A stretch of 64,000 nt of DNA from Planctomycetota bacterium (GTDB lineage: Bacteria; Planctomycetota; B15-G4). The position numbers and the translations under genes are program-made. Shown here in pieces: positions 1 to 64,000 of this stretch (position 1 is the first letter of the stretch; every line of letters begins with the position of its first letter). The notes under the pieces are model-generated. The model was not told the origin of the DNA and did not search any database. It worked only from the letters and a program-made list of their open reading frames with translations. The stretch covers positions 1 through 64,000 of the forward strand of contig JBBQUR010000019.1 of the NCBI GenBank assembly GCA_038212275.1. Reading direction: 5' to 3'.

Positions 1-97
1 GGTCCGCAGTACGGCGAGGTCTTGGGCATCCACCGGACCACTGTGCGGCACAGCGCGTACCCAATTGGCTCTGCACGGTCATGTTAGGTAAAAAAGC

Positions 98-128
98 TTG
101 ACACAGTGCACATTTCGGCTCATACAGT
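98..128 (+). promoter_or_regulatory. Possible sigma70-type promoter of the first gene
   Basis: TTGACA at 98-103 after an A-tract; TACAGT at 123-128 (19-nt spacer, longer than ideal). Confidence 0.35.
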
Positions 129-168
129 GCGGCACGCCCAACAGCGGGCCCGTCAGGGGAGGACTCTC

Positions 169-1032
169 ATGCATCGAATTGTGTCGGCGGTAGCGACCAC
201 GGCGCTGGCCGCCGGGATAGCCGTTTTAGTGCCGGGAACGGCCTTCGCGGCCGGCACCGCGCAGCAGGTCGCGGTCCATGGCGGTGACGCGGGGCTGAGC
301 CTGGACCGGACATCGGTACCGGCCGGGAAAGTCACCTTCTCCGTCGACACGACATCGGGGGTGGGCAGCCAGGTGTCGATGTTCACGCTGGCCAACGGCG
401 CCACCTTGCGCAAGGTGTTCGCGGACTTCAAGGAGGAATTCTCCGGTGGCCCGAAGATCGCGGCGCAGGGTACCCGCGATCTGAACAATGACGCCACGTT
501 CTACGGCCTGGCCGACGTCTCGCCCCGTACCCCGGCCAAGGTCACCGAGGTGCTCCTGCCGGGCACCTACTACCTCGTCGATCTTGGAGCGATGGGCTCG
601 CCGTCGTCCCTGACGGCGACCTTGCAGGTGACGCCACCGGTCCCCGGTAGCGCCAGCAGTCTTGCCGCGCTGGGGCAGGCGCAGGTCATGATGACCGCCG
701 CAGACCGTTTCGAGACCTCATCGTCGGTGCTACCGGCGACCGGCACCGTGCAGGTGACCAACAACGGCGACACGATCCACTTCATGGACTTCTCGCCGGT
801 GGCGCCGGGCACGACCGACGGCGACATCCAGGCGTTCTTCCTCGGCGCCGGCCCGAACCCGTTCATCAACGGTCCGTCGGTGGGCCTCGATGTCATCGAC
901 CCGGGGCGCACGGCCCTGCTGAGCTACAGCCTGCCCGCCGGCACGTATGTCATGGTGTGCTTCGTCGCCGATGCGGAAAACGGGATTCCGCACGCTCTGA
1001 TGGGGATGCACCTGGTAGTCACGCTCGGGTAG
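169..1032 (+). CDS. Secreted protein with cupredoxin-like domain(s), actinobacterial style
   Basis: GGAGG RBS before ATG169; signal peptide ending AFA-A; C-terminal YVMVCFVADAENGIPHALMGM (Cys/His/Met type-1-copper-like) plus upstream His (TIHFM). Confidence 0.6.
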   Translation: MHRIVSAVATTALAAGIAVLVPGTAFAAGTAQQVAVHGGDAGLSLDRTSVPAGKVTFSVDTTSGVGSQVSMFTLANGATLRKVFADFKEEFSGGPKIAAQGTRDLNNDATFYGLADVSPRTPAKVTEVLLPGTYYLVDLGAMGSPSSLTATLQVTPPVPGSASSLAALGQAQVMMTAADRFETSSSVLPATGTVQVTNNGDTIHFMDFSPVAPGTTDGDIQAFFLGAGPNPFINGPSVGLDVIDPGRTALLSYSLPAGTYVMVCFVADAENGIPHALMGMHLVVTLG

Positions 1033-1050
1033 CCGGCGGAGGTTGAGTAG

Positions 1051-1077
1051 TTGGCACTCTCGGGGCTAGAGTGCTAA
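1051..1077. promoter_or_regulatory. CIRCE element (HrcA operator)
   Basis: TTGGCACTC-N9-GAGTGCTAA, one mismatch from the consensus TTAGCACTC-N9-GAGTGCTAA, directly upstream of groES. Confidence 0.92.
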
Positions 1078-1157
1078 CTGCACGGCCGCCTCGACCTGGG
1101 TCCCGCGACGACGGGTCGGAGTAGCACATCCACATGTCATCCACGAAAGGGCAGGAC

Positions 1158-1466
1158 GTGACGACCGCTACCAAGGTCAACATCAAGCCGCTCGAGGACC
1201 GTGTTGTGGTCCAGGCCAACGAGGCGGAAACCACCACGGCATCGGGTCTGGTGATTCCCGACACGGCGAAGGAGAAGCCCCAGGAGGGCACCGTCGTCGC
1301 TGTTGGACCAGGGCGAATCGACGACAACGGCAACCGCGTTCCGCTGGATGTCAGCGTCGGCGACACCGTGATCTACTCCAAGTACGGCGGCACCGAGATC
1401 AAGTACTCCGGTGAGGAGTACCTCGTGCTCTCAGCACGGGACCTGCTCGCCGTCGTTGAGAAGTAG
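1158..1466 (+). CDS. groES: Co-chaperonin GroES (actinobacterial type)
   Basis: [38 protein letters not shown] motifs; GTG start after AGGGCAGGA. Confidence 0.97.
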
Positions 1467-1497
1467 CGCAACGCAGTAGTTGCTGAACGCAACGCCC

Positions 1498-1532
1498 AAC
1501 GCCCCGGCACCCCCCTCGGGGGCCGGGGCGTT
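1498..1532 (+). other. GC-rich intergenic stem-loop between groES and groEL
   Basis: AACGCCCCGG(1498-1507)/CCGGGGCGTT(1523-1532) with an inner C/G stem; no U-tract. Confidence 0.65.
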
Positions 1533-1546
1533 CGGCGTACCGCTGA

Positions 1547-3199
<1,653 letters not shown>

Positions 3200-3467
3200 G
3201 CGGCCTGATCCGCGGGAGCACGTCCACGGACGTCGCCTCACGGACCAAGCAGCTTCACCGGCACGGCAATCCTGCCGTTCCGTTCCCGGAAGCGCGTCGA
3301 CGCGGCATGCCGCGCGGCGCGCTTCCGGCGTCTTCCGGGCCTGTTCTCACGCCCGTTCTCACGCCTGGCCCGCGGCGGGTCGGCCGCTTCCGACGGAGTT
3401 GCGCCACATCGCGCGGGGCGGAAGCACTTTCGCAACTTCGAGCAAAGAGCTAAGTTCTTGGTGTGAC

Positions 3468-3488
3468 TGTTCCGGACTCGCCGGAACA
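3468..3488. promoter_or_regulatory. Perfect 8-bp inverted repeat downstream of a -10-like hexamer; candidate operator or 5' hairpin of the heme/copper cluster
   Basis: TGTTCCGG-ACTCG-CCGGAACA; TAAGTT at 3451-3456. Confidence 0.4.
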
Positions 3489-3559
3489 CGTCGCGGCGGA
3501 GCGCACCATGAGGACGGTCCGCACCCGATCCACTTCTCCCGTTCGAGGATGAGAACTCC

Positions 3560-4378
3560 ATGATGCTTGCCGAGACCCTGACCGCCGTGCTCCTGCTCAC
3601 TGTCGCGTGCGCCGACGAAAGCCCCGCGATCTCCGACAACGCTCCCGCCGCGCAGCAGGCGGTGGCCGCCGCCGCGACGAACGTCGTCGCGACGACTCCT
3701 GCGGTCGTGCACGAGGCCAAGATCAGCGGCGCCGCCAAGGGCGTGATCCGCGGCACCGTCAAGTTCGAGGGCGATGCCCCCGAGCGCGGCAAGGTGGACC
3801 TCTCGCCCGACAAGGTCTGCGCCGACGATCACAAGGACGGCATGGCGACCCCGGGTGGCGTGCAGGTCGGCACGGGTGGCGGGCTGATGGACGTGTTCAT
3901 TCAGCTCACCAGCGGAGTGCCCGAGTCCAAGGCCGAGGCTCCGGCCGAGGCAGCGGTCATCGACCAGATCGGCTGCACCTACGTGCCGCACGTCCTCGGC
4001 GTGATCAAGAAGCAGAAGATCGAGATCCTCAACAGCGACGCGACGCTGCACAACATCCACGCGCAGCCGAAGACCAACAAGGAGTTCAACCTCGCGATGC
4101 CCAACAAGGGCGACAAGCGCGAGGTCGAGTTCAAGAAGGACGAGCAGGCGATCCACATCAAGTGCGACGTGCATCCGTGGATGTCGGCCTACGTCTTCTC
4201 GATGGAGCACCCGTACTTCGCCGTGAGCGGCGCGGACGGCAGCTTCAGCATCAATCTCGGCGAGCTGCCGGACGGCGAGTACGGCGTCAAGCTCTGGCAC
4301 GAGGTGCTCGGCACGCAGGAAGGCAAGGTGACCGTCAAGGACGGCGCCGGCAGCTTCGACTTCACCTACAAGAAGTGA
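3560..4378 (+). CDS. Lipoprotein with cupredoxin-like and carboxypeptidase-regulatory-like beta domains
   Basis: Lipobox-like LTVAC; DQIGCTYVPHV, LHNIH, CDVHPWM motifs; first gene of the oxidase maturation cluster. Confidence 0.75.
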   Translation: MMLAETLTAVLLLTVACADESPAISDNAPAAQQAVAAAATNVVATTPAVVHEAKISGAAKGVIRGTVKFEGDAPERGKVDLSPDKVCADDHKDGMATPGGVQVGTGGGLMDVFIQLTSGVPESKAEAPAEAAVIDQIGCTYVPHVLGVIKKQKIEILNSDATLHNIHAQPKTNKEFNLAMPNKGDKREVEFKKDEQAIHIKCDVHPWMSAYVFSMEHPYFAVSGADGSFSINLGELPDGEYGVKLWHEVLGTQEGKVTVKDGAGSFDFTYKK

Positions 4379-4410
4379 GCTGAGTTCCGGGTGCCGGCGG
4401 CAGGTTGCGC

Positions 4411-5580
4411 ATGAACAGCCGACCGGACCGCGGCACGACGGCCATCGCCCCGGGCGCCCACGCGCCCGGGGCGATGGCGTTTCCGGAGGGCGCCGCGAGC
4501 CCCGGGGGCGCCGGCGCGGCAACGGCCGCTGGCGCGCCGCCTCGCGACGGCATCGCACGCGGCGCGGCCGCGCAGCACGGCAGCGCGATGCCCTCGGCGG
4601 CGCGGCGCCGCTACGGCGCCTTCCTCGTGCTGGCCACGCTCTTCCTCATTTTCTCGGGCGCCGAAGTGAAGAGCCGGCAAGCCGGGCTCTCGGTGCCCGA
4701 CTGGCCGCTGTCCTACGGGATGTGGTGGCCGCCGATGGTCGGCAACGTGTTCTTCGAGCACGGGCACCGCGTGATCGCCGCCACGCTCGGTCTGCTCATC
4801 GTCATCATGGCGGCGTGGACCGCGCGCACCGAGCCGCGGCGCTGGGTTCGCACGCTGGCGTGGTCGGCGCTCGGCGCCGTCATCGCGCAGGGCCTGCTCG
4901 GCGGCCTCACGGTGATTCACCTGCTGCCGCCCGCGCTGTCGATGAGCCACGGCATCCTCGCGCAGACGCTGCTCTGCGCGTTGACGTGGCTGGCCTACGC
5001 GACATCCGTGGAGTGGTTCGCACGGCGCGACGGCGCGCTGCAGGCCGACGCGGATCGGCGCCGCCGCGCGCTGCGCACGGCTGGCTGGGCCGCGGGCGCG
5101 GTCTACGTGCAACTCATCCTCGGTGCGCTCATGCGCCACAACGAGGCGGGCCTCGCCGTGCCCTTCTTCCCGACCTCGCCGACGGGCGCGCTGCTGCCGG
5201 ACCTCATCGACCTGCCGGTCGTGCTGCACATGCTGCATCGCGGCTTCGCGGTCATCGTGCTGCTGCTCGTGCTGCTGGCGGCGTGGCGCGTCGCGCAGGC
5301 CTGGCGGCATCTCGCACGCCATGCCTCGCTGCTGGCCGGCCTCGTCTGCGCGCAGGTGCTGCTGGGCGCCACGATCATCTGGACCGCGCAGCGCGACCCG
5401 GACTCGGAGACGGCCTGGATCAAGATGCCGGTGCCCGCCTCGCTGCACGTGCTTCTCGGCGCGGGCCTGCTGGCCACCGCGTGGCTGCTGTGCCTGCGTT
5501 GCTGGCGCGCGTCGCCCACCTCGCGAGCAGCGCTCTCGTCGGCTGCGTCGCCCGCTGTTCCCGCCGGCGCTGACCGATGA
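4411..5580 (+). CDS. ctaA: Heme A synthase, COX15/CtaA family
   Basis: AGLSVPDWP, FFEHGHR, HGILAQ, HMLHR, SLHV histidine motifs in a multi-TM protein; start uncertain. Confidence 0.85.
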   Translation: MNSRPDRGTTAIAPGAHAPGAMAFPEGAASPGGAGAATAAGAPPRDGIARGAAAQHGSAMPSAARRRYGAFLVLATLFLIFSGAEVKSRQAGLSVPDWPLSYGMWWPPMVGNVFFEHGHRVIAATLGLLIVIMAAWTARTEPRRWVRTLAWSALGAVIAQGLLGGLTVIHLLPPALSMSHGILAQTLLCALTWLAYATSVEWFARRDGALQADADRRRRALRTAGWAAGAVYVQLILGALMRHNEAGLAVPFFPTSPTGALLPDLIDLPVVLHMLHRGFAVIVLLLVLLAAWRVAQAWRHLARHASLLAGLVCAQVLLGATIIWTAQRDPDSETAWIKMPVPASLHVLLGAGLLATAWLLCLRCWRASPTSRAALSSAASPAVPAGADR

Positions 5581-7142
5581 GCGCGCGACTCGATGCTACC
5601 GGCCTGTCGGGCTTGCTGCGTCCGCGCATCGCGGTGCTCGTGCTCGCCGAGACGGCCGCTGCCTTCCTGCTCGAGCGGCCTGCATCACTGGCGGCGCTGC
5701 CATGGTTGCTGCTCGGCACGCTGCTCGTGTCGGGCGCGGGCTGCGCGCTCAATCACTGGCTCGAGCGCGACACCGACGCGCTCATGCCGCGCACTGCCGT
5801 CCGCCCGCTGGTGACCGGCGCGCTCTCGCCGCGCACGGTGCTCGTCGGCAGCGGCCTCGCGCTGCTGGCCGGCCTCGCGCTGCTGTGGTGGCGCTGCAAC
5901 CCGCTCACGTCGGGACTGCAACTGCTCGCGGCGGTCATCTACCTCGGCATCTACACGCCGCTCAAGCGGCGCACGTCCACCAACACGTGGATCGGCGCGA
6001 TCCCCGGCGCGATGCCCGTGCTGGCCGGCTCGGCCGCCGCCAGCGGCGCGATCTCGCGCCTGTCGCTCATCGTGTTCGCGCTCGTCTTCCTCTGGCAGCT
6101 GCCGCACTTCTTCGCCATCGCGTCGATGTACCGCGAGCAGTACAGGCAGGGCGGACTGCGCATGCTCTCCGGCGACGACCCGCACGACGAGCTGCTGCGC
6201 TGGCAGCTCCCCATGATGGTCATGTCGGTGATGCTCGTCTCCGCGCTGCCGGTCATCGCGGGGCCCGCGCGCGCGATCTACGGGCTGACGGCGCTCGTCT
6301 TTGGCGGCATCTTCCTGTGGGCTGCGTTCCGCTTCCGCACGCAGCCCGACCGGCCCGGCGCGCGCCGCGTCGTGCTTGCCTCCGTGGCCTACCTGCCGCT
6401 CGTGCTCGGCGCGCTGGTCATGGACGTGGCCTGCGTCGGCCGCACCGATCAGTCCGGGGGCGCAGCCGGCTCCGCGCCGCACGCCGCATCGCCCTCCGCA
6501 TCTGCATCCGCGGCAGGGCGGCCGACGGCAGCCTCCGCGTCCGACGGCACCGGCCTGCCGGACCACGGCCCGGTGCCGGACTTCCAGCTCATCTCGCAGG
6601 AGGGCGTCCCCTTCACCCGCGTCGACATGGCGGGCGAGGTGTGGATCGTGGACTTCATCTTCACCAGCTGCTCGGGCATCTGCGTGCCGATGACGCGCAC
6701 CTTCGTGGATCTCCAGCTCGAACAGCTCCCGGCGCACTACCTCTCGGTGAGCGTGGACCCGAAGCGCGACAGCCCGGCCGTGCTCGCGGAGTTCCGCCGC
6801 AAGTGGGAGGGCGACGACCAGCGCTGGATGCTGGCCACCGGCACGGCGCAGGCCGTCGAGGCCCTCGGCAACGACGGCTTCCACCTGCCCGTGGGAACCG
6901 GCGCCACGCCGGTGGAGGGCATGCCCTCGCTCTTCCACAGCGAGCGCTTCGCTCTGGTGGACCGCCGCGGCCGCGTGCGCGGCTACTACGACAGCAGCGA
7001 CAAGCTCGAACTCGCGGCGCTGCGGCGCGACGTGGCGCTGCTGGCGGCGTTGCCGGCGCCGTCGGGCGAGGAGTCCGTCCCCGCGACGTCGATCGACGCG
7101 CCTTCGCCGTCGGCCGAGTCGCCCGTGCTGCCCGGCCATTGA
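5577..7142 (+). CDS. ctaB: Protoheme IX farnesyltransferase (heme O synthase) fused to a C-terminal SCO1/SenC domain
   Basis: NHWLERDTDALMPRTAVRPL, YTPLKR, FLWQLPHFFAI (CtaB/CyoE); then FIFTSCSGICVPM (CxxxC), SVSVDPKRDSP, HSERFALVD (SCO). Confidence 0.88.
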   Translation: MSARLDATGLSGLLRPRIAVLVLAETAAAFLLERPASLAALPWLLLGTLLVSGAGCALNHWLERDTDALMPRTAVRPLVTGALSPRTVLVGSGLALLAGLALLWWRCNPLTSGLQLLAAVIYLGIYTPLKRRTSTNTWIGAIPGAMPVLAGSAAASGAISRLSLIVFALVFLWQLPHFFAIASMYREQYRQGGLRMLSGDDPHDELLRWQLPMMVMSVMLVSALPVIAGPARAIYGLTALVFGGIFLWAAFRFRTQPDRPGARRVVLASVAYLPLVLGALVMDVACVGRTDQSGGAAGSAPHAASPSASASAAGRPTAASASDGTGLPDHGPVPDFQLISQEGVPFTRVDMAGEVWIVDFIFTSCSGICVPMTRTFVDLQLEQLPAHYLSVSVDPKRDSPAVLAEFRRKWEGDDQRWMLATGTAQAVEALGNDGFHLPVGTGATPVEGMPSLFHSERFALVDRRGRVRGYYDSSDKLELAALRRDVALLAALPAPSGEESVPATSIDAPSPSAESPVLPGH

Positions 7143-7167
7143 GCCGGCGGACGGCCGCCACCCGCTC

Positions 7168-7608
7168 ATGAGCCAGCCGGCCTTCCACGCGACACTCAAT
7201 GCCCTTGCCGCGGTGCTGCTCTGCCTGGGCTGGATGGCGATCCGCGGCGTCGGGCCGTGGGCGGCAGGCGGGCGGCGCCCGACCACGCATCGCAACCTCA
7301 TGCTCGCGGCCTTCGGCGTCTCGACCGTCTTCCTCGCCAGCTATCTGGAGTACCACGCCCGCGTCGGCTCGGTGCCGTTCTGGGGCACGGGCGCGCTGCG
7401 GACGCTGTACCTCGTGGTGCTGGTGCCGCACATCGTGCTCGCGGCGGTCATGGTGCCGCTCATTCTCGTCACGCTGGTCCACGCGCTGCGCGGTCGACTG
7501 GACCGCCACCGGGTCTGGGCGCGCTGGACGCTCCCGATCTGGCTCTACGTCTCAGTGACGGGCGTCCTCGTCTACGTGATGAACTACGCCATGGCCCCCG
7601 GCGGTTGA
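7168..7608 (+). CDS. DUF420 family membrane protein (oxidase-associated)
   Basis: NALAAVLL, HRNLML, FLASYLEYH, HIVLAA, ARWTLPIWLYVSVTGVLVY signature; follows SCO. Confidence 0.85.
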   Translation: MSQPAFHATLNALAAVLLCLGWMAIRGVGPWAAGGRRPTTHRNLMLAAFGVSTVFLASYLEYHARVGSVPFWGTGALRTLYLVVLVPHIVLAAVMVPLILVTLVHALRGRLDRHRVWARWTLPIWLYVSVTGVLVYVMNYAMAPGG

Positions 7609-7631
7609 CCGCGCCCCGCGCGGCCCGCGCG

Positions 7632-7718
7632 ACCCGCGCGACTCGCCTGTCCGTGCGATCCGCCGCGAACCCGCGCGACCCGCCTGTCCGCCTGCCCGCG
7701 CGATCCGCCGCGAACCCG
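7632..7718. repeat. Imperfect intergenic direct repeat, 2 copies, with an internal duplication
   Basis: ACCCGCGCGAC(T/C)CGCCTGTCCG...GCGATCCGCCGCGAACCCG occurs twice. Confidence 0.6.
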
Positions 7719-7893
7719 TGCCGTGTCGAGGCGGCGGCGGCTCCCGGGCCGGTATCGCGCGCGCACGGCGTGCCCTACAATCCGTAGCCCTTCCCTGCGT
7801 CGCGCGACGACCTGCGGACCGCGCGACGGCCGTTCGGGGTGCCCCGGCCTGCCGACACCCGCGCCGTCTTCACGAGGCTGTCGCAGGCTTTGC

Positions 7894-7954
7894 TTGTGCC
7901 GGACCGACGGCTGCCGTTACCATCGGCATAACTTCCCTCTTATGCGCATATGCA
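7894..7954 (+). promoter_or_regulatory. Putative arg operon promoter with an adjacent palindromic operator
   Basis: TTGTGC(7894)-18 nt-TACCAT(7918), then GCATAA-N8-TTATGC (7926-7945) and ATATGCA, an AT-rich island resembling ARG-box half-sites. Confidence 0.4.
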
Positions 7955-8006
7955 GCGCGGCGGCTGCCGCGCGCCCGACTCGCCACCGCTTCTCGCGGAC
8001 CACACG

Positions 8007-9401
8007 ATGAAGACCATCGTCCTTGCCTTCTCCGGCGGACTCGACACCTCCTTCTGCGCGGTCTACCTGCGCGAGCAGACTCGTGCCGACATCGTGACGG
8101 TCTGCGTGGACACCGGCGGCTTCACGGCCGAGGGCCTCGCCGCCGTCGAGGCGCGTGCGCGCGCGCTCGGCGTGAAGGATCACCGCACCGTGGACGCGCG
8201 CGCCGACGTGTGGACTCGCTTCGTCAGCTACCTCATCAAGGGCAACGTGCTGCGCGGCGGCGTCTACCCCGTGTCGGTCGGTTGCGAGCGCACGGCGCAG
8301 GCGGAGGCCGTCGTGGCCGTGGCGCGCGAGCTGGGCGCCGACGCCGTGGCGCACGGCTCGACGGGCGCCGGCAACGACCAGGTGCGCTTCGACGTGGCCA
8401 TCGGGGCGAAGGCGCCGGGCCTCGCCATCCTCACGCCGATCCGCGACCTCAACTGGTCGCGTGTGCAGGAGGCCGAGTGGCTCGCCGAGCGCGGCATCTC
8501 CGTGCCGGCGGGCACCGTGAGCTACTCGCTCAACGAGGGCCTGTTCGGCACGACGATCGGCGGCAAGGAAACGCACGACCCGTGGAAGCTGCCGCCGGAC
8601 GCGGCCTACACGATGACCGTGCCCGCCACGCAGGCCGCTGCGGAGCCCGAAGAGCTGGTCATCGGCTTCGAACACGGCGTGCCCGTCACGCTGGACGGCC
8701 GGGCGCTCGACGGCGTGTCGCTCGTCACGGAGCTGAACCGCCGCGCGCGCCCCCACGGCGTGGGACGCGGCGTGCACGTCGGTGACACGATCCTGGGGCT
8801 CAAGGGGCGCATCGCTTTCGAGGCTCCCGCGCCGCTCATCATGATCCGCGCGCATCGCGAGCTGGCCAAACTGGTGCAGACCAGGTGGCAGGCTTACTGG
8901 GCCGAGCAGGCCGGCACCTTCTACGGCATGCTGCTGCACGAGGGCCTGTTCTACGACCCGGCGATGCGCGACCTGGAAGCGCTGCTCGACAGCGCGAACG
9001 AGCGCGTTGGCGGCGAGGTGCGCGTGCGCCTGTACCGCGGCAATCACGACGTGGTCGGCGTGCGCTCGCCGCACTCGCTGCTGAACCCCGCCATCGCGGT
9101 GTACGGCGAGGGCGCCTCGGCCTGGACCGGCGAGCAGGCGGCCGGCTTCGCGCGCATCCACGGCCTCCCGTCGATGCTCGCCGCACGCCGCGACGAACTC
9201 GCGCCCGCAACGAACGCGCCCGCAACGAACGCTCCCGCAACGAGCGCTCCCGCAACGAGCGCTCCCGCAACGAACGCGGCCGCAACGAACGCGGCCGCAA
9301 TCGGTTCGCCCGGTGCGGACGCGCAGGACGGCACCGAGAGCAAGGACAGCAAGTCGCCGGCCGGCCCGCGGGCCGCCCGGAAGGAGAGTTCAGGAACATG
9401 A
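8007..9401 (+). CDS. argG: Argininosuccinate synthase (Bacteroidetes-like subtype) with a repeat-rich C-terminal tail
   Basis: VLAFSGGLDTS, HGSTGAGNDQVRFD, GDTILGLKGRIAFEAPA. Confidence 0.96.
   Translation: MKTIVLAFSGGLDTSFCAVYLREQTRADIVTVCVDTGGFTAEGLAAVEARARALGVKDHRTVDARADVWTRFVSYLIKGNVLRGGVYPVSVGCERTAQAEAVVAVARELGADAVAHGSTGAGNDQVRFDVAIGAKAPGLAILTPIRDLNWSRVQEAEWLAERGISVPAGTVSYSLNEGLFGTTIGGKETHDPWKLPPDAAYTMTVPATQAAAEPEELVIGFEHGVPVTLDGRALDGVSLVTELNRRARPHGVGRGVHVGDTILGLKGRIAFEAPAPLIMIRAHRELAKLVQTRWQAYWAEQAGTFYGMLLHEGLFYDPAMRDLEALLDSANERVGGEVRVRLYRGNHDVVGVRSPHSLLNPAIAVYGEGASAWTGEQAAGFARIHGLPSMLAARRDELAPATNAPATNAPATSAPATSAPATNAAATNAAAIGSPGADAQDGTESKDSKSPAGPRAARKESSGT
9201..9300 (+). repeat. 15-bp in-frame tandem repeat (~6.7 copies; APATN/APATS/AAATN)
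   Basis: GC(G/T)(C/G)CCGCAACGA(A/G)C units read directly. Confidence 0.95.
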
Positions 9402-10441
9402 AGATCCGCCCGCACAAGGTCGGCAGCGTCGTGCATCGCCTCAAGCTCGGCCCCGAGCTGGACATCAGCCGCATGGTCGATGCGCGCTCGGGCCAGGTGC
9501 TCGTCGTGAGGGCGCTCGAGGAGAAGCGCGTGTACGACGTGATGGAGCTCACGACGGGGCGCATGGCGCACGTCGGCAAGGGCGACGTGATCGTCGGCGC
9601 CCTCGGCCGGCGCGACGCGCTGCGCGGCTTCGTCGGCCGCGTGCCGACGTCCGTGAAGGCGGGCGACACGCTGCACCTGCTCAACCTGGGCGGCGTCATC
9701 GGCCAGGTCATCTCGGAGAACAAGGACCTCGGGCATCCGCTGCGCGTCGAGGTGCTCGGCATGGCGCTGCGGGAGGACGGCAAGGGCATGAACATCGCGG
9801 ACGCGGCGCTCGGCGAGCCGCCGGCCGCCGCGCGCACGCCGCCGGTGATCCTCGTCTCCGGAACCTGCATGAATGCGGGCAAGACGCTTGCGGCGTGCGA
9901 GATCATCGCGCGGCTTACGGAGCGCGGCTACGTCTGCGGCGGCGCCAAGCTCACCGGCGTCGCGGCGCAGCGCGACACGCTCAACATGGCCGACCACGGC
10001 GCGGTGCACACGCTGTCCTTCGTGGACCTCGGCCTGCCCAGCACCGCGGGCATGACCGAGATGGCGCCCATCGCCAAGCGCCTGCTGCGCTGGGTGGAGA
10101 CCGAGGCCGGCCAGGAGCTGGACGTCGTCGTGGCCGAGGCCGGCGACGGCATCATCGGTGCGTACGGCGTCGAGTCCATCCTCAACGACCCGGAGTTCAT
10201 GGAGCTCGTGCAGGCGCACGTGCTCTGCGCGAACGACCTCGTCGCGGCGTGGGGCGGCATGAACTGGCTGCGCGAGCGCGGCATCGAAGTGGACTGCATC
10301 GCCGGCCCGGCCACGGACAACGACGTGGGCATGGACTACATCCGCAACAGCCTCGGCCTGCCCGCGTCCAATGCGCGCACCGAGCCCGACAAGCTGGCGG
10401 ACATCGTGGAGAAGGCCGCCTTCGAGGGCGTGCTCACGTGA
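9398..10441 (+). CDS. DUF1611/DgcN-like P-loop-fold protein; candidate glutamate N-acyltransferase replacing ArgA
   Basis: ATGA overlap with argG; GALGRRDALRGF, VSGTCMNAGKT (P-loop-like), GAKLTG, DLGLPST, VAEAGDGI motifs. Confidence 0.7.
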   Translation: MKIRPHKVGSVVHRLKLGPELDISRMVDARSGQVLVVRALEEKRVYDVMELTTGRMAHVGKGDVIVGALGRRDALRGFVGRVPTSVKAGDTLHLLNLGGVIGQVISENKDLGHPLRVEVLGMALREDGKGMNIADAALGEPPAAARTPPVILVSGTCMNAGKTLAACEIIARLTERGYVCGGAKLTGVAAQRDTLNMADHGAVHTLSFVDLGLPSTAGMTEMAPIAKRLLRWVETEAGQELDVVVAEAGDGIIGAYGVESILNDPEFMELVQAHVLCANDLVAAWGGMNWLRERGIEVDCIAGPATDNDVGMDYIRNSLGLPASNARTEPDKLADIVEKAAFEGVLT

Positions 10442-10538
10442 TCGGCGTGCACGGCGCGATCCGGCCGAGCGCCGCGACGGCGAGACCGCGCGCATGCGGA
10501 ACTCGTCGATGCGGAGCACGTCGCTGCGGAGTTCGTCG

Positions 10539-11627
10539 ATGAGCAAGGGCGAGTTCTACGGCGCAGGCACCGCGCCGCGCACGGAGGCCGCCAGCGACAC
10601 GGCGAAGCGCACGCTGCGCGCCGCCATCGTCGGCGGCACGGGCTACGGCGGCATGGAGCTGCTGCGGCTGCTGCTCGATCACCCGCGGGTCAAGGTGACG
10701 GCCATCACGTCGCGCACCGAGACCGGCGCGCTGGGCGACGTGCACCCGCACCTGCGCGGCTTCACGGAGCTGTCCTTCACGTCCGGCCGGGCGACGGAGC
10801 TGGCGCGCAGCAACGACGTGCTCTTCTTCGCAACGCCGCACGGCGTGTCCGCCAAGGAAGCGCCCGGCGTGCTGGACGAGGTGCCGGACGTGAAGATCGT
10901 CGACCTCTCCGGCGACTTCCGGCTGGACAGCGCCGCGGCCTATCACGAGCACTACGGCAAGGTGCACCCGCATCCCGAGCGCCTCGGGGACGCGGTGTAT
11001 GGTGCGCCGGAGTGTGGCGCTCGCGAAGAGATTGGCCGCGCGCGCCTCGTCGCCAATCCGGGCTGCCACGCGCTGGCGACGATTCTCGCGCTGTGGCCGC
11101 TGGCGCAGGCAGGGCTCATCGACGGCCCGGTGGCAGTGAGTTCCGTGACCGGCAGCTCGGGCTCCGGCGCGACGCCGGGCCAGGGCACGCATCATCCCGA
11201 GCGCTTCTCCAACTTCCGGGCCTACAAGCCGCTGCAGCACCAGCACCTGCCGGAGATCGCGCGCGCCCTGCCCGGCGGCGTGACGCTGCACTTCGTGCCG
11301 CACAGCGCGCCGTTCGCGCGCGGCATCCACGTCACGGCCTTCGTGCCGCTGGGCAAGGACAACGAGGCCGCGGCGCACCACGCGCTGCAGAGCGCCTATG
11401 CGCACGAGCCCTTCGTGCGCCTCGTGCCCGGCACGCCGGAGGTGCGCGCGGTGGTGGGCACCAACTTCGCGGACATCGCCCTCGTGGCGCGCGACGGCAT
11501 CGCGGTGGTCATGGTCGCGATCGACAACCTGGGCAAGGGCATGGCGGGCACCGCCGTGCAGAACATGAACCTGATGTTCGGGCTGCCGGAGACCACGGGT
11601 CTGCGGCGGCCGGGGCTCGGGCTGTGA
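10539..11627 (+). CDS. argC: N-acyl-gamma-glutamyl-phosphate reductase
   Basis: IVGGTGYGGMELLRLL, VDLSGDFRL, VANPGC, IDNLGKGMAGTAVQNMN; start may be 10494-10539 (15-bp imperfect repeats there). Confidence 0.95.
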   Translation: MSKGEFYGAGTAPRTEAASDTAKRTLRAAIVGGTGYGGMELLRLLLDHPRVKVTAITSRTETGALGDVHPHLRGFTELSFTSGRATELARSNDVLFFATPHGVSAKEAPGVLDEVPDVKIVDLSGDFRLDSAAAYHEHYGKVHPHPERLGDAVYGAPECGAREEIGRARLVANPGCHALATILALWPLAQAGLIDGPVAVSSVTGSSGSGATPGQGTHHPERFSNFRAYKPLQHQHLPEIARALPGGVTLHFVPHSAPFARGIHVTAFVPLGKDNEAAAHHALQSAYAHEPFVRLVPGTPEVRAVVGTNFADIALVARDGIAVVMVAIDNLGKGMAGTAVQNMNLMFGLPETTGLRRPGLGL

Positions 11628-12982
11628 CGGATTCCGCAGACGGGAGCGAGGCCGCTCCGGCGGACTCCGCAAGGAAGGGGAAGGCCATGACGGCAGGTCC
11701 GGAAAGTTCGAGGACGGGAGGCAAGACGGCAGCATCCACAGCGAGCACGTCGAGCACGGCGAGTGCGGCGAGCACCGCCGGCGCAGTCGCCGGGAGCATC
11801 GCGTCGCACTGCGCCGGGAGCAGTGCGGAGGTCGCGGCCATCGAGGACCGCTGGCAGCTCCCGACCTACGCCAAGATGCCGATCGCACTCGTGCGCGGCG
11901 AAGGCAGTTACGTGTGGGATGCCGAGGGGCGCCGCTACCTCGACCTTTATGGCGGTCATTGCGTGGCGCTTGCGGGGCACTGCCACCCACGGCTCGTGTC
12001 CGCGATCCGCGAGCAGGCCGGCCGCCTGCTCTTCTACAGCAATGTCGTGTACAGCGACGTGCGTGCGCTGGCCGCCGAGCGTGTCGCCGGGCTGGCGCCC
12101 GCCGGGCTGCAGAAGGTCTTCTTCTGCAACAGCGGCACGGAGGCCAACGAGACCGCGCTGAAGCTTGCGCGCAAGCACACGGGCCGCAAGCACGTGATCT
12201 CCATGGCCGACGGCTTCCACGGCCGCACGCTCGGTTCGCTCGGCGCGACGGGCCTGTCCAAGTATCGCGACCCGCTCTATCCCGTCCCCGTGGAGCACAC
12301 CTACGTGCCCTACGGCGATCTCGACGCGCTCGCTGCCACGATGGACAAGGACATCGCCGCCGTGATGCTCGAGGCGATCCCGTCCATGGGCGGTATCCGC
12401 GTCGCGTCCGACAACTACTACCAGGGCATGCGCCGCCTCTGCGACCGGCACGGCGCGCTGCTCATCTTCGACGAGGTGCAGAGCGGTTTCGGCCGGACCG
12501 GCACGCTGTTCTTCGGCGAGCAGGTGGGCGTGCGGCCCGACCTCATCACCGGCGCGAAGGGCGTCGCGGGCGGCGTGCCGGCGGGCGTCGTCTTCGTGCG
12601 CGAGGACATCGCGGCGCGCGTGCAGCACGGCGACCAGGGCACGACCTTCGGCGGCGGACCGCTGGCCTCCGTCGCGATGGCGACCGTCGCCGACATCATC
12701 CGCGACGAGCGCCTGCCGCAGAACGCGGCGGCCACCGGCGCCTTCCTCGCGGAGCACGCCGGCGCGATCCGCGGCGTGCGCTCCGTGACGGGCCGCGGCC
12801 TGCTGCTCGGCATCAATCTCGACTGCCCCGCGAAGGACGTCGTCACCGGGTTGCGCGGCCACGGCATCCTGGCCGGCACCTGCGAGGGCGACAAGAACCA
12901 GATCCGCCTGCTGCCGCCGCTGACGCTCGCTCCCGGGGAACTGGGCCCGTTCTTCACCGCGCTGGCGACCCTGCTGGCATGA
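11624..12982 (+). CDS. argD: N-acyl-ornithine aminotransferase (class III PLP)
   Basis: YLDLYGGH, FFCNSGTEANE, FHGRTLG, IFDEVQSGFGRTG, GAKG, GTTFGGGPLA; GTG11624 or ATG11687 start. Confidence 0.92.
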   Translation: MTDSADGSEAAPADSARKGKAMTAGPESSRTGGKTAASTASTSSTASAASTAGAVAGSIASHCAGSSAEVAAIEDRWQLPTYAKMPIALVRGEGSYVWDAEGRRYLDLYGGHCVALAGHCHPRLVSAIREQAGRLLFYSNVVYSDVRALAAERVAGLAPAGLQKVFFCNSGTEANETALKLARKHTGRKHVISMADGFHGRTLGSLGATGLSKYRDPLYPVPVEHTYVPYGDLDALAATMDKDIAAVMLEAIPSMGGIRVASDNYYQGMRRLCDRHGALLIFDEVQSGFGRTGTLFFGEQVGVRPDLITGAKGVAGGVPAGVVFVREDIAARVQHGDQGTTFGGGPLASVAMATVADIIRDERLPQNAAATGAFLAEHAGAIRGVRSVTGRGLLLGINLDCPAKDVVTGLRGHGILAGTCEGDKNQIRLLPPLTLAPGELGPFFTALATLLA

Positions 12983-14088
12983 CGGCCGCCCCGGCAAGCG
13001 ATCGCGCCGCTGCGCCGCGACACCTGCTGTCGCTGCGCGACCTGCCGCAAGCCGACTGGGACGAACTGCTCGCCAGCGCCGAGCGGCTCGCCGGCCCGGC
13101 CGGGCGCCGGCCCCTGATCGCAGGGCGCCGCCTCGGCATGCTCTTCTTCAATGCATCGCTGCGCACGCGCACTTCCTTCGAGGTGGCGTGCTTCGACCTC
13201 GGTGCGCATGCCGTGTCGCTGCAGGTCGGCGGCAACGTGTGGAAGCTCGAGTCGCGCGACGGCGTGCGCATGGACGGCGAGGCCGCCGAGCACGTCAAGG
13301 AAGGCATCCCCGTGCTCGGACGCCTGCTCGACGGACTGGGCGTGCGCTGCTTCGCGGGGCTGACCGACGCTGCGGACGACGCGCGCGACCCGCTGCTCTC
13401 CGCGATCGCCGCCGTGTCCACTGTGCCCGTGCTCAACCTCGAATCCGCGATGGATCATCCGCACCAGGGCCTGGCCGATGCGCTGGCGCTGCGCCGGCAC
13501 CTGCGGGGCGAGTCGCCCGTGAGCGTCGCGCCCCGCAGCGCGGCGTCGAGCGGCGGGCCGCGCGGCTCCGACGCCGGGCGGCCCGCGCCGCGCGCGCGCG
13601 TCGTCCTGTCGTGGGCGCCGCATATCAAGCCGCTGCCGCTCGCCGTGCCGCACGCGGCGCTGATGGCCTTCGCGCGCGAGGGCCACGACATCGCGCTCTG
13701 CCATCCGCCGGGCTTCGACCTCGATGCGGGCGTGCTGACCGCGGCGCGCGCAGCCGCCGCCGCCACGGGCGGTTCGCTCTCCGTCGGCAACGACCGCCAC
13801 GGGGCGCTCGACGGCGCGCAGGTCGTGTACGTCAAGTCGTGGGGGGCGCGCGCGCACTACGGCGATGCCGCCGCGGCGGCGTCCGCCTTCGCCACGCACC
13901 GCGACTGGATGCTGACCGGCGCCGATCTCGGACTGGCGGCGTTCATGCACTGCCTGCCCGTGCGGCGCGGGGTCGTGGTCGCCGACGAGGTGCTCGACGG
14001 CGGCCGCTCGCTGGTGCTCGAACAGGCCGGCGCGCGCCTGGACGTTCAGAAAGCGACACTGTGTCGCGCCTTCGGAGTCCCCGCGTGA
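12979..14088 (+). CDS. argF: N-acyl-ornithine carbamoyltransferase (ArgF', AOTCase/SOTCase family; succinyl-type residue)
   Basis: FNASLRTRTSFE, WKLESRDGVRMDGEAAEH, HPHQGLAD, WAPHIKPLP, YVKSW, FMHCLPVRR signatures. Confidence 0.9.
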   Translation: MTAAPASDRAAAPRHLLSLRDLPQADWDELLASAERLAGPAGRRPLIAGRRLGMLFFNASLRTRTSFEVACFDLGAHAVSLQVGGNVWKLESRDGVRMDGEAAEHVKEGIPVLGRLLDGLGVRCFAGLTDAADDARDPLLSAIAAVSTVPVLNLESAMDHPHQGLADALALRRHLRGESPVSVAPRSAASSGGPRGSDAGRPAPRARVVLSWAPHIKPLPLAVPHAALMAFAREGHDIALCHPPGFDLDAGVLTAARAAAAATGGSLSVGNDRHGALDGAQVVYVKSWGARAHYGDAAAAASAFATHRDWMLTGADLGLAAFMHCLPVRRGVVVADEVLDGGRSLVLEQAGARLDVQKATLCRAFGVPA

Positions 14089-14116
14089 CCGCGCACTGGT
14101 CCTCGATACAGGAAGC

Positions 14117-15127
14117 ATGCCGATGAAGGATGCGCTGCTGCTCAAGATCCTCAAGCAGGCGCTGCCCTATCTGCGCCAGCACAAGCACCAGGTCATGGTG
14201 GTGAAGCTCGGCGGCGAGATCGCCGCCAACCCCGACGCGCTGCGCTCGCTGGCCGAGGACATCTCGCTGCTCGTGCACGTCGGCATCAAGATCGTCGTCG
14301 TGCACGGCGGCGGGCCGCAGGCCACGGAGATGTCCAAGCGCCTGGGCATCGAGCCGCTCATGGTGGAGGGCCGCCGCGTCACCGACGAGCAGACGCTGGA
14401 CGTGGCGAAGATGGTCTTCGCCGGCAAGATCAACACCGACATCCTCTCCGCGCTGCGGACGCAGGGCGTGCGCGCCGTCGGCCTCTCCGGCGTGGACGCC
14501 TTCCTCGTGAACGCCGTGCGCCGCAAGCCCACGCAGATGCTCGACGAGACCACGGGGCAGTCGCGCCTCGTGGACTTCGGCTACGTCGGCGACGTGGAGT
14601 CCGTGGACAGCTCGCTGCTCTCGCTGCTCATGGAGAACGGCTACGTGCCGGTGCTCGCGTCGCTTGGCGCCGACGAGAGCGGCGCGATCCTCAACATCAA
14701 CGCGGACACCGTGAGCTCGGTGCTGGCGCAGGACCTGCACGCCGGCAAGCTCATTTCGCTCACGGCGGTGCCGGGCGTGCTGCGCGACCGCAGCGACCCC
14801 GCGACGCTCATCCCGATGCTCACGACGGCCCAGGCGCGCGCGCTGCTGACCAGCGGCGTCATCGCGGGCGGCATGAAGCCCAAGATCGCCGCCATCGTGG
14901 ACGCGGTGGAGCACGGCGTGAAGCGCGGGCACATTCTGTCGGGCGTGCAGCACGGCAGCATCCTGCTGGAGCTTTTCACGCGCGAGGGTTGCGGCACGCT
15001 CATCGCCGGCGAGAGCGAGGCGGCCGAGGCTGCCGCTGACGCGACCTCCGCGGCCATGTCCGACGCCATCGGCAACCAGGCCGGTCGCCTGCCCGGCGCG
15101 TCGCGCACCGTGGGGCGCGGCGCATGA
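14117..15127 (+). CDS. argB: N-acyl-glutamate kinase
   Basis: VVKLGGE, VVVHGGGPQ, GRRVTD, DFGYVGDV, NINADT, GGMKPK. Confidence 0.95.
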   Translation: MPMKDALLLKILKQALPYLRQHKHQVMVVKLGGEIAANPDALRSLAEDISLLVHVGIKIVVVHGGGPQATEMSKRLGIEPLMVEGRRVTDEQTLDVAKMVFAGKINTDILSALRTQGVRAVGLSGVDAFLVNAVRRKPTQMLDETTGQSRLVDFGYVGDVESVDSSLLSLLMENGYVPVLASLGADESGAILNINADTVSSVLAQDLHAGKLISLTAVPGVLRDRSDPATLIPMLTTAQARALLTSGVIAGGMKPKIAAIVDAVEHGVKRGHILSGVQHGSILLELFTREGCGTLIAGESEAAEAAADATSAAMSDAIGNQAGRLPGASRTVGRGA

Positions 15128-16347
15128 GCGAGGTCATCGATCTGCTGCGCGAGCTGGTGGCGCTGCCCTCCGTGTCGGGCGACGAGGCCGCCTGCCGCGA
15201 CCTGCTCATCCGCTGGTTCGAGGCGCGAGGCGTGGAGGTGCGCGCGCACGGCCGCAACGTCATCGCGGTGGTGGAGGGCACGGCGGCTGCGAATCGCGCG
15301 GCGGGCGCGACCTCCGCGGCCGACGCGCGCGGCGGCGAGACGCGCGGCGGCGAGACGCGCGGCGGCGACGCGCATGGCGGCGAGGCGCCCGCTGACGCGC
15401 CGAACACCGGCGACCGCGGTCTGCTGCTCTGCTCGCACACGGACGTCGTGCCGGTCGGTCCCGGCTGGACGCGCGACCCGTGGGATGCGGCGCTGCACGC
15501 CGGCCGCATCTGGGGCCGCGGCAGCAACGATGCGAAGTCGAGCGTGGCGGCGATGGCCGTCGTCGCGGCCTCCGTCGATCCTGCGCGCCTGCACGGCCGC
15601 CTCGTGCTGGCGCTGGTCTGCGACGAGGAGACCGGCGGCGAGGGCATCGAGTCCTGCGGTAAGGACCTGCCCGCGTGCACGGCCGCAGTGGTGGGCGAGC
15701 CCACGGGGCTCGACGCATGCCCCGGCCAGCGCGGCCTGCTGCGCGCCGCCGTCGTCGTGCGCGGGCGGAGCTGCCACGCCAGCCGCCCGCACGAAGGCAT
15801 CAACGCGCTGGAGCTGGCCGCGCACGACGTGCTCGCCATTCAGGGCCTGAAGTTCCCCGAGGAGCACCCGCTGCTCGGCCGCGCGACGCTGCAGGCCACG
15901 GTCATCAACGGCGGCACGCGCCCCAACGTGATCCCCGGCGAGTGCACCATTCTCACCGACGGCCGCCCGACGCCCGCCTACGACAACGGCCGCATGCTGG
16001 CGATGCTGCGCGAGGCGGTGCGCGGTGAGGTCACGGTGAAGAGCGAGCGTTTCCGCCCCGTGGTCACGTCGCCCGAAGAGGAAATCGTCGCGCTCGCGCG
16101 CGCCGCGAGTCCGACGGGCTTGGTGCGCGGCTTCGGCGGCGTGTCGGACCTCTATCACCTGCGCCACCTGCCCGGTGTCGTCATGGGCCCCGGCACGAGC
16201 GCCGCGAGCCATGCGCCGGACGAGTGGGTGGCGATCGAGCAAGTGGAAGCGGCGGTCATTGCCTACGCCAGCATCGTCGAAGGCTATCTCGGCGCGGGTC
16301 GCAGCTCCGTCGTCCCGCTGCCTCGCGCGCAGCCCACGCCCCGATGA
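15124..16347 (+). CDS. argE: M20 family deacylase (N-acyl-citrulline/ornithine deacylase)
   Basis: SHTDVVP, GRGSNDAK, DEETGG, VGEPT, SHAPDEWV; located in the arg operon. Confidence 0.85.
   Translation: MSEVIDLLRELVALPSVSGDEAACRDLLIRWFEARGVEVRAHGRNVIAVVEGTAAANRAAGATSAADARGGETRGGETRGGDAHGGEAPADAPNTGDRGLLLCSHTDVVPVGPGWTRDPWDAALHAGRIWGRGSNDAKSSVAAMAVVAASVDPARLHGRLVLALVCDEETGGEGIESCGKDLPACTAAVVGEPTGLDACPGQRGLLRAAVVVRGRSCHASRPHEGINALELAAHDVLAIQGLKFPEEHPLLGRATLQATVINGGTRPNVIPGECTILTDGRPTPAYDNGRMLAMLREAVRGEVTVKSERFRPVVTSPEEEIVALARAASPTGLVRGFGGVSDLYHLRHLPGVVMGPGTSAASHAPDEWVAIEQVEAAVIAYASIVEGYLGAGRSSVVPLPRAQPTPR
15322..15387 (+). repeat. 15-bp in-frame tandem repeat (DARGG/ETRGG/ETRGG/DAHGG) in an argE loop
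   Basis: GA(C/G)(G/A)CGC(GC/AT)GGCGGC x4. Confidence 0.9.
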
Positions 16348-16976
16348 GCAGCGCGGGGCGGCTCGGCATGCTGTGCCTCATGACGCTGCTGTCCGCGTGT
16401 CACGCGGCGGAGGTCGATGGCGATGGCGGGGCCGTCTTGCAGCCGGTCGACGTGTCGCTCGATGGCGACGCGTCTGCCGAATCGGTGAACGCCCGCGTGC
16501 TCGCTCTCGCCGGCAGCGGCTGGCAGCCGGAGCTGGACGTGCAGCAGGCGATGAACGTGCTGGTGTCCGCTCCCTACTTCGCCACGGCGCGGACGGGACG
16601 TTTGGCGCATCCCGACCCGCAGGCCGTGGCCTTCGTGCGCGTGCTCGTCGATGCGACGGCGGCGACACGCTTCGCGACGCTTGCCGCCGACGACAACGAC
16701 TGTGCGCGCCTGTACGGCCTGTGCGGTCTCTACTTGCTCGACCGCGCGACGTTCGGCGCCGCGATGGAGCGCGAGACGGCAGCGCACGGCTCGGGCGACG
16801 TGATGTTCTGGTACGGCTGCTTCGGAACCACGGTCGACGTCGCACAGATCCTCGAGGCGCCCTTCGCCGCGAATGCCGACGTGTCGCGAGGCGGATTGCC
16901 GCTCGGACTTCTCACGCTGGCCGAAGACTTGAGCCACGAACCCTCCCTGCCCGCACGGACGAGGCCCACTCGATGA
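16344..16976 (+). CDS. Hypothetical lipoprotein inside the arg operon
   Basis: Lipobox LLSAC; ATGA overlaps with both argE and argH. Confidence 0.6.
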   Translation: MSSAGRLGMLCLMTLLSACHAAEVDGDGGAVLQPVDVSLDGDASAESVNARVLALAGSGWQPELDVQQAMNVLVSAPYFATARTGRLAHPDPQAVAFVRVLVDATAATRFATLAADDNDCARLYGLCGLYLLDRATFGAAMERETAAHGSGDVMFWYGCFGTTVDVAQILEAPFAANADVSRGGLPLGLLTLAEDLSHEPSLPARTRPTR

Positions 16977-18511
16977 CCAGACCGAAGTCACGGCAGAAGG
17001 CCGCGTCGACAAGCGTGCGTGCCGGCGCAAAGCGACGTCGCGCCGCACGCACCGGCGCTGCACGCTCGCAGGCGGCAGGCACGGAGACTGCAGGCGCCGC
17101 CGACGGCCTTCTGCGCGGCCGCTTCAGCGGCGGCGTGCACCCGGCGCTCGATGCGATCAATCGCTCGCTCGACGTGGACCGGCGCCTGTGGGCCGAGGAC
17201 ATCGTGGGCTCACTGGCGCATGCGCAGATGCTGGGCAAGGCGGGCATCCTGCCGGCGACCGCGGTGAAGCGCATCGTGGCCGGCCTGCGGAAGGTGGCCG
17301 CGGAGTTCGACGCGGGCACGTTCGCGGTGAAGCCGTCGGACGAGGACATCCACATGGCGGTGGAGCGCCGGCTCACGGAGCTCGTCGGCGAGGACGGCAA
17401 GCGCCTGCACACGGCGCGCAGCCGCAACGACCAGGTGGCGACGGACCTGCGCCTGCACCTCATGGAATCGGGCGAGACGCTGGCCGCCGCCGTGCGCGAG
17501 GTGCAGGCCGCGCTGGTCGTGCTCGCGCGTCGCGACGGCCGCGCCATCCTGCCCTTCTACACCCACCTGCAGCGCGCGCAGCCGATGCTGTTGGGCCACG
17601 TGCTGCTCGCCTACGTGGAGCTGCTCGAGCAGGACCGGCGCGGCCTGCACTACGAGGCGCGCGAATGCCCGCTCGGCGCCGGCGCGGGCGCCGGCACCAC
17701 CTTTCCAATCGATCGCGAGTTCACCGCGCAGGGCCTGGGGTTCGCCGGCCCCTCGCGCAACAGCCTGGAGTCCGTGAGCTCGCGCCGCGACGCGACGATG
17801 TTCGTTGCGGGCCTCGCGGCCTGCGCCGTGACGCTCTCGCGCCTGGGCGCGGACCTCGTGCTGTGGACCTCGCGCGAGTTTGGCTTCGCGCGGCTTGGCG
17901 ACGCCGTCTCCACGGGCAGCTCGATCATGCCGCAGAAGCGCAACCCCGACGGCGCGGAACTGCTGCGCGCCAAGGCCACGCGCGTCTCCGGGGACCTGTC
18001 ACGCCTGCTGGAGCTGCAGCGCGGCCTGCCGCTCGGTTATCACAAGGATCTGCAGGAGGACAAGCCGGCGCTCTTCGACGCGGAGGACACGCTTGCTCAG
18101 ATGCTTGCGGTCGCTGCTGCGATGCTGGCCGACGTGAGCTTCGACCACGCGCGCATGCGCGCCGCCGTGGACGAGCCCTCCGGCTACATGTACGCCACCG
18201 AGGCTGCCGACTGGCTGGTGCGGCACGGCGTCTCGTTCCGTGCGGCGCACGAGGCGGTGGGGGCGCTCGTGCGCGAGGCCGAGCAGCGCGGCGTGGCGCT
18301 CGAGGCGCTGCCGCTGGAGACCTTCCGCGCGGCGCACCCGGCCTTCGCGCCCGACGTCTATGCGGCGCTCACCGCCGAGGCCTCCGTCGCGGCGCGCCGC
18401 TCGACCGGCGGCACGGCGCCCGCCAACGTGGAGCGCGAACTGCTCCGCTGGGAGCACGAACTCGGGCTGGCCTCGGACAAGCCCGCCCGCGCCACGCGCC
18501 GCAAGCGCTGA
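16973..18511 (+). CDS. argH: Argininosuccinate lyase
   Basis: EDIHMAVE, HTARSRNDQVATD, YTHLQRAQP, STGSSIMPQKRNPD, YHKDLQEDK. Confidence 0.97.
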   Translation: MTRPKSRQKAASTSVRAGAKRRRAARTGAARSQAAGTETAGAADGLLRGRFSGGVHPALDAINRSLDVDRRLWAEDIVGSLAHAQMLGKAGILPATAVKRIVAGLRKVAAEFDAGTFAVKPSDEDIHMAVERRLTELVGEDGKRLHTARSRNDQVATDLRLHLMESGETLAAAVREVQAALVVLARRDGRAILPFYTHLQRAQPMLLGHVLLAYVELLEQDRRGLHYEARECPLGAGAGAGTTFPIDREFTAQGLGFAGPSRNSLESVSSRRDATMFVAGLAACAVTLSRLGADLVLWTSREFGFARLGDAVSTGSSIMPQKRNPDGAELLRAKATRVSGDLSRLLELQRGLPLGYHKDLQEDKPALFDAEDTLAQMLAVAAAMLADVSFDHARMRAAVDEPSGYMYATEAADWLVRHGVSFRAAHEAVGALVREAEQRGVALEALPLETFRAAHPAFAPDVYAALTAEASVAARRSTGGTAPANVERELLRWEHELGLASDKPARATRRKR

Positions 18512-18567
18512 CTCCCGCGTCGCGCGCGCCTCCGGCGCGGAGCGCTCAGGCCTGCGACACCCGCCTC

Positions 18568-19224
18568 TCAGGCCTTCGTGTAGATGATCTCGAGCGCCTT
18601 GAAGTGCTTGTCACCGCGCGCTTCCATCATCGTGTACTCGTACTGCGTGTCGCTGATCTTCTTCATGATGCTCTTGGCCGCCGTCGTGCCGCCCTGCATC
18701 GGGTTGCTGAAGGTGCCGCTCCACTTGAAGGCCTGCATCTCTTCGTCCCACGTGCCCGAGAAGTTGGCCATGCCGGTGCTCATGTTGTCGACCCACACCT
18801 CCTCGTACTCCTTCGACATGTTGTTGTAGCCCTGCAGGCCCATGCCGATGAAGTCGCCCGCGGGCGTCTTGCTCGTGAAGTTCTCGACGAGGAAGCGGCC
18901 GTCCATGATCATCGCGAAGCTGGCCGTTCCCGTGGACTCGACCGGCGTCGCGCCGGCGCGCTCCATGGACTTGATCCTGGTGGTCCAGTTGCCCACCAGC
19001 GCCGCGAGACGCTTGTGCGCGTCGCCGGGCATCATTGCCTTCATCATGAGGGCGGCGCCCGGCTGATCCTGACCTGCGGCGGGCTCCCCGGCGGCCTGTC
19101 CCGCGGGAGGATTCGCGGCTCCCGGTGCGTGCTCCTTCGCCGTCGCGTCCTGGGGCCAGGCTGCCGTCAGCACCAGGGTCAGGGCAGAGCAGGCGACACC
19201 GGCGATCACGTATCCGAACTTCAT
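18568..19224 (-). CDS. DUF1579 family secreted protein
   Basis: GAGGAG RBS; signal peptide; PGDAHKRLAALVGNW, MDGRFL, GYNN...WVDNMSTG, EIIYTK. Confidence 0.8.
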   Translation of the reverse strand: MKFGYVIAGVACSALTLVLTAAWPQDATAKEHAPGAANPPAGQAAGEPAAGQDQPGAALMMKAMMPGDAHKRLAALVGNWTTRIKSMERAGATPVESTGTASFAMIMDGRFLVENFTSKTPAGDFIGMGLQGYNNMSKEYEEVWVDNMSTGMANFSGTWDEEMQAFKWSGTFSNPMQGGTTAAKSIMKKISDTQYEYTMMEARGDKHFKALEIIYTKA

Positions 19225-19310
19225 CCCGATTCTCCTCGAGTGGTGCTGGGGGGCCGAGGCGCTTCCTCGTGCCCGGTGAGAAGCGCGGGAGTGTAGCAGC
19301 AATCTCCGGA

Positions 19311-19346
19311 GCCCCCGGTGCGCGTGCGGCCCCCGGTGCGCGTGCG
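19311..19346. repeat. 18-bp direct repeat x2 in a divergent promoter region
   Basis: GCCCCCGGTGCGCGTGCG twice in tandem. Confidence 0.8.
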
Positions 19347-19425
19347 GCCGTTGCCGCCTTCCCGCCGCGGGGCGATTCGCAGGGGCGACTTGCCGGCGCA
19401 ATCCCATGGCTACAATCGCCGGACC

Positions 19426-20646
19426 ATGCCCACTCCCGAAAAGGAAGCACCCGACCTGTCGCGACTGCGCATCGAGCGCGGCGCAGGACCCGGACGCGGC
19501 GGTGGCGGCAGCGGCTCGCGCAGCACGCTGCTCGTCGTCGTCATCCTGCTGCTGCTGGCGGTCATCGGGTGGTTGGCCTGGCCGCGGCTCGTGGCGCTGC
19601 GCGACAGCCGGCCCGTGGTGTCGGTCGGCCGCGTGCAGAAGACGGGAGGCGCCAGGGCCGTGTCGGGCACGGCGGCCAACGGCTACGTCGTCGCGCGGCG
19701 CAAGGCCGAACTGTCCACGGACATCCAGGGCCGGCTGGTGGAACTGCGCGTGGAGGAGGGCAGTCGCGTGAAGGCCGGCGACCTCGTCGCGCGCCTCGAC
19801 ACGCGCGAGCTGGAGGCGGCGCTGGCGCGCAGCCGCGCTGACCTCGCCACGACGCGCGCGACGCTCGAGCTGGCCCGGCTGGATCTCGGGCGCAAGGACC
19901 CGCTCCTCGAGGCCGGCGACGTGAGCCAGGCCGACGTGGACGCTGCGCGCACGCGGCGCGACGAGGCCGAGGCCAGCATGGCTGCGCTGGAGGCCGCCGT
20001 GGCCGAGATCGAGGTGCGCCTCAGCAAGTCGTCGGTGTTCGCGCCGTTCGACGGCGTGGTCACGGACAAGAACGCCGAGGTGGGAGAGATCGTGTCGTCC
20101 CTCGGCGCGGGCGCCAACAGCCGCGGCTCCGTCGCGACGCTGGTGGACTTCGACACGCTCGAGGTGCAGGTGGAGCTGGCGCAGACCTCGCTGAAGGCGG
20201 CGAAGCAGGGCGCGCCAGTGGTCATCTACCTGGACGCGTATCCGGACCGCGCCTACAAAGGTCGCGTGCGCCAGATCTGGCCCACGGCCGACAGGCAGAA
20301 GGCCACCGTCGAGCTGCGCGCGGAATTCCTCGAACGCGACGAGCGCATCCTGCCCGAGATGGGCGTGCGCGTGATCTTCACCGCGGAGGACGTGGGCGCG
20401 CCGGACGAGGTGCAGGTGCGCATGCCTGGCGCTGCGCTGACGCCGAGCCCCACCGGAGAGCTGGCGGTCTTCGTCGTGACGGGCGGCAAGGTCGTGCGCC
20501 GTGCGATCACGGTGGAGGGGCCGCTCGGAGGCGAGACCGTCGTCGTCACTTCGGGACTGCAGGGCGGCGAGACCGTCGTGCTCGACCCGCCGGCGGCGCT
20601 GCGCGACGGTACCGAAGTGCGGCTCGCGGAACCCGAAAAGTCATGA
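19426..20646 (+). CDS. Membrane fusion (periplasmic adaptor) protein of an ABC exporter
   Basis: N-terminal TM; ANGYVVARR, VEEGSRVKAGD, APFDGVV, PTADRQKATV. Confidence 0.9.
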   Translation: MPTPEKEAPDLSRLRIERGAGPGRGGGGSGSRSTLLVVVILLLLAVIGWLAWPRLVALRDSRPVVSVGRVQKTGGARAVSGTAANGYVVARRKAELSTDIQGRLVELRVEEGSRVKAGDLVARLDTRELEAALARSRADLATTRATLELARLDLGRKDPLLEAGDVSQADVDAARTRRDEAEASMAALEAAVAEIEVRLSKSSVFAPFDGVVTDKNAEVGEIVSSLGAGANSRGSVATLVDFDTLEVQVELAQTSLKAAKQGAPVVIYLDAYPDRAYKGRVRQIWPTADRQKATVELRAEFLERDERILPEMGVRVIFTAEDVGAPDEVQVRMPGAALTPSPTGELAVFVVTGGKVVRRAITVEGPLGGETVVVTSGLQGGETVVLDPPAALRDGTEVRLAEPEKS

Positions 20647-21377
20647 CGCAAGGAGCTTCAGGCATGTCGATCATCCAGATGCAGGGCGTGACCAAGCGCT
20701 ACACGCGCGGCGGGGAGACGCTGACCGTGCTGGACAACCTCAGCCTCGACGTGCCTGCGGGCGACTTCGTCGCGCTCATGGGGCCGTCGGGTTCGGGCAA
20801 GTCCACCATCCTCAACCTGGTCGGCGGGCTCGACTCCGTGGACAGCGGGAGCATCGTGGTCGCGAAGCAGGAGATCACGTCCATGGCGTCGTCGGAGCTG
20901 CCCGATTTCCGCGCGCGGCACATCGGCTTCATCTTTCAATCGTTCAATCTCGTGCCCGTGCTCACGGCCTGGGAGAACGTCATGCTGCCGCTGCTGCTCA
21001 CGCCGCTCGACCGCGCCGCGCGGAAGAAGCAGGCTGAATTCGCGCTGGAGGTCGTAGGGCTTGCGGACCGCATGCACCACCGGCCGAAGCAGCTTTCCGG
21101 CGGGCAGGAGCAGCGCGTGGCCATCGCGCGCGCACTCGCGACGGATCCGGACATCATTCTCGCGGACGAGCCCACGGGCGACCTCGACCGCGACAGCGCC
21201 AACGCCATCATGGACCTGCTGCGCCGCCTCAACGTGGAGCTGAAGAAGACCCTGGTCGTGGTGACGCACGACCACGTGGCGGCCGAGCGCGCGCGGCGCG
21301 TGCTGCACCTGGACAAGGGCGTGCTGGCGCGCGAGGTGCTCAACGACACCTCGCCCCTCGCCGGTGCGCGACGCTGA
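20643..21377 (+). CDS. ABC ATP-binding protein (MacB/LolD-like)
   Basis: GPSGSGKST, LSGGQEQR, ILADEPTG, VTHD. Confidence 0.95.
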   Translation: MTQGASGMSIIQMQGVTKRYTRGGETLTVLDNLSLDVPAGDFVALMGPSGSGKSTILNLVGGLDSVDSGSIVVAKQEITSMASSELPDFRARHIGFIFQSFNLVPVLTAWENVMLPLLLTPLDRAARKKQAEFALEVVGLADRMHHRPKQLSGGQEQRVAIARALATDPDIILADEPTGDLDRDSANAIMDLLRRLNVELKKTLVVVTHDHVAAERARRVLHLDKGVLAREVLNDTSPLAGARR

Positions 21378-22633
21378 TGGCCACGCCCTGGCTGCTCGTC
21401 GCCCGGCACCTGCGCGCGCACTGGCTGCGCAGCGGGCTCACCATGCTCGCGCTCACGGTCGCGATGTTCCTGTTCTGCTTCCTCATCTCGCTCGTCACCT
21501 CGCTCAGCTCGGCGGTGACGGCGGCGGCGACGGATCGCGTCATCGTGCAGTCCGCGGTCTCGCTCTTCGTGGCGCTGCCCAAGGACTACCAGCCCAAGAT
21601 CGAGGCCATTCCCGGCGTGGAGCAGGTCACCAAATTCCAGTGGTTCGGCGGCTACTACCAGAAGCCCGAGAACTTCATGGGCCAGTTCGGCGTGGACCAC
21701 GAGGTCTTCCTCGACATGTACCGCAACGAGATCGGGATCACCGAGGCGCTGGCACTCGACGGCGCCACCGCGAGCGGCGACGACGTGAACCTGACCCCGG
21801 TGGTGCGCGGAGCGGGTGCCGGCGCGGCCGCCGTGGCCGCGATGGCGGCCGACCGGCGCGCGGCGATCGTCGGCGAGGGACTTGCGCGGGACTTCAAGTG
21901 GAAGGTCGGCGACACGCTGCCGATCACCGGCACGATCTTCGCCAAGCGCGACGGCAGCGCGTGGGACTTCAACGTGGTGGGCATCTACCGCCCGCTCAAG
22001 TCGAGCATGGACGACCGGACCATGTTCTTCCGCTACGACTATCTCGACGAGACGCTGGCTGCCGACGGCGCCACGGGGCCCAAGGGCGTGGGCGTCTACT
22101 GCGTGAACGTCGCGCCGGGGCACGACCCGGAGGCCGTCATCGCCGGCATCGACGCCCTGTTCAGCAACGGCCCGCAGGCCACGCTCACGACGACCGAGGC
22201 CGCCTTCCAGGCGGGCTTCGTCTCGATGATGGGCAACCTGCCCTTCTTCGTCGGCACGATCGGCGGCGCGGTGGTGTTCGCGGTCGTGTTCAGCGTGATC
22301 AACACGATGCTCATGTCCGGCCGCCAGCGCATGCACGAGACGGGCATCCTCAAGGCGCTGGGCTTCCGCAACGGCGCGCTCGCGCGGCTCATGCTCGGGG
22401 AGTCGCTGCTGCTCTCGCTGCTGGGCGGGGGGCTGGGCGTGCTGCTCGCGGTCGTGCTGGCCACGCCGCTGCGCTACCTGCTCGGCGCCTTCCTGCCCAA
22501 CTACTTCGTCGCGGCGAGCACGGTGTGGCTCGCGCTGGGCGTGACGCTCTTCATCGGCCTCGTCGCGGGCATCACGCCGGCCATCGTCGCCGCGCGCCTG
22601 CGCCCCACGGCCGCGCTGCGGAGCGAGGGCTGA
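21377..22633 (+). CDS. ABC permease (MacB/FtsX-like)
   Basis: TM + large periplasmic domain + C-terminal TMs; NTMLMS..RMHETGILKALGF. Confidence 0.9.
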   Translation: MATPWLLVARHLRAHWLRSGLTMLALTVAMFLFCFLISLVTSLSSAVTAAATDRVIVQSAVSLFVALPKDYQPKIEAIPGVEQVTKFQWFGGYYQKPENFMGQFGVDHEVFLDMYRNEIGITEALALDGATASGDDVNLTPVVRGAGAGAAAVAAMAADRRAAIVGEGLARDFKWKVGDTLPITGTIFAKRDGSAWDFNVVGIYRPLKSSMDDRTMFFRYDYLDETLAADGATGPKGVGVYCVNVAPGHDPEAVIAGIDALFSNGPQATLTTTEAAFQAGFVSMMGNLPFFVGTIGGAVVFAVVFSVINTMLMSGRQRMHETGILKALGFRNGALARLMLGESLLLSLLGGGLGVLLAVVLATPLRYLLGAFLPNYFVAASTVWLALGVTLFIGLVAGITPAIVAARLRPTAALRSEG

Positions 22634-23799
22634 TGGCGCTTCCGCTCGCGTACACCGTGCGCAACATCGCGGTGCGGCGCGCGTCGGCGCTGTTCACGGC
22701 GCTCGGCATCGCGATGACCGTCGCCGTCTTCGCCGGCGTGCTCTCGCTGCGCGCCGGCTTCGAAAACGTCTACATGCCGCGGGGCAATCAGGACGTGGCC
22801 ATCTACCTGCGCCCGGGCGCCACGTCGGAAGGGGAGTCGGGCATCCAGCGCGAGCAGGCGGACATCCTCGTCAAGGAGCGGCCCGAGATCCTGCGCGACG
22901 ACGAGGGCCGCCCGCTCGCCGCCGCCGAGACCTTTCTTGCGGTCTTCCTCGACAAGCTCGACGGTGGCAAGACCAACGTGCCCCTGCGCGGCGTGCAGCC
23001 GATGTCCATCCCGCTGCGCGGTGATCAGCTCCACATCACGAGCGGACGCTGGATGGAGTTCGGCAGCGACGAGGTCGTCGTGGGCCAGCGCCTTGCGGCC
23101 CGCATGCAGCACTGCCAGGTGGGCGAGACGCTGGTGCTCAATCTCACGCCCTTCCTCGTGGTGGGCCTGATGGACAGCCCGACCGCCGAGAGCGGCGAGA
23201 TCTGGGGCGACGTCGAGCGCATGATGGAGGCGCTGGAGCGGCCCGTCTTCCAGCGCGTCATCGCGAGGGTCCGTCCCGACACGGACTTCGCGGCGCTGGC
23301 CGAGGAGATGAAGCACGATGCGCGCGTGCCGGTGGCGGTGTCCTCCGAGCGCGCATACCTCGGCAAGCAGACCACCGCCACGGGCGGGATGCTGCAGTTC
23401 CTCGCACTTTTCCTGACCGCGGTCATGGGCGTGGCCGCCGTGCTCGGCTCCATGAACACGATGCTCGCGTCCGTCGCGGCGCGCACGCACGAGGTCGGCG
23501 TGCTGCTGGCCATCGGCTACAGCCGCGCGTCGGTCTTCACGGCCTTCCTCATCGAGTCCGCGCTCATCGGCTTGCTCGGCGGCGCGCTGGGGTTGCTCAT
23601 CGCGCTGCCCTTCGACGGCCTGCAGACGGGTCTCACCAACTTCAACACCTTCACGGACGTGTCCTTCGCGTTCACGCTCACGCCGGCGCTCGCGCTGCAG
23701 TCCTTCGTGCTGGCCTTCGGACTCGGCCTCCTCGGCGGCGCGCTGCCCGCCTTCCGAGCCTCGCGACTGCGGCCCGTCGAAGCTCTCCGCGAGCTGTGA
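22633..23799 (+). CDS. Second ABC permease (MacB/FtsX-like)
   Basis: TGATG overlap; MALPLAYTVRN, MNTMLASVAARTHEVGVLLAIGY. Confidence 0.9.
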   Translation: MALPLAYTVRNIAVRRASALFTALGIAMTVAVFAGVLSLRAGFENVYMPRGNQDVAIYLRPGATSEGESGIQREQADILVKERPEILRDDEGRPLAAAETFLAVFLDKLDGGKTNVPLRGVQPMSIPLRGDQLHITSGRWMEFGSDEVVVGQRLAARMQHCQVGETLVLNLTPFLVVGLMDSPTAESGEIWGDVERMMEALERPVFQRVIARVRPDTDFAALAEEMKHDARVPVAVSSERAYLGKQTTATGGMLQFLALFLTAVMGVAAVLGSMNTMLASVAARTHEVGVLLAIGYSRASVFTAFLIESALIGLLGGALGLLIALPFDGLQTGLTNFNTFTDVSFAFTLTPALALQSFVLAFGLGLLGGALPAFRASRLRPVEALREL

Positions 23800-26627
23800 G
23801 CTGGGGAGCGCCCATGCGGTTGCGACCCGGGCCGCCTCAGTGGATGCGCGCCGTGCTCGCGCCGCTCGTCCTGCTGGCCGCGGCGGACGGACTCCGCGCG
23901 CAGGTGCATGTGCAGGCGTCGGTGCAACTGCCTGCGGAGATCGTGCCGCGCGAGTGGCTCGTCATCGCGCCGCTGGACGTGGAGGGTCGGCGCCCGTTCC
24001 GCGCGGACGCCGTCTTCGCCGCGCACCTGCTCGACCGGGCCAGTCCGCCACCTGTGGCTGGCGATGCGCTTTCGGGTGAGCTCGGCGTCGAGCAGCGCTG
24101 GGTGGCCGGCAGCGCGGCGGAGGACGGCACGCTGCCCGGTCTCGACGGCGGGCGCGTCGCCTGGGCCTTCACGACGATCGACACGCCCGCGGACGGCGTG
24201 ATGCTCGCGCAGCTCTCCGGCGCCAGCATGCTCTGGGTGAATGGCGAGCCCTTTCCCGGCGACGGCTACGGCCTGGGCTTCTCGCCCGTGCCCGTCGCCC
24301 TGCACGCCGGCCGCAACGCGCTCTTCGTGAGCGGCGTGCGCGGCGAGGCGCGCCTGCGCCTCACGCGGCCGGAGCACGCGCTCCTGCTCGGCACGGGCGA
24401 CATGACGAGGCCCGACATCCTCGTCGGCCTGCTGCCGCAGGAGCCGGTGGAGATGGGAGTGCTCGTGCTCAATGCCTCGCTGCAGGCCGTGCCGGCCCTG
24501 CAACTCGATGCGGGCCACGGCACGGATGCGCGCGGCGCGTTCGGCCTGCCGCCGCTCGGCGTGCTCAAGCTGCCTGTCACTGTGCTTGAAGCCGGCCAGC
24601 GCCTGCCTGACTCGGCGTTGCCTCACATGCGGGACCCGAGCCCCCCGGGAAGCCGGATGCCGACGGGGCCGCTGCCGTTGCAACTCGGCGGCCACCCGGA
24701 CGAGCCCGCACGAAGCGAGAGCTTCGCGCTGGACGTCTGCGTGCCGGGCGAGGTCACGCGCCACACCTATCGCTCGGCGGTGGACGACTCCGTGCAGGAA
24801 TACGCCGTGCGCTGGCCGGCGCTGCCGGCGTGGTCCTTCGACGGGCAGGGCGGCCTCGTCGTGCCGGAGCCGAAGTCGCTGCTGCTCACGCTGCACGGCG
24901 CCGGCGTCATGCCCGCGGGCCAGGCAGGCAGCTATTCGGCCAGGCCGGACTTCTGGATCGTCGCGCCCAGCAACCGGCGAGCCTTCGGCTTCGACTGGCA
25001 GGACTGGGGCCGGCGCGATGCCTGCGACGTGCTGCAGCGCGCGCTGTCGCTGCCCGGCGTCGACGAGGTGCGCGTCTTTCTCGCGGGACATTCGATGGGC
25101 GGCCACGGCACCTGGCACCTGGCGGCGAACGACCCGGACCGCTTTCTCGCCATCGCGCCGAGCGCGGGCTGGGCCAGCTTCGACACCTACGGCGGCAGGC
25201 CCGCCGGCGCGCTCGCGGAGCTCTGGCACGGCGCGGACGGCGCGTCGCTGACGCCGTCGCTCATCGAGAACCTCGTGCAGCTTCCCGCGTACATCGTGCA
25301 CGGCACGGCCGATGACAACGTGCCGGCGAGCGAGGCCCGCGCGATGGAAGCCGCGCTCATCGAGGCCGGCCGGGCCCCGCTCACGCACTACGAGGAAGGC
25401 GCCGGCCACTGGTGGGATGGCCCGGCCGCGCCCGGCGCCGACTGCGTGGACTGGCCCGGCATCTTCGAGCTCTTTCGCGCGACGCCGACGCCCGAGGATG
25501 CCGCGGCCGCAGCGGCTGTCGTCACCGGCTCTGCCGGCGCGGCGGGCGTCACCGAGACCACGGGTTCCACGGGCGCGACGGGTTCAGGCGGCGATGTCGA
25601 CTGGCACTGGATCTCCGTGGACCCGGGCGTGGATGCCGTGCATCACGGGCTGGTCGCGCTGCAGCCGCTGCAGTACGGCGTGCCGATGCGCCTAGCGCTG
25701 CGCTGGAGCCGCGCCCTCGACACCTGCGAGGTGCGCACGAGCAACGTGCGGCGCTTCGGCGTGCGCCGCTGGCCCGGCGCGACGCCGCCCGCCACGCTGC
25801 TGCTCGACGGCCTCGTCGTACCGGATGGCGGCTGGTCGGAGCCCGGCGCGACGCAGGCCAGCTTCGTGCGCGCGGACGAGGCCCTTGCCGATCGCGGCGC
25901 CGGACGCGGCGGCGTGCACGACGTCGCACTCGTGGACGCCGGCGCGTGGAGCGAAACGACGTGCCCCGCCGGCGCGCTCGATGGCCCGCGCCTCTCGTGG
26001 CCTGAAGCCGAGAAGAGTCCGGCATCATGCGGCCCGTTCAAGCGCGCCTTCGACCGCGGCTTCGTGCTCGTTTACGGCACGTCCGGTGATGCGGCGGAGA
26101 ATGCCGAGCTTCTGGCACGCGCGCGCAGCGACGCGACGGCCTGGTGGTATCGCGGCAACGGCTGCGCGCCGCTGCTGTCGGACCGGCAATTCCTTTCGCC
26201 GGCTGGGCGGGCCGCGTGCGCGGGCCGCAACCTGATCGTCTACGGCAACGCCGACAGCAACGCGGCGTGGCCCGTGGTCGTGCCGGCGAACTGCCCGCTG
26301 CAGGCACGCCGCGGCGCGCTCGCGCTCGGCGAGCGTCGCTGGGAGGGCGCGGACCTCGGCGCCGTGTGCGTCTTTCCACGTGCCGATCGGGCCGAGTCGG
26401 GCGACGGAGCGGCGCTGGCCGGACCGCCGCTCGTCGGTCTGTTCGCGGACAGCGGCGCGCGCGGCACGCGTCTCGGCATCATGCTCGCGCCGTTCGTCTC
26501 GGGCGTCGGCTACCCGGATTACGCGGTCTTCGGACCCGACGTGCTGCGCGCAGGCGATGCCGGCGTGATGGCGGCAGGCTGGTTCGATGCGCTCTGGCGG
26601 TCCGCGGCTTCCGTCGCGGAGCGCTGA
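23796..26627 (+). CDS. Secreted multidomain alpha/beta hydrolase (prolyl oligopeptidase/esterase-like)
   Basis: Signal peptide; LHGAG, GHSMGGHG nucleophile elbow, HGTADDNV, GHWWD (Ser-Asp-His). Confidence 0.8.
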   Translation: MSWGAPMRLRPGPPQWMRAVLAPLVLLAAADGLRAQVHVQASVQLPAEIVPREWLVIAPLDVEGRRPFRADAVFAAHLLDRASPPPVAGDALSGELGVEQRWVAGSAAEDGTLPGLDGGRVAWAFTTIDTPADGVMLAQLSGASMLWVNGEPFPGDGYGLGFSPVPVALHAGRNALFVSGVRGEARLRLTRPEHALLLGTGDMTRPDILVGLLPQEPVEMGVLVLNASLQAVPALQLDAGHGTDARGAFGLPPLGVLKLPVTVLEAGQRLPDSALPHMRDPSPPGSRMPTGPLPLQLGGHPDEPARSESFALDVCVPGEVTRHTYRSAVDDSVQEYAVRWPALPAWSFDGQGGLVVPEPKSLLLTLHGAGVMPAGQAGSYSARPDFWIVAPSNRRAFGFDWQDWGRRDACDVLQRALSLPGVDEVRVFLAGHSMGGHGTWHLAANDPDRFLAIAPSAGWASFDTYGGRPAGALAELWHGADGASLTPSLIENLVQLPAYIVHGTADDNVPASEARAMEAALIEAGRAPLTHYEEGAGHWWDGPAAPGADCVDWPGIFELFRATPTPEDAAAAAAVVTGSAGAAGVTETTGSTGATGSGGDVDWHWISVDPGVDAVHHGLVALQPLQYGVPMRLALRWSRALDTCEVRTSNVRRFGVRRWPGATPPATLLLDGLVVPDGGWSEPGATQASFVRADEALADRGAGRGGVHDVALVDAGAWSETTCPAGALDGPRLSWPEAEKSPASCGPFKRAFDRGFVLVYGTSGDAAENAELLARARSDATAWWYRGNGCAPLLSDRQFLSPAGRAACAGRNLIVYGNADSNAAWPVVVPANCPLQARRGALALGERRWEGADLGAVCVFPRADRAESGDGAALAGPPLVGLFADSGARGTRLGIMLAPFVSGVGYPDYAVFGPDVLRAGDAGVMAAGWFDALWRSAASVAER

Positions 26628-27322
26628 GATCCCGCGGCGCGCGCCAGCCTCAGACCCGGAATCCCGAGCATCAGGGCCACGACGAGCAGCGCGGCCAGCA
26701 TGCTGGCCGCGAGCCTGTACTGCAGTGACCGCTGCGCCTCGATGCCCGCTTCGTGCTCCTGCAGCAGCTGACTCACCAGCGCATCCATCCCGCGGAGCAA
26801 GGCCATGGCGCGCGCCTGCACCGTGCCGGCGAGCGCAAGTTCGGATGCCACCTCGGTGGTCTGCTGCGAGGCGAGCTGCCGCGCTCCCGCCGCCAGCTCG
26901 GTAAGGTGGTACTTCAGGAGCATCGGCGGCTCGTTGTAGAGCGCCATCACGGCCGCGCTCAGCGGCCGGTCGGACAATGGCGATTCCTCCACGCGCTGTG
27001 CGCCGGGGCGCGTGGACTTCCAGGCACGGCCGGGCTGCATGTGCTGCTCGAGGATGTCGATCAGCTGGTCCGCGCTCGCGCGCAATTCCCAGCGCAGGTC
27101 GAGGCGCACGAACTCGTCATCGGCCGCCGCGTACTGGTGGGCGAGGAGCGCCAGGCGCTGGCTGAGCATCTGTTGCCTGGTCACCGCCACCAGCAGGGCC
27201 GAGTCGTTGCTGTCGTTCAGACTCCGGAGGGACAGCCAGCACGACGCGCCCGCCATCGCTGCCAGCACCACGAGTGCGCCGATCCAGGACACGGCGAGGT
27301 TGTGCACGTCGCGAGCAATCAC
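26519..27322 (-). CDS. Two-TM protein with a PilJ/NarX-like periplasmic sensor domain and no output domain
   Basis: TM-VAVTRQQMLSQRL-helical domain-TM; resembles the INxAGRQRMLSQR motif; 3' end overlaps the convergent gene. Confidence 0.55.
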   Translation of the reverse strand: MIARDVHNLAVSWIGALVVLAAMAGASCWLSLRSLNDSNDSALLVAVTRQQMLSQRLALLAHQYAAADDEFVRLDLRWELRASADQLIDILEQHMQPGRAWKSTRPGAQRVEESPLSDRPLSAAVMALYNEPPMLLKYHLTELAAGARQLASQQTTEVASELALAGTVQARAMALLRGMDALVSQLLQEHEAGIEAQRSLQYRLAASMLAALLVVALMLGIPGLRLARAAGSQRSATEAADRQSASNQPAAITPASPARSTSGPKTA

Positions 27323-27474
27323 GGTGGGACCTCGGAGCGAAGCATGCCAGCATAGCGGTGTCCCAAACTGGCCGCTATGCGATGCGTCCCATACGACAAG
27401 CTTCACGCGGCGGCCCGACGTGCTGCGCACCGCGAGCATGGGGCGAGCCTCGCGCGCGGCCGCTCGTTTGGAAC

Positions 27475-29739
27475 TCAGCTGTTGCGGCGCGCGCCGAGCA
27501 GGCGACCCAGAGCATTCGCGACCTCATCATCGCGCGCGAAGACGCGTGTCTGGATGGGTGAGTCGTCGTCGGCTCGACCGATCCACAGGATCGCGTCGAG
27601 ATCGCTGCCCTGTTCCCTGAGGAAGGCGGAGAGGCGCTGGACGGCTTCGGGATCGGAAGGATCGGCCAGGCCGACCGCCGCGCGGGCTCCGGCCAGCAGC
27701 TCGACCTCGGCAGTGGCGCTTGCCAGCAGCTCCGGCTCGACGGCCGAGGCCCCGTCGCGGGCACAGCCGAGCAGCGCATAGCGCGCCATGCGCAGCCGCG
27801 CGCGCAACTGGCTGACGGCCTCGATGCGCTCGGGCGGCGCACTGGCGGGGAGGTCGTCGAGCACCAGCACGAGCCCGGCGGGAGGCAGCAAGGGCATGGG
27901 CGCAGCTTCCGTGTCCGTGTCGTGCCGCTGCAGGCTCACGGTCTCCAGCATGTCGATCGCGCCTTGCTGCAGCACCGCGGGGACGACCCCGTTGTCGGCG
28001 ACCTTGTCCGGGCCGGTTCCCGTGTGGGCCTGATCCGCGGGGGAGACGGTTTCCACGCTTCCGACGAGCGGCTCGTCGGCCTGGCGCGGCGCAGCGCGTT
28101 CGGCGCCACGGGAGTTCTCGCGGCGATCCGCCTGGGCGAAGTGAACGACGGCGAAGATCAGCGCGGTGGCGGCGAGGGCCTTGCGGCCCCACCGTTGTTC
28201 GCCATACGGCGGGTGCAGCGGACGCAGGCGTGGCTCCCGCCTGCCGGCGTCGCGCGACGCGGAGGAGGGCTCGTCGTCATGCCGGGGCCTTGCGTGCTGC
28301 GGGTGCTTGTCGGCGTTGGCGGGCGCGTCGGTCTCTCCGGAGGTGCCGGAGGTATCGGAAGGCTCCGGTGCGAGGGGTTGCGCCAGGGCTTGCGCCACGC
28401 GCGGCCTGCCCGTGAGCGACGGCAGATCCGCGGGGCGTACGCGGAAGGGGTCGTCCGCGCCGCTCACCGAGCGCAGGTCGTCCAGCATCTCGGTCGCGCT
28501 GGCGTAGCGGTGCTGCATGTCGGCCATCGCGCGGCGGATGATCCAGCGCAGCGCTTCGGGGCAGCGGCGCGTGATCCGCGACAGGCTGCCGTGCGCCGGA
28601 AAGCCGCCCTCGACCAGCGAGAAGAGCACGGCGCCCGCGCCGTAGAGGTCGAACTTGATGCCGTCCACCTCGTTCACCTTCACGCCCTTGAGCGCGAGGC
28701 GGACCATTTCCGGATCGCGGAAGTACTCCGTGCCGTGCGTGGTGAGCGTCATGGCCGACGCCAGCGGCGTGATGAGCCCGAAGTCCACGAGGTGCGCGCG
28801 GCCCTCCGACACGATGACATTGCCTGGCTTCACGTCCTTGTGCCACAGCCCGCCCTTGTGAAAGCGCTGGAGCGTGGAGAGCAGGTCGTCGGTGAGCGAC
28901 AGCGCGCGGCGCAGGCCGGTGTCGTCGAGGCCGGCGCTGCCGGCCGCCGCGTGCAGGCGCGCGGTCTCGGCGCTCAGGTCTTCGCCCGGCACGTAGGGCA
29001 TGACGTAATGGAAGCGCGTCGCCGTGAGTTCGTGCTCGAGCACGAGTCCGAGGTCGCGCGCCGCCGACAGGGCGCGATTCTCGCGCACGATCTGCGGCAG
29101 CGTCGAGCCGTCCGAAAGCGAGAAGGACTTGATCACCAGTCTGCCCGGCACGTCCACGCCGCGGGGCGCGCTGCGCTGCAACTGGCGGAATTTGTCGGAG
29201 TCGGGCTCCGCGAGATACAGCCGCGCCCCCGAGCCGCCACCCGGCAGCGAGCCTGTGATGCGATAGCCGGGGAAGCTGGCCGGACCGGACGATGGGCGAT
29301 CGGGCCCGGGCGCGCGCGCGATGATCTCCGGCACGCGCTTCTCGAGGCCCTCGGTCATCGCGTCGAGGCACAGCAGGCGCATGAGGTGGCCGATGATCAG
29401 CCGGTAGAAGCAGCCGCCGGCACGCGTGGCCTCGTCCCGCAGCGCGCGGCCGTAGTGCAGCGCGGCCGAGCGCCGCACGAAGAGCATGGAAAAGCCCAGC
29501 GCCGCGACGCAGGCGAGCGCCGCCAGCAGGCTGCCGACGAGGCGCAGCGCGTCGCGCAGCATGCCCGCGACGAACTCGAAGAGATGCCGGAAGCACCGGC
29601 CGATGCCGTGCCCGACACGGCCGATCAGCCAGAACACGCCGCCCAGCAGCTTGATGACGACGTAGCCGCCCACGACCACGAGGAGCATGACGAGCAGCAC
29701 CTCGACCGGCGATCCCCAGGCGGTGTGTATGTCCGGCAT
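27475..29739 (-). CDS. Membrane-bound Hanks-type Ser/Thr kinase (non-RD)
   Basis: GGGSG loop, VIK, HKDVKPGN, DFG, GTEYFRDPE, DLYGAG; hydrophobic N-terminus and a later TM. Confidence 0.88.
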   Translation of the reverse strand: MPDIHTAWGSPVEVLLVMLLVVVGGYVVIKLLGGVFWLIGRVGHGIGRCFRHLFEFVAGMLRDALRLVGSLLAALACVAALGFSMLFVRRSAALHYGRALRDEATRAGGCFYRLIIGHLMRLLCLDAMTEGLEKRVPEIIARAPGPDRPSSGPASFPGYRITGSLPGGGSGARLYLAEPDSDKFRQLQRSAPRGVDVPGRLVIKSFSLSDGSTLPQIVRENRALSAARDLGLVLEHELTATRFHYVMPYVPGEDLSAETARLHAAAGSAGLDDTGLRRALSLTDDLLSTLQRFHKGGLWHKDVKPGNVIVSEGRAHLVDFGLITPLASAMTLTTHGTEYFRDPEMVRLALKGVKVNEVDGIKFDLYGAGAVLFSLVEGGFPAHGSLSRITRRCPEALRWIIRRAMADMQHRYASATEMLDDLRSVSGADDPFRVRPADLPSLTGRPRVAQALAQPLAPEPSDTSGTSGETDAPANADKHPQHARPRHDDEPSSASRDAGRREPRLRPLHPPYGEQRWGRKALAATALIFAVVHFAQADRRENSRGAERAAPRQADEPLVGSVETVSPADQAHTGTGPDKVADNGVVPAVLQQGAIDMLETVSLQRHDTDTEAAPMPLLPPAGLVLVLDDLPASAPPERIEAVSQLRARLRMARYALLGCARDGASAVEPELLASATAEVELLAGARAAVGLADPSDPEAVQRLSAFLREQGSDLDAILWIGRADDDSPIQTRVFARDDEVANALGRLLGARRNS

Positions 29740-29791
29740 GGATTCCTCTCACTCGTCGCCGGCCGGCTCCGCCTTGCGGCTGCCGGCCCGG

Positions 29792-30559
29792 TCACTGGCT
29801 GGCCGAGCGCCCGTCCTTCGCCCAGCCTGAGTGCGCACGCAGGTCCTGCTGGCGGTGATAGATCTCGGCGACGGCTTCATCGAAGAGCGCGTCGTCGGGC
29901 TTGTTGGGATTGGACTGCAGCCCGTTTCGCGCCGCCTCCTGCGCTTCGTCGTCGGTGAAGCTGTAGCGCGTGACGACCTCGGTCAGGCGCACTCGCAGCC
30001 GTTCGCGCACGCGCTGCAGCCGGCGCGTCACGGTGGGTTCGCTGAGGCCGAGCGCGTCGCCGACGTCGCGGCCGGGCCGGCCCTCGAGCACCCGCATGCG
30101 GAACACGCTGAACTCGACGAAGTCGCTCTCACGCTCGACGAGGCGCAGCGCGGCCTCCACTTTGGCGTGAAACACGGCCTGTTCATACTGAGCGGGAGGC
30201 GAGCTGCCCGCGTCGTCCGCCGCGGAATCATCGAAGAGCTCGCCGGGCTTGACGCCTGAGCCGCGCTTCTGCGCCATGCGCCTGTCGAGCTCGCCGCAGA
30301 AGGTGTGCTTGGCGATCGCGAGCAGCCAGGTGGAGAAGCGCGCGCCCTTGTCGGGGTCGTGGCGGTCGATCGCGTCCGAAAGCGCGGTCAGCGTTTCCTG
30401 CGACAGGTCCTGGATCGTTTCCGCGCCGAGGCGTCCGCCGCCCCACTTGCCGAGCTGGCCGCGCAGGATGGGCCCGAAGGTCTCCCACAGTTCGAACCAC
30501 GCTGCCGGATCGCGGCCGCGCAGTCGCCCGATGAAGCCCGTGGTCAGGTCGCTCAGCAT
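29792..30559 (-). CDS. ECF sigma factor, kinase-associated planctomycete type
   Basis: DPAAWFELW, DLSQET, FSTWLLAIA, QKRGSG, region-4 HTH (DVGDALGLSEPTVTRRL). Confidence 0.88.
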   Translation of the reverse strand: MLSDLTTGFIGRLRGRDPAAWFELWETFGPILRGQLGKWGGGRLGAETIQDLSQETLTALSDAIDRHDPDKGARFSTWLLAIAKHTFCGELDRRMAQKRGSGVKPGELFDDSAADDAGSSPPAQYEQAVFHAKVEAALRLVERESDFVEFSVFRMRVLEGRPGRDVGDALGLSEPTVTRRLQRVRERLRVRLTEVVTRYSFTDDEAQEAARNGLQSNPNKPDDALFDEAVAEIYHRQQDLRAHSGWAKDGRSASQ

Positions 30560-30762
30560 CGAGGCGATTGTATGCCGGGCCCGCCGGTCGCTGCGCGTGG
30601 CGTCCCGGTGGCCGCTCCGGCGGCGCACGGCGCGTCCTGCGTGTCGCGCCCGCCGTGAAACCGCGCGAGCGCGGCGCCCAACAACGCCTCGACGACGTGC
30701 TGCCGCCGGGTCGAGCCCCCGGCGGCGGCGGAACACCTCGCTCGCTTCGGGAATCGACATCC

Positions 30763-31767
30763 ATGGGACTTCTCAAGACGACCCTTCGCATCGGCCTGGT
30801 CACGATCGGCATCGTGGGGGTGGGCGTGCTCGTCGCGGGCCCGCACCGCGCCGCGGCGCTCTTCAACCGCCTGCGCGGCGCCGTGGACACGGCCATCGAC
30901 AAGAACATCGACGACCCGACCGCGCTGCGCACGCAGCTGCGCACGCTCGAGTCGCAGTATCCGCAGCGCATTTCGGAGCTGCGTGGCGACCTCGCGCAGC
31001 TCGTCGAACAACGTCGGCAGATGGACCGCGACCGCGCCGTGGCCGAGCGCGTCGTGACGCTGGCCGACCAGGACCTGGGCGCGCTCAAGACCCTGCTCGC
31101 CCAGGCGGAGGTCCTGCGGGTCGCCGCCGCCCCCGGCCAGGTGGTGACCGTGCGCTTCGACAACGACTCGATGCCGCTCGACCAGGCCTCCAAGCGGGCA
31201 GCGCAGATCGCGCAGACGCGCACGGCCTACGCCTCCCGTGCGCGCGACGCGGTGCGCGACCTGACGTACCTCGGTCAGCAGCAGTCGCGCCTCGAGTCGC
31301 TGCTCACGCAGCTCGAGACGGAGCGCGCGGACTTCCAGTCGCAGATCTGGCAGATGGACCGCCAGGTGGATTCCATCGCGCGGAACGACCGGCTCATCGC
31401 GCTCATGTCCAAGCGCCAGCAGACGATGGACGAGTGCAGCCGCTATGAGGCCGGCAGCCTGGAGCAGATTCACGCGCACATGACCGAGGTGCGCAGCAAG
31501 CAGGAAGCCGAGCTGGACCTGCTCGCCGACACTCAGCAGCGGCTGGACTACGAGGACATCGCGCGCGGCCAGATCGACGAGCAGGAACTCCCCGCCGAGC
31601 TGGCCGGACTGCCGGCCTCCGGCGCGCTGCGGTCGTCGGAGGCGGACGCGGTCGTGCCGGAGGGCGGTGCGGCGCCCGGCCAGGGCGACGGCGGCGCGGT
31701 GCCGGCGCCGATCACGACGGCTCGCGGCGAGGTGCGCCTCGAGACGGCAGCACCCCGGCTGCGCTGA
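30763..31767 (+). CDS. Long coiled-coil protein with an N-terminal membrane anchor, PspA/IM30-like
   Basis: Hydrophobic N-terminus; IDKNIDDPTALRTQLRTLE resembles PspA LDKAEDP; extended heptad pattern. Confidence 0.6.
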   Translation: MGLLKTTLRIGLVTIGIVGVGVLVAGPHRAAALFNRLRGAVDTAIDKNIDDPTALRTQLRTLESQYPQRISELRGDLAQLVEQRRQMDRDRAVAERVVTLADQDLGALKTLLAQAEVLRVAAAPGQVVTVRFDNDSMPLDQASKRAAQIAQTRTAYASRARDAVRDLTYLGQQQSRLESLLTQLETERADFQSQIWQMDRQVDSIARNDRLIALMSKRQQTMDECSRYEAGSLEQIHAHMTEVRSKQEAELDLLADTQQRLDYEDIARGQIDEQELPAELAGLPASGALRSSEADAVVPEGGAAPGQGDGGAVPAPITTARGEVRLETAAPRLR

Positions 31768-31807
31768 GCGGAGTTCGGCACCCCGCCCGGCGCGCCGGGT
31801 GCGTCGG

Positions 31808-32035
31808 TCAGTCGCGCATCTCGGGACCGTCGTGCGTGTCGTGCCCATCCGGGCCGGGGTTGCCGTGCATGAAGGGCTGGCCGTGATTGAGCTGCCGCTC
31901 GAGCTGGTTCACGCGCTGCTCGAGCTCGTCGAGGCGCCGCCTGGAAGACTTGCCATCGTCGCCGTTGCCGATCGCGAGCACGCAGCCCGGGAGGAGGGTG
32001 CCGCACAACAACAGCGCTGGAAGGAGCTTTCGCAT
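31808..32035 (-). CDS. Small coiled-coil lipoprotein (75 aa)
   Basis: GGAG RBS; lipobox LPGC; RRRLDELEQRVNQLERQL. Confidence 0.7.
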   Translation of the reverse strand: MRKLLPALLLCGTLLPGCVLAIGNGDDGKSSRRRLDELEQRVNQLERQLNHGQPFMHGNPGPDGHDTHDGPEMRD

Positions 32036-32105
32036 CTGGGGAACTCCGTGGTGGGTGGGGAAGGTGGTGTCGGTGCGAATCATCGAAGGCGCCCATGAGA
32101 GCGGG

Positions 32106-32127
32106 CTCGAGGCGTCGGAGCCTCGAG
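32106..32127. other. Intergenic hairpin between the two mini-lipoprotein genes
   Basis: CTCGAGGC-GTCGGA-GCCTCGAG, perfect 8-bp stem. Confidence 0.55.
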
Positions 32128-32135
32128 GCCGTGAA

Positions 32136-32429
32136 CTAAGGCGCCGGGTTTTCGGTGAGTGCGGCAGGCGCGGGCGGCACCGTCCGATGCATGAGCTCGA
32201 GTTGATTCTCGAGGCTTGTCAGCCTTGCCTGCAGTTCGTCGGTGCGACGGCGCATGTCGTCCGTGAGCTCGGGGTCGCCGTTGCCCCAACCCACGAAGGC
32301 CATGCGGTGGGATTCTTGGTCCGGCGCTTCCCAGCGGTCCCGGCCGATGACGATGAAGCAGCCCGGAAGCAACAGCAGGGCCAGGCCGAGAACGGGCAAA
32401 GTGGGAAGTCGCGTGGCATTCACGTGCAT
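32136..32429 (-). CDS. Small coiled-coil lipoprotein (97 aa), paralog of the neighbour
   Basis: Lipobox LPGC; RRRTDELQARLTSLENQL. Confidence 0.7.
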   Translation of the reverse strand: MHVNATRLPTLPVLGLALLLLPGCFIVIGRDRWEAPDQESHRMAFVGWGNGDPELTDDMRRRTDELQARLTSLENQLELMHRTVPPAPAALTENPAP

Positions 32430-32749
32430 GGTCGCGGGCTCCCGGAGTTCCTGCTGAACGGGCAGGGCAGGCCGGGATGTTATCCGCGGCTTGCCATTGC
32501 TGTCGTGACAGCCTGATGGCAGTCGGTGAAGTGCGCGCCGCGCCGGATCATTCACATCGAGGAGTGTGAACCACCTCGTGATGAACACGGCGCTGAGCCG
32601 CGTGCTGTCGTGGATTGGCACATGTAATGTCAGTGCGACAGCGACGGCGTGATGGCGCAGGTGAATGAGCTTGAATCGTGCCTGTGGCGGGATCCTGCGA
32701 AGTCCTCTAATCTCTGCGCTGGTGTGACGTGGGGACGCGAGGGTGAATC

Positions 32750-34492
32750 GTGATGAAGACCTGGCCTGAAAGCCTTTCCTGTCGCTTGTTGTCGCAACGG
32801 CGCTCCTGTGAATTCCGTGCACCGGCATGGCGGCGCTCGTCACGGGCATGCGAGCCGTGGCTCCTGCGCAGCGCGCTGCTCTCTGCGTGCTTGATCGGTT
32901 CAGCGCACGCGCAGCACGAAGCCGCGTACGCGCCGCTCACCGACTTCAGCGCGCCCGGTGCGGCAAGTCTGTACGGCCTGTGCGTCGCGGGTGGCGGCGA
33001 CGTGGACGGCGACGGTGTGTCGGACTTCGCCGTCGGCGCCCCGGGCGTCAACGCGGAGGACGGCAGGGTCTACGTCTATTCCGCAGCAGACGGCGCGTTG
33101 CTGTACGGTGGACCGCTCACCCCGGTGCCGCCTGTCGGCATCACGGGTGGACACTACCAGTTCGGGTGCGGGCTCGACCTGTCGCACGATTTCAACGGCG
33201 ACGGCAAGGACGACCTCATCGTCGGCGCGCAGCAGAATTCCGGCTTCACGAATCGCAAGGGATTCGTGAGCCTGTTCGATGGAGCCACGGGCACGCTCAT
33301 CACGAGCTGGTCCGGCGTGGCGCAGGATCTCCTCGGCGGCTCGGTGGCTTCGGGCGACGTGGACGGCGACGGGCATCCCGACGTCATCGCCGGCGCGCGT
33401 CAGGGCTCCGGCTTCATGGGACATGTCGTGGTCTACTCGGGCGTGGCTCCGTACGCGCAGATCTTCCTGCACGTCAGTCCGTCGCCGACGAGCCACTCGA
33501 TGGACGGGCGCTCGGTCGCGTCGGCCAACGTGAACGGCGATGCGTACGCCGACATCCTCGTCGGCGCGGATGAGGCGGGAAGCGGCGCGCCCGTCGGCCC
33601 CGGCTTCGTGCAGGTGCTGCTGGGGCCCGCCGGCACGCCGGCCGCGTGGGGCACGCGGAGCGGCACGCTGGTCGGCGACCGCTTCGGCTTCGCCCTCGCC
33701 AATGCCGGCAACGTGGCCGGTGATGGCGACGACTTCGATGACATCCTCGTCGGCGCCCCGCAGAACGACTCGGCCGAGTCGATCGGCTACGCGATGCTCG
33801 TCGACGGCCTCACCGGCACGCCGCTGCGCACCTTTCAGGGCGAGCAGCCGAAGGACTACTTCGGCGTGAGCGTCGCGGGCGGTCTCGACTTCAACGCGGA
33901 TGGTTTCGTGGACTTCGTGATCGGCGCCAACCAGGAGCAGGCCACCGGCAAGCGGGGCTACGTCCGCGTGCACTCCGGGAAGCCCGGACTCGATCCGCCC
34001 TTCCTGTACCGGCGCGAAGGCGACAAGGCTTCGGTTCCCAACGCCGGCTCGGGTGTCGGCATCGGTCGCTCGGTCGCAGCCACAGGCAATGCGGGGCCGC
34101 TGCCCGGGGCATCCTTCGTGACCGGCTCCTCCGTGTACGCGGGGGTTGGTCACGTCGAGGTGATCGTCGGCCGCGACCTCCTGCTGACGGTGCTGCCGGA
34201 CAGCGTGTCGCTGGGAGAGATCGTGACGCTCGTCACAGCGCAGATGCCCGCGACGACTCCGGTCGTGCTGCTGGCCGGCCTGCCGCCTGCGCCCACGACC
34301 ATCCATCCCGTGCTCGGCGTGGCGCTGCTGCCCACGCCGCTGGTCATCGCGTGGATGGACATGAACGAGTCGCTCCTGCTGGCCGGCACGGCGCCCGTGA
34401 GCCTGCTCGGACTTCAGGTCCTCGTGCAGTGTGCGGCCAAGAAGTCCGGCGAGAGTGTTCGCGTCTCCGACATCCAGACGATCAACTTCTGA
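32750..34492 (+). CDS. Secreted FG-GAP (integrin-alpha-like) beta-propeller protein
   Basis: Repeated GDVDGDG..D..VGAP motifs; signal ending AHA-Q; start uncertain. Confidence 0.88.
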   Translation: MMKTWPESLSCRLLSQRRSCEFRAPAWRRSSRACEPWLLRSALLSACLIGSAHAQHEAAYAPLTDFSAPGAASLYGLCVAGGGDVDGDGVSDFAVGAPGVNAEDGRVYVYSAADGALLYGGPLTPVPPVGITGGHYQFGCGLDLSHDFNGDGKDDLIVGAQQNSGFTNRKGFVSLFDGATGTLITSWSGVAQDLLGGSVASGDVDGDGHPDVIAGARQGSGFMGHVVVYSGVAPYAQIFLHVSPSPTSHSMDGRSVASANVNGDAYADILVGADEAGSGAPVGPGFVQVLLGPAGTPAAWGTRSGTLVGDRFGFALANAGNVAGDGDDFDDILVGAPQNDSAESIGYAMLVDGLTGTPLRTFQGEQPKDYFGVSVAGGLDFNADGFVDFVIGANQEQATGKRGYVRVHSGKPGLDPPFLYRREGDKASVPNAGSGVGIGRSVAATGNAGPLPGASFVTGSSVYAGVGHVEVIVGRDLLLTVLPDSVSLGEIVTLVTAQMPATTPVVLLAGLPPAPTTIHPVLGVALLPTPLVIAWMDMNESLLLAGTAPVSLLGLQVLVQCAAKKSGESVRVSDIQTINF

Positions 34493-34535
34493 GTCACGCG
34501 GAGCGCCCCGAAGCGCGTGTGCGATGCTCACTCCG

Positions 34536-35750
34536 ATGAGCAACGCACACGATCGCCGCTCCTTCCTCAAACTGTCGGGCCTGACGCTGGCCGGGGCCGC
34601 CCTGGCCGGGGCGGGTCTCGGGGGCTGCCAGCTCGGGCCGCGGCATCGCACCGACAGGCCGCGCAAGGACGGGCCGCTCGCGCTCGGGATGATCGGTGTC
34701 GGCGGTCGCGGCGCGGACAACCTCGCCGCGGTGTCGGGCGAGCACATCGCGGCGCTCTGCGACGTGGACGCCGACCAGCTCGCAGTGGCGGCGGCGCAGT
34801 TCCCGGCGGCACGCCTGTTCCGCGACTACCGCGAGATGCTGGCGGCCGTGCCGCTGGACGCCGTGGTGATCAGCACGCCGGATCACACGCACGCGCCGGC
34901 CACGCTCGCCGCGCTGGCCGCAGGCCTCGACGTCTACTGCGAGAAGCCGCTCGCGCATTCGGTGGCCGAGGTGCGGGCCGTCGCTGCCGCGGCCGCGTGG
35001 CATGGCGCCGTCACGCAGATGGGCACGCAGATCCATGCGGGGGACAACTACCGTCGGGTCGTGGAGCTGGTGCGTGCCGGCGCCATCGGCCCGGTGCACG
35101 AGGCGCACTGCTGGGTGGGCAAGTCCTGGGGCGGCGGCGAGCGGCCGACGGAGACGCCGCCGGTGCCCGCCTCGCTCGATTGGAATCTGTGGCTCGGCAC
35201 CGCGCCGCGCAGGCCGTACAGCCCCGACTATCACCCCGCGGGCTGGCGCCGCTTCTGGGACTTCGGCTCCGGCACGCTGGGCGACATGGGTTGCCACCAC
35301 CTCGACCTGCCGTTCTGGGCGCTGGACCTGCAGCAGCCCCGCGACGTGGTTGCCGAGGGCCCGCCGCCGAACGCCGACACCGCGCCGGCCGAGCTGACCG
35401 TGCGCTGGTCCTTCCCGGGCGTGCAGCTCTGGTGGCACGACGGCGGCCGCCGCCCGCCGCAGTTCGCGCAGGGCCTGCTGCCGGAGTGGGGCGACGGCAC
35501 GCTCTTCGTCGGCGAGCGCGGCCTGCTGCTCGCGGACTACGGCCGGCTGGTGCTCCTTCCCGAGCAGCGCTTCGCCGACGTCATGCGCCCCGCGCCCACG
35601 ATCCCGGCGTCGGTCGGCCACCACAAAGAGTGGCTGGACGCCTGCCGCACGCGCGGCGAGACCAGTTGCGATTTCCGCCGTGCCGCGCCGCTCACCGAGA
35701 CCGTGCTGCTGGGCGTCGAGGCCTACCGGCGCACGGCCGCGCCGGGCTGA
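34536..35750 (+). CDS. Tat-exported Gfo/Idh/MocA oxidoreductase
   Basis: DRRSFLK Tat motif; IGVGGRG, STPDHTH, YCEKPL, GDMGCH. Confidence 0.9.
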   Translation: MSNAHDRRSFLKLSGLTLAGAALAGAGLGGCQLGPRHRTDRPRKDGPLALGMIGVGGRGADNLAAVSGEHIAALCDVDADQLAVAAAQFPAARLFRDYREMLAAVPLDAVVISTPDHTHAPATLAALAAGLDVYCEKPLAHSVAEVRAVAAAAAWHGAVTQMGTQIHAGDNYRRVVELVRAGAIGPVHEAHCWVGKSWGGGERPTETPPVPASLDWNLWLGTAPRRPYSPDYHPAGWRRFWDFGSGTLGDMGCHHLDLPFWALDLQQPRDVVAEGPPPNADTAPAELTVRWSFPGVQLWWHDGGRRPPQFAQGLLPEWGDGTLFVGERGLLLADYGRLVLLPEQRFADVMRPAPTIPASVGHHKEWLDACRTRGETSCDFRRAAPLTETVLLGVEAYRRTAAPG

Positions 35751-35787
35751 GCACGCCCCGATCCGGGCGCGTATCCGCGCGGCGCTC

Positions 35788-36888
35788 TCAGCGTCCGATG
35801 CGCTCGCGCAGCGCGAACTCCAGGCGCGCGCGCCAGCGCGGCAGGCCCACGAGCAGCGTATGAGCCTGGACGTCCTGCGCGCCCCAGTCGCGCTTGTGCG
35901 GGGCATCGCCCTCCTGGAAATCGCAGGTGCGCACGCCGCGTTCGATGAGCTGCGACAGCGCCCAGGCGCGCAGCGCGGTGCCCGGTCGCCAGGCGATGTC
36001 GGGCGTGAAGCCTTCCTGGATCTGCGTGTAGACCGAGCCGCTCTGCAGGCCGAACTGCGCGGCGATGGGCTTGCCGCCCAGCTCGAGCAGCGCGAGGCGC
36101 AGGCGGCCCTGCGCCAGGTATCCGGTTGCCATCTCGGCGTAGAACGCGCGCCTCCGTGCGTCGGCGAAACTTCCGCTTCTCCCCTCCGACTGCCAGCGCA
36201 CCTGGTGCAGCTCGAACAGCGAGGCCAGGCCCGCGTCGAGTTGTGCGGGGTCCTCGACGAAGCGCGCCCGCGCGCCGGCGCTCTCGATGGAGCGCAGCGC
36301 CGCACGCACCTTGCTGCGCATGCGCGGCTTCAGCATCGCCAGCGTGTCGGCGAAGGTCTCGCCCAGAGGCGCCTGCAGATACACCAGCGGGACGAGCCGG
36401 GAGGGCCAGCCGCGCTGCCGCATCGTGGCCTCCAGCGCCTGCGTGCCTGCCGACAGGCCGGGCGTGCAGAAGAGCAGCAGCGCCGCTGCGTTCCGCTCGT
36501 GCGACAGCCCTTCGGCAAGCACCTGCGCTCCGGCTGACTCGAAGCCCGGAGCGATGAGCGGCTCCAGCGCTTCGGAGTCGAAGCTGCCGTCGGCGGCGTG
36601 CAGCAGGCGGCGCAGCGCATACCAGCCGCGCGACGGCTCGCGCTTCAGCGGGAGGAAGGCCTGCGCGCAGCCCGCGCCGTCGCGCGCCACGAGGGCGAAC
36701 GGCTCGCTGCGTCCGGGGAAGGCGCGGAGGTAGGGCAGCACCCAGGCCGGTTCGTTGCAGGGCTGGGCCGGACGAACGCGCTCGCACAAGGCCTGCCACT
36801 CGGGCGCGAAGGCCGTCAGCGCATCGAGGCCGTCGAGCCGCTGCAGGGCCAGCGCGCCGCTCATGTCCATCGAGCCGTTACGAAACAT
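35788..36888 (-). CDS. GNAT acetyltransferase, CelD/BcsL-like
   Basis: LFELHQVRW, LELGGKPIAAQFG, PGTAL, DFQEGDAPHKRDW. Confidence 0.75.
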   Translation of the reverse strand: MFRNGSMDMSGALALQRLDGLDALTAFAPEWQALCERVRPAQPCNEPAWVLPYLRAFPGRSEPFALVARDGAGCAQAFLPLKREPSRGWYALRRLLHAADGSFDSEALEPLIAPGFESAGAQVLAEGLSHERNAAALLLFCTPGLSAGTQALEATMRQRGWPSRLVPLVYLQAPLGETFADTLAMLKPRMRSKVRAALRSIESAGARARFVEDPAQLDAGLASLFELHQVRWQSEGRSGSFADARRRAFYAEMATGYLAQGRLRLALLELGGKPIAAQFGLQSGSVYTQIQEGFTPDIAWRPGTALRAWALSQLIERGVRTCDFQEGDAPHKRDWGAQDVQAHTLLVGLPRWRARLEFALRERIGR

Positions 36889-36922
36889 GGGGGCAGCGTG
36901 ACTGCCTCCGCGGCCACTCGCA

Positions 36923-39184
36923 TCAGAAATATCCCAGGGCCTCGAGGCCCGCGCGGATGTCGTCCGAGAGCATGAGCGTCGGCACGTCGCGGAAGCCGGT
37001 CTCCTGCAGGACCTGGCTGTGCGCGCGCAGCAGCTCGAGCAGGGCCTTCACGCGTTCGTGCTGCGCCGGGTCGTGCATCAGGTCGTGCTGCTCGTGCGGA
37101 TCGGCGCGCAGGTCGAACAGCTGCTGGCGTCCCGTCGGGCCCGGCGGATTGTTGGTGTCGCGCTCCGTGAGCACCAGCTTGTACATGCCGTCGCGCAGGC
37201 CGCTGAAGACGAAGCTGCGCGTGTCGTCTTCGTTCTCGCCGAACTCGCTCTCGATGTAGTGCACGGACGGTGCCAGCGGTGCGGGCTCCGGCTTCACGAG
37301 TTGCGCGAAGGTCCTGCCGTCGCCCAGCTGCTGCTGGCCCGTGCCGGCGAGGTCCAGCAGCGTCGCCGCGATGTCGTGCGTCGCCACCGGATCGGTGACC
37401 ACGCGGCCGACGGCCACGCCTGGGCCGCGCAGGATGAGCGGTACGTGCACCACTTCCTGGAAGAGCGAGAAGCCGTGGCCGAGCACGCCGTGCTCGAAGA
37501 ACTCCTCGCCGTGGTCGCTGGTGATGAGCAGCAGCGTGTTGTCGACGAGACCGAGCTTCTCCAGCCGGGCCTCCAGCTCGGCGATGCCGTCGTCCATGTA
37601 GCGGATCTCGGCGTCGTACAGGTCGCGGCCCACGAGGCGCTTGCGCTCGTTGAACAGCGGGAAACCGTGGTCCTGCGCGAAGTCCGTCGCGTAGGGCTCG
37701 GGCGGCGAATACGGCTCGTGCGGATCGATGTAGTGCAGGTAGAGGAAGAAGGGCTTGTCGTGGTGGGCGTCGAGCCACGGCAGGATGTGCGCGTTCATGG
37801 CCGTGCAGTCGTTGGCGTACTTCCAGTTGAACTGGTAGCGGGTCAGGTCGGCCAGCACCGCGCCGAAGAGCGAGTCTCGCAGCGACGAGAGCGTGAGCGT
37901 GTCCTGCGCGGGTGCGTCGAACCACAGGTCGAAGCCGCGGTCGAAGTTGAAGACGGCCTTGATGTTGGGGTTGCTCACGAAGCCGGCCGTCTCGAAACCG
38001 GCGGCGCGGAAGGTCTCCGCCAGAGTCTTCGTGCCCGCTGGCGTGTGGAGCTGGCTGCCGTGATAGAGCGCACCGTGGCGCGACGGGAAGAGGCCCGTGA
38101 GCAGCGTGCCCGTCGACGGCTTGGTCCACGAGGCCGCCGCCACGAGATCCTCGAAACGGGTGCCCTGTGCGGCGATGTGATCGATGGTGGGCGAGGTCTT
38201 GCGCGGATAGCCGTACGAGGAGAGCGCATCGGCGCGCAGCGTGTCGATGGTCACGAAGACCACGTTGGGTCCGGTGGGGCGGCCGGCGGCCGGCGTGCTC
38301 TGCGGTTCCGGCGCGGCGCCGTCGTCGGGAGCGGTCGCACCGCTCACGCCGGCCTCGGTCGCACCGCTCACGCCGGCCACGGGCACGGTCGCCTGCGGAT
38401 CCACGTCGAAGGTGGCCACCCAGACGACGGTGCACGTCAGCAGCAGGGCGCGCAGGCCGAAGAGCAGCGGGCGCGGCGCGATCGTTGCGCGACTGGCCGT
38501 CCACGCCAGGGCCGGCATGACGGGGCACAGCAGTCCCATGCCCAGCCGTGCGAGCACGAGGGACGCCGGCGCGCACAGGCCCGCCGCCAGCCAGGGCCAG
38601 AGGCCGGCGTGGTCGTGGAGCAGGATCGTCCACGCGCCGGTCAGGCCGAGACCGAGGCTGGCCGCACCGGCCAGCGCGCGCCCGAGCGGCTCGTCCGCCC
38701 TGCTGCCGGGCAGCGCCGCGGCGACGCACTCGAACACGATGAAGAGCGCCGCGCACGCCCCGATGCCGACGACGTCGAGCAGCAGCACGCCGCCCGTGGC
38801 GAGAAAGGGCAGCGCCTCGCCCGCGAGCCACGCACCGAGGGCGATCCACAGCGTGAAGCCGGCGCTGACGCGCACCACGTTGGCCGCCAGGCGCGTGTCG
38901 ACGGGCCACGCGCCAGACGGTCGCCAGCGGCGGTCGAGCAGCGGCAGCAGGAGGCATCCCAGCAGGCACAGCAGCAGCGCCAGCAGGCCGAAGCCCAGGG
39001 ACTCCACCGCGGCACGCTGCAGGATGATGAGCGTGCGCTCGCTCCACGGCGACGTGGCGCCCGCCTGGAATTCGAGCACGTGCTCGCGCTGGCTGTACTC
39101 CAGCAAGCCGCGCACGCCGCCGAGCACCAGCGCCCACAGCGCCACCGACGTGGACCAGCGCAGCATGGAGCGCAGGCGGTTCAT
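36923..39184 (-). CDS. Membrane-anchored sulfatase-like hydrolase/transferase (alkaline phosphatase superfamily)
   Basis: Multi-TM N-terminus; PNVVFVTIDTLRAD, SWTKPS, YIDPHEPY, TSDHGEEF, HG; ATGA overlap. Confidence 0.85.
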   Translation of the reverse strand: MNRLRSMLRWSTSVALWALVLGGVRGLLEYSQREHVLEFQAGATSPWSERTLIILQRAAVESLGFGLLALLLCLLGCLLLPLLDRRWRPSGAWPVDTRLAANVVRVSAGFTLWIALGAWLAGEALPFLATGGVLLLDVVGIGACAALFIVFECVAAALPGSRADEPLGRALAGAASLGLGLTGAWTILLHDHAGLWPWLAAGLCAPASLVLARLGMGLLCPVMPALAWTASRATIAPRPLLFGLRALLLTCTVVWVATFDVDPQATVPVAGVSGATEAGVSGATAPDDGAAPEPQSTPAAGRPTGPNVVFVTIDTLRADALSSYGYPRKTSPTIDHIAAQGTRFEDLVAAASWTKPSTGTLLTGLFPSRHGALYHGSQLHTPAGTKTLAETFRAAGFETAGFVSNPNIKAVFNFDRGFDLWFDAPAQDTLTLSSLRDSLFGAVLADLTRYQFNWKYANDCTAMNAHILPWLDAHHDKPFFLYLHYIDPHEPYSPPEPYATDFAQDHGFPLFNERKRLVGRDLYDAEIRYMDDGIAELEARLEKLGLVDNTLLLITSDHGEEFFEHGVLGHGFSLFQEVVHVPLILRGPGVAVGRVVTDPVATHDIAATLLDLAGTGQQQLGDGRTFAQLVKPEPAPLAPSVHYIESEFGENEDDTRSFVFSGLRDGMYKLVLTERDTNNPPGPTGRQQLFDLRADPHEQHDLMHDPAQHERVKALLELLRAHSQVLQETGFRDVPTLMLSDDIRAGLEALGYF

Positions 39185-39903
39185 GCGCGGGCCGCTCCTT
39201 CCGCGAGATCCGACAGGGCTCCGCTCCGCGCGACCCGCTCCGGAAAGGCGCGCTTGAGCGCGGACGACGCCACGCAGACGTGGCCGAGCGGCGACCTGAA
39301 CAGGCGGAAGCGGCCGCGCGTCACGAAACCCAGGGCCGAGAGACCCTTGCGCGACACCGCTTTGCCGACATGCGCGTAGCCGACCAGCTCGGCCTTGCCG
39401 CTGCACGAGAGGTCATGCAGCACGTAGCGCATGCCGGCCTCGTAGAGCTTGCGGCCCCGGTGCTCGGGACTGGTGTAGGCCTTGTAGATGAAGACCTGGT
39501 CGTCGCGAAGCCTGCGCTTGAGGTGGCCGGGCACGTTGAGATGGCGCGGATTGACCCACATGCTGAAGACCGCGAGCTCGCGGCCGTTGCTCTCGCGGTG
39601 GAAGGCGATCACCACGCGATGACCGAGTTCCAGCCGGCGGCAACCCGACTCGCGCTGAAACTCGTCCAGTTCCGTGTGCTGTTCCTCGCAGGCGGCCAGC
39701 TCCTTCTGCGTGCCCCAGCCGAAGCGATAGCCCTCGGGGGCGGTGAAGCTGCGGTGCTCCGCTTCCACGCTGCGCACGAAGACGTCGAAGGTGTCCACGC
39801 CCGTTGAGCGGCGCAGGCGGCCCAGCGCGTGTCGCACGCCCAACCACCAGGCACCGGAGGCATGCTGCGTGGCGGTTTCCGTCGGCACTCGTCCGCTGCC
39901 CAT
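39181..39903 (-). CDS. GNAT family acetyltransferase
   Basis: IYKAYTSPEHRGRKLY acetyl-CoA binding motif; GF near the C-terminus; translationally coupled on both sides. Confidence 0.65.
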   Translation of the reverse strand: MGSGRVPTETATQHASGAWWLGVRHALGRLRRSTGVDTFDVFVRSVEAEHRSFTAPEGYRFGWGTQKELAACEEQHTELDEFQRESGCRRLELGHRVVIAFHRESNGRELAVFSMWVNPRHLNVPGHLKRRLRDDQVFIYKAYTSPEHRGRKLYEAGMRYVLHDLSCSGKAELVGYAHVGKAVSRKGLSALGFVTRGRFRLFRSPLGHVCVASSALKRAFPERVARSGALSDLAEGAARA

Positions 39904-42900
39904 CAGAGGCCGAGGTACAGCTGGGCCGTGGAACCGACGGTTCCGACACCGTTCGGCATGGAGGGGTCCATGACGACGTACGCGAAGTCGACGAAGAACT
40001 CGAGACCCAGGAAGCTCGGGCCGGGCGGAAGGTTGAGCGCGGTGATCGGCGCGCTCTGGCCGTTGAGGTCGAGCTTGCCGATGAAGCCCGGCATGATCGC
40101 CGTGTTCAGCATGAGCGGGAAGAGCGAGTCGATGTTGCAGGGCAGCACGCGCGTGTCGGGATCACCGAGGTTCGAGAGCGGCAGGCCCGGCACCTTGCCG
40201 GAGACCGTGGGCACGATCGCATACTTTCGGTTCGGATCGCCCGGGCTTACGAGGCTGAGCGCGATGCTGGCGCCGGCCTGCGCCGAGCCGTGCACGAGCA
40301 GCGGTGCGCGGGCGCCGCCCGTTCCGGGGACCAGCGGCGCGGGCGTTCCCGCGATGCCGTGCTCGTAGACGGCCCAGCCGTCGAGCACGTAGGCGCTGCA
40401 GCCCTGCGCACCGGCGAGGCCCGGAGTGCCCGGCGCGAGGGTCACGCCCTTGGGCGCGTCGTAACTGCCCGCCAGCAGCGTCGGCGCGCCGCCGTTGCGC
40501 GTCATGCGCAGCAGGCGCCCGGTCCGGCCCTCGGTCACGTAGAGTTCGCCGGCCGCATCGAAGGCCAGCCCGCCTTCGAGGTCGCCCTGCGACCAGCCGG
40601 TGAAGCTCTGGAAGGCGACGTGACCCGCCGCCACCGTCGCCGGTGCGACGTCCACGCGCAGGATCTCGCCGACCTTGTCGCCGGGCGCGCCCTGCTCGGT
40701 GAGCCACACCTCGGAGGTCAGCGGATCCATGGCGGGACGCAGGCCGCGGCTGGAGTGCGTGAGCAGTTGCAGCACGCCGGCGTCGAGTCGCAGCAGGCGG
40801 CCGTCGATCTTGCCTGCGGGGCGCTCGATGAGCAGCACGCGGCCGGCGCCGTCGAGGCACATGCCGCGCACGTCGGTCAGGGCGTTGGGCGCGTCGGCGT
40901 AGAGCAGCGTGACGGGATCTCCGGCGAGCGGGCCGACTTCCCAGAGGCGGCCGTCGCGCGCGGCCACCACGAGCCGGCCGCCGGGGCGCGCCGCGATGGC
41001 GATCAGGTCGCCCGCGAGGCCCTGCCCGGGGCCGGCGATTTCCGTCACGGCGCGCGTCGTCGGCTCGATGCGCAGCACGCGCGAGCCCGCGGTGGCCAGC
41101 AGCAGTCCCGTCCCGCCGGGCTCGGCGCACAAGGCGCGAGGCTCTCCCTGCGCGGGGCTGGCGAATCCGGCGCAGCGGCCGATGGGCGGCGCCAGCGGAT
41201 CGAGCAGGCCTGGCGCGGGCGCCGGCATGCCGCCGAGTTCCCAGAGGAAGTTGCGCTCGGCCACGTACAGGCTCCAGCCGGTGCTGCTGGGAGTCTGGCC
41301 CGTGCTCGCTGCGAGCGCGAGACCCGAGGGATGATTCACGTAGCTCGACCCGATGAGCACCTTCGTGCCGGTCACGCGGTCGTAGCGCAGCAGGCTCCAG
41401 TCATCTTCGCTGGCGGTGTAGAGGTTGCCGTAGGCGTCCGCGACGACATCGCCGTCGCCCCAGCTGCTGGCATTGGAGTAGTTGAGGCCGTTGAAGCCGG
41501 CGATCGGCTGCAGGCCCGCGGGAGTGGCGACATCGAGGCTGTCCACGGTGCCGACGAAGCCCGCCGCCTGCCACTGCGTGACGAGTGCGCGCGCGGTGAA
41601 GGGGTCGACGGCGAGGCCGCGCGTCTCCTTGGTCGTCGCAAGCGACGACACCGAGTTGCCTCCGGGGTCCAGCGCCCAGACCTTGCCGGCAGCAAAGCCC
41701 GTGATGTCGGCGAGCAGCGCGCGTCCCTGGCGCGTGAGCAGCAGGTCCTTGCCGGCGATCACCTGGTTGCCCGCGTCGGCGTACAGCGTCGTCGCCGCGA
41801 AGGGACTCTCGGTGAACGACTGCACCTCGCCGCCGTGCGTGAGCGTGACGACGGCGCCCTTGGCGTCGAGCGCGATGCCCTCGACGCTGCCGAGCAGCCC
41901 GCTTGCGGCGTTGAAGATCGTGGTGCTCGCCAGTCCGGGCAGCGTGATGCGTCGCACCGCGGGATTCAGGCCGAAATTGTCGCCGCCCACGAGCAGGTTG
42001 CCGCTGGCGTCGCGGGCCAGGTCGAAGACGTTCAGGCCGCTGAAGAACATGAGTTGCTTGCCGCGGTCGGGCACGGTGCCGAGATCGCTGCACACCGCGC
42101 CGGCCGGCGCGGGCACGTTGCCCCATTCGCGGATCTGCGTGGGGGCCTCGCCTTCCGCGAGGTAGGCGCTCCAGCCGCTTGCGCTGGCGACGCCGCCGCT
42201 CGAGGTGGCGATGCACACGCCGCGCAACGTCGTGGTCGCGCTGGCGAGCATGCTGGACAGCCCGGTCGCGCGCGTGTGCAGCCAGAGCTTGCTGCCCGCG
42301 ACATACAGCGCGTCGCCGTTCGTCAGCGCGGCGAGGTCGCCATCGAGCTTGGCCGCCGTGAAGCCCGGGTTGGCGCCGCTGCCGAGCAGGCTCGACGGGT
42401 GCGAGGCGTTGCTGGTGTCGACGCGCCGCAGCGCACCGCCGCCCGCTTCGTCGCTGAACAGCACGCCGGGGCCCAGAGGATCGGCGGCCAGGCCCAGCGG
42501 CTGGTGCGCCACGAGGTAGTACGCCCAGCGCTGCCCGTTCGCGCTGATGAAGTCGAGCGCGCGCACGCCGGTGGACGGCGTCTTGCTGGCGATCAGCAGC
42601 GTGCCGGCGGTGTCGACGATCAGGTCGGTCGGGTCGTCGACGAGGAAGCCGTCGGCGTAGATCTTCGTGGCGGCGCCTCCTGCGGCCGGGAGGCTGTACA
42701 GGTCACCCGAGTCGTCGAGCAGCACCAGCGCACCGGTGGGCGTCTGCACGAGCGCGCGCAGCGGCTTGGGAAATGGCGCCCCGAGGGCGGTGGCGAGCAC
42801 CGTGCGCGTCCCGGTGATCGCGAGGCGACCGACCTCGCCCTCCGCGGTGCAGTAGAGGAAGGACGCGCTCGTCGCGGCGTCCGGGGCCAGGTCCACCACG

Positions 42901-43028
42901 CGGCCGGGGATCGTGGTCAGTGTGCCCAGCGTCTGGGCGGCGCAAGGCTGCGTGAAGGCCGCAACGGACACCGTGACCAGCATCGCGGCGGCACATCGAA
43001 CGACGAGTGCGGACGGATTGCGAAACAC
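39903..43028 (-). CDS. Large secreted multi-beta-propeller (NHL/SGL-like repeats) protein
   Basis: Signal peptide; repeated P.GLA.D..G.L blades; start at GTG43028 is inferred. Confidence 0.75.
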   Translation of the reverse strand: MFRNPSALVVRCAAAMLVTVSVAAFTQPCAAQTLGTLTTIPGRVVDLAPDAATSASFLYCTAEGEVGRLAITGTRTVLATALGAPFPKPLRALVQTPTGALVLLDDSGDLYSLPAAGGAATKIYADGFLVDDPTDLIVDTAGTLLIASKTPSTGVRALDFISANGQRWAYYLVAHQPLGLAADPLGPGVLFSDEAGGGALRRVDTSNASHPSSLLGSGANPGFTAAKLDGDLAALTNGDALYVAGSKLWLHTRATGLSSMLASATTTLRGVCIATSSGGVASASGWSAYLAEGEAPTQIREWGNVPAPAGAVCSDLGTVPDRGKQLMFFSGLNVFDLARDASGNLLVGGDNFGLNPAVRRITLPGLASTTIFNAASGLLGSVEGIALDAKGAVVTLTHGGEVQSFTESPFAATTLYADAGNQVIAGKDLLLTRQGRALLADITGFAAGKVWALDPGGNSVSSLATTKETRGLAVDPFTARALVTQWQAAGFVGTVDSLDVATPAGLQPIAGFNGLNYSNASSWGDGDVVADAYGNLYTASEDDWSLLRYDRVTGTKVLIGSSYVNHPSGLALAASTGQTPSSTGWSLYVAERNFLWELGGMPAPAPGLLDPLAPPIGRCAGFASPAQGEPRALCAEPGGTGLLLATAGSRVLRIEPTTRAVTEIAGPGQGLAGDLIAIAARPGGRLVVAARDGRLWEVGPLAGDPVTLLYADAPNALTDVRGMCLDGAGRVLLIERPAGKIDGRLLRLDAGVLQLLTHSSRGLRPAMDPLTSEVWLTEQGAPGDKVGEILRVDVAPATVAAGHVAFQSFTGWSQGDLEGGLAFDAAGELYVTEGRTGRLLRMTRNGGAPTLLAGSYDAPKGVTLAPGTPGLAGAQGCSAYVLDGWAVYEHGIAGTPAPLVPGTGGARAPLLVHGSAQAGASIALSLVSPGDPNRKYAIVPTVSGKVPGLPLSNLGDPDTRVLPCNIDSLFPLMLNTAIMPGFIGKLDLNGQSAPITALNLPPGPSFLGLEFFVDFAYVVMDPSMPNGVGTVGSTAQLYLGL

Positions 43029-43201
43029 GTTGGGTCGGGGCTCTTCTGGGCGCGGGCGGAAGCGGATCGAGTCTACAGTCCGCTGGTATTCTCGGCTATT
43101 TCGCCTGTCCGACTGCTGCACACTTGGCGCGGCCGCGTCACCGCCCCGACGTGCAGGCAGCCACGGGGCGGCTCACGGAGCGCCTGCGGATCCGGCGCCG
43201 G

Positions 43202-45109
43202 TCAGGGCAGGACAGCCTTCAGGCCGTTGGATCCCGCAGGACCGTTCGGCCCGCCGGCGTTCGGGAACCACGCCTGGAACCACACATTGAGCCCCGAGGG
43301 CAGGCCTGCAGGCCACGGCACGACGAAGCCGAGCTTGCCGGTCGGGTCGGTGACGATGTCGAGCAGGAAAGACGGCGTCGGGACGAGCGTGCCACCCTTG
43401 AACGGGGAGTTGATGGCGCTGAGGCCGAGGATGAGCGTCCCGGGTGCGCTCAGCGGGGCGCCGTCCAGCGTGATCGACGTCGGAGCGGCGGGGAGCAGCG
43501 TGCCTTCGCCGTTGAGCGTGATCGGGCCGAGGGTGCCATCGACACCGCCGCCGACCATCGTCCAGCGCGTGGAGATGGTGAGGTTCTGATCCACGGCCAC
43601 GTTCTTCAGCGTCGTCGTGGTTCCGTCGTTCCACTCGACGGTGAGGCTGTCGATCAGCGTCTCGGCGCCGAGGCCGAAGTGGACCTTCAGCTCGCTGGAG
43701 CTCTGGTCGTTGTCGCCGCCGAAGAGGAAGCCTGTCTGGGTGATGCCTCCGGCGGTCAGGCGCACGGTCGAGCCGTAGCCGTGCTGCGCGAGGCCTGCGT
43801 CCGCGTCCGTGTCCAGCGCGACGCGGAGCCAGTGCTTGTTGGGGCCGGAGAGATCATTGCGCCAGAGTTGCGCCTTCTCGTTGTTGGCGAACACGATGAG
43901 GTCCTGGTCGCCGTCGTTGTCGTAGTCGAAGTTCACCAGGCCGCGGCCCTGGCCGAGGTGATTGAAGCCGGCGGCCACGGAGCTCTCCGTGAAGCTTCCG
44001 TTGCCCTGGTTCAGCCAGAGCCTGGAGCGCTCGTTCACCCACTCGTTGTCCCACTGAGCGCCGTTCGTTTCCGCGATGTCCAGCCAGCGGTCGTGGTTGA
44101 AATCCACAGCCACCGAGCCCCAGCCGTATCCACCGTCGTTCACGCCGGCCGCGGCGGCGATCTGGCTGTAGGTGTGCGTTCCGTTGTTCTGGTAGAGCTT
44201 GTTGCCCGTCCACGTGGGCTGAACGATGACGGAGTGGATCGAGTCCACGTACCAGTCGGGCAGGCCGTCGCGGTTCCAGTCGCCGACGCTGCCACCCATG
44301 CCGTTCTCGTCCTTGCCCGTGCCGGACTGCAGCGTGTAGTTGGTGAAGGTCCCGTTGCCGTTGTTGCGCAAGTACTTGCTCGTCCCGAAGTCGCCTGAGA
44401 TGAGCAGCTCCGGATATTTGTCGCCGTTCATGTCGGCGAAGCGCGTCGCGAAGCCGAAGACGCCTGCCACGAAGCCGACGAGGTTGGAGGACGAGGTGGC
44501 GTCCGTGAACGTGCCGTCATTGTTGTTTCGGTACAGCCGGTTCTTGTGGGAGTTGAAGCCCGTGACGAACAGGTCGAGGTCGCCGTCGAGGTCGTAGTCG
44601 CCGAAGCAGCAACCGAAGGAGTCCACCGCCGTGCCCGGGACGCCGGCTGCAGCCGCCATGTCCACGAAGCCCGTGCCGGCAAGATTTCGATAGAGCTTGT
44701 TCTGGCCGGCCTGTCCGGCGCCACTCGCGCCCGCGCTGCCGACGTAGACGTCCAGCCAGCCGTCGCCGTCGTAGTCGCCCACCGCGATGGACGTCCCGCG
44801 ATGCACCGTCGTGAGGCCCCAGGCGGCGCCGCTCTCGGCAAAGGTGCCGTCACCATTGTTGATGTACAGGCGGTCCGCGCCATTGGCCCCGCCGCCGCTG
44901 AGGATGAAGAGGTCCTCGAAGCCGTCGCGATTGAAGTCGCCGCTCGCGCCCGCAGCCATGTACTCGGACGAGATGAAGGTCCCGGGGAGATACTTCACGT
45001 CGATGCCGGCGGCGAGCGTCTGGTTCGAGAAGCTGAGCGTCGGGGACTGTGCAGATGCCGATCCGGCCAGGCCCGCAGACAGAAGGGCGACAACAACGGA
45101 GGTACGCAT
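43202..45109 (-). CDS. CRTAC1-like protein (FG-GAP repeats + ASPIC/UnbV domain)
   Basis: GDYDGDGWLD repeats, RLYRNN.DGTF, ENGMG, VHFGLG...VEWNDG; GGAG RBS; signal ASA-Q. Confidence 0.9.
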   Translation of the reverse strand: MRTSVVVALLSAGLAGSASAQSPTLSFSNQTLAAGIDVKYLPGTFISSEYMAAGASGDFNRDGFEDLFILSGGGANGADRLYINNGDGTFAESGAAWGLTTVHRGTSIAVGDYDGDGWLDVYVGSAGASGAGQAGQNKLYRNLAGTGFVDMAAAAGVPGTAVDSFGCCFGDYDLDGDLDLFVTGFNSHKNRLYRNNNDGTFTDATSSSNLVGFVAGVFGFATRFADMNGDKYPELLISGDFGTSKYLRNNGNGTFTNYTLQSGTGKDENGMGGSVGDWNRDGLPDWYVDSIHSVIVQPTWTGNKLYQNNGTHTYSQIAAAAGVNDGGYGWGSVAVDFNHDRWLDIAETNGAQWDNEWVNERSRLWLNQGNGSFTESSVAAGFNHLGQGRGLVNFDYDNDGDQDLIVFANNEKAQLWRNDLSGPNKHWLRVALDTDADAGLAQHGYGSTVRLTAGGITQTGFLFGGDNDQSSSELKVHFGLGAETLIDSLTVEWNDGTTTTLKNVAVDQNLTISTRWTMVGGGVDGTLGPITLNGEGTLLPAAPTSITLDGAPLSAPGTLILGLSAINSPFKGGTLVPTPSFLLDIVTDPTGKLGFVVPWPAGLPSGLNVWFQAWFPNAGGPNGPAGSNGLKAVLP

Positions 45110-45331
45110 GAAACAGCTCCATCTGGGCTGAGATACAGGGGCAACAGGACCACGGGGGAGGCGCGACAGCTTAGCACCGATTGCAAAGCGCAGCCGCGTG
45201 TCCGTGGTTTGAATCAAACCGACCGTTCTTTCATTCGCGATCGATGCCGCGGTCCACGACGGTTCGCGACGATTCATGAATCAGCGCGAATCAGCGCGCG
45301 CGACAGGTTTCGACTTCGACGTGGCCGTGCT

Positions 45332-45736
45332 TCACGCCGCAGCCGGTTCGCCGGCGGCGGCGCGGAAGTCCGCGGGAATCGGTGTCGACCCTCTCTCGTC
45401 GTGGAAGACCATGACGGTGAGAGCCTCGGCACAGAGCGCATCGCCCCGCTGCATCCGCTGTCGGAAGCGCACGCTGCTGCGCCCGAAGCCGACCACGGCC
45501 GTTTGCACGGTGACCGTGTCGCCAAGCTGAACCGAGAGTCGGAAGTCCACCTCCGTGCGGGCCACCACGAACCACTGCCTGCGATCCGCGAAACCGTCGT
45601 AGGAGAAACCCAGCGAAATCAGCCACTCGAGGCGCGCCTGCTCGAACCAGCCCAGGTACACGCCGTTGTTCAGGTGGCGGTAGCTGTCCAGCTCGTAGCT
45701 GCGCGAGGTGAAGTTCGAATCATGGACGTGTGACAT
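45332..45736 (-). CDS. Acyl-CoA thioesterase (4HBT/YbgC hot-dog fold)
   Basis: RSYELDSYRHLNNGVYLGWFEQAR. Confidence 0.88.
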   Translation of the reverse strand: MSHVHDSNFTSRSYELDSYRHLNNGVYLGWFEQARLEWLISLGFSYDGFADRRQWFVVARTEVDFRLSVQLGDTVTVQTAVVGFGRSSVRFRQRMQRGDALCAEALTVMVFHDERGSTPIPADFRAAAGEPAAA

Positions 45737-45809
45737 GTGCGGCGGATTGTAGCGGCCGGCTGGACTCGCGTATCGTCTCCGGCCCGTCGCACCGGAGGAC
45801 AGACCCGCC

Positions 45810-46364
45810 GTGAAATTTCTGCAGACAGCTCTGCCAGGCGTCCTGCTCGTCGAGCCCGACGTGTGGCGCGACGAGCGCGGCTTCTTTCTCGAGAGCTACC
45901 ACGCGGGCAAGTATCGCGACGGCGGGATCCCGCTGCCGTTCGTTCAGGACAACCACAGCCGCAGCGCGCGCGGCACTCTGCGGGGCCTGCATGCGCAGTG
46001 GCGCAAGCCGCAGGGCAAGCTCGTGCGCGTGCTGCAGGGCGAGATCTTCGACGTGGCCGTAGACGTGAAGCCGGGCTCTCCGACTTTCGGCCAGTGGGTA
46101 GGTGCGACGCTCAACTCCGAAAACCACCTGCAGATCTGGGTTCCGGCCGGACACCTTCACGGCTTCTGCGTGCTGAGCGAGACCGCCGAGGTCGAGTACA
46201 AGTGCACGGACGTCTACGATCCGGGCGGCGAGGTCGGCGTCGCGTGGAGCGACCCCGACATCGGCATCGAGTGGCCCGTGCGCACGCCGGTCCTCTCCGG
46301 CAAGGACGCCGCTGCTCCACTGTTGAAGGACGTTGCTTCGCTGCTCGAGAATTTCCGCTGCTGA
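45810..46364 (+). CDS. rfbC: dTDP-4-dehydrorhamnose 3,5-epimerase
   Basis: DERGFFLES, FVQDNHSRS, LRGLH, QGKLVRV, DVAVD, HGF, YKC; GGAGG RBS. Confidence 0.95.
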   Translation: MKFLQTALPGVLLVEPDVWRDERGFFLESYHAGKYRDGGIPLPFVQDNHSRSARGTLRGLHAQWRKPQGKLVRVLQGEIFDVAVDVKPGSPTFGQWVGATLNSENHLQIWVPAGHLHGFCVLSETAEVEYKCTDVYDPGGEVGVAWSDPDIGIEWPVRTPVLSGKDAAAPLLKDVASLLENFRC

Positions 46365-46457
46365 GCCGCTGAACGCCGAGCCGCTGAAGCGTCGGCTGCG
46401 CAGGGCGCGGCACGACCGCCGCTGCGGGTCACGCTGACATCCGCAAGGAGTCTCGCC

Positions 46458-47396
46458 ATGGAAGGCATCCATCGCTTCGACGATCGCGTCGAGGACTACG
46501 AGCGCTACCGGCCGGGATATCCGGACGCTGTGGCGGGCGTGCTGGCTGCCCGCGGCGTGGGAAATCCTGCCGACGTGGCCGACATCGGCGCGGGGACCGG
46601 CAAGCTGGCCGAGGTCTTCGTGCGCGCCGGCCACCGCGTCACGCTCATCGAACCCAACGACGCCATGCGCGCCGTCGCCGAGCGGCACTTCGCCGCGCCT
46701 CGGGGCGAAGTGCCCGGCAACGCGCACGATGAGTTGCACGATGAGTTGCACGATGAGTTGCGCAGTGAGTTGCGCGGTGAGTTGCGCGGTGAGTTGCGCG
46801 GTGAGTTGCGCAGTGAGGCGCGCGGCGAAGTGCGCCGTGAGGTGCGCGGCGAGGTGCGCGGCGGTGATCGCGCCGTATCGCGCACGGTGAAGCGCGCCGT
46901 GGTGCGGGCCGGCACGGCCGAGGCCACCGGCCTGCCGGACCGCAGCGTGGACGCGATCACCGCAGGACAGGCCTTCCACTGGTTCGATCGGCCGGCGAGC
47001 CGCCGCGAGTGGCTCCGCATCCTGCGCCCTGGCGGCGCGGTGCTGCTCATCTGGAACGAGCGGCGCACGGAGGGCAGCGGCGTGCTGGTGGACTACGAAG
47101 AGCTGCTCTGCAAGCACTGCCCCGAGTACGCGGAGGTGCAGCGCAACGGGCCGGGCGAGTCCGGCGTGCGCGCCTTCCTCGGCCCGTCCGCCGCGCTGAC
47201 AGGCTTTCCCAACGAGCAGGTGCTCGACTGGCAGAGCCTGCTCGGCCGCGCGATGTCCGCGTCGTACGTGCCGAAGAGGGGGCCGGCGCACGACGACTTC
47301 GTCGCGGGACTGAGGCGGTCCTTCGAACGCCATGCGGTCGCGGACCGCGTGCACCTGCTCTACGACACGCGCGTCTTCCACGGCACGCTCGACTGA
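46458..47396 (+). CDS. Class I SAM-dependent methyltransferase with an internal repeat insertion
   Basis: YERYRPGYP, ADIGAGTGK, IEPNDAM, GQAFHWFD, RILRPGG. Confidence 0.9.
   Translation: MEGIHRFDDRVEDYERYRPGYPDAVAGVLAARGVGNPADVADIGAGTGKLAEVFVRAGHRVTLIEPNDAMRAVAERHFAAPRGEVPGNAHDELHDELHDELRSELRGELRGELRGELRSEARGEVRREVRGEVRGGDRAVSRTVKRAVVRAGTAEATGLPDRSVDAITAGQAFHWFDRPASRREWLRILRPGGAVLLIWNERRTEGSGVLVDYEELLCKHCPEYAEVQRNGPGESGVRAFLGPSAALTGFPNEQVLDWQSLLGRAMSASYVPKRGPAHDDFVAGLRRSFERHAVADRVHLLYDTRVFHGTLD
46725..46862 (+). repeat. 12-bp in-frame tandem repeat (~11 copies; HDEL/RSEL/RGEL/RGEV)
   Basis: CACGATGAGTTG x3 grading into CGCGGTGAGTTG and CGCGGCGAGGTG. Confidence 0.95.
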
Positions 47397-47402
47397 GCGC
47401 CC

Positions 47403-49961
47403 TCAGCTCCTGCGCGGCCGCGGCTTGACCGCGAGGTACTGGTCCGGCCACGGCTGGCTGTCCACGCCGTACTGCGCGGCGGCATCGAGCGTGAGATACG
47501 GATGCGAGAGGTGCGCGCGGGCAATCGCGCAAAGGTCCGCGCGGCCGGCGGCGAGCACAGTGTTCGCATGGTCCGCGCCCTGGATCGCGCCGACGGCCAT
47601 CACCGCGAGGCCCGGCACTTCGTGGCGGATCCGGTCCGCGAACGGCACCTGGTACATGCGGCCGTACTCGATGACGCTTTCGGGCGAGTTGCCGCCCGAC
47701 GAGACGTCGATGAGGTCGCAGCCGTGCTCGTGCAGCGCGCGCGCGATCACGACCGCGTCGTCGGCGGTGAGGCCCACGTCGTGGCCGGCCTTGTCCTTCC
47801 AGTCCGAGGCCGAGATGCGCACGGCCAGCGGCTTGTCGGCGGGCCACGCGGCGCGCACCGCGTCGAAGACCTCGAGCGGGAAGCGCAGGCGCTTGTCGAG
47901 GCTGCCGCCGTAGTCGTCGGTGCGCCTGTTGCTCGCGGGCGAGAGGAAGCTCGAGAGCAGGTAGCCGTGCGCCATGTGCAGCTCGATGAGATCGAAGCCC
48001 GCGGCCAGCGAGAGGCGCGTGCTGGCGACGAAGCCGTCGCGCACGCGGTCCATGTCGGCGCGATTCATTTCCTGCGGCGGCGGATCGCCCGGCTCGAACG
48101 GCAGCGCCGACGGGCCGATGGTCTGCCACGCGCGGCTGTCGCGCAGGGGCGCACCGCCCTCCCAGCTGAGGTGGCAGCTGCCCTTGCGGCCCGCGTGCGC
48201 GAGTTGCACGCCGATGCGACTGGCCGAGTGCTCGTGCACGAAGGCCGTGATGCGAGCCCAGGCTGCGCGCTGCTCCTCGTTCCACAGGCCCGCGCAGCCG
48301 GGCGAGATGCGCCCGTCGGCGGAGATGTTGGTCATCTCCGAGATGACGAGGCCTGCGCCGCCCACGGCGCGACTGCCGAGGTGCACCAGGTGCCAGTCGG
48401 TCGGCACGCCCTGCACGGCCGAATACTGGCACATCGGCGAGACGACGATGCGATTGCCGAGCGCCAGGCCGCGCAGCCGGAAGGGCGCGAACATCGGCGG
48501 CGGCACCGGGCCGTCGGCAGCCGGCGCCGTCGGCACCCGCAACGCCGCAGCGGCGCGCACCGTGGCGTGGCCGGAGTCCGAGCCGCCCGCGGTGGCAGCG
48601 GGCGCCGGTGCGAAGCGCTGCGCGTCCTTCCAGAACCAGTTCGCGACCGCGGCGACGAGCGCCGGGTCCCGCAGCGCAAGATTGTCGAAGGTGATGCGCT
48701 TGCTGCGCGTCATGAGGTTGAAGGTGAATTGCAGTGGGTTCTGATCGATGTAGCGCGCGGAGTTCTCGAACCACTCGAGCGAGGTCTGCGCGGCCTTCTG
48801 CACCTTCAGCACGTCGAGCCGGCGCGCGCTCTCGTACGCGGCGAGGATCTCCGGCACGTCGGCCGCCGCGGGCGCCGCGAACTGCGCGGACGCAGCCGCC
48901 GTGCCCGGCGCACCCGGCGCACACGCGGCAAGCGGCGCGCCGCCCGCGCCAGCAGCACCAGCTGCGCCAGCTGCGCCAGTTGCGCCAGTTGCACCAGCAG
49001 CACCAGCAGCGCCAGCAGCGCCAGCAGGACTGCCCCCACCGACGGCGCCACCCGCGCCGGCATGCCCGCGGAAGGCGTCGAGCAGCGCGATCGCGTCTTC
49101 CATCGCGAGCTTGGTGCCCGAGCCGATGGAGAAGTGGGCGGTGTGCGCCGCGTCGCCCACGAGCACCATGTTGCGGTGGTGCCAGGTGGCGTTGGTGACC
49201 GTGGGGAAGGCGCGCCAGATCGAGCGGTTGGCGAGCAGCTTGTGGCCGCCGAGGTCCTGCGCGAAGAGCCGTTCGCAATAGGCGATCGTCTCGGCTTCGC
49301 TGGCGGCATCGAGGCCTGCGCGCCGCCAGGTGTCCTCATGGCATTCGACGATGAAGGTGCTGAGGTCCTTCTGGAAAGGATAGGCGTGCACCTGGAAGAG
49401 CCCGTGCTCGCTCTCCCGGAAGATGAAGGTGAAAGCCGAGAGCGGCTTGTCCGTGCCCAGCCAGCAGAAGCGCGCGCTGCGCCAGTCGATCGTCGGGCGG
49501 AAATGCTCGACGAACTCGGTGCGCAGCAGACTGTTGAGGCCGTCGGCTGCGAGCACGAGGTCGGCGCCCGCCACGTCGGACGCGCTGCGGATCTCGCGCT
49601 GGAAGTGCAGTCGGACGCCCAGGTCCGTGCAGCGCTTCTGGAAGATCTGCAGCAGCTTCTTGCGCGACAGGCCGCAGAAGCCGTGGCCGGTGGAGCGCAC
49701 GCAGGTGCCGCCGTACCAGGTCTCGATGTCGCCCCACGTGGCGAGGTGACGGCGGATCTCGGCGAAGCTCTCCGGATCGGCGCGCTCGAAGTTCCCCAGC
49801 GTCTCGTCGCTGAACACGACGCCCCAGCCGAAGGTGTCGTCCGGCGCGTTGCGCTCGAAGACGTCGATCTCGACGCCGGGAAAGGCCTGCTTCATGAGCA
49901 GACTGAAGTAGAGGCCGGAGGGGCCGCCGCCGGCGGACACGATGGAAAAGGGCTTGGTCAC
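47403..49961 (-). CDS. Bifunctional salicylyl-CoA 5-hydroxylase / anthraniloyl-CoA monooxygenase-reductase (FAD monooxygenase + OYE domain)
   Basis: [41 protein letters not shown]; then [30 protein letters not shown]. Confidence 0.9.
48946..49027. repeat. 9-bp in-frame tandem repeat (AGA/TGA tripeptides) inserted in the monooxygenase
   Basis: GC(G/A)CCAG(C/T)(A/T) units, ~9 copies. Confidence 0.85.
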
Positions 49962-50121
49962 GGCGGCAGATGTTACCCAAGGCACGCGCGGATCCCGTCG
50001 CGACTCCGCCGCCGCGCCGCCCTGCTGTCCCGCTGCCGCCGTGCCGATGTCCGCGCGGCGGCATTCCCCCCGGCGGAAAGTCAGGTGCGCCCGGGCGCGG
50101 CCGGGGGAATAATGTGGCTCC

Positions 50122-51621
50122 ATGGAATTCCAGCAGTTCTATCTCGGGTGTCTTGCGCAGGGCAGCTACCTCGTGGGCGACAAGCCCGACACTGTGGCGA
50201 GCCCCGCGAGCCCCGCGAGCCCCGCGAGCCCTGCGAGTGCCACGAGTGCCACGAGTGCCGCGAGTGCCGCCGGCGCTCACGGCGCCGCGATGGGTGAGTG
50301 TGCGATCGTCGATCCGCGCCGCGACGTGGACCTCTACATCGAGGCCGCGGCGGCCCGCGGGCTGGTCATCACGCACATCATCGAGACGCACCTGCACGCG
50401 GACTTCGTCTCGGGCCACGTGGAATTGGCGCGGCGCACCGGCGCGACGATCCACATCGGCCACCGCGCCGGCGCGTCGTTCCCGCACGTGCCGGCGCATG
50501 ACGGCGACGAAATCGTGCTCGGCCGCGTCGTGCTTCGCTTCCTGATGACGCCGGGGCACACGCCCGAAAGCCTCTGCGTGCTCGTGCTCGAGGGCGGCGC
50601 GCCCGTCGCGGTGCTCACGGGGGACACGCTCTTCATCGGCGACGTCGGCAGGCCCGACCTGGTGTCGAGCAAGGGCTTCTCGGCGCAGCAGATGGCCGGG
50701 ATGCTCTACGACTCGCTGCGCGACAAGCTGGCGCCGCTGCCGGACGACGTCCTCGTGTACCCGGCGCACGGCGCGGGTTCCGCGTGCGGCAAGAACATCA
50801 GCAAGGCGCTCTCGTCCACGCTGGGCGAGCAGAAGGCGCTGAACTGGGCGCTGCAGCCGATGACGCGCGAGGCCTTCATCGAGCGCTCGACGGCCGGCCT
50901 CCCGCCCTCGCCGCCGTACTTCGCGCATGACGCGGAGCAGAATCGTGCCGGCGCGACGCCGCTGTCGGACCTGGTTGCACCGCCGCCGCTGTCGCCGGAG
51001 GCCGTGCAGCGCGCGCAGGCAGCCGGCGCCTTCGTGCTGGACGTGCGCGAGAAGGAGGCCTACGGCGCGGGCCACGTGCCGGGCTCGCTGAACATCGGAC
51101 TCACCGGCTCCTTCGCGCCGTGGGCCGGAACGCTGCTGCCGCTCGATGCGCCGCTCATCCTGGTGGCGGACGGTGCCGGGGCCGTCGCCGAGGCGCGGAT
51201 GCGGCTTGCGCGGGTCGGCCTGTCGGACGTGGCCGGCTTCCTCGACGGCGGCGTGACGGCGTGGTCCTCGGCGCAGCGGCCGCTCACGGCACTGCCGCAG
51301 CTCCCGGTGGAAGCGCTGCGCGCTCGCCTCGCGGGAGACCGCGCATTGCTCGTGCTGGACGTGCGCGGCCCGGGCGAACACGAGGCGGGCCATGTGCCCG
51401 GCGCACTCAACATCCCGCTCCCGCAACTCCGGGAGCGACTCGCGGAGCTGGACCGATCGCGCCCGACGGCCGTCGTCTGCCAGAGCGCCTACCGCAGCAG
51501 CGCCGCGTGCGGCTTGCTGGAACGCGCCGGCTTCCGCAAGCTGTACAACGTGGCCGGCGGGACGCAGGCCTGGATCGCCGCGGGCTTTGAAACGGGCCGG
51601 GTGGAAACCGCATCAAGCTGA
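50122..51621 (+). CDS. MBL-fold persulfide dioxygenase-like protein fused to two rhodanese domains
   Basis: ETHLHADFVSG, TPGHTPE, GDTLFIGDVGRPDL, PAHGAGSACG; rhodanese GHVPG twice and CQSAYRS. Confidence 0.9.
   Translation: MEFQQFYLGCLAQGSYLVGDKPDTVASPASPASPASPASATSATSAASAAGAHGAAMGECAIVDPRRDVDLYIEAAAARGLVITHIIETHLHADFVSGHVELARRTGATIHIGHRAGASFPHVPAHDGDEIVLGRVVLRFLMTPGHTPESLCVLVLEGGAPVAVLTGDTLFIGDVGRPDLVSSKGFSAQQMAGMLYDSLRDKLAPLPDDVLVYPAHGAGSACGKNISKALSSTLGEQKALNWALQPMTREAFIERSTAGLPPSPPYFAHDAEQNRAGATPLSDLVAPPPLSPEAVQRAQAAGAFVLDVREKEAYGAGHVPGSLNIGLTGSFAPWAGTLLPLDAPLILVADGAGAVAEARMRLARVGLSDVAGFLDGGVTAWSSAQRPLTALPQLPVEALRARLAGDRALLVLDVRGPGEHEAGHVPGALNIPLPQLRERLAELDRSRPTAVVCQSAYRSSAACGLLERAGFRKLYNVAGGTQAWIAAGFETGRVETASS
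50197..50268 (+). repeat. 9-bp in-frame tandem repeat (ASP/TSA/ASA x8)
   Basis: GCGAGCCCC grading into ACGAGTGCC. Confidence 0.9.
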
Positions 51622-51702
51622 GTCGAGGCCGAGTTGCGTTCGCCGCGTCGTGCTCGACGGAGCGCGGGCCACGGACCGCAGACCCCAGGGAGAGCACACC
51701 GC

Positions 51703-52473
51703 GTGACACGGTCGTCGGACGGGCTCGCGGACATCCGCCACGAGACGGGGCGCTACAGCGTGCGGATCGCGCGGAACGATCGCGATGTGCGCCGAGCGCA
51801 GGAGCTCCGCTTCGAGGTCTTCAACCGCGAGCTGAACGAGGGCCTCGCCGTGTCCTGGGAGAAGGGCTACGACGAGGATGTCTTCGACGCCCCCTGCGAC
51901 CACCTGCTCGTGGAGCACATGGATACCGGCGCGTGCGTCGGGACTTATCGCGTGCAGGCCACGCGCCGCGTCGTCGACCCGCCGGGCCTGTACACGGCCG
52001 GTGAGTTCGACCTGTCCAGCCTTGCCCCGCTGGTTCCGCAAGCCGTCGAGACGGGCCGCGCGTGCATCCACAAGGACCACCGCAACACGCGCGTGCTGCA
52101 GCTCCTGTGGATGGGCCTCGGCAGCTACATGCTCGCCAACGAGGCGCGCTACCTGTTCGGCTGCTGCTCGCTGACCTCGCAGGATCCCGAGGAGGGCAAG
52201 GCCGCGTGGCGCTACCTGCGCGACGAAGGCCACCTGCACCCGACGCTGGTCGCGCCGCCGCGCGCGGAGTATCTGTGCTTTCCGGCGGGCGCGGCGGCCG
52301 CTCCGGGGCCCGTCGCGCGCGGCGTGCCGCCGCTCTTCGCGTCGTATCTGCGCATCGGCACCAGGGTCGTGGGCGAGCCGGCGCTCGACCGGCACTTCAA
52401 GACCATCGACTTCCTCGCGCTGCTCGACCTCGCGGATCTCACCGAGGTGAATCGCAAGCGCTTTCTGCGTTGA
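51703..52473 (+). CDS. olsB: GNAT N-acyltransferase, OlsB-like (ornithine/amino-lipid N-acyltransferase)
   Basis: AQELRFEVF, DVFDAPCDHL, VGTYR, ETGRACIHKDHR, YLFGCCS, PPLFASYLRIG, PALDRHFKTID. Confidence 0.75.
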   Translation: MTRSSDGLADIRHETGRYSVRIARNDRDVRRAQELRFEVFNRELNEGLAVSWEKGYDEDVFDAPCDHLLVEHMDTGACVGTYRVQATRRVVDPPGLYTAGEFDLSSLAPLVPQAVETGRACIHKDHRNTRVLQLLWMGLGSYMLANEARYLFGCCSLTSQDPEEGKAAWRYLRDEGHLHPTLVAPPRAEYLCFPAGAAAAPGPVARGVPPLFASYLRIGTRVVGEPALDRHFKTIDFLALLDLADLTEVNRKRFLR

Positions 52474-53303
52474 GCGGCCGGACGGGCGGATCGAGCGCGC
52501 CGCTGCGCGCCGGCACGCGCCTCGTGCTCGTGGTGCTGGCGTCGGTGGCGTTGGGTCTGCCCCTCGCGCCGCTGCGGCTCCTGGGGCTGCCGTTCGGGCG
52601 CCGTGGCCACGCGTTTTCACTGCGCAGCTGCCTGCGCGTGCAGCAAGCGTGGGGCCGGACCGTGCTGGCGATCATGGGCGTGACCGTGACGCGCCCGGCA
52701 GGCGCGCCGCCGCCGGGGTGCGTGATCGTCAGCAACCACCTCAGCTATCTCGACATCCCGCTCATCGCGAGCATCGTGCCCTGCCGCTTCGTGTCCAAGG
52801 CGGAGGTCGCCCACTGGCCGCTGATGGGGCTGCTGGCCCGGCTCGCGTACGTGCTCTTCCTGGACCGAGGCCACAAGGGTGCCGTACCCGCCATAGGGCG
52901 CGACATTGCCGCGACGCTGGACCAAGGCGTCACCGTGACCTTTTTCCCGGAGGGCACCTCGACGCGCGGCGCGCAGGTGGAGCACTTTCACGCGGGCCTG
53001 CTCGAGCCGGCCGCTGCGCTGGACATTCCCTGCGTGGCCGTCGCGCTGCACTACGACACGCCGGGTGACATCGAGCCGCCGTCGTGCACAATCTGCTGGT
53101 GGGGCGACACGACCTTCGGCCCGCACGCCTGGAACCTGATGAAGATCCACCGCATCGAAGCCACCGTCCGCTGGTCCGATGTGCCGCTGCGCGGGGCCGA
53201 CCGCAAGCTGCTGGCCAACGGCCTGCACGCGCAGGTGGCGGCGATGTTCGTGCCGGTGCGCCAGGCGGCCGATGTCTCCCGGGAGCTGGCTGCCGCGCCA
53301 TGA
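52470..53303 (+). CDS. olsA: PlsC-family O-acyltransferase, OlsA-like
   Basis: NHLSYLD (HX4D), FVSKAEV..WP, FFPEGTST; TTG start overlaps the olsB stop. Confidence 0.72.
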   Translation: MSGRTGGSSAPLRAGTRLVLVVLASVALGLPLAPLRLLGLPFGRRGHAFSLRSCLRVQQAWGRTVLAIMGVTVTRPAGAPPPGCVIVSNHLSYLDIPLIASIVPCRFVSKAEVAHWPLMGLLARLAYVLFLDRGHKGAVPAIGRDIAATLDQGVTVTFFPEGTSTRGAQVEHFHAGLLEPAAALDIPCVAVALHYDTPGDIEPPSCTICWWGDTTFGPHAWNLMKIHRIEATVRWSDVPLRGADRKLLANGLHAQVAAMFVPVRQAADVSRELAAAP

Positions 53304-53848
53304 ACACGAGCTCGAACGTCGACCCGATCGGCCCCAATATCGAGGTCCTGCAGCAGACGCTGTGGCTCCTCGAGGAGCTCGACGACAACCAGTACATCCA
53401 CGTGGAAGCGCGGCTCTCGTCCGCGTCCATCGGTGCGCATGTGCGTCACAACCTCGATCATTACAGGCTCTTCCTCGCAGGCCTGCCGTCGCGGCTCATC
53501 GACTACGACGCGCGCGACCGTGACACGCCGGTGGAGACCAACCGCAGCGCGGCGGCGGCCGCCGTGCGCAGCGCCATCGCGGGACTGTCCGCGCTGTCGC
53601 GCGAGTCGCTCGCCCAGGCCGTGCGCATCCGCCAGCAGGGCAGTTACGAGCCCGGGCGCTTCGACGGCTGCGAGAGTCGCGTGGATCGCGAGCTGCTCTT
53701 CCTGCAGAGCCATGCCGTGCACCATCACGCGCTCATCGCGGTGCTCGCCCGCGCGCAGGGCCTGCCGATTCCCGAGAGCTTCGGCATGGCGCCTTCCACC
53801 CTCGAGTGGTTGCAGCGGCACGCGACGCTGCCCGCCGCGCGGAGCTGA
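53300..53848 (+). CDS. DinB/YfiT-like four-helix protein
   Basis: SIGAHVRHNLDHY, IDYDARDRD, RELLFLQSHAVHHHA, FGMAPST; ATGA overlap. Confidence 0.82.
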   Translation: MNTSSNVDPIGPNIEVLQQTLWLLEELDDNQYIHVEARLSSASIGAHVRHNLDHYRLFLAGLPSRLIDYDARDRDTPVETNRSAAAAAVRSAIAGLSALSRESLAQAVRIRQQGSYEPGRFDGCESRVDRELLFLQSHAVHHHALIAVLARAQGLPIPESFGMAPSTLEWLQRHATLPAARS

Positions 53849-53855
53849 GCACCGC

Positions 53856-54689
53856 GTGTGCACGCTGACGTTCGTGCCGGGCCTGCCGCTCGGCGGTTTC
53901 CTGCTGGCGCACAATCGCGATGAGTCGCTCCGGCGCGGGCCCGGCCTGCCTCCGGTGATCGGGCAGCTCGGCGCCGCACGGATCATGGCGCCGCGCGACA
54001 CCGATGCGGGCGGCACCTGGCTCGGCGTGGACAGCCGCGGCCGCTGCCTCGCCATCCTCAACGGCGACCGTCCGTCCGTGACGCCGACGCCCGCCGACGC
54101 CCGCAGTCGCGGACTGCTCGTCATGGACCTGCTCGCCGACGCGCGGCCCGCCGCGGTGCGCGCGCGCCTGGAACGCCAGGTCGCCGAAGGCTCGCTGCGC
54201 AGCAGGTCCTTCAAGCTCGTGGTCGTGGAGAGCGGCGATGGCCCGGGTGCCGAGGCGCCGCAGGCTCGGCTCCTGCGCATCGACTGGGACGGACTGCAAC
54301 TTGCCTTCACGGAGCTTTCCGGTCCGCAGTGCATCGTGTCGAGCACCTACGCGTCGGACGCCGTGGAGAGCGCACGACGCGCCGCCTTCGCGCGGCTCCT
54401 CGACACGCTGCCGCTCGAGGCGGGCGCGCCTCGCGGGTCGGAGTCTCGAAGTCGCGTGGACGACCCGGCAGTCGTCGCGGCCGCGCTGCGGGCCTTTCAC
54501 GCGGGACACGCGCCGTCCGCGCCGCAGGGTGATGCCTTCTCGGTGTGCATGCACCGCCCCGATGCGCGCACGGTGAGCCGCACGCTGCTGATCGTCGGCC
54601 CGCGCGAGATCCGCATGGAGTACACGGCCGGCTGGCCTTGCGCCGGCGCCGAGGCCGTCGTCACGAGCATGGAGCGTCGACCCGGATAG
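53856..54689 (+). CDS. NRDE/TANGO2 family protein (Ntn-hydrolase-like)
   Basis: M-C-T-L start, NRDE, D..AGGTWLG, LNG, SRGLL, CMH, RTVS. Confidence 0.88.
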   Translation: MCTLTFVPGLPLGGFLLAHNRDESLRRGPGLPPVIGQLGAARIMAPRDTDAGGTWLGVDSRGRCLAILNGDRPSVTPTPADARSRGLLVMDLLADARPAAVRARLERQVAEGSLRSRSFKLVVVESGDGPGAEAPQARLLRIDWDGLQLAFTELSGPQCIVSSTYASDAVESARRAAFARLLDTLPLEAGAPRGSESRSRVDDPAVVAAALRAFHAGHAPSAPQGDAFSVCMHRPDARTVSRTLLIVGPREIRMEYTAGWPCAGAEAVVTSMERRPG

Positions 54690-54821
54690 CCGCCTGTCGG
54701 ACGCGGCACGTGCCCGGCGCGACGCGACAGGTGCGAGGCAGCACAGATGGCGCGGTGCTCGGCCGGCACCGTGATGCGGGGCCGGGGCGATGTCGCACGC
54801 GCTCTGCGCTACCATCGCGTC

Positions 54822-55967
54822 GTGACGGACGATGTCGTGACACTCACCGAGCAGCTCGTGGCGCGGGACAGCGCACCGGGCCGCAGCACGGAGCCCGCGG
54901 TTGCGCTGCTCGCGGAGCGGCTTGCGGCCGCCGGTGCGCGCGTCACGCTGCAGGACGGTACGCACGGTGGCGTGACGCAGCGCAATCTCGTGGCGCGCTT
55001 CGGCGGCGCCGGCCCCGCGGGCCTGGTGCTCGCCGGACACATCGACACCGTGCCATGGCAGGTCGGCAATCGCGCGACCTCGACGCCCGAGCGCGACGGC
55101 CGCACGCTCTTCGGCCGCGGCGCCTGCGACATGAAGGGCCCCATCGCCGCGCAGGTGCTCGCCGCGGAGCGCGCGCTGCGTGGCGCGGTGTTGCGGCGGC
55201 CGCTTGTCCTGCTCTACAGCTATGCGGAGGAAATCGGCTGCCACGGGGCGCTCGCGCTCGTCAGCCGACCGGAACTTCTGGGCGATGTCGCCGGCGCGGC
55301 GTGCCTCGTCGGCGAGCCGACCGGGCTCGTGCCGATCGTTGCGCACAAGGGCTACGCGGTGGCCACGCTGACGCTGCGCGGTCGGCCCGCGCACAGCAGC
55401 AACCCCTGGGCGGGCGCGGACGCGTCCGTCGCGCTGGGCGTGCTGCTGCCGGGTCTGCACGCGCTGCGCGAGGAACTGCGGCGTGAAGGCGACCCGCGTT
55501 GCGGCCTCACGCCGCCGTGCACCACGCTCAACACGGGCATGATCTCCGCCGGCACCGCGGCCAATGTCGTACCCGACCGCGCCGAGGTGCGCCTCGAGTG
55601 GCGCCCGCTGCCCGGCTTCGACGGCGACGCGCTGCGCGCTCGCGTGGCGGCACTGCTCGAACGCGCGTGCCAGGCTGCGCCCGGCGTGCACGGCGAACTG
55701 CACTGGCCCGCGCCGCTGCCGCCTTTTCGCCAGCCCCGGGAGCATCCGCTGGTGAGCTGGCTCGCGGGACGCGCCGGCCACGCGCCTGGCAGCGTGGCTT
55801 TCTACACGGAGGCCGAGCTCTATCGCGCGGCGTTCTCGCTGCCGACGGTCGTGTGCGGCCCGGGCTCCATCGACCAGGCGCACCGCGTGGACGAGTCCAT
55901 CCTGTTCGATGAGCTGGAAGCCGGGCTGGCGCTCTACGGAGATGCCGTCGCGGAGTTCTGCGGCTGA
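54822..55967 (+). CDS. argE: Second acetylornithine deacetylase (M20, E. coli ArgE-like)
   Basis: GLVLAGHIDTVP, GRGACDMKG, EEIGCHGA, GEPT..P..AHKG, HSS, FYTEA, GPGSIDQAH..DE. Confidence 0.82.
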   Translation: MTDDVVTLTEQLVARDSAPGRSTEPAVALLAERLAAAGARVTLQDGTHGGVTQRNLVARFGGAGPAGLVLAGHIDTVPWQVGNRATSTPERDGRTLFGRGACDMKGPIAAQVLAAERALRGAVLRRPLVLLYSYAEEIGCHGALALVSRPELLGDVAGAACLVGEPTGLVPIVAHKGYAVATLTLRGRPAHSSNPWAGADASVALGVLLPGLHALREELRREGDPRCGLTPPCTTLNTGMISAGTAANVVPDRAEVRLEWRPLPGFDGDALRARVAALLERACQAAPGVHGELHWPAPLPPFRQPREHPLVSWLAGRAGHAPGSVAFYTEAELYRAAFSLPTVVCGPGSIDQAHRVDESILFDELEAGLALYGDAVAEFCG

Positions 55968-55992
55968 GTCCGGCCGGGTCGGATCCGTGCGC

Positions 55993-56673
55993 TCATGCTT
56001 CCGGTCGGCCCACGATCACCGTCGGCCGCATGCCGAGGAAGAGGCCCGTCTCCACGATGCCCGGATGGAGCTTGAGGCGTCGCGCCACCTCGTCCGGCGC
56101 GGCAATGCCGCCGTCGAAGCGGACGTCGATGATCCAGTGGCCTTCGTCCGTGACGAGCGGGGCCCCGCTCGTCGTGACGCGCAGCAGCGGGCGCCCGCCG
56201 AGTTCCGCAAAGAGCGCGTCGTGACTGCGGTGCCCGAAAGGCACGACCTCGACCGGCAGCGGTGCGCGCGTGCCGAGCCGCTCCACGAGCTTCGACGCGT
56301 CGACGACGATGGCCAGGTGCCGCGACGCCGTGGCGACGATCTTCTCGCGCAACAGCGCTGCGCCGAGTCCCTTGATCAGGTTGCCCTCGGGGTCGACCTC
56401 GTCGGCGCCGTCGATGCTGAGGTCGAGGACGGGGCGCGAGTCCAGGTCGGTGACCGGCACTCCGGCGCGCACGGCCCGTTCGTGCGTGGCTCGCGAGGTG
56501 GGCACGCCGACGATGTCGGAGAGCCGCCCGTCGCGCAGGCGCCGGCCGAGTTCATCGACGACGAGCACCGCCGTCGACCCGCTGCCCAGCCCGAGCACCA
56601 TGCCGGAGACGACGAGGTCCACGGCCTGCAACGCAGCTCGCTGCTTGGCATCGTTCTGGCGATCGGCGTTCAT
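55993..56673 (-). CDS. rpiA: Ribose-5-phosphate isomerase A
   Basis: GLGSGST, IDGADEVD, IKGLGAALLREKIV, PVEVVP, PGIVETGLF. Confidence 0.96.
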   Translation of the reverse strand: MNADRQNDAKQRAALQAVDLVVSGMVLGLGSGSTAVLVVDELGRRLRDGRLSDIVGVPTSRATHERAVRAGVPVTDLDSRPVLDLSIDGADEVDPEGNLIKGLGAALLREKIVATASRHLAIVVDASKLVERLGTRAPLPVEVVPFGHRSHDALFAELGGRPLLRVTTSGAPLVTDEGHWIIDVRFDGGIAAPDEVARRLKLHPGIVETGLFLGMRPTVIVGRPEA

Positions 56674-56734
56674 GCGGGGTTCTCCGGCGCGGCTCGATCG
56701 TCGCGGAGCTCGCGCAACGCCGCGCCGAGCCGCC

Positions 56735-57537
<803 letters not shown>

Positions 57538-57541
<4 letters not shown>

Positions 57542-60531
57542 CGGCCGCGCTCCGCGGCGTGCTCGCGGTCGAGGTCCAGCGTGCGCTGGTGCGCCTCGCG
57601 CAGCGCGGCCAGTTCGCAGCGCAGCACGGGCGTGCTGCCGTCGCGGAGGTCGAGCACGCTCTCGGCGGTCGTCCGGCCGATGAGCGTGTGCGGCACGTCG
57701 GCGAGGAGCTTGTGCAGTTCCTCGCGGCGTTCCGGCGCCACCTCGACGAGGAAGCGCGAGGCGCTCTCGGCGAAGAGCCGGCGCGGCAGGTCCGGCGCGC
57801 CGCGCACCGGCATGGCGGCGACGTCGAGCGACAGGCCGACGCCGCCCGCGAAGGCCATTTCGGCCGCGGCGACGGCGAGGCCGCCTTCGGAAAGATCGTG
57901 GCACGAGAGCAGCAGGCCGCGCGCGATGGCTGCATGCACGGCGCGCAGGAGCTTCGGCGCCAGCACGAGATCCACCGGCGGGACCTCTGCGCCGGATGCG
58001 CCGAGGGCGTGCGCCAGGTGGCTGCCGCCGAGTTCCGGGCCCGTGATGCCGAGGATGAGCACGTCGTGGCCCGGGCCCTTGAGGTCCATCGTGCAGGCTC
58101 GACCGATGTCGGGCACGATCGCGAGCGCGGTGATGAGCAGCGTCGGCGGGATGGAGAGGCTGACGCCGCCCTCGCGGTAGTCGTTGTTGAGGCTGTCCTT
58201 GCCGGAGATGAATGGCGTGCGGAAGGCCATCGCGCCGTCGTAGCAGGCGTCGCAGGCCTGCACGAGGTCGCCGAGATTCTCGGGCCTCTCGCAGTTGCCC
58301 CACGAGAAGTTGTCGAGGATGGAGGTCTGCTCCGGGTCGCCGCCCACGGCGACGACGTTGCGCAGCGCCTCGTCGATCGCATGCAGCGCCATGCGGTACG
58401 GATCCACGTCGCCGAGACAGGGATTGATGCCGCACGCCACCGCGAAGCCGCGCCGGCTGCCCGGCACTGGCGCGATGACCGCACCGTCCGACGGCCCGTC
58501 GCGCCGCGGCCCGGTGAGCGGCTTCACGACCGAGCCCGCGAGCACCTCGTGGTCGTACTGGCGGATGATCCATTCCTTGCTGGCGATGTTGGGCGCCGCC
58601 AGCAGCGACAACAGCAATTCGCCGGCGCGCGTGCCGCCGTGCGCGGCCGCCGCTTGCGTGCCCGCCGACTGCGTGCCCGACGACTGCGCAGCTGCGTGCG
58701 GCGGCCCCGTGAGCGCGAGCTGCGCCGGCGTGGGGTCGGCCAGCGTGCGCTTGCGCTTCACGGCGGTGCGCGTGCGGCGCGGCAGGCCCTTGTGCAGGAA
58801 GTCCATGGAGAGGTCCATGACGGGCGTGCCGGCGAACTCCGCGGTGAGGCGACCGCTGCCGTTGAAGGTGCCGATGACAGTGGCCTCGACGTCCTCGGCG
58901 GCGAAGACCGCGAGCAGCGCGCGCTCGTGCTCCGGCGGCACGGCGAAGACCATGCGTTCCTGCGCTTCGCTGATCCAGATCTCGCGGTAGGTGAGGCCGT
59001 GGTACTTGAGCGGCACGCGGTCGAGCAGCACGTGCGCGCCGTGGCTGCCCTCGCCCATCTCGCCGACGGCGGAGGACAACCCGCCCGCGCCGCAGTCCGT
59101 CACGCCGCGGTAGAGGCCGAGGTCGCGTGCAATGAGCAGCGCGTCCATGAGCTTCTTCTCCTCGATCGCGTTGCCGATCTGCACCGCGCCGGAAGAGACC
59201 GTCTCGCTTTCCTCGTGCAGTTCCTGGCTGGAGAAGGTCGCGCCGTGGATGCCGTCGCGGCCCGTGCGTCCGCCGGCGACGACGATGAGATCGCCGGGAC
59301 GGACTTCCTTGTGCAGGCGGTTGGCCGGCAGCAGGCCGATGCTGCCGCAGTAGACCAGCGGGTTGCCCACGTAGCGCGGATCGAAACACACCGCGCCGTT
59401 CACGGTGGGGATGCCCATGCGATTGCCGTAGTCGCGCACGCCGGAGACGACGCCCTTCATGACGCGCAGCGGGTGCAGGCTGCCCTTGGGCACCTTGCTC
59501 GCCGGCAGGTCCGGCGGGCCGAAGCAGAAGACGTCCGTGCTGGCGATGGGGCGCGCGCCGAGGCCCGTGCCCAGCGTGTCGCGGAGCACGCCGCCGAGCC
59601 CGGTGCCTGCGCCGCCGTAGGGCTCGATCGCCGACGGGTGATTGTGCGTCTCGACCTTGAAGGTGAGGTGATGCGTGTCGTCGAAGGCGACGACGCCCGC
59701 GTTGTCCACGAAGACCGACTTGCAGAAGGGCCGGTTCAGCTCGTGCGTGGCGCGGGCGATCGTGGACTTCAGCAGGTTGTCGCGCAGCGTGCCTTCGTAT
59801 TGCACGAGGCCCGTGAGCGTCTTGTGCTTGCAGTGCTCGGACCAGGTCTGCGCGAGCGTTTCCAGTTCGATGTCGGTGGGTTCGCGCGCCTCGCTGCGGA
59901 AGTGGCCCTGGACGGCGGCCATCTCGGTGGCGTCCAGCGCGAGGCAGCCCTCGGTGGAGAGCCGCGAGAGCTCGGCGGCGCTGGCCTCGCGCAGCGGCAC
60001 GTGCTGCAGGCGGAAGGGCGCGTCGGGCAGGTCGGCCACCGGTGCGATGCCCGTGGCCGGATCGAGTCGCACCTCCTCGATGGCGAGATTGGCCAGCAGG
60101 CCGCTGCCCAGCCGCGCGAGCAGCGCCTTGTCGGTGCCGGCCGGGAAGACGAAGGCCTGCCAGCTGCGCACGTCGGAGACCTGCAGCGAGAGGCGCTTCG
60201 CCGCGCGCAGCACGCTCTGCGCGGAGGGGTCCATGACGCCCGGGAGGCGCACCACCTCGAGGCGCGTGGTGTCGGGCTCCGCCGGGCTGCTGCCCGAGGG
60301 AAACAGGCGCACCGTGTTCATCACCGGGTCGCAGAGGAAGCGCTCCGCCAGCGTGCGGGCCGCGGCTGCGCCGCCGACCACGTGAAGCGACCAGCCGCGC
60401 CGGGACTGCACGCCGTCCGGGAGAGCCATGCCGAGCTCGGCCGCCTGGCGCAGGAGCCGCGCCGCGACGACGTCCTTGCGCTCGGGGCGGATGCCGATCT
60501 CGATGCAGACGGAGGTCGTGTCGCTGTCCAC
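57538..60531 (-). CDS. purL: FGAM synthase PurL with N-terminal PurS-like domains
   Basis: AQTWSEHCKHK, KVETHNHPSAIEPYGGA, DCGAGG, SEAQERM, QYDHEV, SGKDSL, HDLSEGG; N-terminal PGVMDP and LLAN..IE PurS-like motifs. Confidence 0.96.
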
Positions 60532-60637
60532 GGGTGCCGGGCGGTGTCCTGCGGGGAGTCGGCCACGATAGCCAAACGGCCCCCGGGCGAGACACCCGCT
60601 ACCTCAGGCGGGGTGCCGGCGGCTACGATTCCGCGCC

Positions 60638-61651
60638 ATGCCCCGATCCAAGCTGCAGCATCCCGCGCTCAAGAACGCGCTCGCCTTCGAGAAGCCGGTC
60701 CGCGAGCTGGACGTGCAGATCGAAGAACTCACCACGGCCGCCGCGCTCGAAGCCTCCGGTGGCAAGCCTCAGCCGCCCAGCCCAGCTCTCACGCAACTCA
60801 TCGCCAAACGCGACAAGCTGCTCGAGGAGTTGCAGCGAGACCTGAGCATCTGGAAGCGCATCCAGCTGTCGCGCCACACGGAGCGGCCCGTGTCGTCCGA
60901 CTACTTCGAGCTCATGCTGACCGATGTCATCGAGCTGCACGGCGACCGACTCTACGGCGACGATCGCGCTATCTTCACGGGATTTGCCACCCTTCAGGGG
61001 CGCAAGATCATGGTCGTGGCGCACCGCAAGGGGCGCACGACGCAGGAGCGCATCGAGTGCAACTGGGGCTGCGCGCACCCTGAAGGCTACCGCAAGGCGC
61101 TGCGCTGCATGCAGCTCGCGGAGCGCCAGAACCTGCCCATCCTCACGCTGATCAACACGCCCGGCGCCTATCCGGGCATCGGTGCCGAGGAGCGCGGCCA
61201 GGCCAGCGCCATCGCCTGGAGCATCCTGGAGATGTTCCGGCTCAAGGTGCCGGTGGTGTCCGTCGTCATCGGCGAGGGCGGCTCCGGCGGGGCGCTCGGT
61301 ATCGGTGTCTGCGACCGGCTGCTGGTCCTCGAGAACGCCTACTACTCCGTGATCTCCCCCGAAGGCTGCGCCTCCATCCTCTGGAAGGACGGCGCGCGCT
61401 CGGAGGAGGCCGCGATCTCGCTCAAGCTGGCCAGCTCCACGCTGCTGGAGTTGGGCGTCGCGGACGAGATCGTGCCCGAGCCGATGGGCGGGGCGCACCG
61501 GGACAAGGCGGGCATGGCGGCCGTGCTCAAGGAGGCGCTCATCCGGCACTTCGATGAGCTTTCGGCCCTCTCGCCGGCTGAACGGGGCACGCTCCGGGCC
61601 GCCAAGTACCGCAACCTCGGCACCTACGTGGGCAGTTCCGTCCCGAGCTGA
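60638..61651 (+). CDS. accA: Acetyl-CoA carboxylase carboxyltransferase alpha subunit
   Basis: ELHGDR.YGDD, PEGYRKALR, TPGAYPGIGAEERGQ, GEGGSGGAL, YSVISPEGCASILWK. Confidence 0.97.
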   Translation: MPRSKLQHPALKNALAFEKPVRELDVQIEELTTAAALEASGGKPQPPSPALTQLIAKRDKLLEELQRDLSIWKRIQLSRHTERPVSSDYFELMLTDVIELHGDRLYGDDRAIFTGFATLQGRKIMVVAHRKGRTTQERIECNWGCAHPEGYRKALRCMQLAERQNLPILTLINTPGAYPGIGAEERGQASAIAWSILEMFRLKVPVVSVVIGEGGSGGALGIGVCDRLLVLENAYYSVISPEGCASILWKDGARSEEAAISLKLASSTLLELGVADEIVPEPMGGAHRDKAGMAAVLKEALIRHFDELSALSPAERGTLRAAKYRNLGTYVGSSVPS

Positions 61652-61805
61652 GGCAGAGGCTGCGGCCCGCCTCCATTCTGGGTGGGTCTGAGGCCGGGCC
61701 TGATTCCGGATGGAGGATGGCGAGGGACGCCCGGGCGAGCGAGTATTGAGGTCGGGTCGTGCTGTGCGATCCATCACGCGCCGGAGCGGTCCCGTAGTCG
61801 GGTCC

Positions 61806-62570
61806 GTGAACTCTCCGGCGCAAAAGCTCCGCAACTGGACCGGCCCCGTGACCGAGCCGACCCGCGACGACCACGAGTTGATCCGCGCGTGCCTCGAGGG
61901 CAGCCAGGAGTCGTTCGCCGCGCTGGTGAAGCGCCACGAGCAGCGAGCCTTCTGGGCGGCCTACAAGATTCTGGGCGACGCCGACGGCGCCCGCGACGTG
62001 GCCCAGGAAGCCTTCATGCGCGTCTGGCGCGCGCTGGACCGCTTCGATTTCTCAATGGCCTTCACCACCTGGCTCTACCGCATCACGGTGAACCTCGCCA
62101 TCGACCACCTGCGGCGCAACAAGCGCCACAAGGGCGTCGACATCGACGTGTTCCGCGAAGCGCTGCCGGACAAGAGCCCGGGCCAGTCGCCCGACAGCGG
62201 ACAGGACAGCCGCGAGCTGGCGCGCAACGTGCGCCTCGTGCTCGACACGCTGGACGAGAAGTACCGCACGGTCATCGCGCTGCGCGATCTCGAGGGCCTG
62301 TCGTCCAAGCAGATCGCCGACATCACGGGCATCGCGCACGCCACGGTGCGCTGGCGCCTGCACGTCGCGCGCAAGCAGTTCCGCGAGGTGTGGAATCGCC
62401 TCGAGACCCGCAACGAGAGCCGCGCGCATCGCGAGGCGCTTGCCGAGGACGATGATGCGACCCTGCCCGGCCTGGAAGCCGCCGGCAGCCGCGAGGGCTC
62501 GGCCCGCGAGACCGGAGCGCGAAAGCCCGGCACACCACACGACACCAGCACCAGGAAGCGCACGCCGTGA
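61806..62570 (+). CDS. ECF sigma factor (SigW/RpoE-like)
   Basis: FAALVKRH, DVAQEAF, FTTWLYRITVNLAIDHLR, LRDLEGLS..IA...TVRWRLHVAR; start uncertain (61806 or 61848). Confidence 0.9.
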   Translation: MNSPAQKLRNWTGPVTEPTRDDHELIRACLEGSQESFAALVKRHEQRAFWAAYKILGDADGARDVAQEAFMRVWRALDRFDFSMAFTTWLYRITVNLAIDHLRRNKRHKGVDIDVFREALPDKSPGQSPDSGQDSRELARNVRLVLDTLDEKYRTVIALRDLEGLSSKQIADITGIAHATVRWRLHVARKQFREVWNRLETRNESRAHREALAEDDDATLPGLEAAGSREGSARETGARKPGTPHDTSTRKRTP

Positions 62571-63361
62571 TGTTCAGCCGCACCAATTGCCGTACCGTGA
62601 GAAACCTGCTGCCGCTGCACGTCGGCGGCGATCTTCCGCCGCGCCAGGCGGGCACCGTCGAGGAGCACCTGCACACCTGCCTGCCGTGCTTCCGCGATTA
62701 CCGCGAACTCACGGCGATGCGCGAGCGCCTCGGCGTGCTCACGGAGCAGCCGCTGCCCGAAGGAGTCCTGGATGGTTTCGCCGACGAGATCATGGCCCGC
62801 ATCGCGGTGGGCGAGCCGGGCCCGCGCGCCGAACTTCCCGCGTCGATGGAACGCGCGCGCCTGTGGCCGCGCTACGCCGCGGCCGCCGCGCTGCTCGTCG
62901 GCCTGGGCCTCGGCATGCACGCCGCCGGTGCGTGGAGCGCAGCGCCCGTCCTGCAGACGGAGACTTCGCCCGTGGCCTCCGATGTGACCTCCGATGTGAC
63001 CTCCGATGTGACCTCCGATGTGACCTCCGATGTGACCTCCGATGTGGCCTCCGATGTCGGCGCGGATCCCGGCCCCGTGGCCGCGGCCGATGACCTGGGA
63101 ATCTTCCCCACGCCCTTCGATGACTCGAGTCCGCATCCGCTGGCCGTCCCGCCCGTCTACGACGTGCAGGGCCATCCGACCGAGGTTGCCTCCAGCGGCC
63201 GTGGCATGCTGCCAGCCGGTGCGCGCGGCGGGATGCCGTCCTTCACCGAGGGCGCTCGCGTGCTGGTCGATGCAGCCGGTTCGCGCATCGTGCTCATGCT
63301 GCCGCAAGGCGGTGGCCTGCAGCCCGAAGACGGCCGCGAGCTGCGCCCGCGCGATCCCTGA
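62567..63361 (+). CDS. Zinc-binding anti-sigma factor (zf-HC2) with a TM helix
   Basis: NCRTV...HLHTCLPC (HxxxCxxC); TM; overlaps the sigma stop codon. Confidence 0.88.
   Translation: MMFSRTNCRTVRNLLPLHVGGDLPPRQAGTVEEHLHTCLPCFRDYRELTAMRERLGVLTEQPLPEGVLDGFADEIMARIAVGEPGPRAELPASMERARLWPRYAAAAALLVGLGLGMHAAGAWSAAPVLQTETSPVASDVTSDVTSDVTSDVTSDVTSDVASDVGADPGPVAAADDLGIFPTPFDDSSPHPLAVPPVYDVQGHPTEVASSGRGMLPAGARGGMPSFTEGARVLVDAAGSRIVLMLPQGGGLQPEDGRELRPRDP
62972..63055 (+). repeat. 12-bp in-frame tandem repeat x7 (VTSD/VASD)
   Basis: GTG(A/G)CCTCCGAT x7. Confidence 0.97.
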
Positions 63362-63428
63362 CGCGCCGGCCACGGCGCACACAGGCTGACTCGCTGTCTC
63401 CGCACAGCCCCGGAGGTGGGCGGGCATC

Positions 63429-63634
63429 ACCTTGAGTCCTGCGGAGGCTTAACACCTCGAACGCGCACTCAGGGTTACTGCCCTCCTTCGGTGTCGTCGC
63501 AGCGCCCAGCTTCAATGTGGGAAGAGCATTGAAGGGGTTGGCAGGACCGCTGCCGGTGATAGGCTGGGTGAAAGGCACGCAGGATCTCGGGGTAGGGCTT
63601 CGGCCGCTCCCGATGCTCCTCGTCTGAAGGAGCC
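63429..63634 (+). ncRNA. Candidate structured cis-regulatory leader RNA
   Basis: Several nested stems, a C-UUCG-G tetraloop and an anti-SD stem (see findings); no Rfam family recognised. Confidence 0.35.
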
Positions 63635-63639
63635 ACTCG

Positions 63640-64000
63640 ATGCGCTGGCAGTTGATTCCAAAAATGTTGTGGTTCGGGACGCTTCTGACTGCCACGGCAA
63701 CTCCGCAGCAGCCGCTCCTGCAACTTCAAGGCCAGCCGTACTTCGGGGGCAGCATGACACTGCATGTCACGGCTCCCGGGGCAGTCGGGCAACCCGTGCT
63801 CCTGGGTTTCGGCCTCAATCCGCTGCCGCTCAGTGGACCCATCAACACGGGCAAGGGGCCGTTCTACATCGGGAACCTGACGTCGGTCATCGTGCTTGGC
63901 GCGATTCCGGCCAACGGGCGCTTCGACTTTCCGTTCACGATGCCTGCGCCGATCGCCGGTGCTGAGGGAATCGCGATCAGCCTTCAGGCGTATGTCGCGT
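63640..64000 (+). CDS. Secreted protein, truncated by the window end (absent from the ORF track)
   Basis: GAAGGAG RBS; open frame MRWQLIPKMLWFGTLLTATATPQQPLLQLQGQPYFGGSMTLHV...GIAISLQAYVA runs to the window end. Confidence 0.75.
   Translation, partial: MRWQLIPKMLWFGTLLTATATPQQPLLQLQGQPYFGGSMTLHVTAPGAVGQPVLLGFGLNPLPLSGPINTGKGPFYIGNLTSVIVLGAIPANGRFDFPFTMPAPIAGAEGIAISLQAYVA

Follow-up and report, generated by a model that had tools for sequence, protein, structure and literature searches.

In the succinyl arginine pathway of Bacteroidetes, as outlined in GapMind 2020 (PMC7311316), N-succinylglutamate is formed by a GNAT-type synthase (BT3761 / Cabys_1732 type). A different protein has been assigned to the same role by Price et al. 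(bioRxiv 2024.10.14.618325; PLoS Genet 2026, PMC13759103), who predicted, without experiment, that ACG33_RS14135 (A0A127FCT3) of Steroidobacter is an N-succinylglutamate synthase. In their account of this case argE is absent altogether, and the family is linked by Foldseek to the DgcN structure 7XRJ with an E-value of 1.4e-7 and an rmsd of 5.6 A. Arginine synthesis is textbook metabolism, yet the enzyme that appears to start it in the planctomycete analysed here is named by no database; annotation pipelines therefore record either a gap or arginine auxotrophy in such organisms.

The arginine operon occupies positions 8007-18511 on the + strand of the window, which is the whole stretch of 64,000 nucleotides that was analysed, in the order argG-X-argC-argD-argF'-argB-argE-lipoprotein-argH (Table 1). 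Genes were called from their translations together with Pfam and NCBIfam. The gene order and coupling given by the initial annotation were confirmed for all nine genes, with ATGA stop/start overlaps at five of the eight junctions (argG/X, argD/argF', argB/argE, argE/lipoprotein and lipoprotein/argH). It had also been claimed that only glutamate N-acylation is missing, and indeed Pfam and NCBIfam recognise all the remaining arginine steps within the operon. ArgB consists of the amino-acid kinase domain only, without an acetyltransferase domain, and the fused acetyltransferase domain is absent from ArgH.

Table 1. Genes of the arginine operon in the window, with scores in bits against curated cut-offs.
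Gene and product	Position	Strand	Match or remark
argG, argininosuccinate synthase	8007-9401	+	TIGR00032, 326.7 vs 268.2 bits
X, 347 aa, candidate N-succinyl-L-glutamate synthase	9398-10441	+	ATG overlaps argG stop codon
argC	about 10494/10539-11627	+	TIGR01850, 345.9 vs 233.6 bits
argD, N-acylornithine aminotransferase	11687-12982	+	class-III aminotransferase; TIGR00707, 367 bits, below the 410 cut-off
argF', knotted N-acylornithine carbamoyltransferase, SOTCase signature	12979-14088	+	NF003384, 336.9 vs 288 bits
argB, N-acylglutamate kinase, 336 aa	14117-15127	+	TIGR00761, 240.3 vs 151.3 bits
argE-like M20 deacylase	15124-16347	+	TIGR01910, 163 bits, below the 217.6 cut-off
lipoprotein-like ORF, 210 aa, LSAC lipobox	16344-16976	+	ATGA overlaps with argE and argH
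argH, argininosuccinate lyase, 512 aa	16973-18511	+	TIGR00838, 485 vs 279.5 bits

The X protein combines an all-beta domain (residues 1-~125; predicted beta strands and one short helix) with a SIMIBI P-loop domain of the BioD/DUF1611 class (residues ~145-347) in an AF2 model with a pLDDT of 97.4. The all-beta domain gave no match in the structure search. The P-loop-like GTCMNAGKT seen in the initial annotation is a Walker A motif at residues 155-163. No Pfam or NCBIfam family matched X at E<=0.001, GNAT or otherwise, and GNAT and ArgJ domains remained unmatched even at E<=10, in agreement with the earlier view that X is not a GNAT. As the first enzyme of the Bacteroidetes pathway is a GNAT and X has no such domain, X would be a non-homologous replacement. 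X has GKT, an invariant lysine followed by L-T-G, and E-x-G-D-G. Among 78 sequences, the Walker A motif GxxxxGK-T carries T in 77 and S in one. The lysines K162 and K184 do not vary, the position of D193 holds D in 75 sequences and E in three, and E247 is at least 90% conserved.

The same annotation had recognised DUF1611-like motifs in X. Both X and the DUF1611/DgcN proteins (PF07755 + PF17396; 7XRJ, 2G0T, 2OBN) have two domains in ~340 residues with a C-terminal SIMIBI P-loop and follow the pattern G-T-x-x-x-x-G-K, then T-G, then E-x-G-x-G; moreover, DgcN, a D-glutamate N-acetyltransferase, acts on glutamate, the substrate proposed for X. In the structure search the P-loop domain matched TM0796/2G0T (Z 16.1), 2OBN (15.1) and 7XRJ (14.3), and Foldseek linked X to 7XRJ, which is deposited as an N-acetyltransferase, with an E-value of 8.5e-6 and an rmsd of 6.1 A. 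However, these Z-scores are tied with those of BioD (15.9 and 15.8), so the fold class is a common one and not specific to DUF1611; CTP synthase was matched as well, at 15.1, and so was formyl-THF synthetase, at 13.5. PF07755 itself gave only a sub-threshold match (E 0.079, 12.8 bits, cut-off 25) confined to the P-loop stretch of residues 146-178, and PF17396 (DUF1611_N, Rossmann-like) gave none at E<=10, the N-terminal domain being all-beta in X and Rossmann-like in DUF1611/DgcN. In hhalign, the X family matched 30 DUF1611 sequences with a probability of 33.5% (E 4.4e-4) over 44 columns that stop before K184. X does not fit the DUF1611 family motifs GK-[M/R]-x-T, ATGQTG and EGQG. In the three solved DUF1611 chains, and also in the DUF1611 of this genome, GK-M/R and ATGQTG stand where X has GK-T and the invariant K184, and the X-type second lysine is missing. 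This separate true DUF1611 (203 bits; PF17396 at 1.6e-24) adjoins a PLP enzyme and not arg genes, and true DUF1611 is also found in genomes bearing ArgJ. With the N-domain and the diagnostic motifs differing and the P-loop fold class common, membership of X in DUF1611/DgcN was rejected.

Comparison of 80 related loci in Planctomycetota and Acidobacteriota placed X next to arg genes in every one. The argG gene lies directly upstream in 76 of them (the remaining four have less than 430 nt of contig upstream) and argC lies downstream in 72; of the eight loci without it, six end within 1.3 kb and two, L005 and L006, have argG-X only. The arg-linked X sequences form a single clade (103 leaves, support 0.98). 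Relatives of X also occur in Pseudomonadota and Gemmatimonadota. A link to the second step of the pathway is given by one protein, found on four contigs, in which X is fused to an amino-acid kinase domain.

Two checks proposed earlier, a search of the rest of the genome for argA/argJ and a phyletic profile of X against them, were run. The window's own assembly (91% complete) contains no ArgJ and no full ArgA, only the kinase part of argB being matched (151.6 vs 202.85 bits). In 201 Planctomycetota genomes, X was detected in 70, ArgJ in 76, both in five, and ArgA above its cut-off in none. Ortholog-level X (at least 328 bits) is present in 64 of these genomes, and a single one, G104, also has ArgJ. 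In 151 Acidobacteriota genomes, X was detected in 44 (38 at 357 bits or above) and ArgJ in 33; the two meet only in G241, where X is weak, and in none of the 38. Two of these Acidobacteriota genomes, G227 and G252, are unpublished; leaving them out gives X in 42 of 149 and ortholog-level X in 36. Apparent users of X thus make up about one-third of the sampled Planctomycetota and one-quarter of the sampled Acidobacteriota.

Exclusion of ArgJ is expected for any gene specific to a linear succinyl pathway and does not by itself assign the first step to X. It would also suit an accessory P-loop protein, for example a regulator or a nucleotide-dependent factor that assembles the M20 deacylase or inserts its metal, with an unrecognised GNAT elsewhere making the acylglutamate. 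The structure search also matched the metallochaperones HypB (Z 14.5) and UreG (13.4), X paralogs without arg genes exist, one of them fused to a response-regulator receiver domain, and the genome has GNAT genes, two GNAT-like ORFs (Acetyltransf_5 and Acetyltransf_6 types) being in the window. We nevertheless regard an accessory role as unlikely: the columns of the X family that are at least 90% conserved contain no Cys/His metal-binding motif, the acidobacterial operons keep X with no argE within 10 kb, Steroidobacter is likewise described without argE, the only arg gene beside X in G104 is argB, and no ArgA-type enzyme was found in the 201 genomes sampled from the phylum.

The acyl group can be approached through ArgF'. 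By alignment to PDB chains 3L02, 3L05 and 3M4N (chain numbering offset by 20), residues A103, P220 and V333 of the window ArgF' correspond to E92, N185 and K302 in Xanthomonas AOTCase. The SOTCase signature at these positions is given in a review (PMC4581275) as A/S/P/V/Q, P and V/I/E, and the A/P/V triad corresponds to it, as the initial annotation implied in speaking of a succinylated pathway with a SOTCase-type ArgF'. Among 58 X-linked ArgF' proteins, position 92 is T in 52, A in five and P in one; neither Glu92 nor the E/N/K triad occurs, and Pro occupies the N185 position in all 57 that are readable there. Of the 54 proteins readable at all three positions, 50 were scored as having the succinylornithine signature; the remaining four (A/P/V, P/P/V) fit it as well, and none has the acetyl signature. 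The signature might still mislead, at least in acidobacterial lineages, with X acylating glutamate with acetyl or another dicarboxylate: the ArgF' family goes under the name 'N-acetylornithine carbamoyltransferase' in NCBIfam, and Thr92, the acidobacterial state, is outside the published list of tested residues. Given the uniform lack of Glu92, the constant Pro and a window triad squarely within the published signature, we consider such an acyl group highly improbable.

Genomic context, the mutual exclusion with ArgJ/ArgA and the signature residues of ArgF' support, although they do not prove, a pathway of the succinyl type in which X is the strongest candidate for the otherwise missing N-acylation of glutamate. 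To this extent the proposal of an L-glutamate N-acyltransferase unlike argA/argJ stands, while its DUF1611/DgcN affiliation does not. We consider it probable that X forms N-succinylglutamate, by one route or another. Our tentative choice, held with less than even confidence, is the succinyl-CoA route, in which X is the predicted enzyme of the first step in a succinyl-type arginine pathway. X would succinylate L-glutamate at its amino group with succinyl-CoA, bound via the P-loop domain, as the donor, in line with the prediction in print and with DgcN as a precedent; E50 and R72, both conserved in the N-terminal beta domain, may help to hold the dicarboxylate substrates. The protected intermediate would be processed by ArgB, ArgC and ArgD, and N-succinylornithine carbamoylated by the SOTCase-type ArgF'. 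The M20 ArgE, a candidate N-succinylcitrulline desuccinylase, would then remove the succinyl group from N-succinylcitrulline, leaving ArgG and ArgH to finish the pathway. The logic is that described for Bacteroides (PMC7311316), where a SOTCase-type ArgF' likewise goes together with a candidate M20 desuccinylase and ArgA and ArgJ are absent.

A different donor is suggested by the canonical GK-T Walker A motif and by the invariant K184, which a profile comparison aligns with a conserved BioD lysine; DUF1611 proteins are without both. X shares the P-loop fold and the canonical GKT with BioD; in both, strand 2 is followed by a second lysine that is conserved, and an E-G-x-G-G-like motif is present. 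BioD is without the N-terminal beta domain. In profile-profile comparison BioD is slightly closer to X than DUF1611 is (27 planctomycete BioD sequences; probability 60%, E 8.5e-5, 40 columns), the matches spanning 40-44 columns and both reference alignments being built from automatically picked ORFs. The best weak NCBIfam match of X is bioD (TIGR00347; E 0.0014, 18.8 bits, below the cut-off of 83.3), and the X-family profile finds BioD chains in the PDB at E 7e-5, with no DUF1611 chain among its 42 matches (E<=10). The genome's own BioD-type gene (129.7 bits) is located elsewhere.

Within this fold class, dethiobiotin synthetase, CTP synthase, cobyrinic acid amidases and formate-tetrahydrofolate ligase work by ligation of the acyl-phosphate type. 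Since X has the canonical GKT and a BioD-like lysine that DUF1611/DgcN do not, ATP-dependent succinate ligation is a live alternative. X may be a Mg-ATP-dependent succinate:L-glutamate ligase that activates free succinate by turning it into succinyl phosphate and then joins it to L-glutamate at the amino group; the invariant K162 and K184, the conserved D193 and E247, and the structural tie of BioD, CTP synthase and formyl-THF synthetase with DUF1611 are consistent with this. We consider such a ligase possible, at odds below even and only slightly lower than those of the succinyl-CoA route. The argument for it is one from motifs, and the conserved GKT might instead bind the CoA diphosphate. 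Furthermore, all characterised N-acylglutamate synthases known to us use acyl-CoA, and the sole glutamate N-acylating enzyme that we know of in this fold class is DgcN, deposited as an acetyltransferase. If X does ligate free succinate with ATP, amino-acid N-protection would gain a new class of enzyme, the all-beta domain of X would be a new substrate-binding module, and the lineage would begin arginine synthesis without a CoA thioester, by acyl-phosphate chemistry in the style of BioD, CobQ and formyl-THF synthetase.

X appears to belong to the family of Steroidobacter ACG33_RS14135, the two being matched by context and description rather than by alignment. Both are hypothetical proteins inside arginine operons that do not co-occur with the usual first enzyme, show a weak Foldseek link to 7XRJ and adjoin an ArgF' with a residue other than Glu at position 92, and the prediction of Price et al. 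(PMC13759103) draws on the same kinds of evidence as ours. The earlier expectation that a succinyl role would be new is thus overtaken by that printed prediction, and the Planctomycetota copy has its value as confirmation. With it the family reaches a phylum that has no occurrence in the main text of Price et al., in a complete operon that includes the desuccinylase candidate, in contrast to Steroidobacter. Their treatment of the family assumes acyl-CoA chemistry and does not discuss the Walker A motif or the BioD-like lysine.

The lipoprotein-like ORF ends at 16976, not 16946; it matched no family, no pathway role is evident for it, and the operon of the nearest relative (L002) has no space for it. 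The argC start is uncertain (ATG at 10494, 10509 or 10539), the candidate starts being covered by a 15-nt x 3.2 repeat. The argD ATG at 11687 is preceded by the purine-rich AAGGAAGGGGAAGG, and an alternative GTG start at 11624 overlaps the argC stop. Repeats of the same unit length were observed in frame in argE (15-nt x 7, at 15283-15388) and in argG (15-nt x 6.7, at 9200-9300), where the repeat forms part of a low-complexity C-terminal tail of ~70 residues.

The nine-gene arginine operon described in the initial annotation was confirmed in the window (see the table), with ATGA overlaps at five of its eight gene junctions. It encodes all of the steps leading from N-acylglutamate to arginine, and the acyl-transfer enzyme is absent; ArgB is a kinase-only protein of 336 aa, and ArgH has no fused domain. 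The same annotation proposed that the second gene, here called X, supplies the missing glutamate N-acylation step. The own assembly (4.65 Mb in 40 contigs, 91% complete) gave no match for ArgJ, and the only match for ArgA was to its kinase half and lies at argB. Pfam and NCBIfam searches relate X neither to GNAT proteins nor to ArgJ even at E<=10. The window also contains two GNAT-like ORFs of the Acetyltransf_6 (FemAB-like) and Acetyltransf_5 types and a second M20 peptidase, none of which adjoins the arg genes.

Coordinates of the features discussed in the text (window positions unless a genome and contig are named)
Feature	Position	Remarks
argG, X, argC, argD, argF', argB, argE, lipoprotein-like ORF, argH	8007-18511	nine genes, one direction
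X	9398-10441 (+)	347 aa
Lipoprotein-like ORF	16344-16976	210 aa; lipobox LSAC; no family; weak MchS3 match (E 2e-4); stop at 16976, not 16946
In-frame 15-nt tandem repeat, argG	9200-9300	6.7 copies; pentapeptide array in ~70-residue tail
In-frame 15-nt tandem repeat, argC	10494-10541	3.2 copies; spans all three candidate start codons
In-frame 15-nt tandem repeat, argE	15283-15388	7 copies; Gly/Glu/Thr/Arg-rich insertion
Direct repeats upstream of argG	7610-7718	G+C-rich; 45-nt unit, 2.1 copies
Palindrome GCATATGC	7946-7953	8 bp
Gene group upstream of the operon	1134-7608	groES-groEL; CtaA-like heme A synthase; DUF420 protein; UbiA-family (CtaB-like) protein fused to SCO1/SenC domain
Two GNAT-like ORFs and second M20 peptidase	35788-36888 (-); 51634-52473 (+); 54747-55967 (+)	
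Genuine DUF1611 gene, own genome	G000:C11:52891-53481	locus L100:1471-2595, minus strand
X-argB locus of planctomycete G104 (L147)	G104:C165:9700-26800	X homolog with 40% identity
Carrier-protein cluster of planctomycete G008 (L151)	G008:C1:9173100-9193000	LysX-ArgC/LysY-LysZ-LysJ-(TrpS)-LysK

Relatives of X number more than 1,778 in a 90%-clustered protein collection and, after clustering at 50%, 1,423 representatives (E<=0.001); the cluster entries looked up are all named 'hypothetical protein' and come from Gemmatimonadota, Pseudomonadota, Deltaproteobacteria and Planctomycetota MAGs. Relatives are encoded at 297 genome loci, and analysis of the best 80, which belong to Planctomycetota and Acidobacteriota (Blastocatellia, Pyrinomonadaceae, Chloracidobacterium), placed argG immediately 5' of X in 76; in the other four the contig begins less than 430 nt before X. 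The genes argC-argD-argF'-argB lie downstream in 72 loci; of the remaining eight, six end within 1.3 kb and two (L005 and L006) have only argG-X. All 80 arg-linked X proteins fall into one 103-leaf clade (support 0.98) of a FastTree phylogeny of 166 sequences, and a separate clade holds eight paralogs whose loci have no arg genes; the tree is midpoint-rooted, and because the label is itself the feature counted, the grouping only describes the data. This comparative evidence supports X well as a candidate for the first step, and an accessory, non-catalytic role appears unlikely.

The paralogs (loci L142-L146 and L148-L150 of genomes G135, G115, G007, G094, G079, G002, G088 and G187) have 27-36% identity (238-287 bits) and varied neighbourhoods free of arg genes, mostly in genomes with ArgJ or a second, arg-linked X. 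Five such loci from ArgJ-bearing or two-copy genomes contain genes for thioredoxin-like, L,D-transpeptidase, sigma factor, BamA, sigma-54 activator and ABC transporter proteins, with no common theme or clue to chemistry across the five. Fusions of X are rare: one X+ArgC was found among proteins longer than 608 aa, together with singletons joining X to an amino-acid kinase, an M20 or a receiver domain (the last being protein P0256), numbers too small to count as Rosetta-stone evidence.

The phyletic profile of X against ArgJ likewise agrees with the proposed role. Of 201 evenly sampled Planctomycetota genomes, 70 have X, 76 have ArgJ, five have both and 60 have neither, and none has ArgA above the cut-off; these and the following counts are patterns rather than statistics, since related genomes are non-independent and MAGs are incomplete. 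Ortholog-level X (at least 328 bits) occurs in 64 of these genomes and is accompanied by ArgJ in G104 only, the other four genomes with both having only a distant paralog (238-257 bits). Among 151 Acidobacteriota genomes, X was found in 44 (38 of them at 357 bits or more) and ArgJ in 33, the only overlap being G241, where X is paralog-level (0/38 at ortholog level); excluding the unpublished X-positive genomes G227 and G252 gives 42 of 149 and 36. In G104, a 12.3-Mb genome, the X homolog stands with argB as an isolated pair of genes that adjoins an IS200-like transposase gene. Four of five probed genomes with neither enzyme had no match to the ArgC of the window at E<=1e-20, and therefore many genomes of this class may lack or miss the arginine pathway. 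One of the five, G008 (36% G+C, 9.3 Mb), encodes an amino-group carrier-protein cluster, a third mode of amino-group protection within Planctomycetota.

The first-step idea itself has been published. Price et al. (bioRxiv 2024.10.14.618325; PLoS Genet 2026, PMC13759103) predicted the same role for Steroidobacter ACG33_RS14135 (A0A127FCT3), a protein that, by their account, never occurs together with ArgA and is weakly similar to the D-glutamate N-acetyltransferase DgcN (7XRJ; rmsd 5.6 A, E 1.4e-7). In 90% of cases the adjoining ArgF' has A/P/S/V, a share that rises to 97% when I and T are counted; the table there gives 'no' for experimental evidence on the family. X matches this description point for point, and its relatives likewise occur in Pseudomonadota and Gemmatimonadota. 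We infer that the two proteins belong to one family, for which our literature search found no paper beyond Price et al. The X of the window adds a new member, from Planctomycetota, to a predicted enzyme family, and its remaining interest is its chemistry.

The best-supported reading of the product, and a probable one, is N-succinyl-L-glutamate, as suggested by the carbamoyltransferase ArgF'. The top PDB matches of the window protein are Xanthomonas N-acetylornithine carbamoyltransferase (AOTCase) chains, the best being 3L02. Residue 112 of this chain, 92 in native numbering, is Ala where 3M4N has Glu, and the window ArgF' also has Ala there (A103). The AOTCase marks listed in the review PMC4581275 are E92, N185 and K302, those of N-succinylornithine carbamoyltransferase being A/S/P/V/Q, P and V/I/E; the same position-90/92 rule was applied by GapMind 2020 (PMC7311316). 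The window triad is A103, P220 and V333. Among 58 X-linked ArgF' proteins from the loci, the triad is T/P/I in 48, A/P/V in four, A/P/I in one and P/P/V in one, and four have T at position 92 with the later positions lost at a contig end. None of the 58 has E, N or K at the signature positions (54 being readable at all three), and action of X with another acyl group appears very improbable. The succinyl assignment is less certain for the acidobacterial than for the planctomycete proteins, because Thr at position 92 is missing from the tested list.

The DUF1611/DgcN-like label given to X in the initial annotation is wrong at the family level: X scores below the Pfam threshold (12.8 bits to DUF1611_C over the P-loop stretch, cut-off 25) and lacks the N-domain and the motifs of that family. 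X is assigned to no family by Pfam or NCBIfam, its match to bioD is also weak (18.8 bits, cut-off 83.3), phmmer found no solved structure at E<=10, and the matches of the family profile were confined to the P-loop stretches of FtsY/SRP54, BioD and MobB. An AlphaFold model built from a 78-sequence alignment (pLDDT 97.4, pTM 0.94) predicts an all-beta domain (residues 1-~125) and a P-loop domain (~145-347). Against 48,161 PDB representatives the top matches of the latter are effectively tied: DUF1611 TM0796 (Z 16.1), BioD (15.9, 15.8), ApbC, DUF1611 2OBN and CTP synthase (15.1 each), HypB (14.5), DgcN 7XRJ (14.3) and formyl-THF synthetase (13.5). The top Foldseek hit is BioD (E 4.4e-7), with DgcN in sixth place (E 8.5e-6), and profile-profile matches to DUF1611 (probability 33.5%, E 4.4e-4) and BioD (60%, E 8.5e-5) are weak and limited to the P-loop region. 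Because the structure matches are tied and the profile matches are weak for both families, X is a SIMIBI-class P-loop protein roughly equidistant from DUF1611 and BioD. The N-domain, modelled separately (pLDDT 91.9), has no usable match: the best is LexA/signal-peptidase-like at Z 3.9, and Z>=5 is reached by none of the 48,161 chains. The lack of a match is no proof of a new fold.

Succinyl-CoA has been put forward in print as the donor, on the DgcN analogy (Price et al.). X would then transfer succinyl from succinyl-CoA to L-glutamate, an assignment we regard as tentative, and the sequence features of X point the other way. Its Walker A motif is canonical, GxxxxGK followed by T in 77 of 78 sequences and S in one; K184, an invariant second lysine, lines up with the lysine conserved in BioD, and the acidic residues D193 and E247 are conserved. 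In DgcN and the two other solved DUF1611 proteins, as in the DUF1611 protein of the own genome, GK-M/R is followed by ATGQTG and the K184-type lysine is lacking. The Walker hydroxyl is a ligand of the nucleotide's Mg2+, and in BioD, CTP synthase, cobyrinic acid amidases and formate-THF ligase ATP phosphorylates an oxygen, letting an amine attack. By these features X may instead be an ATP-dependent ligase joining free succinate to glutamate, a possibility only slightly less likely than transfer from succinyl-CoA; this ligation would need oxygen phosphorylation followed by amine attack, as in the BioD-fold enzymes.

The own genome also encodes a genuine BioD-type gene. Its genuine DUF1611 protein carries the two Pfam domains of that family (203 and 86 bits), and the gene lies away from the arg genes and adjoins a PLP-dependent (PALP) enzyme gene; true DUF1611 genes are also present in ArgJ-bearing Planctomycetota genomes (27/101 sampled).

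The window has 72% G+C, and its relatives are Planctomycetota MAGs. A scan of positions 7500-18800 found no sigma-70-like promoter and no intrinsic terminator. An A+T-richer patch ~55 nt before the argG start contains the palindrome listed in the table, a possible operator or promoter element. Translation of the lipoprotein-like ORF is coupled to that of both its neighbours, argE and argH; the operon of the closest relative (L002), with argE ending at 16568 and argH starting at 16601, has no space for it. The gene group upstream of the operon looks like a cytochrome oxidase assembly cluster.

Follow-up and report, generated by a model that had tools for sequence, protein, structure and literature searches.

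In the OlsB/OlsA pathway of the Sinorhizobium meliloti type, as at the locus described here, the gene for a PF13444 N-acyltransferase overlaps the one immediately after it, which encodes a PF01553 O-acyltransferase carrying an HX4D motif. Products of the same class come from the OlsF and OlsH/OlsI pathways, the latter known from planctomycetes for ornithine lipids (PMC12493201). A term search of a 2026 ornithine-lipid review returned no mention of DinB, TANGO2, NRDE, DedA or Rieske, and our literature search found no paper describing an olsB-olsA-dinB-NRDE module. The structure paper on TANGO2 puts the protein forward as a Cys-Ntn hydrolase of fatty-acid derivatives, without naming the substrate (PMC13044924), and the human protein is described as binding C16/C18 acyl-CoA via its NRDE motif (PMC11867700). 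Cys-Ntn enzymes such as isopenicillin-N acyltransferase, penicillin V acylases and bile-salt hydrolases form or cleave amides that join an acyl group to an amine or amino acid, and aminolipids contain a bond of this type.

Here we describe four coupled genes in a 64,000-nucleotide stretch of planctomycete DNA (the window). To judge from their sequences, the olsB-like, olsA-like, dinB-like and NRDE genes probably form one co-transcribed operon for making and tailoring or turning over an acyloxyacyl amino-acid lipid. The initial annotation had proposed a five-gene amino-lipid unit with its own ornithine supply, and our results support it in part: the first four genes are tightly coupled, both by overlaps and by synteny, whereas the fifth, ArgE-like gene is unlinked to them in relatives.

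Gene order and the encoded proteins

Genes between 51703 and 55967 were called from a third-position GC frame plot together with inspection of start codons, which yielded five successive genes on the + strand. These are listed with the gene upstream and two genes of the arginine cluster.

12979..14088, + strand: ArgF' (N-acetylornithine carbamoyltransferase; NF003384)
15130..16347, + strand: ArgE/DapE-family deacylase (ArgE1) within the arg cluster (TIGR01910, TIGR01892)
50122..51621, + strand: MBL-fold protein with two rhodanese domains (MBL-rhodanese; Pfam Lactamase_B and two Rhodanese)
51703..52473, + strand: olsB-like amino-acid N-acyltransferase, 256 aa (PF13444; best NCBIfam model OlsB)
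52470..53303, + strand: olsA-like lyso-lipid O-acyltransferase of PlsC type, 277 aa (PF01553; best NCBIfam model OlsA)
53300..53848, + strand: DinB-fold protein, 182 aa, from a subfamily associated with aminolipid clusters (DinB_2)
53856..54689, + strand: NRDE/TANGO2-family member of 277 aa, a putative Cys N-terminal-nucleophile enzyme (PF05742)
54822..55967, + strand: ArgE-like M20 deacylase (ArgE2; Peptidase_M20 and M20_dimer, best model TIGR01892)

As had been annotated, the first four of the five overlap or abut. The olsB-like gene starts with GTG at 51703, preceded by GGGAGAG; the olsA-like gene starts with TTG at 52470, in a 4-nt TTGA overlap with the olsB stop; and dinB starts with ATG at 53300, in a 4-nt ATGA overlap with olsA. 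After a 7-nt spacer containing GGAG, NRDE begins with GTG at 53856, followed directly by a Cys codon. A gap of about 130 nt separates NRDE from the ArgE-like gene, for which 54747, 54774 and 54822 are candidate starts and orthologues align from 54822. The promoter that had been placed at 54810 for this gene was not recovered: a sigma-70 scan of 51300-56200 gave a single site, at 53065.

The olsB-like protein matches PF13444 with 93.7 bits (cut-off 22.4) and has 73% identical orthologues in two relatives, G001 and G004. The olsA-like protein matches PF01553 with 73.9 bits (cut-off 23), its HX4D motif reading NHLSYLD. In NCBIfam they match the OlsB and OlsA equivalogs best, at about one third of the cut-offs (NF052554, 134.1 bits against 350; NF052553, 109.6 against 300); with scores so far under the cut-offs, ornithine is a candidate head group of the product. 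The locus also differs from the OlsB/OlsA pathway in adding two coupled genes, dinB and NRDE; in relatives these are joined by a Ferric_reduct::Rieske gene, a hydrolase::VTT::ATP-grasp-like gene and an uncharacterised gene whose product has about 255 aa. Many PF13444 matches in the phylum sit in OlsF-like frames of 590-720 aa; unlike the OlsF and OlsH/OlsI systems, the window has the split OlsB plus OlsA form without a GH3 enzyme.

The DinB protein matches DinB_2 with 27.1 bits (cut-off 24.8) and gave no PDB match by sequence. In Foldseek its predicted model (pLDDT 88.5) groups with the YfiT/YjoA/3gor DinB metalloenzymes and the thiol S-transferases MST and BstA, sharing their four-helix-bundle fold (TMq 0.58-0.62 for 1rxq, 3dka, 3gor, MST 8f5v and BstA 5wk0), a conserved His in helix 1 and, in the final long helix, the motif HxxHH. 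Across 13 sequences, H50, D53, H138, H141 and H142 are invariant, as is a charged set peculiar to this subfamily (D68, R72, R74, D75, E79, R130 and E131). DinB is a small, putatively metal-binding protein with a conserved three-His site.

NRDE scores 54.9 bits against the TANGO2 family PF05742 (cut-off 22.6), the match covering only profile positions 1-127 of 257, that is, the N-terminal half. M1, C2, R21, D22 and E23 do not vary among 36 sequences, and N20 hardly does. All 36 NRDE homologues of DinB loci have, within the start-picking search range, a start codon that a Cys codon follows; at L111 the start picked by the rule was internal. The predicted model (pLDDT 93.2) finds human TANGO2 (8sv7 and 9bwa; E 3.6e-11, TM 0.61-0.63) and 3gvz as its best Foldseek matches, and also retrieves bile-salt hydrolases, penicillin V acylases and acyl-CoA:isopenicillin-N acyltransferase (2x1d), the last being the best match among enzymes of known function (TMq 0.64, rmsd 4.1). 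The annotated Cys-Ntn fold with an N-terminal Cys is thus borne out by the conserved Cys2, the motif and the structural matches. Human TANGO2 likewise has a Cys after the initiator Met and an N-R-D-E motif, and a weak sequence match to it spans residues 15-95 (E 0.0018), but identity is 17-18% and the bacterial gene shares its probable operon with lipid acyltransferases; R174, which is invariant, is by inference only a candidate counterpart of TANGO2 Asn157/Lys166. With the Cys-Ntn acyl-amide enzymes NRDE shares the fold class and, putatively, the N-terminal Cys nucleophile, although identity is 8-15% and no propeptide cut would be needed, since loss of the initiator Met presumably exposes the Cys.

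Conservation of dinB and NRDE with olsB and olsA

A wide survey retained 80 DinB-subfamily loci out of 122 confirmed and scanned them with purpose-built HMMs (8 of the 80 come from genomes that also went into HMM building). OlsB was found in 54 of these loci, OlsA in 36, a hydrolase/VTT/ATP-grasp-like gene in 54 and NRDE in 36, the last immediately following DinB in 34 and immediately preceding it in one. At least one partner (OlsB, OlsA, NRDE or the VTT::ATP-grasp-like gene) accompanies DinB in 77 of 80 loci, so that this subfamily, unlike other DinB/YfiT-like enzymes, occurs almost only beside aminolipid-type genes. The 35 loci with adjacent NRDE span six phyla by their record titles: Planctomycetota, Verrucomicrobiota, Chloroflexota, Gemmatimonadota, Acidobacteriota and Pseudomonadota. 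The dinB/NRDE pair survives changes in gene order, which include dinB-NRDE-olsB-olsA (Arenicella-type), dinB-NRDE-VTT-olsB-olsA (L158) and olsB-olsA-NRDE-dinB (L136). Linkage of dinB and NRDE to olsBA therefore extends far beyond the window's genome. Linkage of argE2 to olsBA in relatives, whose absence the initial annotation had named as refuting its proposal, did not appear. NRDE is absent from 44 of the 80 loci, so either the module can do without it or its gene lies at another place.

Within the window's family (f1), G001 and G004 have the same order as the window, MBL-rhodanese-olsB-olsA-dinB-NRDE. In family f2, olsB-olsA-dinB-NRDE is present in G023, G029 and G032, while G016, G038 and G039 carry part of it, and in G269 of family f9 it is followed by the VTT::ATP-grasp-like gene, which in the window's genome lies on another contig. 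A sample of 301 genomes of the phylum contains 23 with both PF05742 and PF13444, within 3 kb of each other in only six, plus G023 by protein search.

The ArgE-like neighbour and alternative readings

It had been suggested that ArgE2 is a dedicated ornithine supply: as ArgF' bypasses free ornithine, ArgE2 would deacetylate N-acetylornithine and deliver ornithine to OlsB, making the five genes self-sufficient. In the ArgF' pathway the deacetylase acts on acetylcitrulline. The annotated ArgF'-type pathway, 40 kb upstream, is genuine (NF003384, 336.9 bits against 288), and neither ArgJ nor an ornithine carbamoyltransferase above cut-off was found in the 91%-complete genome. ArgE2, on the same strand as NRDE, combines an M20 catalytic domain with an M20 dimerisation domain (Peptidase_M20 85.9, M20_dimer 66.2) and lies nearer to canonical ArgE (TIGR01892, 271 bits) than does ArgE1, which sits between argB and argH (TIGR01910 163.1 and TIGR01892 158.3 bits, both under cut-off). 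Its adjacency to NRDE is not an assembly artefact, since a second sample yielded a 214-nt contig that spans the junction with 0 differences. However, ArgE2 itself is under the equivalog cut-off of 297.7 and is a putative deacylase, and its orthologues (58-69% identity, in 13 of 15 f1 relatives) are linked neither to the arg cluster nor to olsBA: 12 of the 13 lie beside purL and none is within 1.5 kb of OlsB, OlsA, DinB or NRDE. On a single 5.29-Mb contig of G014, more than 0.9 Mb separates any two of ArgE2, olsB and NRDE; ArgE2 flanks NRDE at none of 29 loci in relatives; and lineages outside f1 with olsB-olsA-dinB-NRDE have no ArgE2 orthologue, f2 yielding one match among 11 genomes, at 42% identity. 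Because the FG-GAP/PDZ/ABC genes that converge on NRDE in f1 relatives are on another contig (C25) in the window's genome, synteny breaks at the NRDE/argE2 junction. Two arginase-family genes and ArgE1 are other possible sources of ornithine. A self-sufficient five-gene unit is accordingly very improbable, and the ArgE-like gene, adjacent only here, does not belong to the unit but is an unrelated chance neighbour, probably moved there by rearrangement.

Two further alternatives concern NRDE. There is a lesser but real chance that it has no specific connection with the aminolipid, and serves this planctomycete order as a housekeeping enzyme of acyl thioesters or acyl amides, or as an acyl-CoA binder, anchored by MBL-rhodanese, with olsB-olsA-dinB having come between them in one sub-lineage. 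MBL-rhodanese lies upstream of NRDE in all 14 NRDE-bearing f1 relatives, adjoining it in 12, which have no olsBA-dinB nearby and carry olsB-olsA(-dinB) elsewhere, and separated by olsB-olsA-dinB in two. The tree places the window's NRDE in a lineage-specific clade whose 11 rows are from f1 and f4 (support 100/99), apart from 25 DinB-coupled NRDEs of other phyla and f2; the sister family f4 has an NRDE of this clade in 7 of 8 genomes, with OlsB and DinB in 0 of 8, PF13444 in 0 of 5 and GH3 in 1 of 5. The acyl-CoA binding described for TANGO2 would also fit. Nevertheless, the dinB-to-NRDE order with its 7-nt spacer mirrors the 34 loci noted above, an unlikely outcome of random landing; Cys2 and the R-D-E motif are common to the DinB-coupled clade; and the arrangement is retained in G001 and G004. 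Rather less likely, NRDE may act on the acyl donor, taking an acyl group from acyl-CoA or acyl-ACP onto Cys2 and passing it to OlsB, OlsA or a free amine of the lipid, or proofreading by hydrolysis, with DinB as a thiol-dependent helper. The TANGO2 ligands, the match to 2x1d and the thiol S-transferases among characterised DinB-fold enzymes are consistent with this, and it would account for NRDE being kept in f4; yet the cluster has no conserved CoA- or ACP-related gene, Foldseek does not tell hydrolase from transferase, and the remaining structural neighbours cleave amides.

Proposed lipid pathway

In the operon that we favour, the family assignments suggest that the OlsB-like enzyme would N-acylate an amino acid, probably although not provenly ornithine, with a 3-hydroxyacyl chain, and that the OlsA-like enzyme would next esterify a second acyl chain. 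The conserved linkage, folds and catalytic residues of DinB and NRDE suggest that they would act as a pair on the lipid, DinB binding and modifying the charged head group. Our committed guess is that NRDE would be an amidase or transacylase of a lipid amide bond, either the N-acyl amide of a (lyso)aminolipid or an amide that the VTT::ATP-grasp-like partner would introduce into the head group. The locus thereby joins, in a planctomycete, predicted amino-acid-lipid enzymes, a small protein that may bind metal and a bacterial relative of TANGO2, a human disease protein.

Gene layout and family assignments

At a window G+C content of about 72%, open frames alone are uninformative; genes were resolved from a plot of third-position GC (GC3) together with inspection of start codons. 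The run in question, with its leading neighbour, is as follows.

50122-51621, +: MBL-fold protein with two rhodanese domains, hereafter MBL-rhodanese (GC3 plot, start codons, Pfam)
51703-52473, +: OlsB-like gene (GC3 plot, start codons, Pfam)
52470-53303, +: OlsA-like gene (TTGA overlap with the OlsB-like gene)
53300-53848, +: DinB gene (ATGA overlap with the OlsA-like gene)
53856-54689, +: NRDE gene, TANGO2 family (7-nt spacer with GGAG after DinB; second codon Cys)
end 55967, +: ArgE-like M20 gene, ArgE2 (gap after NRDE of 57-132 nt, by the start chosen)

The genes rpiA and purL lie beyond ArgE2 on the opposite strand. Every domain call from MBL-rhodanese to ArgE2 is backed by Pfam, and the top-ranked NCBIfam models are OlsB, OlsA and ArgE, all under their equivalog cut-offs (134 versus 350, 110 versus 300 and 271 versus 297.7 bits). 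Taken with the start-codon and GC3 evidence, these assignments confirm the plus-strand run described in the initial annotation, in which four overlapping or abutting genes are followed by an ArgE-type gene; the gene names should be taken at the family level, as sequence-based labels and not as proof of substrate. The promoter that had been suggested at 54810 did not appear in a sigma-70 scan, which covers one promoter type, and the same scan found no terminators in 51300-56200. A look for RNA data sets that carry this region listed none. A gene for a large flavoprotein (47403-50138, -) diverges from the MBL-rhodanese gene, and its score of 1058.7 bits on a bifunctional salicylyl-CoA 5-hydroxylase/oxidoreductase model lies slightly below the cut-off of 1078.

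The OlsB-like protein carries an Acetyltransf_5 domain (PF13444, 93.7 bits, cut-off 22.4, profile positions 1-101 of 102) and scores 134.1 and 124.6 bits against OlsB equivalog cut-offs of 350 and 320 (NF052554/NF052555). The scores of the GlsB (22.8 bits) and OlsF (70.7 bits) models lean towards an OlsB identity, without fixing the amino acid. The OlsA-like gene adjoins it with a 4-nt overlap, and its translation, with a PlsC-type domain (PF01553, 73.9 bits) and an HX4D motif of NHLSYLD, reaches 109.6 and 104.3 bits against an equivalog cut-off of 300 (NF052552/NF052553).

DinB passes the DinB_2 threshold (PF12867, 27.1 versus 24.8 bits), and its comparison with the PDB by sequence yielded nothing below E 0.46. 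Its structure model (pLDDT 88.5) has a four-helix-bundle fold and matches 3gor, 3dka and 1rxq in Foldseek (TMq 0.58-0.62); the model's matches include YfiT/YjoA-type putative metallohydrolases and also thiol S-transferases. Four histidines (H50, H138, H141 and H142), candidates for a three-His metal site, are conserved without exception in 13 sequences of the DinB subfamily, as are several Asp, Arg and Glu positions.

Linkage of DinB and NRDE to olsBA

The association of DinB and NRDE with olsBA was quantified in the window's own family (f1), in a second family of the order (f2), in G269, a genome of a third planctomycete family, and in a wide survey, and the linkage recurs in each. The order MBL-rhodanese-olsB-olsA-dinB-NRDE is common to the f1 relatives G001 and G004. 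MBL-rhodanese lies upstream of NRDE in all 14 f1 relatives that possess NRDE (loci L031-L044), and in 12 of them NRDE follows it directly. In those 12 genomes olsB-olsA is located elsewhere, with dinB in five and without dinB in six; olsB was not found in the remaining genome, which is 87% complete. A functional tie between the MBL-rhodanese protein, which is of sulfur-transfer/dioxygenase type, and an NRDE protein with a Cys nucleophile is possible. Three f2 genomes have olsB-olsA-dinB-NRDE, with partial copies in three more, and the same arrangement occurs again in G269.

For the wide survey, a DinB-subfamily profile was scanned over one genome per species. Of the 122 loci confirmed in this way, 80 were retained, and partner genes were detected with HMMs built from relatives. 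Genomes used in building the HMMs contributed eight of the 80 loci, and some distant OlsA genes have probably been missed. NRDE was present in 36 of the 80 loci; it follows DinB directly in 34 and precedes it directly in one. OlsB was detected in 54, OlsA in 36 and the hydrolase/VTT/ATP-grasp-like gene described below in 54, and only three loci had none of these four partners. The window, in which DinB and NRDE lie on the same strand with a 7-nt spacer, has the order seen in the 34 loci. In a phylum sample, NRDE is a single-copy family present in 80 of 301 genomes, about one in four, and the co-location of DinB and NRDE in the survey is far from chance. DinB-adjacent NRDE genes came from six phyla, as labelled in their records, and the dinB-NRDE pair stays together while gene order varies among lineages. 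The Arenicella-type gammaproteobacteria have the order dinB-NRDE-olsB-olsA, in which the blocks are reversed relative to the planctomycete form; it was recorded at the following loci.

L126, L128 (Arenicella sp.), L131, L132, L134, L140, L141, L145, L151, L154, L166, L173: dinB-NRDE-olsB-olsA

The fullest cluster consists of a Ferric_reduct-TM::Rieske gene, a gene of about 255 aa, olsB, olsA, in some cases dinB and NRDE, and an alpha/beta-hydrolase::VTT::ATP-grasp-like gene, and is found in relatives and in other phyla (L053, L057, L074, L104, L109, L117, L121, L127, L133, L142 and others). Even in the absence of DinB, the Rieske gene and the ~255-aa gene occur with olsBA. Protein atlas matches for DinB and the ~255-aa protein were confined to unnamed or DinB-named clusters. 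The VTT(DedA)::ATP-grasp-like gene is absent from the window, and the window's genome (G000) bears the remaining parts of the module on two other contigs, C25 and C2.

C25:54105-55757 (L179): VTT::ATP-grasp-like gene, 603 aa, heading an ABC-ABC2-PDZ-FG-GAP run
C2:51382-52455 (L180): Ferric_reduct::Rieske gene, followed by a ~255-aa gene without a named family

The ATP-grasp assignment of the C25 copy comes from weak matches only (RimK, E 0.0072; cyanophycin synthase, E 0.098).

ArgE2 and the NRDE/argE2 junction

ArgE2 had been proposed to supply ornithine to the lipid enzymes, on the premise that the upstream arginine pathway is of the ArgF' type and does not pass through free ornithine. The premise was correct. 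The upstream cluster has the order argG, a 347-aa gene, argC, argD, ArgF', argB, an ArgE/DapE-type deacylase and argH; ArgF' (12979-14088) scores 336.9 bits on NF003384, above the equivalog cut-off of 288, and in the 91%-complete genome G000 ArgJ was not found and no ornithine carbamoyltransferase scored above cut-off. The 347-aa gene between argG and argC (9398-10441, +) has strong coding GC3 and no NCBIfam match at E<=1e-6. Two arginase-family genes are present in G000, and other sources of free ornithine are thus possible despite the ArgF' pathway.

ArgE2 itself was rejected as a part of the unit on grounds of synteny. ArgE2 falls below the ArgE cut-offs (TIGR01892, 271 versus 297.7 bits; PRK05111, 200.5 versus 460), and its orthologues are present in 13 of 15 f1 genomes at 58-69% identity; outside f1, the 11 f2 genomes gave one weak match (42% identity) and three further families (f3-f5) gave none. 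OlsB, OlsA, DinB and NRDE were absent from the 1.5-kb flanks of all 13 orthologue loci, 12 of which have purL on the far side of ArgE2, as in the window; conversely, the 29 NRDE loci of relatives all lack an adjacent ArgE2. Nor was ArgE2 linked to arginine genes in relatives. On a 5.29-Mb contig of one relative, ArgE2, olsB and NRDE are each more than 0.9 Mb apart. ArgE2 is therefore a mere neighbour rather than a member of the module, and a misleading pathway model is thereby removed.

In f1 relatives, an FG-GAP gene adjoins NRDE (seven of ten downstream neighbours scanned), and a PDZ and ABC block lies beside the FG-GAP/NRDE region in 13 of 14 NRDE loci; in G000 the FG-GAP/PDZ/ABC block lies on C25, behind the VTT::ATP-grasp-like gene. 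Since ArgE2 and NRDE are unlinked in relatives and this block lies on C25 in G000, the NRDE/argE2 junction is a rearrangement breakpoint, and for this reason an assembly chimera was considered. A 7441-nt contig from one sequencing run (X1) covers the whole junction, and this run may be the assembly's own source; a 214-nt contig from a second sample (X2) spans 54631-54844 with 0 differences. Because the X2 contig bridges the junction exactly, an assembly error was rejected. A contig from an unrelated study (X3, record 22) is ~95% alike over 54401-54700, followed by 111 nt that are unlike. The likeness of this contig stops 11 nt after the end of NRDE, which weakly hints that in a close relative a different gene may follow NRDE directly.

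The NRDE protein and its relation to TANGO2

In humans, TANGO2 deficiency is a severe metabolic disease, and we know of no activity for the human protein. The function of TANGO2 is disputed, with a haem carrier, an acyl-CoA binder and a Cys-Ntn hydrolase having been put forward (PMC13044924; PMC11867700; PMC12782551, as listed). The crystal-structure paper proposes that TANGO2 is a Cys-Ntn hydrolase of as yet unidentified fatty-acid derivatives, describes the substrate of the human protein as unknown, and compares TANGO2 with isopenicillin-N acyltransferase, bile-salt hydrolases and penicillin V acylases (PMC13044924). The same enzymes match the structure model of the window's NRDE (pLDDT 93.2): its best Foldseek matches are human TANGO2 (8sv7, 9bwa), then the bacterial structural-genomics protein 3gvz, and next acyl-CoA:isopenicillin-N acyltransferase (2x1d), bile-salt hydrolases and penicillin V acylases. 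By sequence, the TANGO2 model PF05742 scores 54.9 versus 22.6 bits, over profile positions 1-127 of 257 only. The translation reads M-C-T-L...H-N-R-D-E; among 36 NRDE sequences M1, C2, R21, D22, E23 and eleven further positions are invariant and N20 is at least 90% conserved, and a start codon followed by a Cys codon occurs in 36/36 homologues at DinB loci under a start-picking rule (the L111 start being internal). The Ntn-like fold and N-terminal Cys that had been expected are thus borne out by model matches, by Cys2 after Met and by motif conservation, and NRDE is predicted to adopt an alpha-beta-beta-alpha Ntn fold with a putative Cys nucleophile. A search for longer forms found no fused NRDE at E<=1e-10, and in a broader search the best 120 of 394 matches were all stand-alone proteins of 228-303 aa.

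The window's NRDE groups with further f1 sequences and with f4 sequences in a well-supported clade, and the NRDEs coupled to DinB in f2 and in other phyla fall outside it. The f4 genomes keep NRDE of this clade without OlsB, DinB or PF13444, and mostly without GH3. Because f4 keeps NRDE without OlsB, the f1+f4 clade cannot strictly depend on an OlsB-made lipid; either its substrate range is broader, taking in for example an acyl donor or some other acyl amide, or f4 puts it to a different use. In a quick OlsB tree, G000, G001 and G004 form a trio (support 100) apart from the other 11 f1 OlsB sequences (98) and nearer to locus L150 (94). Such a placement would suit horizontal acquisition of the olsB-olsA-dinB cassette; a single f1 OlsB clade remains compatible with an AU test (p 0.413). 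In f1 the cassette may have lain beside NRDE ancestrally or may have rejoined it later. At L172, in a Comamonadaceae MAG, the gene after DinB encodes an NRDE protein of eukaryote-like type (LVLAANRDEFYQR) on a very long branch of the NRDE tree.

The observations comprise the packing of the operon, the assignments to families and folds, the conservation of residues of catalytic type and a linkage that recurs; beyond them, we infer a scheme in which OlsB and OlsA would make an acyloxyacyl aminolipid, DinB would bind its charged head group at a putative metal site, and NRDE would use Cys2 to cleave or transfer the acyl-amide bond of this lipid. Alternatively, the bond attacked by NRDE may belong to an extension of the head group that the ATP-grasp-like partner would add. 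A wider proposal, which we regard as doubtful, is that bacterial NRDE/TANGO2 proteins are Cys-Ntn amidases/transacylases with N-acyl amino-acid (acyloxyacyl) membrane lipids as native substrates and a dedicated DinB-fold metalloprotein as partner; that human TANGO2, through shared descent, would likewise have an N-acyl-amide or acyl-thioester lipid as its substrate instead of being no more than a passive carrier of acyl-CoA or haem; and that here a resident, order-specific NRDE fills the slot held elsewhere by a cassette-type NRDE. If this were true, the order-specific NRDE in the cassette slot would show that two NRDE clades are functionally interchangeable.

The literature searched, from which most subscription journals were absent, held nothing joining NRDE/TANGO2 with OlsB, ornithine lipid or DinB; among the matches listed, papers on TANGO2 and ornithine were clinical or human-genetic by title. 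The accessible text of a 2026 aminolipid review, by term search, has no mention of DinB, TANGO2, NRDE, DedA or Rieske, and that of the TANGO2 structure paper has no operon or neighbourhood analysis (PMC13044924). The lineage-specific NRDE clade, the anchoring of NRDE by MBL-rhodanese and the rejection of ArgE2 are new points of our survey. The packing of a TANGO2-family gene behind two lipid acyltransferases and DinB offers the lyso-aminolipid, the aminolipid and their acyl donors as candidate substrates, and the bacterial operon is a cheap system in which to test substrates of the TANGO2 family. For the biology of bacterial lipids, the linkage suggests that ornithine-type lipids in at least six phyla undergo a tailoring or turnover step that has not been described before.
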